Counted from the stretch's first letter, positions 1 through 64,000 are shown. The stretch: DNA of 64,000 bases from Scyliorhinus canicula (GCF_902713615.1 NC_052158.1:42433159-42497158); one strand, 5' to 3'. Notes: a model not told the origin generated them from the sequence alone. Program-made: numbers and translations.

Positions 1-2486
1 AAGTTCATTTCAAACATGGCTTTCCACACCACAGCCCTCCGCCATCTCATCAGAAAGTCGACGTAATTCCAGTGGCTGCCCGCTCATGAGAAAGAATTGC
101 GTGAGCTGAGGGCAAAGCTCACTCATAGCCCCGGTTCTAGCATTTTTCGATCCTATCAAGGGGACCAAAATATCCACAGATGCGAGCCAGGACGGTATTG
201 GGGCGGTGCTCTTCCAACGGGATGACTCCTCCTCCTGGGCCCCAGTTGCGTATGCCTCCAGAGCCATGACGCCCACTGAGCAACAGTACGCTCAAATTGA
301 GAAGGAATACCTGGGCCTCCTATCGGGAATAGTCAAGTTTCACAATTATGTGTATGGCCTCCCAAAATTCACAGTTGAGACGGACCACAGGCCATTAGTC
401 CACATCATCCAGAAGGACTTAAACGACATGACACCCCGGTTACAACGAATCCTTCTCAAGCTACGTCGCTACGATTTTGAACTTGTCCACATGCAAGGCA
501 AAGTACTCATTGTTGCAGATGCCCTTTCCAGGTCAAACTGACTTTGTCTGCCAAATCGATGCTCAGGTGCAATTGTGTGCCTCCAACTTCCGGCCTCTGA
601 TGAGAGGGTCGTTCAAATTCGTGAGGAGACTGCCAAGGATCCTCTGCTCCAGCGTGTGATGCAGCACCTCACAAATGGCTGGCAGAAGGGACAGTGTCCC
701 CAGTTTTACAACGTCAAGGACGACCCGACGGTGGTGGACGGCATCCTCATGAAGCTCGATAGGATCGTGATTTCGCAGAGCATGCGAGCTATGGTGCTCG
801 GCCAAATCTATGAGGGTCACCTGGGGGTCGAGAAATGTCGCCGCAGAGCTCGGCAGGCAGTCTATTGGCCGGGCATCAGCCAGGATGTTGCCAACACAGT
901 CCTCAACTGCCCTACATGTCAAAAATTTCAGCCAGCTAACCCAAAGAAACTCTGCAGCAACATGAGATATTGACCTCCCCATGGTCCAAAGTCGGTGTCG
1001 ACCTGTTCCACGCCAAGGGGCGTGACTATGTCCTCCCGGTCAACTACTTCTCCAATTACCCCAAAGTGGTGAAACTGTCCGAGCTTACGTCGAAGGCGGT
1101 GATTAAAGTCTGCAAAGAAACGTTCGCCAGGCATGGGATACCGTTCACGATGATGAGTCCCTGTTTTTACAGCCAGGAGTGATCTGAGTTTGCCCGGCTA
1201 TACAACTTTCGTCACATCACCTCCAGCCCCCGGAAGGCCAAGAAAGGGGTCCATATCTTCAAGAGATTACTATGCAAGGCTGCAGACTCAGGCTCCGACT
1301 TCAGCCTGGCAATGCTGGCATACAGAGCAACCCCGCTGTCCACTGGGTTGTCTCCTGTGCAGATGCTCATGAATCGCACTCTGCGAACCACGGTTCCAGC
1401 CATCCATGTTCCTAACCTTGACCACCTCCCGGTCATACAGAAGATGCAGCAGTCTCGGGCTCAACAGAAATTAGCGTACAATGCTCATGCCACAGATCTC
1501 CCCGAGCTGGTCCCAACTGATCGTGTTCGTGTGCAGCTGCCTGACGGCGGCTGGTCAGCCACAGCTGGGGTGGTCAAGCAAGTGGCCCCGAGATCATTCC
1601 TTGTCCGCATGGATGATGGCTCCTTCCTACGACGCAACAGACGGGCGCTGCGCAGAGTTCCATGCCTGCCATCCAACCATGATGTCCCGCCTCCTACAAT
1701 GCTTCCTTCCATGAGGCCACCGATCTACCAGCAATCCTGCCGACCTCTGCAATCACCGCATTGGCAGCAGTCCCGCCTATCCAAGTGCAGGCGGCCCCTG
1801 ATCCACCCTTGAGGCGGTCAACCAGAATTTGTCGCCTGCTACAGAGACTAAACTTATAGACTGAACTTTTGCACAATTTTGTTACCTCATCGTTTTGACA
1901 TCTGAAAATATCATTTATACCGTTTCGTCTGCCCTATATCTGTACTAGCGACACCTTCCTATGTATATAAGATCATTTTAACATATTCTGTATATAGTCA
2001 CGCACATATACACGTACACACGCACACGCACCTTACTATTTATTATCTGAACACAAACACTGTAAAAAAAAAAAGGGGGGGAGATGTCATAATATACATC
2101 TATGTATATAATGGAGTGCAGACAGGCAGTGATTGACACACAGAATGACCAGTAAGCACACAGATCAGAGCAGCCAATCACCAGACAGGACACGACCACT
2201 ATAAAGCCAGAGGGCACTTGGTTTCCCACTCTCTCGGGATCCAGCCTCTGAGACAGTCAGAGCCCGTGAGCTGGCCAGTGCAAACACCATGTGGTAGCTA
2301 GTAAATCTGGTCAGGCTAGTGTCAGGTCTCCATTCAAGTCAGCATAGTGTCAACCCACAGTTAAACATGTATTATAGTTTAGATGTTAAATAAAATTGTG
2401 TTGCATCTCATCAAGTGTTGGAAGTCTGTCTCTCGCTACACGGCATCAAGTGCAGTCCACATCGACCCAGCCTGCCCAACACATCA
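1..2486 (+). mobile_element. Degenerate Gypsy/Ty3 LTR retrotransposon, 3' part (pol RNaseH-integrase remnants, PPT, 3' LTR); continues off the left edge
   Basis: Broken ORFs 206-541 (RNaseH: AYASRAMT..YAQIEKE..TDHRPL), 575-973 (integrase H-H-C-C region), 970-1182 and 1312-1812 (integrase core/C-terminus), with stops and frameshifts. Polypurine tract AAAAAAAAAAAGGGGGGGAGA ends at 2084, followed by TG at 2085. Confidence 0.92.
2085..2486 (+). repeat. 3' LTR of the left Gypsy element (about 400 bp)
   Basis: Starts TGTCAT immediately after the PPT, contains AATAAA near 2389, and ends ...CCCAACACATCA. The right boundary is approximate because the 5' LTR is outside the window. Confidence 0.7.
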
Positions 2487-2742
2487 ATAATCAGCTCAGG
2501 AATCCTTTCACCACTTCACCCACTATTCCCCAAAGGGTCAAACAGTTTGAGTGTGAAGATACGCTAAAAGAACTGACCAGATCAGGTTTGAAAGGTTTGA
2601 CTGGACTAAAGCAGGCATTGTCAAGGATTATTCCAGTGGTTTTAGATCACAATCTGCCGAACTGCAGACCTGGTAAAGATTGAAGAGCCTGTGGGAGAGG
2701 CTGGGCCTATCAATAATCTCCACTGTACACAGATCCAGAATC

Positions 2743-2798
2743 AAACCTTCAGCAACATACTCTACCCAGCAACTGATGATTCTGCGTTCTGATTGGTT
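2743..2798 (+). promoter_or_regulatory. MHC class II-type S-X-Y module with shortened (10-nt) X-Y spacer
   Basis: AAACCTT (2743-2749, S-like), 15 nt, CCCAGCAACTGATG (2765-2778, X1-like), ATTCTGCGTT, CTGATTGGTT (2789-2798, canonical Y/inverted CCAAT). Compared from memory with mammalian class II X1 (e.g. HLA-DRA CCTAGCAACAGATG) and Y (CTGATTGG). Confidence 0.55.
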
Positions 2799-2885
2799 GT
2801 GCAGTAACCACAATATTGTTTTCACATCGTTCTGCTATGAGTCAGATTACACAATGTGGAGTTGGGCTCACCTTCAGAGACAGGA

Positions 2886-3173
2886 GGGACTTTCCAAACA
2901 AAACCTTCAATTACCAGCGACACACAACCTGCTTTCCCCTGACATTAAACAAACTACTGGAGTCCCTGTCAATCTTCACTCCAGTCCCAGGACAGGGACT
3001 TTCCACCAAAACCTCCAATTACCAGCGGCATACACCCTGCTCTTCCTGAATCCTACACAAACTACAGGAGTCAGTGTCAATTTCCATTCCTGTCTTAGGG
3101 ACAGGGACTTTCCAACAAAACCTCTGATTGCCAGCCTCACACAACCTGCTCTTCCCCAACATTAAACAAACTA
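2886..3173 (+). repeat. Diverged 109-bp tandem repeat (about 2.7 units), each unit starting with a perfect NF-kB site GGGACTTTCC
   Basis: GGGACTTTCC at 2886-2895, 2995-3004 and 3104-3113 (period exactly 109). The rest of each unit aligns (caaaacc..aattaccagc..caacctgct..aaacaaacta..ggagtc..tgtcaat) with many substitutions. Confidence 0.88.
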
Positions 3174-3237
3174 TATTTACATAGTATGAAATGAAAATCA
3201 CCTTTGTTCCAAATGGCTATTTACTGCTTTCCTCTTT

Positions 3238-3262
3238 GAGAGAGAGAGAGAGAGAGAGAGAG
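3238..3262. repeat. (GA)n microsatellite
   Basis: About 12 GA units. Confidence 0.9.
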
Positions 3263-3783
3263 CTGATTGGTGGGGATTTAGCCTGAGGGTCACCACACAT
3301 GATAATCTCAACTGGTACAAGAATAAAGCCGGCAATGGCAAACACTCAAGGAGTGCATGGGGGAACTGCAACAATTGTTTATTCCTGTCTGGCACAAAAG
3401 TAGAACGGAAAACATGGCCAATCCTTGGCTTACAAGGTAAATTAGAGATAGTATCCGATCCAAGGAAGAAGCATACAAATTGGCCAAGAAAAACAACAGG
3501 TTTGAGGAGTGGGAGCAGTGTAGAGTTCAGCAAAGAAGGACAAAGGGATTGATTAAGAAGGGGAAAATAGAGTACGAGAATAAGCTTGCAGGGAACATAA
3601 AAGCCGACTGTAAAAGTTTCTCTAGATACATGAAGAGAAAAAGTTGGTGAAGTTGGTTGCAGTCAGAAACAGGGAATGTGTAATGGGGGACAAAGAAGTG
3701 GCTGAGCAACTAAATACATACTATTTGGTTCTGTCTTCACAAATTAGGCCACAAATCAGATTCCAGAAATATTGGGAAACATA

Positions 3784-4595
3784 GGCCGTGATTGTCCGAG
3801 CCCACGGCAGGTCGGAGAATCTCCGGGGCTGCGCGAGAATCCCGCCACGCTGCTCCGACGCCAGGACGCGATTCTCCGCGGATCGGAGAATCACCCACCA
3901 GCCATGCAGCGCCGGTTGGGGGCCACTGAAAAAGCACCCCGCGACGATTCACCGGTGCTCGATGGGCCGAACTCCCGGCGAGTTCCTATGAGTCCCACCG
4001 GCGTGGTTCTAATCTTTTTTTTTATAAATTTAGATTACCCAATTATTTTTTTCAATTAAGGGGCAATTTAGCGTGGCCAATCCACCTACTCTGCACATTT
4101 TTGGGTTGTGGGGGCGAAACCCATGCAGACACGGGGAGAATGTGCAAACTCCACACGGACAGTGACCCAGAGCCGGGATCGAACCTGGGACCTCAGCGTC
4201 GTGAGGCGGTTGTGCTAATCACTAGGCCACCGTGCTGCCCTTGGCGTGGTTCTAATCTGATATCACCCAGCGGGAGCTCGCATTGCGGCTATGGTGGCAG
4301 TCCTGGGGGGGGGGGCGGGGGAACCTAGATGCTGGGGGGGCTCACTGGTGGGCAGACCTGCGAATGGGGGCCATGGATCGGCGGGCATCACGATTGGAGG
4401 AAGACCTAACTTCCTCCGCGCAGCCCACCATCTCCATCCGCCATGTCAGCGTTGCCCGCGCCGAAGTGGGAAGCCGAGACCCGCTTGCGGAAGCTGCGCG
4501 CATGCACGGCCTGGACAGCAGGCTCCGCTGGCAGCCAGATCTGCGGGATGCACGCCGGAACTGTGCTAGCGCCATGGAGAACGGAGAATCAGCCC
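3784..4595. mobile_element. GC-rich MITE (GGGCGGGATTCTCC-like TIR family) with a nested SINE
   Basis: Imperfect TIRs GGCCGTGATTGTCCG ... CGGAGAATCAGCCC; inserted in CR1 sequence. Confidence 0.7.
4016..4242 (-). mobile_element. tRNA-derived shark SINE (HE1/V-SINE-like), young copy with 16-bp TSD
   Basis: Head GGGCAGCACGGTGGCCTAGTG on the minus strand, V-SINE-type core, A-rich tail. TSD GGCGTGGTTCTAATCT at 4000-4015 and 4243-4258. Confidence 0.9.
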
Positions 4596-5711
4596 GGGCA
4601 TTCCAGGAAAAATGTCAGTAGTGGGGAAAATTCCAGAAACGATTATCAAAGATTTTATAGCAGAGCAGTGAGATAACAATGGCAGGACTGGACAGTGTCA
4701 GCATGGATTTATGAAGGGGAAATTGTGCTTGTCAAATCTACTGGAATTCTTTGAGGATGTAACTGGTAACTAGTAGAGTTGATGAAGGGGAGCCAGTGGC
4801 TGTAGTTTATTTCGACTTTCAAAAGGCTTGCGCAAAGATTAGTGGTACTGTATTGGGATGAATAGAAAATTAGTTGGCAGACAGGAAACAAAGAGCCAGA
4901 ATTAACGGATTTTTTCCAATTGGCATGCAGTGACTAGTGGGGTACTGCAGGGACCAATACCGGAACCCCAGCTATTCACAACATATATTAACGATTTAGA
5001 TGAAGAAACAAAATGTAATATTTCCAAATTTGCAGATGACATCAAGTTGGGGTGGAGGGTGAGCTGTGAGGAGGATGCAGAGATAATTCAGTGTGATTTG
5101 GACAAGTTGAGTGAGTGGCAGATGAATGGCAAATGCAGTGTAATTTGGATAAATGTGAGGTTATCCACTTCAGTAGCAAAAACGAGAAGGCAGACTATTC
5201 TCTGGATGACCATAAATTAGGAGAGGGAAATGTGCAAAGAAACCTGGGTGTCCTCGTACACCAGTCACTGAAGGTAAGCATGCAGTTGCAGCAGGTGGTA
5301 AAGAAGGCAAATGATATGTTGTGAGGGGATTCAATTACAGGAGCAGGGACGTCTTGGTGCAATTATAGAGGGCCTTGGTGAGGCCACACGTGGAATATTG
5401 TGTTTAGTTTTGGTCTCCTTATCCGAGGAAGAATGTTCTTGCTCCAGAGGGAGTGCAGCGAAGGTTTACCAGACTGATTCCTGGGATGACGGCAGTGGCG
5501 GACTGGCCAGGGTGTCAGCTTGCCCGATGGCAAGTGGGCCCCTGATGAAGTGAGCCCCCTATATCAAATACAAATGCAATAAAGAAACAAACACAGACAA
5601 CTGTTTTAGTAATAAAAAGGAATAAGAAAAAAAAGAGAACAGGGCACAAATAAGCAGTGCATGAAAAGGAACGAAGCAGGGGAGGTAGTGGAAGGATGTG
5701 GAATAGGGGGG

Positions 5712-6242
5712 CCCGGGTCGGGCATAATTAAGGAAATTCCATGTTTTCAGCAAGAGTGTGTGAATTTAAAGATAAAGTTACAATTCGTGATTTGAGATGG
5801 TCGGCAACTTTAAAGGATATGAAGCAGTAGTCTTGGTTCAGCCGGTACATCGTTCCGGGGCCCAGAGAGCCAAGAAGGAGCCCGTGAATCTCTGACGGGC
5901 CCGTAAAAATTATAATTAATTAGATAAATAAATCTCCAACTTCTTTCCTGAGATTTGTATTCTAACTTAATAAAATATAATTGTTTTTAACACAAGCAAT
6001 ACCAAATAAAAATGCAATAAAGAAAGAAACAAATAATCACTCAGTGTATGAAGGAACAAAGCAGTGTTAAACAGATGTGAAAAGGAGTGGTGGGAGGTGG
6101 GGGGGAGGGGGGTGGGGGGCTGGTTCACCCGGGTCGGACATAGTTGGAAATCCACGTTTTCAGCAAGAGTGTGTGAATTTAAAGATAAAGTTACAGTTCG
6201 TGATTTGAGATGGTCGGCAACTTGAAAGGATATCAAGCAGTA
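5712..6242 (+). repeat. Direct repeat of about 115 bp inside the hAT 5' region (about 5712-5829 and 6128-6242)
   Basis: Both copies contain CCCGGGTCGG..GTTTTCAGCAAGAGTGTGTGAATTTAAAGATAAAGTTACA..TCGTGATTTGAGATGGTCGGCAACTT.AAAGGATAT.AAGCAGTA. Confidence 0.85.
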
Positions 6243-6724
6243 CATAGGGTCGTGAGGTCACCGAAAAGGAGAAGCGGTACCTTTGACCGTGAATCATGAG
6301 TTCAAAGATATTGAAGTGATAAGCCATGATCGGTAAACTCAAAGGGTTGCGACTTATAACACTACACTGGTATCAAACTGGACATGTTAACTTTGGTCGT
6401 GGGACCATTCTTAATGTCTTACTATAGTCGGACCAAACTTCTAAGTTTCAACAGTTGTCTCAGTTGCTTGCTGGTGTGAACACTGGACAGTGGATTGTCT
6501 CCTCTTCTGAAGCTGCATAGGCCACAGTAATATTTTTTTTAAAAATAATTTTTATTGAGAAATTTTGATTTTATACAACATTGACGCACCTTAGTAAAAT
6601 ACCGAAACTAACAATAATATTAACAATCATATACATTCGCTCCATCCCCATGAACAACCCAGCATTTTAACAACAACGCAAATTAACACACTATAAAGTT
6701 ACAGAATAAACACTACAATAATGC

Positions 6725-6758
<34 letters not shown>

Positions 6759-6784
6759 GTTGCTGCTGCTATTGACCCAGTTAC

Positions 6785-9700
6785 CTATCTCTGAGCCAGG
6801 AAGTCCAGAAAAGGCTGCCACCGTTTATAGAACCCTTGTATTGATCCTCTCAGGGCAAATTTGACCTTTTCCAATTTTATAAATCCCGCCATGTCACTGA
6901 TCCAGGTCTCCACACTTGGGGGCCTTGCATCCTTCCATTGTAACAGAATCCTTCGACGGGCTACTAGGGACGCAAAGGCCAGGACACCGGCCTCTTTCGC
7001 CTCCTGCACTCCCGACTCTACCGCAACTCCAAAAATCGCGAGTCCCCACCCTGGTTTGACCCTGGATCCAACCACCCTCGACACCGTCCCCGCCACCCCC
7101 TTCCAGAATTCTTCCAGTGCTGGGCATGCCCAGAACATATGGGCGTGGTTCGCAGGACTCCCCGAACATCTGGTGCACCTGTCCGCACCCCCGAAGAACC
7201 TACTCATCCTAGCCCCGGACATGTGGGCCCGGTGCAGCACCTTAAATTGGATGAGACCAAGCCTCGCACATGAGGAGGAAGAGTTGACTCTCTCCAAGGC
7301 ATCCGCCCAAGTCCCGTCCTCTATCTGCTCCCCGAGTTCCTCCTCCCATTTAGCCTTCAGCTCCTCCACTGACGACTCCTCCACCTCCTGCATTACCTTA
7401 TAGATGTCAGACACCTTCCCCTCTCCTACCCACACCCCCGAAAGCACTCTGTCCATCGTCCCCTGTGAGGGCAGCAAAGGGAATCCCTCTACCTGTCGCC
7501 TAGCAAACGCCTTTACCTGCAGGTATCTGAACATGTTCCCCTGGGGAAGGCCAAATTTATCTTCCAGTTCCCCCAGGCCCGCAAACCTCCCGCCAATAAA
7601 CAGGTCCCTCAATTTGCTGATGCCCGCCCTTTGCCACCCCCTGAATCCCCCATCCGTGTTCCCCGGGATGAACCGATGGTTGCCACCCAGTGGAGCCTCC
7701 ATCGAGCCCCCTGTTTCCCCCCGATGCCGTCTCCATTGTTCCCAGATTCTTAGGGTCGCCGCCACCACCGGGCTCGTGGTAAACCTCTTAGGGGAGAGCG
7801 GCAACGGTGCCGTTACCATGGCACCCAGGCTCGTACCTCTACATGACGCCATCTCCATTCTTTTCCACGCCGCCCCTCCCCCCATCATCACCCATTTACG
7901 CACCATTGACACATTGGCTGCCCAATAGTACCCCAGAAGGTTGGGCAGTGCCAGCCCACCTCCATCCCTTCCTCGCTCCAGGAACACCCTCCTCACTCTC
8001 GGAGTCCCATGTGCCCACACAAAACTCAGAATACTGCTAGTCACTCTCCTAAAGAAGGCCCTGGGGATAAATATGGGCAGGCACTGAAAAAGGAACAAGA
8101 ACCTCGGAAGCACTGTCATTTTGACGGGCTGCACCCTCCCCGCCAACGACAATGGCAGCATGTCCCACCTCCTGAACTCCTCCTCCATCTGATCTACCAG
8201 CCTGGTAAAGTTATGCTTGTGGAGAGTCCCCCAGTCCCTGGCCACTTGCACCCCCAGGTACCTAAAGCTCTCCCCTGCCCGCCTAAGCGGGAGCCTACCA
8301 ATTCCTTCCTCCTGGTCCCCAGGGTGCACCACAAACACCTCGCTCTTGCCTAAGTTTAATTTATAACCTGAGAAGGTCCCAAACTCGGCTAGTAACTCCA
8401 TCACTCCCGGCATCCCTCCCACCGGGTCCGCCACATACAGTAACAGGTCGTCGGCATACAACGACACCCTATGTTCCTCTCCACCTCGCACCAAGCCTCT
8501 CCACCTCTCTGAATCTCTCAATGCCATCGCCAGCGGCTCGATTGCCAGTGCAAACAACAAGGGGGACAGGGGGCAACCCTGCCTGGTCCCTCGGTAAAGC
8601 CGGAAGTACTCCGACCTCCTCCTATTCGTGGCCACGCACGCCATCGGGGCCTCATATAGCAGCCTCACCCATCTAATAAACCCTTCACCAAATCCAAACC
8701 TCCCCAACACCTCCCATAGGTACCTCCACTCCACTCTATCGAAGGCCTTCTCCGCATCCAGTGCCACCACTATCTCTGCCTCCCCCTCAATCGCCGGCAT
8801 CATAATGACATTCAGTAATCTCCGCACATTCGTGTTCAGCTGCCTTCCCTTCACAAAACCTGTCTGGTCCTCGTGCACAACCCCTGGCACACAGTCCTCT
8901 ATCCTGGTGGCCAGGATTTTTGCCAGCACCTTAGCGTCCACGTTGAGGAGAGATATGGGCCTGTATGAACCACACTGCTGGGGGTCCTTGTCCTTCTCTA
9001 AAATTAACGAGATCAGCGCCCGTGACATCGTCGGGGGCAAAGTCCCCCCCTCCCACGCTTCATTGAGTGTTCGCACCAGCAAGGGGCCCACTAGATCCAC
9101 AAACTTTTTATAAAATTCCACCGGGAACCCATCCGGCCCCGGTGCCTTCCCTGACTGCATCTGCCCGATCCCCTTAACTAGCTCCTCCAGCTCAATCGGC
9201 GCACCCAACCCCTCCACCTGCTCCTCCTGCACCTTCGGGAAAGAAAGCCCGTCCAGGAACCTCTCCATTCCCCTCCTCTCCCCCGTTGGCTCCGACCGGT
9301 ACAGTTCTCCGTAAAAATTCTTGAAGACCTCATTCACCTCTACCCCCTTCCGCACCACATTCCCACTCTTATCTCTCACTACAGCAATCTCCTTAGCCGC
9401 ATCCCGCTTACGCAGCTGATGAGCCAGCATCCTACTCGCCTTTTCACCATGTTCGTACACTGCCCCTTGTGCCTTCCTCCACTGTGCCTCCGCCTTTCTA
9501 GTGGTCAGCAAATCAAATTTAGCCTGCAGGCTACGCCTCTCCCCCAACAGTCCCTCCTCTGGTGCCTCTGCATACCTCCTGTCCACCTCCAGCATCTTTC
9601 CCACCAGTCTATCCATCTCACTCCTCTCGCTCCTCTCCCTGTGTGCCCGGATGGATATCAGCTCCCCACGAATTACTGCCTTCAGGGCTTCCCAGACCAT

Positions 9701-10576
9701 CCCCACCTGAACCTCCCCGTGTCATTCACCTCAAGGTACCCCTCAATACTTGCCCGGACCCTCCTACACACCTTCTCCTCCGCCAACAACCCCACATCCA
9801 ACCGCCACAACGGACGTTGGTCTCGCACCTCTCCCATCTCCAACTCTATCCAATGCGGAGCGTGGTCGGAGATTGCAATGGCCGAATACTCGGCCTCCTC
9901 CACTCTCGGAATCAGTCCCCTACTCACCACGAAGAAATCTATCCGAGAGTAGACCCTATGTACGTGGGAGAAGAAAGAGTACTCGCGTGCCCTCGGCCTC
10001 ACAAACCTCCATGGATCCACTCCACCCATCTGATCCATACACGCTCTCAGTACCTTGGCCGCCGCCGGCCTCCTACCCGTCCTAGAGCTGGACCGATCCA
10101 GTGAAGGATCCAACACTGTATTAAAGTATTAAAGTGATCAGACCTCCCGCCTCCAGATCCGGGATCCGTCCCAACATACGCCTCATAAAGCCCGCATCGT
10201 CCCAATTTGGGGCATACACACTAGCCAGTACCACCTTCTCTCCTTGTAGCCTGCCCCTAACCATCACATACCTACCCCCCTTATCCGCCACCACCTCCGA
10301 TGCCTCAAACGACACATTTTTCCCCACCAGAACCGCCACTCCCCGGTTCCTCACATCCAACCCCGAGTGGAAACCCTGCCCCACCCACCCCTTCCTCAGG
10401 CGGACCTGGTCCGCCACCCTCAGGTGGGTCTCCTGAAGCATTGCCACATCCGCCTTTAGCCCCTTCAGGTGAGCCAGTACCCTCGACCGCTTCACCGGCC
10501 CATTGAACCCTCTCACATTCCAGGTGACCAACCGGATCAGAGGGCGTCCCGCCCCCCTCCCCCGTCGACTAGCCAT
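6785..10576 (-). pseudogene. L1 ORF2 (APE endonuclease + reverse transcriptase + C-terminal Cys-rich domain), broken by two small indels
   Basis: LVTWNVRG, MLQETH, VYAPN, SDH (EN); GKAPGPDG, YRPISLLN, LDAEKAFDRV, RGTRQGCPLSP, LYADDLL (RT); CTRC..HMFWAC. Lesions: net -2 at 10120-10135 destroying GGDFN, and a 1-bp deletion near 9715. The 973-aa RT portion (6785-9706) is open. Confidence 0.95.
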
Positions 10577-11271
10577 AGCCCGTCGACTGCCCGCCCCAGG
10601 CCAGCACCCCCTGCTCGACCCCGTCCCCATAGCGACAACCCCTCACCTCTGTCCCCCCAGCCCCCACCAGCTCCTTCTTGACCCTACCAGCAGCAACCCG
10701 GTATTCCCCTTTCCCCCCCTCCCTTCCCCCCCAGGCTAGGAACCCTCCCAGCCGCGAACCGTCCTCCATTGTACTTCCGTGGGTCAGCTAACTTCTGCTG
10801 ACCCCGGAAACTCCCGCCAATAGCCCGACCCCTCCCGAAGTGGGATCATCCCCCAATCTATCCCTCCTCCTGGCACCGCTCCAGCGCGGGGAAGAACCAG
10901 TTAAGGCCCCGCCTCCCCCGTCACCATCTCCACCCCCCAGCCCCGCAGCACGGGAAACCAGAGGAAAGCCCGCGCTTTCGCACTGCCCCACCACACCCTT
11001 CTGACGCAGCTCCCAAATACCAGCCCCACTCCATACCCCCACTCCGGCATAGAATACAACATACCCCCCCAACCCTCCCCTCAAGATACACAGCCCAAAC
11101 AATGTCCCACAGCACAAAAACAAAAACATAGCAGAACAACCCCTCCGTAAATAACCATATCAAAATTGCAAAAGTACTAAAACAGGAAGAAAACAACAGA
11201 AGAAAAAGAGAACACAGCAACAGCAGAATCCAGCACTAATATCTTACAGCCGACCTCGCAACCCCCAACCC

Positions 11272-12117
11272 CTAGTTCAAGTCCAGTTTCTCCGTCCGCA
11301 CGAAGGCCCACGCCTCCTCCGGGGAATCGAAATAATGGTGCCGATCCAAATAAGTTACCCACAGGCGCGCGGGCGGCAACATTCCGAACTTTATCTTTTT
11401 TCTATAAAGCACCTCTTTCATCCGATTAAATACGGACCGCCGCTTAGCCACCTCCGCACTCCAGTCCTGGTAGATCCGCACTACCCCATTCTCCCAATTG
11501 CTGCTCTTCACCTTCTTGGCCCAGCGCAGCACGCACTCCCGATCACTGAACCGGTGGAACCTCACCAGCACCGCACGCGGGGGTTCATCTTCCTTGGGCC
11601 TCCTGGCCAGCACCCTGTGCGCTCCCTCCAGCTCCAAGGGCAGATGGAGAGATCCGGCCCCCACTAGCGAATTCAGCATTACAGCCACATAGGCTGTCAG
11701 GTCCGATCCCTCTAGCCCCTCCGCAAGGCCCAAGATCCGCAGGTTTTTCCGCCTCATGCGGTGATCCAGCTCCTCAAAGCGTTCCTGCCACTTCTTGTGG
11801 AGTGCTTCGTGCCCCTCCACCTTACTCACGAGGACCACGGCCTCCTCCTCTCGTTCAATGGCCTGCGTCTGCAACTTCTTGATGGCAGCACCCTGGGTGG
11901 ACTGAATCTCTGACAGCCTTCTGTTCGTTTGCTGCAGAGAGCTCAGTACTTCATCCTTGAATTCTTTAAAGCAACGCAGGAGATCAGTTTGTTGTTCCTG
12001 GGCCCAGAGTCTCCATTCCTCTGGAGCTCTGTCGGTGGCCATCTTGGATCCCTTCCCCCGTTTTTTCTGAGGAGCTGCTGCTGTTTTTTCCCCCTTTCCA
12101 CTCCGAGTTCGAGTCAT
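11272..12117 (-). CDS. L1 ORF1 protein (coiled coil + RRM + CTD), open reading frame
   Basis: About 281 aa from MTRTRSGKGEK; RMRRKNLRILGLAEG, LEGAHRV, PRAVLVRF, RIYQD and KFGMLPPARL are L1 ORF1p motifs. The start codon is inferred. Confidence 0.88.
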   Translation of the reverse strand: MTRTRSGKGEKTAAAPQKKRGKGSKMATDRAPEEWRLWAQEQQTDLLRCFKEFKDEVLSSLQQTNRRLSEIQSTQGAAIKKLQTQAIEREEEAVVLVSKVEGHEALHKKWQERFEELDHRMRRKNLRILGLAEGLEGSDLTAYVAVMLNSLVGAGSLHLPLELEGAHRVLARRPKEDEPPRAVLVRFHRFSDRECVLRWAKKVKSSNWENGVVRIYQDWSAEVAKRRSVFNRMKEVLYRKKIKFGMLPPARLWVTYLDRHHYFDSPEEAWAFVRTEKLDLN

Positions 12118-12455
12118 GGACTGCAGGGAAAGTCGTTCAGCACACCTTCCCCCACCGGGAGACGTCGAAAAATTTCCGTTTTGGGCTCTCAAAAGAGCCG
12201 AAAAATCTCTTTAAAATGGGAGCTTCCAAATGTGTGGCTTACTGATCCATCACAGCCACCGGAAGTCCAGGCCACAGTAGTATTGACTAATGAACATAGC
12301 CTATTGAAGTGTAAGTAAGTTATTTTATATTTTTTATCAAGTGGGGGTTTATCTGGCGTTCCTTCAAGTTATTCTTGCAATCATCAATATTCATTTTTCC
12401 CAATGTAGGCTATTTTTAATTAAGTTTTTATTTCAGGAATATTACCCCTACCAGC

Positions 12456-15286
12456 ATGGAAAAGAAAAAGCATAAATCTGGGTCACTAAAACGCAAAGAA
12501 CAAAAAGAAGCAGAAAGGAAGGAATCAGCCAAGCGATGCAGGCCTATTACAGAGTTTATAATACCACAAGCACAATCCACATCAATATCCAGTTCTGCAA
12601 CAAATAATCAAGAAGCAAGAAACAATGCTCATGATGATGATGCAATGACATGCGAGTTACAAGAACAGAGAAGAGCTACTTTGAATGTAGAGACAAATAC
12701 AAGTGCATCCATTACTAATCAACCCAGGCCCAATATTTCTTCTGGCTTCCTTGTTCCGGTATCTGTGCTGCCTGTAGTTGCAACATCTGAACACATAGCT
12801 TCAACTAGTGACAGGGAATCAGATATTCCTTCAAGCATAAATGACTTGGTTTCTGAAGCACATCCTGTAAATGAACCTACGCAAGAAAATGAAAGATCAA
12901 TTACTGGAATCTTCCAATATCCATCACGAGCAAAGCTAAAACAGTTTTTTGCTGAACATCCACTTCAGCCATTTGATGATCTGCCATTTGATGCTCGTTT
13001 ATACGAGAGGAAAAGTATGAATGACTCAGTCCCAAGAAAATGGCTAACATATAACAAAGAAAATAGATGCTTATATTGTTCATACTGCTTAGCCTTTGAG
13101 TTTCCCAACACTTGTAATCCATCACCCTTTGTACGTGGCTTTATTGAGTACAGGCATATTAGCCAGAGCTTGACTTTACGTGAATCGACAACAACACATG
13201 TCAGAAATGCTCAGCAATATATCAGTGTGGTTAATGATGGCATCTTAGATAAATTTTTTGCAGCATCACTAATTAAAAGGAAAGAAGAAGTATTGAAGCA
13301 GAGAAGTATTGTCATGAGGATTATAGACATCATAAAGATGTTAGGCAAGCAAGCACTTCCTTTTCGAGGTCACAGAAATGAATCGGCCTACATTCTAGAT
13401 AATGAGGTTCTGAATCATGGCAATTTTTTAGCTACAGTGCAGTTGATGGCAAAATATGACCCCATTATGGCAGCTCACGTTTCTGCACTGCAAAACAAGT
13501 CTAAACAAAGAATCAAACGATTAGAGCAACAAGGAAAGGCTCAAAGGCTGTGGTGGACTTGTTACATACCTGAGTAAAACAACTATAAACATGTTAATCA
13601 AAATTATGAAGAATATGATACAAGAGGGAATTAGTCATGAAATTTCTCAAGCAAAATATTATTCTATTCAGGTTGATTCAACACAAGATAATTCATCCTT
13701 CGATCAGTTTAGCATTATTATTCGGTATGTGCTTAAAGGTATTATCTGTGAGCGACTACTTTCAATTGTGCCAAGTAATGATGGTAAGGACAGGGATTTT
13801 TTGATCTATTGATTGAAACATTACAGCACTTGAAATTGACCCCCAAAAATGTTTATCTGATAGCACAGATGGTGCTGCAAGCTACCATGGCCAGTATAAT
13901 GGTTTACAAAGTAAAATTGCTGATGTGGCTGATCAACATGTTCATATATGGTGCTATGCCCATGTCTTGAATTTGGTGATAACTGAAACAACAAAATATT
14001 GTGTGCCTGCAGTTTCTTTTTTCAATTTGCTCCAGAATAAAGCAACTTTTGTGAAAGCATCATACAAGAGAATGGCTGTATGGATAGAAGTTGTTGGAAA
14101 ACATCTAGGACAAGAAAAAATGAAATGATTAAAGCTAATTGGTGAGACCAGATGGTCAGGAAAATCCAATGCAGCAACAAGTATATTTGGACGTTTTGAT
14201 GATGCCGCTGCCAGTACTTTCATAAATCTATTGACATGCTTATCAATGATACAAGATTCAGAAAAGTTTGATGCAAAAACAAAACATGAAGCAAATGTTT
14301 TACTTCAAAGTCTTCTAAAGTTTGAAACCATATTGACAGCATTTACTTACTTGTATATATTTGAAACTACAACCCCGTTATCAAGTTATCTACAGACAAG
14401 TGGTTTAGATATGTTTACTGCATGGAGTTTGGTAGATTCAGCTACAACAAAGTTGAAGGAACAGACAAGAACATTTGATAATGTTCACAGCAAGGCTTTG
14501 GAATTTGTAAATACATGTAATGACAGTATTTCACAGATGAATATGAATGAAAATCAAACATTGAAAATTGATGCGTTGGAAACAGCATTGCCAGTTAAGA
14601 GGCAGAGGAAGAAGAAAAGAATGGCAGATGAGCTTATTGATGATGAAAGAAATTCCTCAGATTCTCTAGCTGATTTTCGAGTAAATGTGTTTAACCTAAT
14701 AATGGATCGCATTGTCCAGTCACTAGAATCACGCTTTGTACAACACAAACAGTTGTATAAAGATTTGTCCTGCTTGGACCCAGCAAAGTTTAAAACTATT
14801 GCAGAGAAGGGCCTTGAAGATGAAGCGTTGGAAGGTATTATTAAGCTGTTTCCACAAATCAGCAAAGATCAAGTAATATTGGAATTGTTTTCTTTTGTTT
14901 CAAACTTTGATGTATTAAAGCTATTGCTTAATGATGGTGAGAATATGGATTCCAGTTGCAACAATTGTAAAATTTGCAGCACTTGCCCATCGTGTGTACT
15001 AAAAATTCTGGCATCCAACAGACTTCATGACAAGGCATATGATAACCTTTATGAACTTTATAAAGTCATCTGCACACTATCAGTTACTCAAGTCCAATGT
15101 GAGAGGACATTTTTAAAGCTAAAGATCATAAAGACAAGGTTAAGAAATTCGCTGTCTGAGGTGAATTTGGAATCATACATGTTGCTATCCATTGAAAAGG
15201 AATTGGTAGATGAATTGGATGCAGAAGCAATTATTGGCAGATTCGCACAATCATCTAGCGAACACAAACGATTGCTCTTAATATAG
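12456..15286 (+). pseudogene. hAT transposase (ZMYM1-like: TTF-type Zn finger, DUF4371, hAT dimerisation), disrupted
   Basis: WLTY..LYCSYC..H; LPFRGH; IQVDSTQD; DSTDGAASYHG; CYAHVLNL; ETRW; CERTFLKLKIIKTRLRNSL. Frameshifts near 13545 and 13810; in-frame TGA at 14126-14128 (probable CGA>TGA). Confidence 0.92.
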
Positions 15287-15616
15287 TGGACTGCATGCAA
15301 TGCTCTATTGTGCTTTTGAACTATCTGTTAATGTGTAAATTGTGCAGTAAACTATTTAAAAATATCAACCAATTACTTAAAATTAAAAAAAAAATTAAAA
15401 ATTCAATTATAACATTCTGTATTTACATTTGGTATCTACTGCCAGTAATATGTACAGTACATGTACACTGTAATTACTAAGAAATACACATTTTTTTCCA
15501 CAAAAATTTTAATTGTACCCTTTATTCGTTATGAAAATTAAATGATAGCATTGTAGTTGTGGGTGGGCCCCCTTTGTCTCCTGGCAACCAATATTTTTAG
15601 ACCCAGTCCGCCACTG

Positions 15617-16270
15617 GATGACGGGACTGACGTATGAGGAGAGATTGAGTCGTTTAGGGTTGTATTTGCTGGATTTCAGAAAAATGAAGGAGGATCTCAG
15701 AGAAACCTATAAAATTCTAACAGGACTAGGCAGGGTAGATGGAAGAATGATGTTCTGATTAGTGGGGCATCCAGAACTAGCGGTCACAGTCTGAGTATAT
15801 GGGGTAGACCATTTAGGTCAGAGATGAGGAGAAATTTCTTTACCTAGAGCCTGCGGAATTCATTACCACAGGAAGTAGTTGAGGCCAAAACATTGTTGGT
15901 GGGATTCTCCATCCCACCAGCCCTGTTTTCCGGCACGTCATGCCCCCCCCCCCCCCCCCCCCCCACCCCCACCCCCCTCAACCCCCGGCAGAGGGAGCCT
16001 CCATTCCACAGCCGACCAATGGGGGTTCCCATTGTGGCCACCCCTCGCTGCCGGTAGACCCGTGGACATGTGTGTGCTGCCGGCGAAGCGGAGGATCCCG
16101 CCGATAGAGAATTCCACAGTGTATGTTTTCAAGAAGCAGTTAGATATCACACTCAGGGCGAAGGGAATCAAAGGATATGGGAGGAAAGCGGGATTAGGCT
16201 ATTAAATTGGATGATCAGCCATGATCATAAGGAATGGCAGAGCAGGCTTGAAGGGCCAAACCTATTTCCA
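15617..16270 (+). mobile_element. CR1 3' end (continuation of 3330-5492), containing a short MITE at about 15896-16098
   Basis: GACTGACGTATGAGGAGAGATTGAG...GAGATGAGGAGAAATTTCTT...GATCAGCCATGATCAT..GAATGGC is a typical CR1 3' end. MITE termini GGGATTCTCC ... GAGAATTCCAC. Confidence 0.85.
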
Positions 16271-16879
16271 TGTTTCAGTGTCTGAGCAGTCGCGAATGGT
16301 GCTGAACATTCTGCAATCATCAGCGAACATCTCTACATCTGACCTGATTTTGGAAGAAAAGTCATTGATGTTGCAGCTGAAGATGGTTGGGCCTAGGACA
16401 CTACCCTGAGGAACCCCTGCAGTGATATCCTGGGACTAGGTTGGCTGATCTCCAACAACCACAACATCTTCCTTTGTTCCAGGTATGACTCTAACCAGTG
16501 GAGAGTTTTCCCCCAAATTCCCAGTGACTCCAGTTTAGCTAAAGCTCCTTGATGCGATTCTCAATCAAATGCTGCCTTGATGCCTCATCCCACCTCCGGA
16601 GTTCAGCTCTTTTGTCCATGTTTGAACTAAGGCTGGAATAAGGTCAGGAGCTGAGTGACCCTGGCAGAACCCAAACTAGGCATCAGTCAGCAGGTTATTG
16701 CAAAGTATGTGCTACTAGATAGCAGTGTTGATGACTCCTTACAACACTTTACTGATGATTGATGGTAGACTAATCAGGTGGTAATTGGTTGGGTTGTATT
16801 TATCCTGTTTCTTGTGGACAGGACACATCTAGGCAATTTTCCACTTTGCCGGGTAGATGCCAGTGTTGTAGCTGTATAT

Positions 16880-17201
16880 ACATAGAACATACAGTGCAGA
16901 AGGAGGTCATTCGGCCCATCGAGTCTGCACCGACCCACTTAAGCCCCCACTTCCACCCTATCCCTGTAACCCAATAACCCCTCCTGACCCTTTTGGACAC
17001 TAAGGACAATTTATCATGGCCAATCTACCTAACCTGCACATCTTTTGGACTGTGGGAGGAAACCGGAGCACCCGGAGAAAACCCACACAGACACGGGGAG
17101 AACGTACAGACTCCGCACAGACAGTGCCCAGCGGGGAATCGAACCTGGGATCCTGGCGCTGTGAAACCACAGTGCTATCCATTTGTGCTACCGTTCTGCC
17201 C
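16880..17201 (-). mobile_element. HE1/V-SINE-like SINE within a degenerate minus-strand LINE fragment (about 16300-17645)
   Basis: tRNA-like head, V core and CR1-like tail (GAATGACCTCCTTCTGCACTGTATGTTCTATG) on the minus strand. Confidence 0.85.
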
Positions 17202-17860
17202 TGGAACAGCTTGTCTAGGGATGTACGTTCTGGACCACACGTCTTCAGTACTATTGCTGGAATATTGTCAAGGCCCATAACCTTGTTTCTTGATATCACT
17301 TTGGGTGAATCAAATTGGCTGAAGAGTGACATCTGTGATGCTGGGGATGCCTGGAGAAGACCGAGATGGATCATCCACTCGGCACTTCTGTTGAAGATTA
17401 TTGCGAATGCCTCAGCCTTGTCTTTTGTTATGGGCTGGGCTTCTCCATCATTGAGGATGGGGATATTTGTTTAGCCTCGTCCTCCTGTGAGTTATTTAAT
17501 TGTCCACCACCATTCACGGCTGAATGTGACAGGACTGCAGAGCTTAGATCTGATGTGTTCGTTGTGGAATCTCTTAGCTCTATCCATTACTTGCTGCTTA
17601 TGCCGTTTGGCACACAATTAATCCTGTGTTGTAGCTTCACCAGGTTGACACAGGGGGCGGGATTCTCTCAGCCTGGGCCCGGGCTGGAGAATCCACGGGA
17701 CATGCGCCAATCATGCTATGCCTCCCTGATGTGTTCACATCCTTCCTTTAGTGTGGCATCCAGAACTGTGCACAATGCTGAACTTGTATGTTCAGCACAG
17801 CCTCTCTGCTCTCATACTCTATGTGCCTCTTATCATCAGCAATAAGTGAATGTAATGAGT

Positions 17861-17911
17861 GAAACAGGAAGTTATTTCAGTTTTGGTTTGACTCAAAACT
17901 GTTCCAAAGAA
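17861..17911. promoter_or_regulatory. Cluster of immune transcription-factor motifs (IRF-ETS composite, ISRE-like, AP-1, STAT6-type GAS)
   Basis: GAAACAGGAAGT (17861-17872), TTTCAGTTTT (17875-17884), TGACTCA (17889-17895), TTCCAAAGAA (17902-17911, TTC-N4-GAA), all within 51 bp of non-repeat-looking DNA. Motif matches only. Confidence 0.35.
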
Positions 17912-18073
17912 TATTTCCAAATAAGGGTAAGTTGTGTGTGCCTGAGTTTGGAAAGATTCCAGGGTAAGTGTGTGAGAGCAGACAGTAACACACAAAACCC
18001 ACAGCTTCTGTTTGGGCAGCTGATCATCCTGAGTGTCCACAAGCTCAATAATAATGTAAACAGCTCGACTGTT

Positions 18074-18118
18074 AGCCAATAGGAACTTGTGGTCACCAGT
18101 TTGTCATCTGTTGCTGAG
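18074..18118 (-). promoter_or_regulatory. MHC class II-type X-Y module A
   Basis: Minus strand: CTCAGCAACAGATG (18118-18105), 21-nt spacer starting ACAAA, CCTATTGGCT (18083-18074). Confidence 0.6.
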
Positions 18119-18699
18119 AGACATTCTCTTCTGGTAGTCAAATTTCTAACATTGGTGCTAGGTAGCTCAGTCACTTTGCTTCTCCTGTGAGTTGATGATC
18201 CGGCTCCCTGAGGTTAGCTGTAGTGAAACACTTCAGTGGAACAGGCCTCACACACAGTTATAGCTCCATGGACATTATTCCCAGAGACAGGGCTGTCCCA
18301 TCACAGGTCAACATTCGGAACATCTTCACAAGGGGAAACAGACTGGAAAGGATACAATCCCCAATCTTAACCCCTGCCCAGGGGATATGGGGATAGACTG
18401 TTTATCATCCTGAGTTTAACTTCCTGTCGGGCAATAATCTGAGGGAAATCTTCATCTCACTGCATCCACATTGGTTTCATCAAGAAAAGACAATTAATGC
18501 AGAAAATAAGAGCCTGCACTGTTTGATCCAGTGAATGTGATTGGACACCAATGTAGTGAAGGACACTGCACTATTACAGCATGGAAGGTGGCCATCACGT
18601 CAGCACCAGCTCTCTGAATGAGTAACTCACCCGAGTGCCATTCTCCTGCCTTCTCCCTGTAACAGGAGAGACGGTGACGAAGTGGTATTGTCACTGGAC

Positions 18700-21600
18700 T
18701 AGTAATTCGCAGACCAGGTTAATTCTCTGGGCACCTGGGATTTGAAATTTGAATTCAATAAAAAATCTGGAATTAATAGGCCAAATAAAGACCGTGAAAC
18801 CATTGTCAATCATTGTAAAAACCCATCTGGTCCATTAATGTCCTTTAGGAAAGGTAATCTGTCAACCTTACCTAGTCTGGTCTACATACGATTCCAGACC
18901 CATGGCAAGGTGGTTGATTCTCAAATGGCCAGCAAGCCATTCAGTTCTCTGAAACCATTATGTGGTCCAACAAGTATAAAACCGGACAGACCAACAGCGA
19001 CCTAGGTACTGGAAGCAACAATGGCAAACTCAGTCCTGTCAACCCTGCAAAGTCCTTCTGAGCAACATCTGGGGAGTGTGCCAAAATTGGGAGAGCTGTC
19101 CCACAGTCTAGCCAAGCCTGACATAGTCCTCATGGAATCATATTTGAAGACAATGTCCAGACACCACAATCACCATTCCTGGGTATGTCCAGTCCCATCA
19201 GCAGGACTGGCCCAGCAGGGGTGGCAGCACAGTGGGATACAGTCGAGAGGGATCTGCTCTGAGAATCCTCAACATCAACTCGGACTCCATTAAGTCTCCT
19301 GGCACCAGGTCAAACATGGGCAATGAAACATCCTGCTGATTATTGTGACAATATGGATATTTTATGGTAAATGAAGGCTTAACAATTTGATGTGAATTCT
19401 TCCAACCGCTAGATGGAGATCAAGAGCATCTATGTGAATCACGTGATACCTTGATTCTGGGAGTAGGTGATTAGGCGGGATAGGGAGTAGTCGTGTTTTC
19501 AGAAGCTCAGCAGATAGAATAATTATCTTAGTGCATTTTGTAATATTTGTATCTTAGTAAGTTGATTTGAATCTAGTTATTAGTAGTGTTATTAAAATAA
19601 GCTTTGTTTGAAACATAGCTTGATGTTCTTTGTAAGACACTACACTTCAAAGCCATCCTCATCCACAAAGCAAAGAACATCTCAATTATCACATACCACT
19701 CCACTCCCCCTACCTGATCTGATAAATCAGTACTCCCCCATGTTGAACACTACTTGGAGAAATCACTCAGGGTGGCAAGGGTGCAGAATGTACTCTGGTG
19801 GGAGACGTCAATGTCCATCGCCAAAAGTGGCTCAATAGTACCACAGACCGATCTGGCCAGATCCTAAAGGACATAGCTGCTAGACTAGGCAGATGGTGAG
19901 GTAGTCATGCTTCACCTCATCCTCACCAACCCATCTGCCAGAGATGTATCTGTCCATGACAGTATCAATAGGAGTGACCATGGCACAGTCCCACAGAAGA
20001 TAAAATCCTTTTTTCACATTGAGGATGCCTTCATTGTGTTGCGTGGTACTACCACAGTGCTAAATGGAATAGATTTTGAACAGATCTAGCAACTCAAGAC
20101 TGGGCATCCATAAGGCATAGTGGGCCATCAGCAGCAGCAGAATTGTACTCGACCACAATCTGTAACCTCATGGCCCGACATATCCCCCACTCTACCATTA
20201 CCACCAAGCCAGGGGTCAACCCTGGTTCAATGAAGAGTACAGCAGAACATGCCAGGAACAGCATTAGGATTACCGAAAAATGAGGTGTCAACCTGGTGAA
20301 GCTACAACACAGGATTACATGTGTGTCAAACGCAGAAGCAGCAAGTGATAGACAGAGTGTAGCAATTCCACAAAGGATCAGACCTGAGCTCTGAAGTCTT
20401 GCCACATCCAGCTGTGAATGGTGGTGGACAATTAAACAACTCACTGGAGCAGGACGCCCCACAGATATCCCCATCCTCAATGATGGAGGAGCCCAGCATA
20501 TGTGTGCAAAAGACAAGACATAGAAACAGGAATTTGGAGCAGAAAAAGGTAATTCAGCCCTTTGAGCCTGCTCTGCCATTCAATCAGATCATGGCTGATC
20601 TCTTCCTGGCCTCAAATCCACCTCCGCACCTGTTGCCCATTTTTTAAATACAAATATATCTATCTCCTTCTTGCAGCCATTTAATGACAGACTCCACTGC
20701 ACTATGGGGCAGCGAGTTCCACAAATTCACCACCCTCTGCAACAAATAGTTCCTCCTCATCTCAGTTCTAAATCTACCACCTCTCAACCTATATCTGTGA
20801 CCTCTCATTCTAGATTGCCCCTCAAGGGAGAACATTTGGTCTTTGTTTACTTTATCAATCTTTTTTAGTATTTTCTGCACCTTTGATTTGATTTGATTTA
20901 TTATTGTCACATGTATTAGTATACAGTGAAAAGTATTGTTTCTTGCATGCTGTACAAACAATGCATACCGTACATAGGGAAGGAAGGAGGGACTGCAGAA
21001 TATAATGTTACAGTTATACCAAGGTGTAGAGAAAGGATCAACTTAATATGAGGTAGGTCCATCCAAAACACACCTCAATCAAATCCCATCTCATCCTTCT
21101 AAACTCCAGCGAATATAAACCCAAACTGTTTAATCTCTCCTCATACATCAGCTCTTTCATCCCCAGAATCAATCTGGTTAACCTCCTCTGAACTGCCTCC
21201 AATATCACCACATTCTTCTGCTGAGTGGATGATCACAGATGCCAGATCTAATACATGTGACAATAATAAATCAAATCAAATCACAGATGCCAGTCGTCAG
21301 CCAATTTGATTCACTCCATGTGATATCAAGAAATAGCTGATGACACTGGATACTATAAGGTTAATGGTCATGACAATATTCTGGCAGTAGTACTGAAGAC
21401 TTGTGCTCCAGACAAGCTGTTCCAGTACAGCTATCCTGCAATGTGTAATATCGTCCAGGTATGTCCTGGACACAAGAAACAGGACAAATCCAACGTGGCA
21501 ATTACTGCCCCATTAGTCAACTTTCAATCATGAATAGAGAGATGGAAGGAGTCATCAATAGCCCTATCAAGAAGCACTTACTCAGCAATAACCTGCTCAT

Positions 21601-22730
21601 AGATGCTCAGTTTGGATTCTGCCAGGGTCATTCAGCTCCTGACTTCATTACAGCCCTGGTTCAAGCATGGACAAAAGAGCTGAACTTCAGAGGAGAGATG
21701 AGAGTGACTGCCTTTGACATCAAGGCAGCAATGGGTGGCATGGTGGCATAGTGGTTAGCACTGCTGCCTCACAGCGTTCGGGACCCGGGTTCAATTCCTG
21801 CTTTGCGTGACTGTCTGTGCGGAGTTTGCACGCTCTCCCCGTGTCTGCGTGGGTTTCCTCTGGGTGCTTCTGTTTCCTCCCACAGTCCAAAGATGTGCAG
21901 GTTAGATGGATTGGCTATGCTAAATTGGCCCTAAATATCCAAAGGTTGAGTGGAGCTATGAGGATAGAGTGGAGGATGGGCCTGCATTGGGTAGTCTTTC
22001 AGAGCTTTGGTGCAAACTTAATGGGCTGAATGGCCTCCTTCTGCACTGAAGGGAGACTATGATTCTATGATTTGATCTAGTATGGCTTTGAGGAGCCCGA
22101 GCAAAACTAGAGTCAATGGGAATCGGGGAAAACCTTCTGCTGGTGGAGTCATACCTGGCACAAAGGAAGATGGTTGTGATGGTCAGAGGTCAATCATGTC
22201 AGCTCCAGGACATCACTGCAGGATTCCTCAGGGTAGTGTCCGAGGACCATCTTCAGCTGCTCCATCAATGACCTGCCTTCCATCATAAGGGCAGAAGTGG
22301 GAATGTTTGCGGATGACTGCACAATGTTCAGCACCATTCGCAACTCCTCAGATAATGAAGCAGCATATCCAAATGCAGCAAGACCTGGACATTATCCAGG
22401 CTTGGGTTGACAAGTGGCAAGTTACATTCGCACCATATAAGTGCCAGGCATCTCCAATAAGAGAGAATCTAATCATCAACCTTTGACATTCAATCACTGA
22501 ATCACCCACAATCAATATCCTGGGTTACAATTGATCAGAAACTGAACTGGAGTATCATATAAATACTGTGGCTACAAGAGCAGGTCAGAAGCCCAGAATC
22601 CTATGGCGAGTAACTCACCTCCTGGCCCCCCCAAAGCCTGTGCACCATCTACAAGGCACAAGTCAGGAGTGTCATGGAATGCTCTCCATTTGCCTGGGTG
22701 AGTCCATTCAATTGTTACCATGAGATCATT
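18700..22730 (+). mobile_element. Degenerate CR1/L2-type LINE remnants (EN and RT), interrupted by a minus-strand CR1 tail (about 20520-21230) and a SINE
   Basis: KPDIVLMESYL-type EN remnant (19021-), NYCPISQLSIMNREMEGVIN..AQFGFCQGHSAPD..TAFDIKAA (21461-), FADD-like remnant near 22310. Confidence 0.7.
21733..22070 (+). mobile_element. HE1/V-SINE-like SINE
   Basis: GGGTGGCATGGTGGCATAGTGGTTAGC head, GGTTCAATTCC B box, V core, CTATGATT tail. Confidence 0.88.
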
Positions 22731-22774
22731 TTCTTGCCTTGAGAATTCAACTCTTTAGTCATGATTCTTATCAT

Positions 22775-23108
22775 AGATCATAGAATTTATAGTGCAGAAG
22801 GAGGCCATTTGGCCCATCGACTGGCCCTTGGAAAGAGTACCCTACTCAAGCCCACACCTCAACCCTATCTTCCTAACCCAGTAACTCCACCTAATCTTTT
22901 GGATACTAGGGGGCAATTTACCATGGCCAATCCACCTAACCTGCACGTCTTTGGACTGTGGGAGCAAATTGGAGCACGTGGAGGAAACCCAAGCAGACAT
23001 GGGGAGAATGTGCAGACTCCACACAGACAGTGACCCAAGCTGGGAATCGAACCCGTGTCCCTGGCGCTGAGAAGCAACAGTGCAAACATTGTTAGCCACC
23101 GTGCCACT
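22775..23108 (-). mobile_element. HE1/V-SINE-like SINE
   Basis: Same family on the minus strand. Confidence 0.85.
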
Positions 23109-23149
23109 CATATCTCTGCAGGTGGGAGCACTGCCTCAGGATTTGCATG

Positions 23150-24800
23150 ATGCCAAGATTGTGACCATGTACAAGAATAAGGGTGACTGCAATAGTTGCA
23201 GTAACTAGTGAGGCATCTCGCTGATTGGCATCGTGGAAAAGCATTTGTTTTTGTTGCTCTTGTCAGACTGCAGATCCTGACTGAATGTATCTACCCAGAA
23301 TTCCTGTGTGATTTCATGACTGGAAGATCTACAGGTGATGTGATCTTGTCCGTCCGGTAGCTACAAGAGAAATGCCATGAACAAATTAGACCACTATGTA
23401 TTGTCTTCATCAATCTGACCCAGACATTTGACAACATGAGCAGAGGAGGTCAGTTCAAGTTATTGGAGAAAAATTATCTCCTCTTTTCATGACTACTTGA
23501 TGTGCAAGGTTAGCTATCCCAGTGGGGTCAAACAGGGTTGTGTTTTAGCACCAACACTTATTAACTGAAGAGTTATCTTTGCTGTTGTCATATACCTTCA
23601 GTTCATTTACTAAAGGTGGCCGCTTAAACACAAGAATGAATGGAAAGAAATCCAGCCTTGCCAGTCTGAGACCGAAGATAAAGATACACCAAGGGCGGGA
23701 ATCGGCGGGGTGGGCAACTCCGGCGTGAAGAAGTGGCGTGAACCACGCCGGTGTCAGGCCGCCCTGAAGGGCGGCCACTCGACCCATTGCGGAATCCTCC
23801 GCACCTTCAGGGGCTCGGCTGGCGCCAGAGAGGTTTGCTCCGCGCCGGCCGCGCAAAAGGGGCTTGGCGCCACGCCAACCGGCGCCGAAGGGCCTTCGCC
23901 GACCGGCGTGAGTTGGCGCATGTGTGGGAGCACCAGCGTGTGCTGGCGTCATCTCAGCGCATACGCGGGGGGGGGGGTTCATCTCCGCGCCGGCCATCAC
24001 GGAGGTCCACAGCAGCCGACGCAGAAGAATAGAGTGCCCCCACGGCTTAGGCCCGCCCGCAGATCGGTGGGCCCCAATCGCGGGCCAGGCCACCGAGGGG
24101 GCACCTCCCGGGGCCAGATCCCCCCCCTACCGAGGACTCCAGAGGCCGCCCACGCAGCCAGGTCCTGCTGGTAAGTACCTGTTGTAATTTACGCCGGCAG
24201 GACCGGCCTAAAATGGGCGGCCACTCGGCCCATTGCGGGCGGAGAATCGCTGGGGGGGAGCCACTACTAGAGGCCGCCGACCGGTGCGATTCCCGCCCCG
24301 GCCAAATCTCTGGCGCCGGAGAATTCGGCAGCAGGTTTCACGGGGGGGGGGTCAGAGAATCCCGCCCCAAGTCCTCATTGGAGAGTTTTTCCACACTGAT
24401 GATGCTGCACTAACATTCCATACTGAGGAACACCTGCAGCAGCAAATGGATTCTGTCACACCTGTAAAGAGTTTGGTTTGACCATCAGAATCTGGTCCAG
24501 GATGTTGCCATTCTGTCATCTATTAGCATTGACGCTGGAGAATGTTCATAGCTTCACACATCAAGGCTTCGCAATCACCAACAATCTGTCACTTGATGCT
24601 GAAATCAACAAATACATCAGAAAAGCTGTAGCTGTTGTGTCCAAGCTGAGAAAGAGTGTGGAATAACAGCAACCTGACTGAGAACACCAAGCTGTGAATC
24701 TACCAATCTGTGCTCTCAGTGCACTCCTCTAGAATGGTGAGATCTGGAAAACACATGCTGGACAGCAGAAAAGGCTGAACAGTTTCCACTTTCACTGTCT
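23150..24800 (+). mobile_element. RTE-type LINE RT remnant, split by a MITE
   Basis: Degenerate LYIAFIDLTKAFD-like segment (about 23390-23440) and FHTDDAAL (about 24385-24410). Confidence 0.6.
23693..24367. mobile_element. MITE, GGGCGGGA TIR, 3-bp TSD CAA
   Basis: CAA|GGGCGGGAAT ... GAATCCCGCCC|CAA; internally homologous to 61009-61654. Confidence 0.88.
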
Positions 24801-25269
24801 TATGGATGGATTTATAACCTTGAAACTTTATTTCCTTTAACCGCCCAACCAATTTTCTTTTGGAATTATTTATTGTCTTTGCTTTCATCATCCTCGTCAG
24901 CAACGAGTTCTAGGTCAGTACCACTAATTGCATTAAAAAATGTTCCTTACTCACATTCCTCTTCCACAGCTTACTCAAAACCGTAAATCTGTATCTCCTG
25001 GACCTTGTACTGTCAACTAATGGTGTCATAAACACTTCAGTCACGGAAAATCATTCATCTTCAAGGACTAAGAACATTCTGTAAGAATTTTTTTTTAAAA
25101 AGACACTGTCCCAAGAATGGTTAATTCAGGGAGCCTGGTGGCCATTGTTCTTGGGACTGACAGAATTTCACAGGAAAAGGTAATTAAGCAGTTTTAAAGA
25201 TGCTGGAAATCTGTTGACTCTCGTGGACTGTTTTCAAAACATGGCAGTTCCCGGCTTTGAAAAAACCAA

Positions 25270-25770
25270 GGCCGGAATTCACCGGTCATTGCGATTCAAT
25301 TTTCTCACTGGCAGCATACTACCGCCAGTGGGTTTCCCGGCAGCATTGGGTGGCTACAATGGGAAATCAGCAAGAAGATAGAATCGCTCCAGCAGGCAAT
25401 GGCACATGGCCGAAAAACACGGCTGGCGGACCGGTGAATCCAGCCCCATATCTGGAAAACTGTGTTCAAAAGCCGGTCAGCTTTGGGGAGAAAACAAGAA
25501 GGATCAGCGGCACCAAGGACCCGGATTCGGTTCCCGACTTGGGTCACTATCTGTGTGGAGTCTGCACTTCTCTCTGTGTCTGTGTGGGTTTCCTCCGGGT
25601 GCTCTGGTTTCCTCCCAAAAGTCCCAAAAGACGTGCTGTTAGGTGAATTGGATATCTGAATTCTCCCTCAGTGTACCCGAACAGACGCCGGAATGTGGCG
25701 ACTGGGGGATTTTCACAGTAACTTCATTGCAGTGTTAATGCCAGCCTACTTGTGGAACTAATAAATAACT
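25270..25770 (+). mobile_element. Short MITE (25270-25446) followed by a second SINE type with a different 3' tail (about 25506-25770)
   Basis: GGCCGGAATTCACCGG ... CCGGTGAATCCAGCCC. The SINE has a V core and a tail GTGGCGACTGGGGGATTTTCACAGTAACTTCATTGCAGTGTTAATG..AATAAATAA. Confidence 0.7.
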
Positions 25771-26022
25771 GTTTGGGTGAAGAAGACAACAGTTCATGAA
25801 GCTCCAGACACAGTCCATGGAAGAAAGTGAAAGGGAGTTGCTCCAAAGTCGCACTACATTCGGAAATGGACTGACTGCAAGTTTTCCTCAAAAAGTAGGC
25901 AAGGGTCATTGACCAGTGCTGAGAACGTAACCGTATAACCTGGGCACCATTTCAAGGATACCATCATTTACCAAGTTCCTTTGAACCATTTACTTTTAAT
26001 CATTTGGCAGAATCCCTCTATT

Positions 26023-26689
26023 CGGGATTCTCCGAGCCCGCGCCAGTTCGGGGAATCGCCGTTCCCGCCAGAAATCCATGCCACGCCGATCTGACTCCGG
26101 TGACTGGAGAATTGGCGCCATTTGCGCCTGCGCGGTCATCGTGACGCCGGTCAGGGGCCACTGAAAGAGGCCCCCCGCGGCGATTCTCCACGGGCAACCA
26201 GCTGAACTCCTGCCGAGTTCCGCCGAGTCCCGCCGGCGTGGTTCCAACCTGGTACCACCCAGCGGGAGCTCGGACCCGTGGCTGTGGTGGACGTCCTGGT
26301 GGGGTGGCGAGGGGATCTGACTCCGGGGTGCTTCCACGGGATCCAGGCCCGGGAACGGGGGCTTCCAATCGGTGGGCTCCTGCGGTCTGGAGAGGGCCTA
26401 CCTCCTTCTGTGCGGGCCCGCTGTAGCTCTCTGCCATGTTGCTTGGCGCCGGCGCGGAGACGGCAACCACGCGCATGCGCCAGTGTGGAGACGGCCGTTG
26501 CGCTCATGCGCAAACCTGCGTCAGCCGTGCAGGGCCGCCTTTCAGCACCACAGCAGGCAGCACTCCGGCGCCGTGCTGGCCCCCTGAAGACCGCTAGATT
26601 GCCGGAGGAGGCCCGTTGACGCCGGCGTCCACCACTCCGGTGTTTATGCCGGCGTCAACACTAGGCCGGGATTTCGGAGAATCCCAGCC
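26023..26689. mobile_element. GC-rich MITE of the same TIR family
   Basis: CGGGATTCTCCG ... CGGAGAATCCCAGCC; similar internally to 3784-4595. Confidence 0.75.
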
Positions 26690-28048
26690 ATGGTATTTAG
26701 AAAGAATAATTATTATACTTCTTTATTTCATACTATATGTTACTAAGCTTTATTTCTCTACTTGACCACACTAGTATTATAATAAACTAATAATTTGTTT
26801 ATTGAAAAACCTGGGCATTGAGTGATCATTCTGAGATTAACGGGTAAAGCACATATTTGTTCATGTAGCTAGCTGAAAAAATAATTTAAATAGATATCTG
26901 ACCCATGGCATAGTAAGATGACCCATGGCATAGCATTAACAATGGGAACAGATTTTCCATTTCCCTTATCTAAATCTCTCCTAATCTTGTACTGGTCTAT
27001 AAAATTCCCCTCAGTATATTTTACTCCAAGGAAAACCACACCAGCTTCTCCAATCCAGTTTGCAGCTAAAATCCCTCATCCCTGGCTCAGGACAAGGTCA
27101 AAACCCAGATGTCCTGGAGTGTGCTAGCACCATCAGTACACACTAATTGCTTAAACAATGATGTCTGCACTGGTTCATCCATGTTCATTGGATGGATAAT
27201 GGCTGTCTATCCAAAGATCTGTATAGTGCGGCCACCACTGGATCCTGGACATCTCTGCCTCTGCAATAAGGACACCTGAATGCAGGATAGGACAATTGCG
27301 GTCATTGACAACTGAGAATTGGGAGACAGTCGACAACATCTGTGACCTGTGGAAGCTGATTTTTTGGAAGGACGTAGGAAGAGGTCAGCAGGAACAGTTA
27401 GCTCATATCCTTGAGAAGAGGGCTCAGAAAAAACAGAGGCCAGCGAATCCTGCACTTTCTCAGTTCACTACCTCCCTATGCACAATGCAGCAGAGACTGC
27501 CGTACCAGACAGGGGCTCCTGAGCCACACCAGGCGATGTTTAACATAAAGTCGACCATCATAGCATAATCACTTCATCAGATAGAAGGCTATAACCAATT
27601 CATGATTGTCCAGAATGTGTAATAAGGTCAGCAGCTACATGATCCTGGGAGAACTCAAACTGAGTGTTAACAAACAGGTTATTGCTGAGTAGGTGCTGCT
27701 TGATAGCACTGTCACCGACCCGTTCAATAACTTTGTTGATGATCAAGAGTAGACTCACGGGTCGGTAATTGTCTGCATTGGATTTGTCTTGTTTCTTGTG
27801 TACAGGACATACTGGGGCAATTTCCCAAATTGCCAGTGTTGTAGCTGTATTTGAACAGCATGACTGGGGGCACAGGAAGTTCTGGGGCATAGGTCTTCAG
27901 TACTATTGCCAGAATATTGTCAGGGATCCTTTGCAGTATCCCGTGCCTTCAACCATTTCTTGACATCATGTGGAGTGAATCAGACTGGTTGGAGACTGGA
28001 ATCTCTGATGGTGGGGACCTCTGGAGGAGGTTGGGATGGACCATCAGT

Positions 28049-28345
28049 GGGCAGCACAGTGGCACAATGGTTAGCACTGCTGCCGCACAGCACCAGGCCC
28101 TCGGGTGACTGTGTGGAGTTTGCACTTTCTCCCCGTGTCTGCGTGCGTTTCCTCCGGGTGCTCCGGTTTCCTCCCACAGTTCAAAGATGTGAAGGTTAGG
28201 AGGATTAGTTATGATCAATTGCCCCAAAGTGTCCAAAGGTTAGGTGGGGTTACGGGATAGGGTGAGGGAGTGGGCCTAGATACAGTCCTCTTTCGGAGGG
28301 TCGGTGCAAATGGGCCGAATGGCCTCCTTTTGCACTGTCGGGATT
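28049..28345 (+). mobile_element. HE1/V-SINE-like SINE in a minus-strand LINE remnant (about 27570-28820)
   Basis: GGGCAGCACAGTGGCACAATGGTTAGC head, V core; B-box region deleted. Confidence 0.82.
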
Positions 28346-29344
28346 CACTCAGCACTTCTGAAGAGTGTGTGAATGCTTCAGCCTTGCATTTTGCACAGAT
28401 TTGCTGGCCTCCTCCATCTTTGGATGGGGGTATTTGTGGAGCCTCCTCCACCAGTGAATTGTTTAATTGTCCACCACCATTCATGGCTGGATGTGGCAGG
28501 ACTGCAGAGCTTAGATCTGATTTATTGGTTGTGGAATCGCTTAGCTCTGTCTATCACTTGCTGCTTATGTTTTAGCATGCAGGTAGTCCTTGTTGTAGCT
28601 TCACCAGGTCAACATCTCATATTAAGGTTAGCCTGGTGTTGCTCCTGGCATGCTCTCTTGCATTCTTCATTGAACCAGGGTTGATCCTCTGGCTTGGTGG
28701 TAATGGCAGTGGGGGATATGCCGGGCCATGAGGTTACAGATTGTGGTTGAATACAATTATGCTGCTGCTGATGGCCCACAGTGCCTCATGGATGCCCAGA
28801 CTTGAGCTGGTAAATCTGTTTGAAATCTATTTCATTCGACAAATACAGCATGATTTTTGATTTTTAAAAATTAATTTACGGGATATGGCCTGGCTGGCTA
28901 GACCAATATTTATCATCCATCTGTATTTTCCCTTGAGAAGGTGGTGGGAGCTATCTTGATGAATTGCTGCATTCCCTGTGGTGTAGATACACCCACAGTG
29001 CTGTTCGGAAAGTAGTTCCTGGATTTTACCCAGTGACAGTGAAGACACAGCCATATAATAAAATGACAGGGTTGGTGTTACCATGTATCTGCTGCATTTG
29101 CCCTTCTAGCTGGAGCCTTAGTGAGTTTCTACAGTGCATGTTGTAGATAGTTCCCTGCTGGTATTGTGTAGTGGTGGTGGAGGGAATAATGAAAGGTATC
29201 CTCAACATGAAGGTACAGTAGTCCCCCGTTATAACGCGCCCCGCAATACCGCGGTTCGCGATATACGGCGGGGGGGGGGGGGGTTTATGGACCCCAACTT
29301 ACTTGACTCATTTTAAACTCTTTTTGAAACAGCACCTTTTTGAG

Positions 29345-29659
29345 CCGCGATGATTAGACCGATTAGCAGCGATGATTACCCGCGATGATTAGACCGATTA
29401 GCAGCGATGATTACCCGCGATGATTAGACCGATTAGCAGCGATGATTACCCGCGATGATTAGACCGATTAGCAGCGATGATTACCCGCGATGATTAGACC
29501 GATTAGCAGCGATGATTACCCGCGATGATTAGACCGATTAGCAGCGATGATTACCCGCGATGATTAGACCGATTAGCAGCGATGATTACCCGCGATGATT
29601 AGACCGATTAGCAGCGATGATTACCCGCGATGATTAGACCGATTAGCAGCGATGATTAC
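29345..29659 (+). repeat. Perfect tandem array, 9 x 35 bp (CCGCGATGATTAGACCGATTAGCAGCGATGATTAC), inside the Tigger 5' region
   Basis: 315 bp = 9 identical units by inspection; degenerate partial units follow at about 29672-29707. Confidence 0.95.
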
Positions 29660-29778
29660 TGTACTGTAGAACGATTAGCCGCGATGAGTAGCCGCGACCG
29701 ATTAGCCCAGTTACACAGCCATAAAAGGGATACCTTTTCCAGTGCAGGTATCTTCGAGTTCAGTTGCTGTCGTTCAAA

Positions 29779-31446
29779 ATGTTTAAGCGCAAGTCTTACT
29801 CAGTGAGTCAAAAGATACATTTGATAGACCGGCTTCGAAACGGGGAAACGAAGGCAAAATTATCCAGAGAGACTGGTGTACCAGAGTCAACCCTCCATGG
29901 GTGGGTGAAAGATGAGCCCAATTTAAGAGCATATGTTGGGACAGTTTCTCAGAGTGAAGGGCTTAGCAGGAAAAAGGCAAGGAACGCTAGTGACAGTAAC
30001 TTAGAGAAGGCTGTGTTCACCTGGTTTGTCCAGGAACAGTCTGGTGGCACCCCCCTATCTGGACCTATCATCAGGACTCAGGCTGAGAAGTTCCATCACC
30101 AGCTCCACCTAGAGGACAGCAATTTCGTAGCCAGCAAGGGTTGGCTCCATCGGTTCCAGAAAAGACATGGGATAGGTGCAGTTGCCATCAGTGGTGAACA
30201 GAGATCCGCCGACTCAGGAGCCGCAGCAGCCTTTCCCGACATCCTCAAGAACTACATGGTGCAAGAGGAGCTGACCCCAGAGCAACTCTACAATGCAGAT
30301 GAGTCAGGGCTTTACTGGAAGATGCTGCCTGACAAGACCCTAGCTGTCAAGGATGATGCCCACAAGACTCTGGGGTACAAGCAAGCCAAGAACAGGCTCA
30401 CCATCCTGTTTGCCAGCAATGCCACGGGAACACACAAGCTGAAGCCATTGATTGTGGGCAAATTCAAGTCTCCTAGATGCTTTCACCACATCAACATAGA
30501 GAACCTACCCATTACCTACCGGAACTCTGGCAAAGCCTGGATGACAGCTTCCTTATTTGAGGAGTGGTTCTTCAAGTTCTTCGTACCCAGTGTCAGGGAC
30601 CACCTTAGAGCCCGCAACTTACCGCAGAAGGCCACACTCCTACTGGACAACTGCTCAGCCCACCCTCAGGGAGATGTTCTCAAGACCAGGGATGGGCAGA
30701 TCCAAGTGCTCTATCTCCCAAAGAACACCACCAGCAAGATCCAGCCATGTGATGCTGGCATCATTCAGACCTTCAAGTCTGTGTACAAAAAGGAACTGAC
30801 CCTGGAAATGATAGACTCTCCTCTCACTGTCCCAGATTACCTGAAAGCCATCACCATCAAGGATGCCTGTTATCTGGCAGGGAAGGCCTGGGGAGCTGTG
30901 ACAGAGAAGACCATCGCCAACTGCTGGAACAAGGCCCTAGGAGCAGCACTCCCACGACCCCAACATTACCCGGATGAAGAGGATTTCGTAGGCTTTACTG
31001 AAGCAGAGATCAGGGCAGCTGAGGAGAGGCTAGAGGACCAACTGGATGAGAACCTAACACTCCAGGATTGGGTGGACAGGTGGGCAGCAGCAGAGGATGA
31101 CATGGCACCCGCAGAAACATTCACAGAGGAGGAGATCATCGACCAGGTCACGCAAGAGGAGGCAGAAGAAGAAGAAGAACCCCAGCCCACAGTGGCAAAG
31201 AGCCACTCGGATGCCATCACGCACCTGAAGTGGCTCATAGCATACACAGAGCAGCAAGACTTCGACCCGATATACATCCTGCACCTGAAGAACCTCCAGA
31301 GACAAGCACAAGTCAAGATGAGGAAGGGGATACATGTGCCAGAGGAAACTCACAGACTTTTTAAAATGATTTTTAAAAATATGCGTGTAAGTACAATTTT
31401 AAGTATATTATTGTATGTATACTGTATATTATTGTATATATTTTAA
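29779..31446 (+). CDS. Tigger/pogo transposase (CENP-B-type HTH domains + DDE_1 domain, DD34D), open except a probable +1 frameshift in the last about 10 codons
   Basis: HTH (SRETGVPESTLHGW), HTH_Tnp_Tc5 (WF..PLSGPII..A, ASKGWLHRFQKRHGI), YNADESG, LLLDNCSAH, IQPCDAGII, acidic tail. The +1 frame ends QRKLTDFLK* (TGA 31367-31369), a typical Tigger C-terminus. Confidence 0.9.
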   Translation: MFKRKSYSVSQKIHLIDRLRNGETKAKLSRETGVPESTLHGWVKDEPNLRAYVGTVSQSEGLSRKKARNASDSNLEKAVFTWFVQEQSGGTPLSGPIIRTQAEKFHHQLHLEDSNFVASKGWLHRFQKRHGIGAVAISGEQRSADSGAAAAFPDILKNYMVQEELTPEQLYNADESGLYWKMLPDKTLAVKDDAHKTLGYKQAKNRLTILFASNATGTHKLKPLIVGKFKSPRCFHHINIENLPITYRNSGKAWMTASLFEEWFFKFFVPSVRDHLRARNLPQKATLLLDNCSAHPQGDVLKTRDGQIQVLYLPKNTTSKIQPCDAGIIQTFKSVYKKELTLEMIDSPLTVPDYLKAITIKDACYLAGKAWGAVTEKTIANCWNKALGAALPRPQHYPDEEDFVGFTEAEIRAAEERLEDQLDENLTLQDWVDRWAAAEDDMAPAETFTEEEIIDQVTQEEAEEEEEPQPTVAKSHSDAITHLKWLIAYTEQQDFDPIYILHLKNLQRQAQVKMRKGIHVPEETHRLFKMIFKNMRVSTILSILLYVYCILLYIF

Positions 31447-31633
31447 TAAATTTAAAACTTGATTTAAGACTTGAACGAACTTTGCTGTTTCTTATTTAAA
31501 ACGCCCTTCCATTCAGCAATGTTCAGCACAGTCAGCGATGTTTCCTCTCGTTCATTCATTTGGATATCTGCCATCTTGGATATCCGCGGCTCGGTTACAA
31601 CGCGGTTGGCTGTCTTGGACCCGAACACCCGCG

Positions 31634-31905
31634 GCTGGGTCACTGTCTGTGTGGAGTCTGCACGTCCTCCCCGTGTGTGCGTGGGTTTCCTCCGGGTGCT
31701 CCGGTTTCCTCCCACAGTCCAAAGATGTGTGGGTTAGGTGGATTGGCCATGCTAAATTGCCCGTAGTGTCCTAATAAAGTAAGGTTAAGGGGGGGTTATT
31801 GGGTTACGGGGATAGGGTGGTTACGTGGGTTTGAGTAGGGTGATCATGGCTCGGCACAACATCGAGGGCCGAAGGGCCTGTTCTGTGCTGTACGGTTCTA
31901 TGTTC
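31634..31905 (+). mobile_element. 5'-truncated HE1/V-SINE-like SINE inserted inside the right TIR of the Tigger element
   Basis: The left end reads CAGTAGTCCCCCGTTATAACGCG; the right end reads CGCG[SINE]TATAACGGGGGACTACTG. Confidence 0.85.
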
Positions 31906-33165
31906 TATAACGGGGGACTACTGTAGTAATCTTTTTTCTCCACAAAGGCTGTGTGGTGTTGGACCCTACCATATTGTCATGGACAGATGCATCTGTGGCA
32001 GGTTGATTGGTGAGGATGAGCAGTGATGCCAGTGGATTGAAGGATTTAACAGAAGGGAAAAGCAAACAGGTGCCATTTACAAGACATTCATGCTCGAGTT
32101 GGGGAAGATCTCAGAATTGATAATCGGGGACAAAAAACCAACTACTCACAGACTACAGTCTATGTTCTAGTAATGAAATTCTCTGCATCGAAATGCAACC
32201 TCCAAAAATACATTCTGCCTGGCAACAGATGACATAACTCAGATGTTTAATTTCATTGGCTAAGCATGTTTTTCTAACATATTTAATGACACTTGACAGA
32301 TTAAGCAATTGCAGTAAATCTGTTGATTTGCTGTTTGTAGTGGGGGATTTTCCACTCATGCCCTTCCCCCTCCCTGCAAACTGGAACTGAAGCGGAACTG
32401 TCTTTGCAGCTCTGTGTTTCTCAATCTAGACATACCAGCGTCTAAAGAATAAACTCCCGCCTACCACCTTCCACCTGGCAAAACCTGTTCTCATTCTGAA
32501 CAAATTTCCCCTGAAACTCCACTCTTTTCCTCCAAATGAAAGGAATACCTGCTGTGGGTATCTGCATGGCTCCGAGCAATGCCTGCCTTTTTGTGGGATA
32601 TGTGGAACATTCCTTATCCCTACTCAGGCCCCCATTCTCCTTTTTTCCCCAGTGCAATGCAGCTTCAATGGAGTTACTGTGAAAGGCCCCTAGTCGCCAC
32701 ATTCAGACGCCTGTTTGGGGAGGCTGATACAGGAATTGAACCGTGCTACTGGCCTGCCTTGGTCTGCTTTAAAAGCCAGCGATTTAGCCCAGTGTGCTAA
32801 ACCAGCCCCAAAACTTACATCTTTCCAATTTTCACCCATCACCTTCACCTATTCCATCTCTGACCCTTTGAACCCTTAACTCCTCCATTGTTTTCAGGGA
32901 AGGCTATGAAGGAAAATTCACTAGATTTACACACAAACATAGGAATTAGGAACAGTCGAGTACTCAACCCGACATTCAACCCGAATCCTTGATCTGATTG
33001 TAACGTCAACTCCAAATTCCTGCCTTCCCCCGATAACCTTTTACCCCATTGTTAATCAAGAATCTATCTACTTCTATCTTAAAATATTCAAAGATTCAAA
33101 GAAGAAAGTTCCAAAGACTCATGACCCTTTTAGAGGAAAATGTTCCCCTCATCTCTCTCTTAAAT

Positions 33166-33735
33166 GGACGAATTCTCGGGAGTGATTCAGTGGAGTTGAG
33201 TTAAAATAGAAAAACACCGCACTTTGCAAAATCCCAAAGGCACTTTGGTGTTTTTCTTTGGCCTAGCTGAGGAACTCCACATCGAGGCCACTCTTTTAGT
33301 AATTTCTACTACTCGTGGACTGGGATGCCATTTTAAAAGGAGCCCCAATCCATCAACACCCCCACCCCCCACAACTTCACCCAATTTACCTCTTCCGGGG
33401 TCCTTGAGTCCCTCCTCATCCCACCTCTTGTGGGAAAGACCCCCACCAGGCCTGACCCTTGGCATGGGTAACCTTTCACCTTGGCACTGTCAGCATAGCG
33501 AGGGTTGCACTGCCAGGGTGCCTGGGTGGCAGTGTCAAGGTGCTAAGCCAGCAGTGCCAAAATGCCCAGGTGATGGGGGAGTACCAGGGTGTCACTCTGC
33601 CTAGTGCCTGACCACCCGGGGGCCTCAACCTTCCCCCCCCCCAGTTGAGGCTCTGCTGGGGAGGCAGATGAATCCCGGGCCCCAGGTGAATCTGGCAAAC
33701 ACACATTTCAATGAGACTAATGGATCATTTAAATA
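33166..33735. mobile_element. Truncated MITE related to 45416-46222 and about 59830-60390
   Basis: Shared blocks TGGCACTGCCAGG/GGCAGTGCCA and TGGGATGCCATTTT(T)AAA; only one terminus is recognisable. Confidence 0.55.
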
Positions 33736-34199
33736 GGCCACCTACATCTTGTCCAGCAAGCTGAGCCTATCCAACCTTTCCTCAACAGGCAACTCACCCA
33801 TTCCAGGTATTAATCTAGTAAACATTCTCTGAACTGCTTCCAATTCATTTCCTCAAATAAGGTGACCAATACTGTATACATTACTCCAAATGTGATCTCA
33901 TTAGTGCTCTGTACAACTGAAGCATAACCTCCCTACTTTAGTATTCAATTCCCCTTGAAATAAATGATAACATTCTATTAGATTTACTAATTATTTTCTG
34001 TACCTGTATACTAGCATTTAGTGATTTATACAGGAGAAGACCCAAATCCCACTCCATCTCAAGAGCTCTGCAATCTCTTACCATTTAGATAATAAGCTTC
34101 TCTTTTTTTCCTCCTGCCAAAATGGACAATTTCACATTTTCTCACATTAAACTCCATTGCTCATTCATTTAACCTATCTATGTCCATTTGTAGCCATCA

Positions 34200-35200
34200 T
34201 ATGTTGCCAATGGCAGATGCAATATAATTTGGATAAGTGTGAGGTTATTCACTTTGGTAACAAAAACAGGAAGTCAGATTACTCCCTGAATGGTTGTAAA
34301 TTGGGAGAGGAGAGTGTACAGTGGGACCTGGGTGTCCTTGTGCTGAAGGTAAGCATGCAGGTGCAGCAGGCGGTAAAGACGGCTAATGGTATGTTGGCCT
34401 TCATTGCGAGAGGTTTCGAGTACAGAAGCTGGGATGTGTTGTTGCAATTATACAGGGCCTTGGTGAGGTCACACCTCGAATATTGTGCGCCGTTTTGGTC
34501 TCCTTTTCTTTTCTTTTTTTTAAATAAATTTAGATTAGCCAATTATTTTTTCCAATTAAGCGTGGCCAATCCACCTACTCTGCACATTTTTGGGTTGTGG
34601 GGGCGAAACCCACGCAGACACGGGGAGAACGTGCAAACTCCACACGGACAGTGACCCAGAGCCGGGATCGAACCTGGGACCTCAGCGCCGTGAGGCAGTT
34701 GTGCTAACCACTAGGCCACCGTGCTGCCCTTTGGTCTCCTTTTCTGACCAACCTGTTTCCAATGGATCATCCGCCATTTCACTCACCTCCAACATAGCGA
34801 CATCATGAACTGCATCTTCCTCACCACCCCACTTTCAGCATTTTAATGAAACCTTTCCCTCCACAACATGGCATGGTGACACAGTGGTTAGCACTGCTGC
34901 CTTACAACACCAGGGACTCGGGTTCAATTCCCAGCTTGGGTCACTGTCTGTGTGGAGTTGGCACATTCTCCCCGTGTCTGCATGGGTTTCCTCCAGGTGC
35001 TTTGGTCTCTTCCCACAGTCCAAAGACGTGCAGGTTAAATAGATTGGCCATGCTAAATTGCCCCTTGGTGTCCAAATAGGTGTAGGTTAGGGGTTACGGG
35101 GTTACGGGGACAGGGTGAGAAAGTGGGCCTGGGTGAGGTGCTCTTGAGAGTTGGTGCAGACTTGATTGACTGAATTGTCTCCTTCTGCACTGCAGGGGTT
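34200..35200. mobile_element. CR1 fragment (34200-34509, +), young SINE with 16-bp TSD (34510-34729, -), and an older SINE (about 34865-35195, +)
   Basis: CEVIHFG...YCAPFWSP (CR1). TSD TTTGGTCTCCTTTTCT at 34494-34509 and 34730-34745. The 34510 SINE is nearly identical to 4016-4242. Confidence 0.85.
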
Positions 35201-36131
35201 CTATCGTTCCAACACCCTGATCCACTCCTCAGTACCCTCCCTCCCATTGCACCTTTCCACGCAAGCACAGCAGATAGAACACCCGCCCTTTTACCTCCTC
35301 CCTCCCGTAGGCCCACTCGTTCCAGGTGACACAGTGATTTACCTGTATTTTGCTAAATTTAGTGTACTGTAATTGCTACTCACAATGCAGTCCGCCCTTC
35401 ACGCACACTGAGTGATGGCTTTTCAGAACATTTCTGTTCAGTCCAGTGAGGGGAACACAACCTTTGATGGCCCTTCTCTAGTTTATTCTAATCCACCGGA
35501 CGTGGTTTGATTCATTAATACAACTGAGGCTTGAGTTGAGTCAGCCTATCAAGTCTGTTCTGTCATTGAATATGATCGTGCCCAATCTTCTGCCTCAACT
35601 CCAATTTCCCACACTGTCCCCATATTCTTTGATTCATTGAGAAATTAAAAATGTCTCTGTCAAAGGCTTGAATATACTTGATGATGAAGCATCCACAATT
35701 CTTTAAGGTAAAAAAATCACCAGAGCTTCACAGACCTCTGGAAGTGAAGGAGTTCCTCCTCGTCTTCGGTGATCAACTTATTTTCCTGAGACTGTGTCCT
35801 AGATTCCCCAGAGAGGGGTAACAAAATCTCTGTTGACCCATGTTTAATCATGTGATTCCCAGTTTGGTGGAAAATAAACTGAATGGACTGTGGTCTTTAT
35901 CATGCTTCCAATTACAGGAAGCCTCTGCTTCCTGTCTCCAGACACTGGATTTATGAAGAGGGGACTATCAAGACCAGTTTTGTAGCAGTCATTCTTAATC
36001 CATCTCAGTTTAGAAGGATACTGATAGAGGGCACAACCTCTATCTTATGCTAATCCAGTGTTGGTGCTGAATGTGTTTCCATTGACTAATGTAACTGAAG
36101 CTCTGGGTTTAGCCATCGTGCGTAACAGACT

Positions 36132-36176
36132 CTGAGCAACAGATGACAAATTGATATGGGAAAGATCCTATTGGTT
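36132..36176 (+). promoter_or_regulatory. MHC class II-type X-Y module B
   Basis: CTGAGCAACAGATG (36132-36145), 21-nt spacer starting ACAAA, CCTATTGGTT (36167-36176); same architecture as module A. Confidence 0.6.
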
Positions 36177-37590
36177 AGTTGGGACGATACTGACCCACAT
36201 ACTAGTTACAGGTGGGATGGTGTCATTTCCAAATGGAAACTGTTGTTTTGTGGTTAGTTCCCTTTCTGACAGTGAATCTGTTACTCTATAACAGACAAGA
36301 ACAAACACATGCTAATTTAGACATGAATGCAATGTTGTTTGGACCAGTCTCATGTGCTGAACCAAAGTTCCTATTTTCTCTCATTTTTACTTCCCCATAC
36401 CAGCAAAAGAGGATTCGAAATCAGAAGTGTTGGCGTATGTAAAGGGGAGGGGGTGTTATTTTCAATAAACCTGCTCTGCAATTAAAGTCGATTTTCAGGG
36501 TTGTGTTGAGTTGTTTGATGCTGTAGATACTCACTGATGTAAAACTGCCCTAGCCCGTGCTCTTTACAGACCCTACTACCTGCTGGGTGTTATCCTCGTT
36601 AATCTCCTCTTACCCTGCTACCTGAGCCATCTCGGTCTCTGCGATTGGATTAGTTCTTATATCCCTGCAGAATATCTGTTCGCTTGTTAATAAGACTTTG
36701 TCATCCAGGACCGTATTGAGGATGATTGAATTGAAATCATGGCATTGGGGAAAGATTGGCTGATGCGTCAACCAGTCAACCATTTCTCTCTTAATGATAC
36801 CTTCAGTTATCTGCTCTGCCCAGATCATTGCAGCAATGCCGTGGTCTTTATCACCAATACACCTTTCCTCTATTTCTCTGATGACATCTCCTCACCTTTT
36901 TCCATCTCTTCAGTTGTTGCCCTCTAAACCCCACCTCAGGTTTCTCTCTGAGGTATCCTCACCTCTCTCACCTTCTGCACTGTGACACCTTATTGTCAGT
37001 GGTTCAAACCACTCTGCAAATTCACTCTCTGTCCTGATTTTTCTTCCTCCTGTCCTCCATTAACCTCTTCCTGCAGAAAAACTCAAACTCTCCAGTCATA
37101 TTCACAACCAACATTTTGAAGTTGTCTTTCCCATGGCACCTTTATTCTCACAGATGATGCAGTCTCTGAACATCACATTCTTAGCAATCTCATCCAAACC
37201 ATTGCTTTTAATATCTCCCAGAAAAAAAGCTCCCCCCAAATCACTTACAACAGCACTTAAACTTCCAACTCTTTTTTTACCCTCTATTTATCTTAATATT
37301 TCTGCCTTTGTTATTCTAACCTTTGCTCTCTTCCCACCTGGGTATTGCTCTGATACCTGTTCATTGGAATATCAGACCGCACATTTGAGCATATCTGGTA
37401 CAGGACTGGGTTAACCATCATCAACAGATCTTGTTGAACCCCAACTCCTTCTGTGGGGCTTTACCTCTCAATGCATAATCCTACTGATCACTTTTGGATT
37501 GTCCTTGGGAACAAGGATAAGCACTGAATACTCTAATCTAAACTATTTCTTAAACCCCTCTCCCCACTGAAGATTTCCTTGTCACCAAGA

Positions 37591-37815
37591 TTTTTAAAAA
37601 TAAATTTAAGAGTACCCAATTCTTTTTTTGCAATTAAGGGGCAATTTAACGTGGCCAATCCTACCCTGCACATCTTTGGGTTGTGGGGGTGAAATCCACA
37701 GAGTCAACGGAAGAATGTACAAACTACACACAGACAGTGACCCAGGGCCAGGATCGAACCCGGATCCTCGGTGCCCGGAGGCAGCAGTGCTAACCACTGC
37801 ACCACCAAGCCGCCC
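37591..37815 (-). mobile_element. Short HE1-like SINE with A-rich tail
   Basis: Minus-strand head GGGCGGCTTGGTGGTGCAGTGGTTAGC. Confidence 0.82.
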
Positions 37816-39206
37816 TAGGAGTCCTTGTTGTCGAGATGCTCCAGGGATGAGCGGAGGCCCAGGGAGACAGTGCCTGCTGTGGACCGGTTGTGGTGGTATA
37901 CGACTTTCAGTGATCAAGGCATTCTGGGAGTATGGAGTTGATGTGTCTCATGACCAACCTCTCGAAGCACTTCATAATGCAACATAGAGCACTTCATAAA
38001 CCAATGCGCCACTGTGCTGCCACCCCCCCTGCCACTCGCTAAACGTCATTCAATCTGCTGCCTCTGTGTCCTATCTCCCTTTCCCCATCCCATCAGGTGA
38101 AAAGAGAAAAGATTAACCACAGCCATGCAGGTTAATTCCAGATTTGACTATTCCACTGCTCCGCTGACCTGTCTCCCATCTTTCATAAATTTTAGCTCAA
38201 CCAAAAATATCCTGAGGGAACCTCTCCAACAATAACTTCTGTTTCTGCCCCAATGGAGTTATTCCTGGAGTTCCTCGGAGAATCTATCCTTGACCTCCTC
38301 CCATTTCTGACCCACACGGGTTTTACTGGAGACCCCGATCTGTAGGTAAAGATGGTGATGCTGAGCACCAAGACCATGGGCGGGACCCTGTTCCTCCGCA
38401 CCCGTGTTCTGGTGTGGTGCCCCCCCGACGGCAGCGGGATCCTCCATCCTGCCAGCCGGCCAATGAGGTTTCCCATTGTGGGCACTCCCATGCCGTCGGG
38501 AAATCCGTGGGCGTGAGTGCGATGCCGGCGAATCGGAGGGTCCCGCTGACGAAGAATCCAGCTCCATAAATATGATGGAGTTGAAAAAGGGAAACAAAAG
38601 GCAGAGTAGGCAATTCATCAACCCTGAGCTTTTCCTGAACAATAGATTGTGGCTCAAACTCCACTTTCCTGTCTTTTCCCTTAACTCTTGATCCCTTTTA
38701 ATTCTTGATCCCTTGTATTCATAAGTGATGTTTAACTCACACAAATATATTTAGCGGTCCACTAAGCTACACAGCTCACTGTGGGAAAAAAACTCCAAAG
38801 GCCAACAAGCCTCTGAGAAGAAATTCCTCTTCAATTACATCTTCAAATGGAGACTTCCTATTTTGAAACTATGGCTCCCAATTCTACATTTCCTCAGGAG
38901 GGGAAATATCATCTGAGCATCTCTCCTGTCAACCATCCCCTCCACCTCAGGACGTTAAATGTTTCAATAAGATCACCTCTGAAACCCAACTGAATATAGG
39001 CTCAGTGACTGACCCAGGAACCTCAAGTCAGGCCCATTCAGTAAAGCAATCCAATCAGTGCATTGGTCAGTATAAGCTTACTTTTACTTGAGATTATTGA
39101 CCTGCAAACTATATACTCAGTCAATACTTGTAGAAACTACCCAGGCATATGGAGTTTGAGACAATGTCCAGTTATTTCAACAGAATTCCTTAGGTATGGG
39201 ATAGTC

Positions 39207-39212
39207 TTTAAT
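39207..39212 (-). terminator. Candidate polyadenylation signal (ATTAAA) of the MHC class II beta gene
   Basis: ATTAAA on the minus strand about 470 nt after the stop codon, following an AU-rich stretch with ATTTA motifs (about 39250-39320). Not verifiable without transcripts. Confidence 0.3.
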
Positions 39213-39680
39213 CAAACTGGTTCCACAATGACAGACAAATTAAGATTAAAATGTTATTAAATCATAATCTCCATAAAATCATTTACAAATGCAGAATTTG
39301 ACATGTAAATAAAAGTAGATTTCAAAAAATTTACAACAAGGCGAAGGCTGAATACACAGACAAAGAAATGTTAGAACAGTAAGGAAGTACACCCAGCATT
39401 GATCCCTGTATCTCACCTCTGGGCGGAGTGTCAGTCACTCATGACTCAGGTTAACAGTGAGCTGCACACTGATCATATTTCTATGTATTTAACATGATAA
39501 ACAAGCTGGTGTAAAAATATCCCATAACTGCATAAAGTTAATCGCAAGCAATCAAAAGCCAAGGTCAAGCAGCCGTAGTCTCTCTGGATACTGAGTTGGG
39601 ATGAGTTAAAGGTGCATTTTAAAGCTGTTTCATCCTGTCTTTCATCCCGAAGTCTGATCACATCCATGAGACTGGATCGG

Positions 39681-39706
39681 TTAACTGACAGCTGGACCCA
39701 TCAGAC
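39681..39706 (-). CDS. mhc2b: MHC class II beta chain, terminal coding exon (..R-LMGPAVS*)
   Basis: ctttgtttcag|GT CTG ATG GGT CCA GCT GTC AGT TAA; phase 1 matches the upstream exon ending in C (C|GT = Arg). Confidence 0.85.
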
Positions 39707-40451
39707 CTGAAACAAAGATTACCAGGGTTAGAAAGTACAGAGCCCATTTTGGTACATAGCTCCAAACTACACATGGGTCAGTCTACAATTAACCTCAATG
39801 TGCAGATAAAGATGGCTAGTCAGACAGTACACACTGGCATAGAGCAAACCTATATACTAGAGTAATTGATTGAAAACCTCTTTGGAGTTGAATTGTACAA
39901 CTCAAATGATCAAGGTTTCAAACATGGGTAGAGGTCTGTATTGTTCAGGCTTGAGAAAGTATCACCATAGTTCCCATCACAGGCTACCTGACCTGCCTTA
40001 TTTTTACATAATTGCAGAGATAGGACTGGTGGAAACAGGGTTACGCACGGGCTTCATCAACACTGTTGAGGATGCAAGTAACACCTTAACCAGCAGTGAA
40101 GGTCCATGTTAAGAGTTTGGGACAGACCCAATTCCAAATCAGTGCAGAGGGAGCTTTAACAAAAACAGAACATGCTGGATTAATTCAACAGGTCTGGCAG
40201 CATCTGTGGAGAGGGAAACAGAGTGAATGTTTCGGATCTAAGAACTGAAACAAGATAGAAATGTAAAGAAATATATAACTGGAAAGGGGGCAGAATAAAA
40301 GATTGGGATTGGTCAGGGAACAGGAGATGTGGACAAATTTGTCTTGGATGTAAGATAAAGTGGTGTGTTAATGGTGTCATTAAGGGATGAGGAGTGTTAA
40401 TGGAGAGAAAATGGGAGATGGCAGAATGTTATGGGAGCAACTGAGCTGCCA

Positions 40452-41011
40452 GGGACAGTGGCCAACTGGGGGAGGAGTGGGATAGGCCAGGGACAGTGGC
40501 CAATAGGGAGAGGAGTGGGATAGGCCAGGGACAGTGGCCAACTGGGGGAGGAGTGGGATAGGCCAGGGACAGTGGCCAAGTGGGGGAGGAGTGGGATAGG
40601 CCAGGGACAGTGGCCAAGTGGGGGAGGAGTGGGATAGGCCAGGGACAGTGGCCAAGTGGGGGAGGAGTGGAATAGGCCAGGGACAGTGGCCAAGTGGGGG
40701 AGGAGTGGGATAGGCCAGGGACAGTGGCCAAGAGGGAGAGGAATAGGATAGGCCAGGGACAGTGGCCAAGAGGGAGAGGAGTGGGATAGGCCAGGGACAG
40801 TGGCCAAGTGGGGGAGGCTAGGGACAGTGGCCAAGTGGGGGAGGAGTGGGATAGGCCAGGGACAGTGGCCAAGAGGGAGAGGAGTGGGATAGGCCCGGGA
40901 CAGTGGCCGTGGGAGAGGAGTGGGATAGGCCAGGGACAGTGGCCAAGAGGGAGAGGAGTGGGATAGGCCCGGGACAGTGGCCAAGAGGGACAGGAGTGGG
41001 ATAGGCCAGGG
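40452..41011 (+). repeat. G-rich minisatellite, about 15 x 38 bp (GGGACAGTGGCCAAGTGGGGGAGGAGTGGGATAGGCCA), in the last MHC IIB intron
   Basis: Unit starts at 40452, 40490, 40528, 40566, 40604, 40642, 40680, 40718, 40756, 40794 (27-bp short unit), 40821, 40859, 40897 (36 bp), 40933 and 40971. Confidence 0.95.
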
Positions 41012-41129
41012 AGCAGAAAAATAACCGACGGAAAACTACAATTACCTCAATGTGTAGATAAGAATGGCTAGACAGACAATACATACTGGCAAACAGCAAA
41101 ACAATATATTATGGAAGGGAGGGGGAAAG

Positions 41130-41930
41130 TTACTGTCTAAAATAGTTGAAATCAGTGTTGAGCCCATAGGCTGTAATGCGCTTAAAATCGGAAGATGAGG
41201 TATTGTTCTTCCAGTTTGCGCTGGAATTCACTGGAACATTGCAGCAGTCCAAGGAGGGACATGTGGGCTTGAGAGCAAGATGATGAGTTAAAATGGTAAG
41301 TAACCAGAAGGTTGGGGTCTAATTGCAAACAAAGCAAAGATGTTCAGCTAAGCAGTCGCCCAGTCTGCATTTAGTCTTCCCAATGTACAGGAGACTGCAT
41401 TGGGAGCGAATACAGTAGACTAGATGGGAGGAGGTCAAAGTGAAATGCTGTAACACCTGAAGGGGTATTTGGGGCCTTGGACAGTGAGGAAGTAAAGGAA
41501 CGATTACAAGGGAAGGTGGCATGGGAAGATGGTGAAGGGTTCAGGGCAATGGACGCCCATGATGTCGCGGAGGGAGTGGTCCCTGCAGAATTCTGACAGC
41601 GTGTAGTAAGGGGAAGATGTGTTTAGTGATGGCATCATGCTGGAGTTGGTGGATGATGATCCTTTGAATACAGAGGCTGGGGAGAAAACAGTGAGGCCAA
41701 GAGGGAGGCCCCGGACTATCCCCAGTCTTTTATTCTGCCCCAACTCCTCCGCCCCTTTTCAACTGTATAATTCTGTGCATTTCGACCTCTTCAGCTCTGC
41801 AGAAGGACATTTAGATCTAAAACATTGACGCTGCTTCGCCCCACAGATGCTGCCAGACCTGCTGAGTTTATTCAGCATTCTCTGCTTTTGTTTCACATTT
41901 CCAGCATCCACAGTATTCTGCTTTTTTTGA
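41130..41930 (-). mobile_element. Penelope-like element remnant (GIY-YIG endonuclease)
   Basis: Minus ORF 41319-41522 contains LVYCIRSQCSLLYIGKTKCRLGDCLAEHL, a GIY-YIG-type signature of Penelope-like elements. Boundaries approximate. Confidence 0.7.
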
Positions 41931-42075
41931 GGGGAACTTTACTTTGTTCTGTAGCTGTCCCAGGTAATGCTTGCTGGGAATGCTGTCATATTAAAAAAAA
42001 GTTCTGATTGTCAGAACTGGTTTGAGTGCTCCCACACGTAAGAGATCTAAAATAATGATTTTTTGGGATACTTAC

Positions 42076-42105
42076 GTGGGCCGTGACTGCTGGAATCCAG
42101 GATGG
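42076..42105 (-). CDS. mhc2b: MHC class II beta chain, 30-nt cytoplasmic exon (A-ILDSSSHGP)
   Basis: ctttctcttgcag|CC ATC CTG GAT TCC AGC AGT CAC GGC CCA C|gtaagt; strong sites, phase 1-1. Confidence 0.88.
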
Positions 42106-43930
42106 CTGCAAGAGAAAGTAGACACTGTTAGTTCACCAGAATCAGAATGGGTTTAAATCTTACTCTACAACTTGAGCAGAGGCTAATATTCAGATGCAGT
42201 GTTGAGGATTGAAGCACAAAGTGCTGCCTTTGGCATGAGGCGTGAAATTGAAGCCCCCTCTGCCATCAGTTGGACAGAACAGATCCAATGGCAAGATTGT
42301 GAAGAGCGGGAGGGTCATCCCTGGTGTTCTGACCAATACTTAATCCTCATGTTACAGGCAGATTACCCATCTGGGAGTTTGCTGTGTGCAAATTGCTTGT
42401 CCCATTTCCAAAATGACAAATTAAAAAGTAAATTTCACTTTAAATTGCCAATACTACTGGCAATTTAGTGAAATTTACTTTTATTTAATGTGTCATTTGC
42501 CTGTTAATATTTTAGGTTTGATGGCTATGGCTGTAGAAGAATATGTTGTGCAAGACCTATCACCCCTCAGGATATGTGGCGTTAAGGGTAGATGGAACTG
42601 TTCCCATCAGTGAAAGGATCAAGAACCAAAAGGACACAGATTTGAAATAATTGACAAAAGAAGCAAACAAAGTGATACAGGGAAAAACTTCACGTATTAA
42701 GTGGCTAAGGTCTGGAATGTACCACCCGAGTGTTGTGAAGCCAGGTTTAATTAAGTATTCAAAAGGGAATGGGATTGTTATCTGAAAAAGGAGAAGGCAG
42801 GAGAAGTGGATTGCTCAGAGTGCCAATGCAGACATGATGGGCTGAATGGCCTCCTTCTGCACTGTAAAATTCAGATTCTGTAATGGCAGCTGCCATGTCC
42901 CATGACCCTCTATTTCCCAGCTGTAGATGCAGTTACTTTACTCAATTCCAATGTTCCTTCAGACAGTGGTCTCAGCACACCAGATTTCCATAGGTCCCTA
43001 AAAGGCAGACAGATCAAGGATTCTGCCTTTGTTTTACTTCACCAGTTGTATCTCTACTTACCACCTCAGTTTTCTAGAACCCAAAGTTTCATAGTTCCAG
43101 TGGTGACCAGCATAGTCCAATTCACATGTTAGCTGCTTGCTGCATTTTGTGTTTTTCTTCCACAAAGGGAACTAATAAACCTCCAACACCATATTGAATT
43201 CAGGGTCTCCTTTCCCGTGCACTGATCAGCTCTGAACTTCTACTGTTGTCTGTTCACAATTCTTCATTTCAGTGAGGTTCAGGTTGTTTGCAATATTTAT
43301 AATATAATCAGTGTCTGATTACATTGCAATTTAATGTAGTTGTGATTTCATTGAAAATCATATATCATAGAATTTACAGTATAGAAGGCGACCATTTGGC
43401 CCATCGAGTCTGCACCGGCCCTTGGAAAGAGTACCCTACCTAAGGCCAAACCTCAACCCTATCCCCATAACCCAGTAACCCCACCCAAACTTTTTTGACA
43501 TTAAGGGCAATTTAGCATGGCCAATCCACCTGTCCTGCACATCTTTGGAAAATGTAAACTTAAATCAATGCATAGAATACATGTGCCTATTGGTACAGGG
43601 CCAACTATACATTAACTTATAACCTGGGTTACTATTACATATTCAGTTTGTGAAGGACAATTTGGAAATACCCTATATTCCACTAACAACTTTAATAGTC
43701 CGAAAACCTTTCTGAAGGCAGGCATTTTGAATGTGCTCTGGACTTCTATAACTGATCTTGGGTGTTTCTCTTCCTATCCAATATTGCACCAAGACTCAAG
43801 CCCAGTGCAAGGATTTTAACCTTACTTGTGGTAACAATGTTCAACTTTAGATTTGCCAAGGTCCGAAGCCAGGAAGAATTTAATATTTGTGCCCCCCCCC
43901 TCCCCTTCTGGAGACTGAACAGAACCTTAC

Positions 43931-44047
43931 CTTTAGCATTCTTCAGTCTTATTATGACTCCAGCCAGCAGGATGATAAATCCAATTCCAAATCCCAGGGC
44001 TCCAACAATGATCTTGGGTTTATCCGATTCAGTTGTGCTCCCTACCT
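43931..44047 (-). CDS. mhc2b: MHC class II beta chain, connecting peptide/transmembrane exon
   Basis: gtgtacag|AG GTA GGG ... AAT GCT AAA G|gtaagg; encodes EVGSTTESDKPKIIVGALGFGIGFIILLAGVIIRLKNAK with the class II beta TM glycine pattern. 117 nt, or 111 nt with an alternative AG at 44043-44042. Confidence 0.93.
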
Positions 44048-45148
44048 CTGTACACGTGAAACAATGCAAGTGTTAGAGCTCTATTGAAATAGAGAGAATC
44101 CAAAACCACATCACCAGGGTGCTGGATTCAATTTTAGGTTTTCGTTCAAACCAAAATCACATCCAAGGACAAAGGGGAGCTGATAGGCAGCAGAGCGTGT
44201 CTGCCAGGTTAGTTCACAACAAGAAGTGGAAAACTGGGAATGGATGAAGTGCTGACTGCACTAAACCTTCAGCAGTGTTCCTACACAACTCATCAGTTGT
44301 CTGAATCCCAACAAGGTACAGAGTTGTTTAAATATTTACATCTTTTCCAAGTGATACAGGTCCCTGTGAAAGTGAATGTCAAAGGGGAAATTTCAGTGTT
44401 CTCAGATTGTGTGATCATGATATGGAACGACCGGGTTGAGCTAGAAGCTGGTCATTTCTCGATTTGACCCCTAGCCACATGCCAGAATAGACAACGACAA
44501 GAAGCTCACTGCTAAACTTTCCATTTCATGGAGCATTAGCACCGGGGAAGATGGGAGCTATCCCATCAGGATAGGTTACACTGGACCAAGAAGGGAGCTA
44601 ATGGAATTGAAATGGGGAAAAAAGGATAAAGATCTGGGAAAATAAAAGCAAATTTGCAAAGTAGAAAGTTTATCCAGAATAATAAAACAGCAACAAAGAT
44701 GAAATGCAGGAAAATAAATCATTTGGTTCTCAGCAGGGAAAGACATTTTAAAAAGGAAGGAAAAAATATAAGTCGGGGACCAGGAGCAGTGCTGCACATG
44801 AGTAAAGGTGTTATATACTGCAATGATTGGCTGTTGTGTACTGCGATTGGAAACATGTACGTAACAGCATAAAGAAAATAGGTAAAACATTGCGTTAAAA
44901 TATTTTAGGGACAGAATAAGCAATGGAGGAGTCAATATACATGTGGGAGGGAATTTATGCTGCATCACTGATTGACAGACATAAGGGACGAGATCTTCCG
45001 GCTGTTCATGCCAGCAGGATAATCTGGAGCCGCCAACAGCACCCCCCCATCGTGGGTTTCCTGGCAGTGTGGGAATGGTTCAATGGGAAAGCCTATTGAC
45101 AGCAGTGGGTCCAAAAATCCTGCACAAGACGCAGCAACACTTATACAC

Positions 45149-64000: not shown

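What the first reader, a model, noticed from the sequence alone, without database searches (positions are those of the whole stretch)
18074..36176. Two paralogous MHC-II X-Y modules, back-to-back 18 kb apart, with identical 21-nt spacing and no class II gene attached
Seen: module A (minus, 18118-18074) is CTCAGCAACAGATG-ACAAA..(21 nt)-CCTATTGGCT; module B (plus, 36132-36176) is CTGAGCAACAGATG-ACAAA..(21 nt)-CCTATTGGTT. The shared 11-mer AGCAACAGATG is expected about 0.03 times by chance in 128 kb of both strands. Both have TTT(GA/AG)C(T/C)A ending 16 nt upstream of X (the S-box position). Both have a GG-ATG 40-46 nt past Y with alignable sequence after it (ATGATCAGCTGCCCAAACAGAAGCTGTGGGTTTTGTG vs ATGGTGTCATTTCCAAATGGAAACTGTTGTTTTGTG). 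The spacers themselves have diverged while X, Y and spacing are kept. Established: RFX/NF-Y/CIITA act through X-Y modules, including distal ones in mammals. Inference: with the 2743 module these may form a set of CIITA-responsive distal enhancers or promoter relics around a cartilaginous-fish class II beta gene. I do not recall such a set described in sharks, but could not search. Module B points toward the 3' end of the beta gene and could fire antisense RNA.
Basis: partly seen in the sequence, partly recalled or inferred. Interest (0 to 1): 0.8.

Follow-up and report, generated by a model that had tools for sequence, protein, structure and literature searches.

The report
Orphan MHC class II promoter-type modules
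Downstream of a catshark MHC class II beta gene lie four gene-less copies of the X-Y control module that switches class II genes on in mammals; they look like old promoter copies, possibly kept as distant enhancers, which is a known arrangement in humans.

Summary
The window is small-spotted catshark DNA. It holds exons 3-6 of a classical class II beta gene on the minus strand (48712 down to 39684).

**Observation.** Both modules are exactly as described.
- X1/X2 is 18/19 identical and Y is 9/10. The 16-nt spacer is only 7/16 identical but has the same length.
- A further ~135-nt block, 57-191 nt past Y, is homologous (z 4.3-6.7).

**New here.**
- C and D form a second paralogue pair. Their S regions match 22/40 in register (p 0.0002), and each has an NF-kB site 85-90 nt past Y.

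**Context.**
- No coding exon follows any module.
- B lies 2.3 kb past the end of the beta 3'UTR.
- RNA-type contigs rich in beta mRNA show only background, unspliced cover over B.
- The modules are not inside the window's SINE, LINE or DNA-transposon copies.

**Reading.** These are promoter-derived S-X-Y modules that have lost their genes. They are most likely kept as RFX/NF-Y/CIITA-type distal elements, like the human S'-Y' and XL elements. Dead relics are not excluded, and function is untested.

This is a new member of a known kind. Unchecked scan notes report similar orphan modules elsewhere on this chromosome.

The parts
18074..18118 (-). Module A: X1/X2 box CTCAGCAACAGATGACAAA, 16-nt spacer, Y box CCTATTGGCT. 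The span from GCAAC to ATTGG is 39 nt.
17882..18015 (-). Block downstream of A that is homologous to the block downstream of B. It lies 57-191 nt past Y, in the expected TSS and first-exon zone. No frame is conserved. It contains a degenerate kB-like GGAATCTTTCCAAAC at about 17960.
   Evidence: 68% identity, 8 gap openings, z 4.3-6.7
36132..36176 (+). Module B: X1/X2 box CTGAGCAACAGATGACAAA, 16-nt spacer, Y box CCTATTGGTT. The span from GCAAC to ATTGG is 39 nt.
36229..36366 (+). Block downstream of B that is homologous to the block downstream of A.
   Evidence: RNA-type contigs cover it only at depth 0-4 and unspliced.
32219..32263 (+). Module D, new here: CTGGCAACAGATGACATAAC...TTTCATTGGCTAA. 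The span from GCAAC to ATTGG is 38 nt.
32344..32353 (+). NF-kB consensus site GGGATTTTCC, 85 nt past the Y box of D.
2752..2799 (+). The span from GCAAC to ATTGG is 28 nt, exactly 10 nt shorter than in D.
   Evidence: The S region matches D at 22/40 in register, p 0.0002.
2885..3173 (+). A 108/109-bp unit repeated 2.7 times. Each copy starts with the NF-kB site GGGACTTTCC (2886, 2995, 3104). The first site lies 90 nt past the Y box of C.
38481..48712 (-). The 3' part of the classical class II beta gene. Exon 3 (beta2) is 48712-48431. Exon 4 (connecting piece and TM) is 44048-43932. Exon 5 is 42106-42074. Exon 6 is 39704-39684, followed by the stop codon. The 3'UTR runs down to about 38481-38833.
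   Evidence: 100% identity to the S. canicula beta chain P0001; tblastn; contig cover of the 3'UTR
6785..15286 (.). Transposon fill downstream of A. A LINE lies on the minus strand (RT ORF 6785-9706, ORF1-like 11272-12192). A hAT element lies on the plus strand (12456-15286).

Best explanation
**What they are.** The 37 kb downstream of a catshark classical class II beta gene holds four gene-less copies of the MHC S-X-X2-Y regulatory module.
- They fall into two paralogue pairs. A and B share a decayed segment in the expected start-site and first-exon zone. C and D share an S region and an NF-kB site 85-90 nt past Y.
- They arose by duplication of MHC-type promoters.
- No coding exon lies behind any of them today.

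**How they most likely work.** The RFX site (X1), the TGAC half of X2, the inverted CCAAT (Y) and the helical X-Y spacing have outlasted the surrounding sequence. The most likely present role is therefore as binding platforms for the RFX/CREB/NF-Y enhanceosome, which recruits CIITA. They would act at a distance on the neighbouring class II gene or genes, as the distal S'-Y' and XL elements do in the human MHC-II region.

**Shown:** existence, enrichment over chance, paralogy, differential conservation, absence of exons, and absence of a spliced or abundant transcript at B.

**Inferred:** factor binding, enhancer function, and the target gene.
For: **Enrichment.** Four matches to GCAACNGATG-N(8-30)-ATTGG against 0.04 expected.

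**Differential conservation in A/B.**
- The boxes are 27/29 identical, the spacer 7/16, and the best-aligned downstream block 68%. The chance of 27/29 at that rate is 0.0016; Fisher p is 0.003.
- There is no indel in the 45-nt module, against 8 gap openings in the 143 aligned columns downstream.

**Spacing.**
- The X-Y span is 39, 39 and 38 nt in A, B and D.
- It is 28 nt in C, exactly one helical turn shorter than its paralogue D. That keeps X and Y on the same face of the helix.

**The C/D pair.** Both carry a consensus NF-kB site 85-90 nt past Y. Such sites occur about 25 times per 64 kb on both strands.

**No gene relics.** No class II exon relic lies near any module, although 68%-identical non-coding homology is still detectable. 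This argues for retention of the modules alone.

**Not a repeat, as far as tested.**
- The modules are not in the window's repeat families.
- No terminal inverted repeats flank them.
- No contigs pile up over B, unlike the SINE 1.4 kb away.

**Precedent.** Distal S-Y and XL elements that bind RFX and CIITA are established in the human MHC-II region and the Ii gene (PMC7866136, PMC1802633 Table 1).
Against: - No binding, chromatin or reporter data exist for this shark.
- Cross-species conservation could not be tested, because no DNA was returned for other shark assemblies.
- The box-versus-flank contrast is partly circular, since the modules were found by their boxes.
- That contrast would also arise if A-D were copied from promoters that diverged while still in use and lost their genes only recently.
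- The S box is weak and unlike the mammalian consensus.
- X2 is only a half site (TGAC).
- Genome-wide copy number is unknown.
Confidence: 0.5

Rival explanations
1. They are dead promoter relics. A-D would be what is left of class II (or other MHC) genes whose exons were deleted in this transposon-rich flank. The boxes look conserved only because the source promoters were under selection until recently, and shark DNA decays slowly. On this reading they have no present function.
For: - A and B keep homology in the expected first-exon zone, but without any frame and with indels not divisible by three.
- No transcript is seen at B.
- The region is mostly LINE, hAT, Tigger and SINE copies.
- One module of each subtype sits in each half of the region (C with A, D with B). 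This recalls the IIA-then-IIB tandem gene order of white shark and sawfish.
Against: - Four promoter-only remnants exist with no trace of any coding exon. Yet 68%-identical non-coding homology is still detectable, and a beta profile finds the true exons at E 1e-60 to 0.02.
- The X-Y distance has no indels in A/B.
- The 10-nt loss in C preserves helical phase.
Confidence: 0.3
2. They are live promoters of unannotated transcripts. Each module, or some of them, would drive a non-coding RNA. B would give an RNA antisense to the beta 3' end. A might drive a gene whose further exons lie beyond the left edge of the window.
For: - The modules have promoter-like layout, and the A/B homologous block lies where a first exon would be (PMC2677874 for the 50-100 bp distance to the TSS).
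- B has a good splice donor, GTG|GTTAGT, at 36253/36254.
- One deep contig set (X5) holds 17% of the sampled words of 17650-18450 around A. This was not resolved.
- Shark MHC genes have very long introns. This beta gene spans 40 kb.
Against: - Cover over B is 0-4 against 700-55000 for the beta 3'UTR, and it is colinear with the genome, with no joint at 36253 and no rise after B.
- X1, which is rich in beta mRNA, holds none of the A-region words.
- No gene is called within 10 kb of the beta gene in the public annotation.
- No signal-peptide exon with a good donor follows A.
- No Rfam family matches anywhere in the window.
Confidence: 0.12
3. They are chance matches or parts of an old low-copy transposon or LTR that happens to carry X-, Y- and kB-like motifs.
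For: - Upstream flanks of A and B are not significantly alike by local alignment.
- LTRs often carry CCAAT and NF-kB sites (my own knowledge).
- Genome-wide copy number could not be measured.
- Unchecked scan notes report other orphan SXY+kB modules about 10 Mb away.
Against: - Four matches against 0.04 expected.
- Order, orientation and spacing follow the mammalian rule in all four.
- No TIRs, LTR-like direct repeats or other repeat structure surround them.
- No read or contig pile-up at 90% likeness over B.
- Neutral decay of an old repeat would not spare just the boxes.
Confidence: 0.06

Closest known systems
Proximal S-X-X2-Y (SXY) module of MHC class II promoters, with HLA-DRA as prototype
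   Same: - The order and orientation X1, X2, Y are the same.
- The X1 core AGCAACAGATG and the Y core ATTGG match the HLA-DRA boxes as I recall them (my own knowledge, not checked here).
- The span from GCAAC to ATTGG is 38-39 nt. I recall 38 for HLA-DRA.
- The literature states that order, orientation and spacing are fixed (PMC1802633, PMC7866136).
   Different: - No class II exon or transcript follows, whereas true modules lie 50-100 bp upstream of a TSS (PMC2677874).
- X2 is only the TGAC half site.
- The S element is weak and lies further from X than I recall for DRA.
- C has a spacer one helical turn shorter.
Distal S'-Y' enhancers and X-box-like (XL) elements of the human MHC-II region and the Ii gene (Krawczyk et al. 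2004 and Gomez et al. 2005, as cited in PMC7866136; data in PMC1802633 Table 1; XL9 in PMC2292219)
   Same: They are SXY-type or X-type modules inside a class II region but away from any promoter. Several occur per locus, in either orientation.
   Different: - The human elements are shown to bind RFX and CIITA and to enhance transcription. Nothing of that kind is shown here.
- The shark set is a tight cluster in the 3' flank of a beta gene.
- The shark set is demonstrably made of two paralogue pairs.
Class II promoters with extra elements past Y, such as DQA with an NF-kB site and a T box (PMC6155461), and the invariant-chain promoter (my own knowledge)
   Same: C and D combine S-X-Y with a consensus NF-kB site 85-90 nt downstream of Y.
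   Different: - No gene follows.
- In C the kB-bearing unit is triplicated.
- The layout of the catshark's own class II A, class II B and Ii promoters could not be read here.
Class II pseudogene fragments in mammalian MHC regions
   Same: They are left-overs of gene duplication in a rapidly rearranging region.
   Different: From my own knowledge, mammalian class II pseudogenes and gene fragments usually retain recognisable exons. Here only the regulatory module and a decayed first-exon zone remain.

Membership tests
MHC S-X-X2-Y regulatory module | X1 box (RFX site) of the type AGCAAC.GATG | tested here: met
   All four modules carry GCAACNGATG. A and B carry AGCAACAGATG exactly.
MHC S-X-X2-Y regulatory module | X2 box (CRE-like) abutting X1 | tested here: inconclusive
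   Only a TGAC half site is present: GATGACAAA in A and B, GATGACATA in D, and GATGATTCT in C. No statistical or binding test was possible.
MHC S-X-X2-Y regulatory module | Y box, an inverted CCAAT (ATTGG), on the same strand downstream of X | tested here: met
   CCTATTGGCT, CCTATTGGTT, TTCATTGGCT and CTGATTGGTT.
MHC S-X-X2-Y regulatory module | Fixed X-Y spacing, giving stereospecific alignment | tested here: met
   The span from GCAAC to ATTGG is 39, 39 and 38 nt. It is 28 nt in C, which is 10 nt shorter than its paralogue D. The comparison with 38 nt in HLA-DRA rests on my memory.
MHC S-X-X2-Y regulatory module | S/W box at a fixed distance upstream of X | tested here: inconclusive
   In-register identity of the 40 nt before X is 22/40 for C-D (p 0.0002) and 16/40 for A-B and for A-D (p 0.03). 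C has an X-like S box, TTCAGCAACATA. None was compared with a curated S profile.
MHC S-X-X2-Y regulatory module | Lies 50-100 bp upstream of the TSS of an antigen-presentation gene (PMC2677874) | tested here: not met
   No class II exon lies behind any module. No spliced or abundant RNA is seen at B. No gene is called within 10 kb of the beta gene.
MHC S-X-X2-Y regulatory module | Occupied by RFX5/RFXAP/RFXANK, CREB, NF-Y and CIITA | not testable with these tools
   This needs ChIP, CUT&Tag or EMSA.
Distal S'-Y' / XL enhancers of MHC-II loci | An SXY- or X-type module inside the class II region but not at a promoter | tested here: met
   The modules lie 3.5, 7.4, 21.6 and 36.9 kb from the beta stop codon in its 3' flank.
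Distal S'-Y' / XL enhancers of MHC-II loci | RFX- and CIITA-dependent enhancer activity | not testable with these tools
   This needs reporter assays in wild-type, CIITA-deficient and RFX5-deficient cells, as in PMC1802633.
Class II pseudogene or gene relic | Decayed coding exons next to the promoter | tested here: not met
   A beta-chain profile, tblastn, and Ig-C1 and alpha-TM motif scans find only the live beta exons. No class II alpha query was available, so alpha1 relics are excluded less firmly.
Dispersed repeat or transposon | Many copies alike over their whole length, with terminal repeats | tested here: inconclusive
   Within the window this is not met. No contig pile-up is seen at B. 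Genome-wide copy number could not be measured.

The most novel reading that the evidence does not exclude
The four modules form a selectively maintained 3' control cluster of enhanceosome platforms, two of them coupled to NF-kB sites. It would act as a locus-control or super-enhancer-like region for the shark class II genes. Distal SXY enhancers, so far known only from mammals, would then date back to the common ancestor of cartilaginous and bony vertebrates.
Probability: 0.3. Interest if true: 0.6.

Novelty: new member of a known kind. Interest (0 to 1): 0.42.

Why it matters
The SXY enhanceosome is the textbook example of a fixed-geometry regulatory module, and its distal copies organise long-range control of human MHC-II genes. 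In the paper library searched here I found no description of SXY modules, proximal or distal, in a shark class II region.

If the catshark modules are bound and active, two things would follow. The mammalian X-Y geometry would be about 450 million years old. The use of extra gene-less modules would also be ancestral rather than a mammalian elaboration.

The two paralogue pairs also offer a natural experiment on which positions the enhanceosome needs. The boxes and the helical phase are kept, while the spacer sequence is free.

If they are dead relics, they mainly document class II gene turnover in a transposon-rich flank.

Tried and rejected
**1. Fetching true class II promoters for comparison.**
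- The look-up of encoding contigs gave no DNA for the catshark beta gene or for the S. torazame contig, because the files were too large.
- A search with the beta leader (P0001:1-40) for short genomic ORFs found nothing.
- So the questions 'is 39 nt the shark norm?' and 'which gene's promoter was copied?' stay open.

**2. Class II alpha comparison.** I had no tool-given alpha protein, and I did not type one from memory. Alpha exons were sought by motifs only.

**3. Beta-leader test.** A profile of 23 elasmobranch beta leaders was run against the three frames downstream of each module.
- The best hit was a B frame, VLWLVPFLTVNLLLYNRQ, at E 0.076 in a 12-sequence set.
- The 'LW' does not fall on homologous bases in A.
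- I rejected it as not robust.

**4. Pack-type transposon carrying a promoter and exon 1.** No terminal inverted repeats were found around any module.

**5. Stringent local alignment.** Alignment of the flanks at +2/-3 showed nothing. Only softer scoring recovers the A-B block. A-C, A-D, B-C and B-D are not significant by alignment. A and C share CTTTCCAAAC and ACACACAAC in the same order, which I count only as a hint.

**6. Rfam.** No family matches in the window.

**8. Citation for the HLA-DRA box sequences.** Two attempts to find one in the library failed. Those comparisons are marked as my own knowledge.


Full report
**Where we are.**
The beta2-type exon at 48712-48431 (minus) is 100% identical to a Scyliorhinus canicula class II beta chain of 272 residues (P0001).
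- tblastn places exon 4 at 44048-43932, exon 5 at 42106-42074 and the last coding exon at 39704-39684.
- The leader and beta1 exons lie beyond the right edge of the window. The annotated gene spans 40.2 kb, and no other gene is called within 10 kb of it.
- Only one Ig-C1 exon exists in the window.
- The rest is largely transposons. There is a LINE at 6785-12192, a hAT at 12456-15286, a Tigger/pogo element at 29764-31446, a Ty3/Gypsy element at 54431-58754, and many SINE copies.

**The observation.**
Both modules are exactly as written.
- The exact 11-mer occurs only at these two places.
- The looser architecture GCAACNGATG-N(8-30)-ATTGG has four matches against 0.04 expected and 0.017 in my own simulations.
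- The span from GCAAC to ATTGG is 39 nt in A and B, 38 in D and 28 in C.

**Paralogy.**
- Within the 45-nt modules A and B, X1/X2 is 18/19 identical and Y is 9/10. The 16-nt spacer is 7/16, with no indel.
- Downstream, a block 57-191 nt past Y (A 18015-17882, B 36229-36366) aligns at 68% with 8 gap openings. The score is z 4.3-6.7 above shuffles, p <= 0.006.
- Upstream flanks are not significant by local alignment. In register, the 40 nt before X match 16/40 (p 0.03).
- C and D form a second pair. Their S regions match 22/40 in register (p 0.0002).
- Both C and D have a consensus NF-kB site on the same strand: GGGACTTTCC 90 nt past Y in C, and GGGATTTTCC 85 nt past Y in D.
- In C the kB-bearing 108/109-bp unit is present in 2.7 copies.
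- The C spacer is exactly 10 nt shorter than that of D. That keeps X and Y on the same face of the helix.

**Is a gene attached?**
No gene is attached within the window.
- A profile of 23 elasmobranch beta chains finds the live exons at E 1e-60, 4e-17 and 0.02, and nothing else.
- Motif scans for Ig-C1 strands and for the alpha-type transmembrane pattern find nothing further.
No frame is conserved.
- The ATG lies 41-46 nt past Y. Class II transcription starts 50-100 bp past the S-Y module (PMC2677874). The ATG is therefore at or before the expected start site, and the conserved block sits in the expected first-exon zone.
- A weak resemblance of one B frame to the beta leader (E 0.076 among 12 sequences) is not matched at homologous bases in A. 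I do not rely on it.

**Transcription.**
I laid three RNA-type contig sets and one raw oligo-dT run on 35600-41500.
- The beta 3'UTR is covered from 39736 down to about 38481-38833, at depths of 700 to 55000.
- Module B therefore lies about 2.3 kb beyond the end of the mRNA and 3.5 kb from the stop codon, pointing towards the gene.
- Over B the depth is 0-4.
- The one contig across it (35923-36342) is colinear with the genome, with no joint at the possible donor at 36253.
- Depth does not rise downstream of B. It rises gradually only towards the beta gene, as read-through or background would.
- The raw run has no reads there, but it has only about 10x on the beta 3'UTR.
- For A, the word index shows 0.17 in one deep set and 0.00 in the others, including one rich in beta mRNA.
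- This is weak negative evidence. The data are contigs from unknown tissues.

**Repeat or not?**
- The modules lie outside every repeat family that the window shares with itself.
- They have no terminal inverted or long direct repeats.
- B shows no contig pile-up at 90% likeness, while the SINE at 37570-37963 reaches depths of 10^4-10^5.
- Genome-wide copy number could not be measured with the tools left.

**Interpretation.**
- The geometry follows the rule stated for mammalian S-Y modules: fixed order, orientation and spacing (PMC1802633, PMC7866136).
- The boxes and the phase have survived while the spacer and flanks drifted. No exon relic is left, although 68% non-coding homology is still visible.
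- This fits modules retained for their own sake, like the distal S'-Y' and XL elements that bind RFX and CIITA in the human MHC-II region and Ii gene (PMC7866136, PMC1802633 Table 1, PMC2292219).
- SXY followed by NF-kB is also known from DQA-type promoters (PMC6155461).
- The main rival is recent loss of the genes from once-live promoters. The conserved boxes would then reflect past rather than present selection.
- One detail fits either reading. One module of each subtype lies in each half of the region (C with A, D with B), which recalls the IIA-then-IIB tandem order of white shark and sawfish (PMC10751288 supplement).

**Novelty.**
- In the library searched I found no description of SXY modules in shark class II regions.
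- Orphan or distal SXY modules are well known in mammals. This is a new member of a known kind, with untested function.
- Unchecked notes of this scan report further orphan SXY or X-box modules on the same chromosome.

Noticed in passing
window 32383-32400: GGAACTGAAGCGGAACTG lies 30 nt past the NF-kB site of module D. It resembles an ETS/IRF composite element (GGAANNGAAA, 9 of 10, by my own recollection of the consensus). I made no chance estimate.
   Followed up: no
window 29345-29659: A perfect tandem array of a 35-nt unit, 9.0 copies with 100% matches. It lies just upstream of an intact-looking 560-residue Tigger/pogo transposase ORF at 29764-31446 (DDE_1, HTH_Tnp_Tc5 and CENP-B_N domains).
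   Followed up: partly
window 40448-41012: A minisatellite with a 38-nt unit, 15 copies at 90% matches. It lies in the beta-gene intron between exon 5 (42074) and the last coding exon (39704).
   Followed up: partly
window 54431-58754: A Ty3/Gypsy retroelement with an open 1099-residue pol ORF (protease, RT, RNase H, integrase) and a 370-residue gag-like ORF. It sits on the plus strand inside the long beta-gene intron upstream of the beta2 exon.
   Followed up: partly
window 6785-15286: A LINE with a 973-residue RT ORF and a 306-residue ORF1-like ORF lies on the minus strand. Next to it are hAT transposase ORFs on the plus strand, with a hAT dimerisation domain. Together they fill most of the space downstream of module A.
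   Followed up: partly
window 38481-39736: The beta 3'UTR shows two levels of cover. It is very deep from 39736 to about 39146, and 20-50 times lower down to 38481-38833. This suggests alternative polyadenylation sites.
   Followed up: no
window 17650-18450: One deep RNA-type contig set (X5) holds 17% of the sampled words around module A. That is about the size of the expected first-exon zone. I could not tell whether it is that zone or background.
   Followed up: no
window 35923-36342 compared with 37137-38323 and 39800-40075: A contig set labelled as another organism (X2) differs from the window at 4 of 420 bases across module B. It differs at 32 of 1138 bases in neighbouring non-coding stretches. 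This may mean local constraint or just haplotype structure.
   Followed up: no
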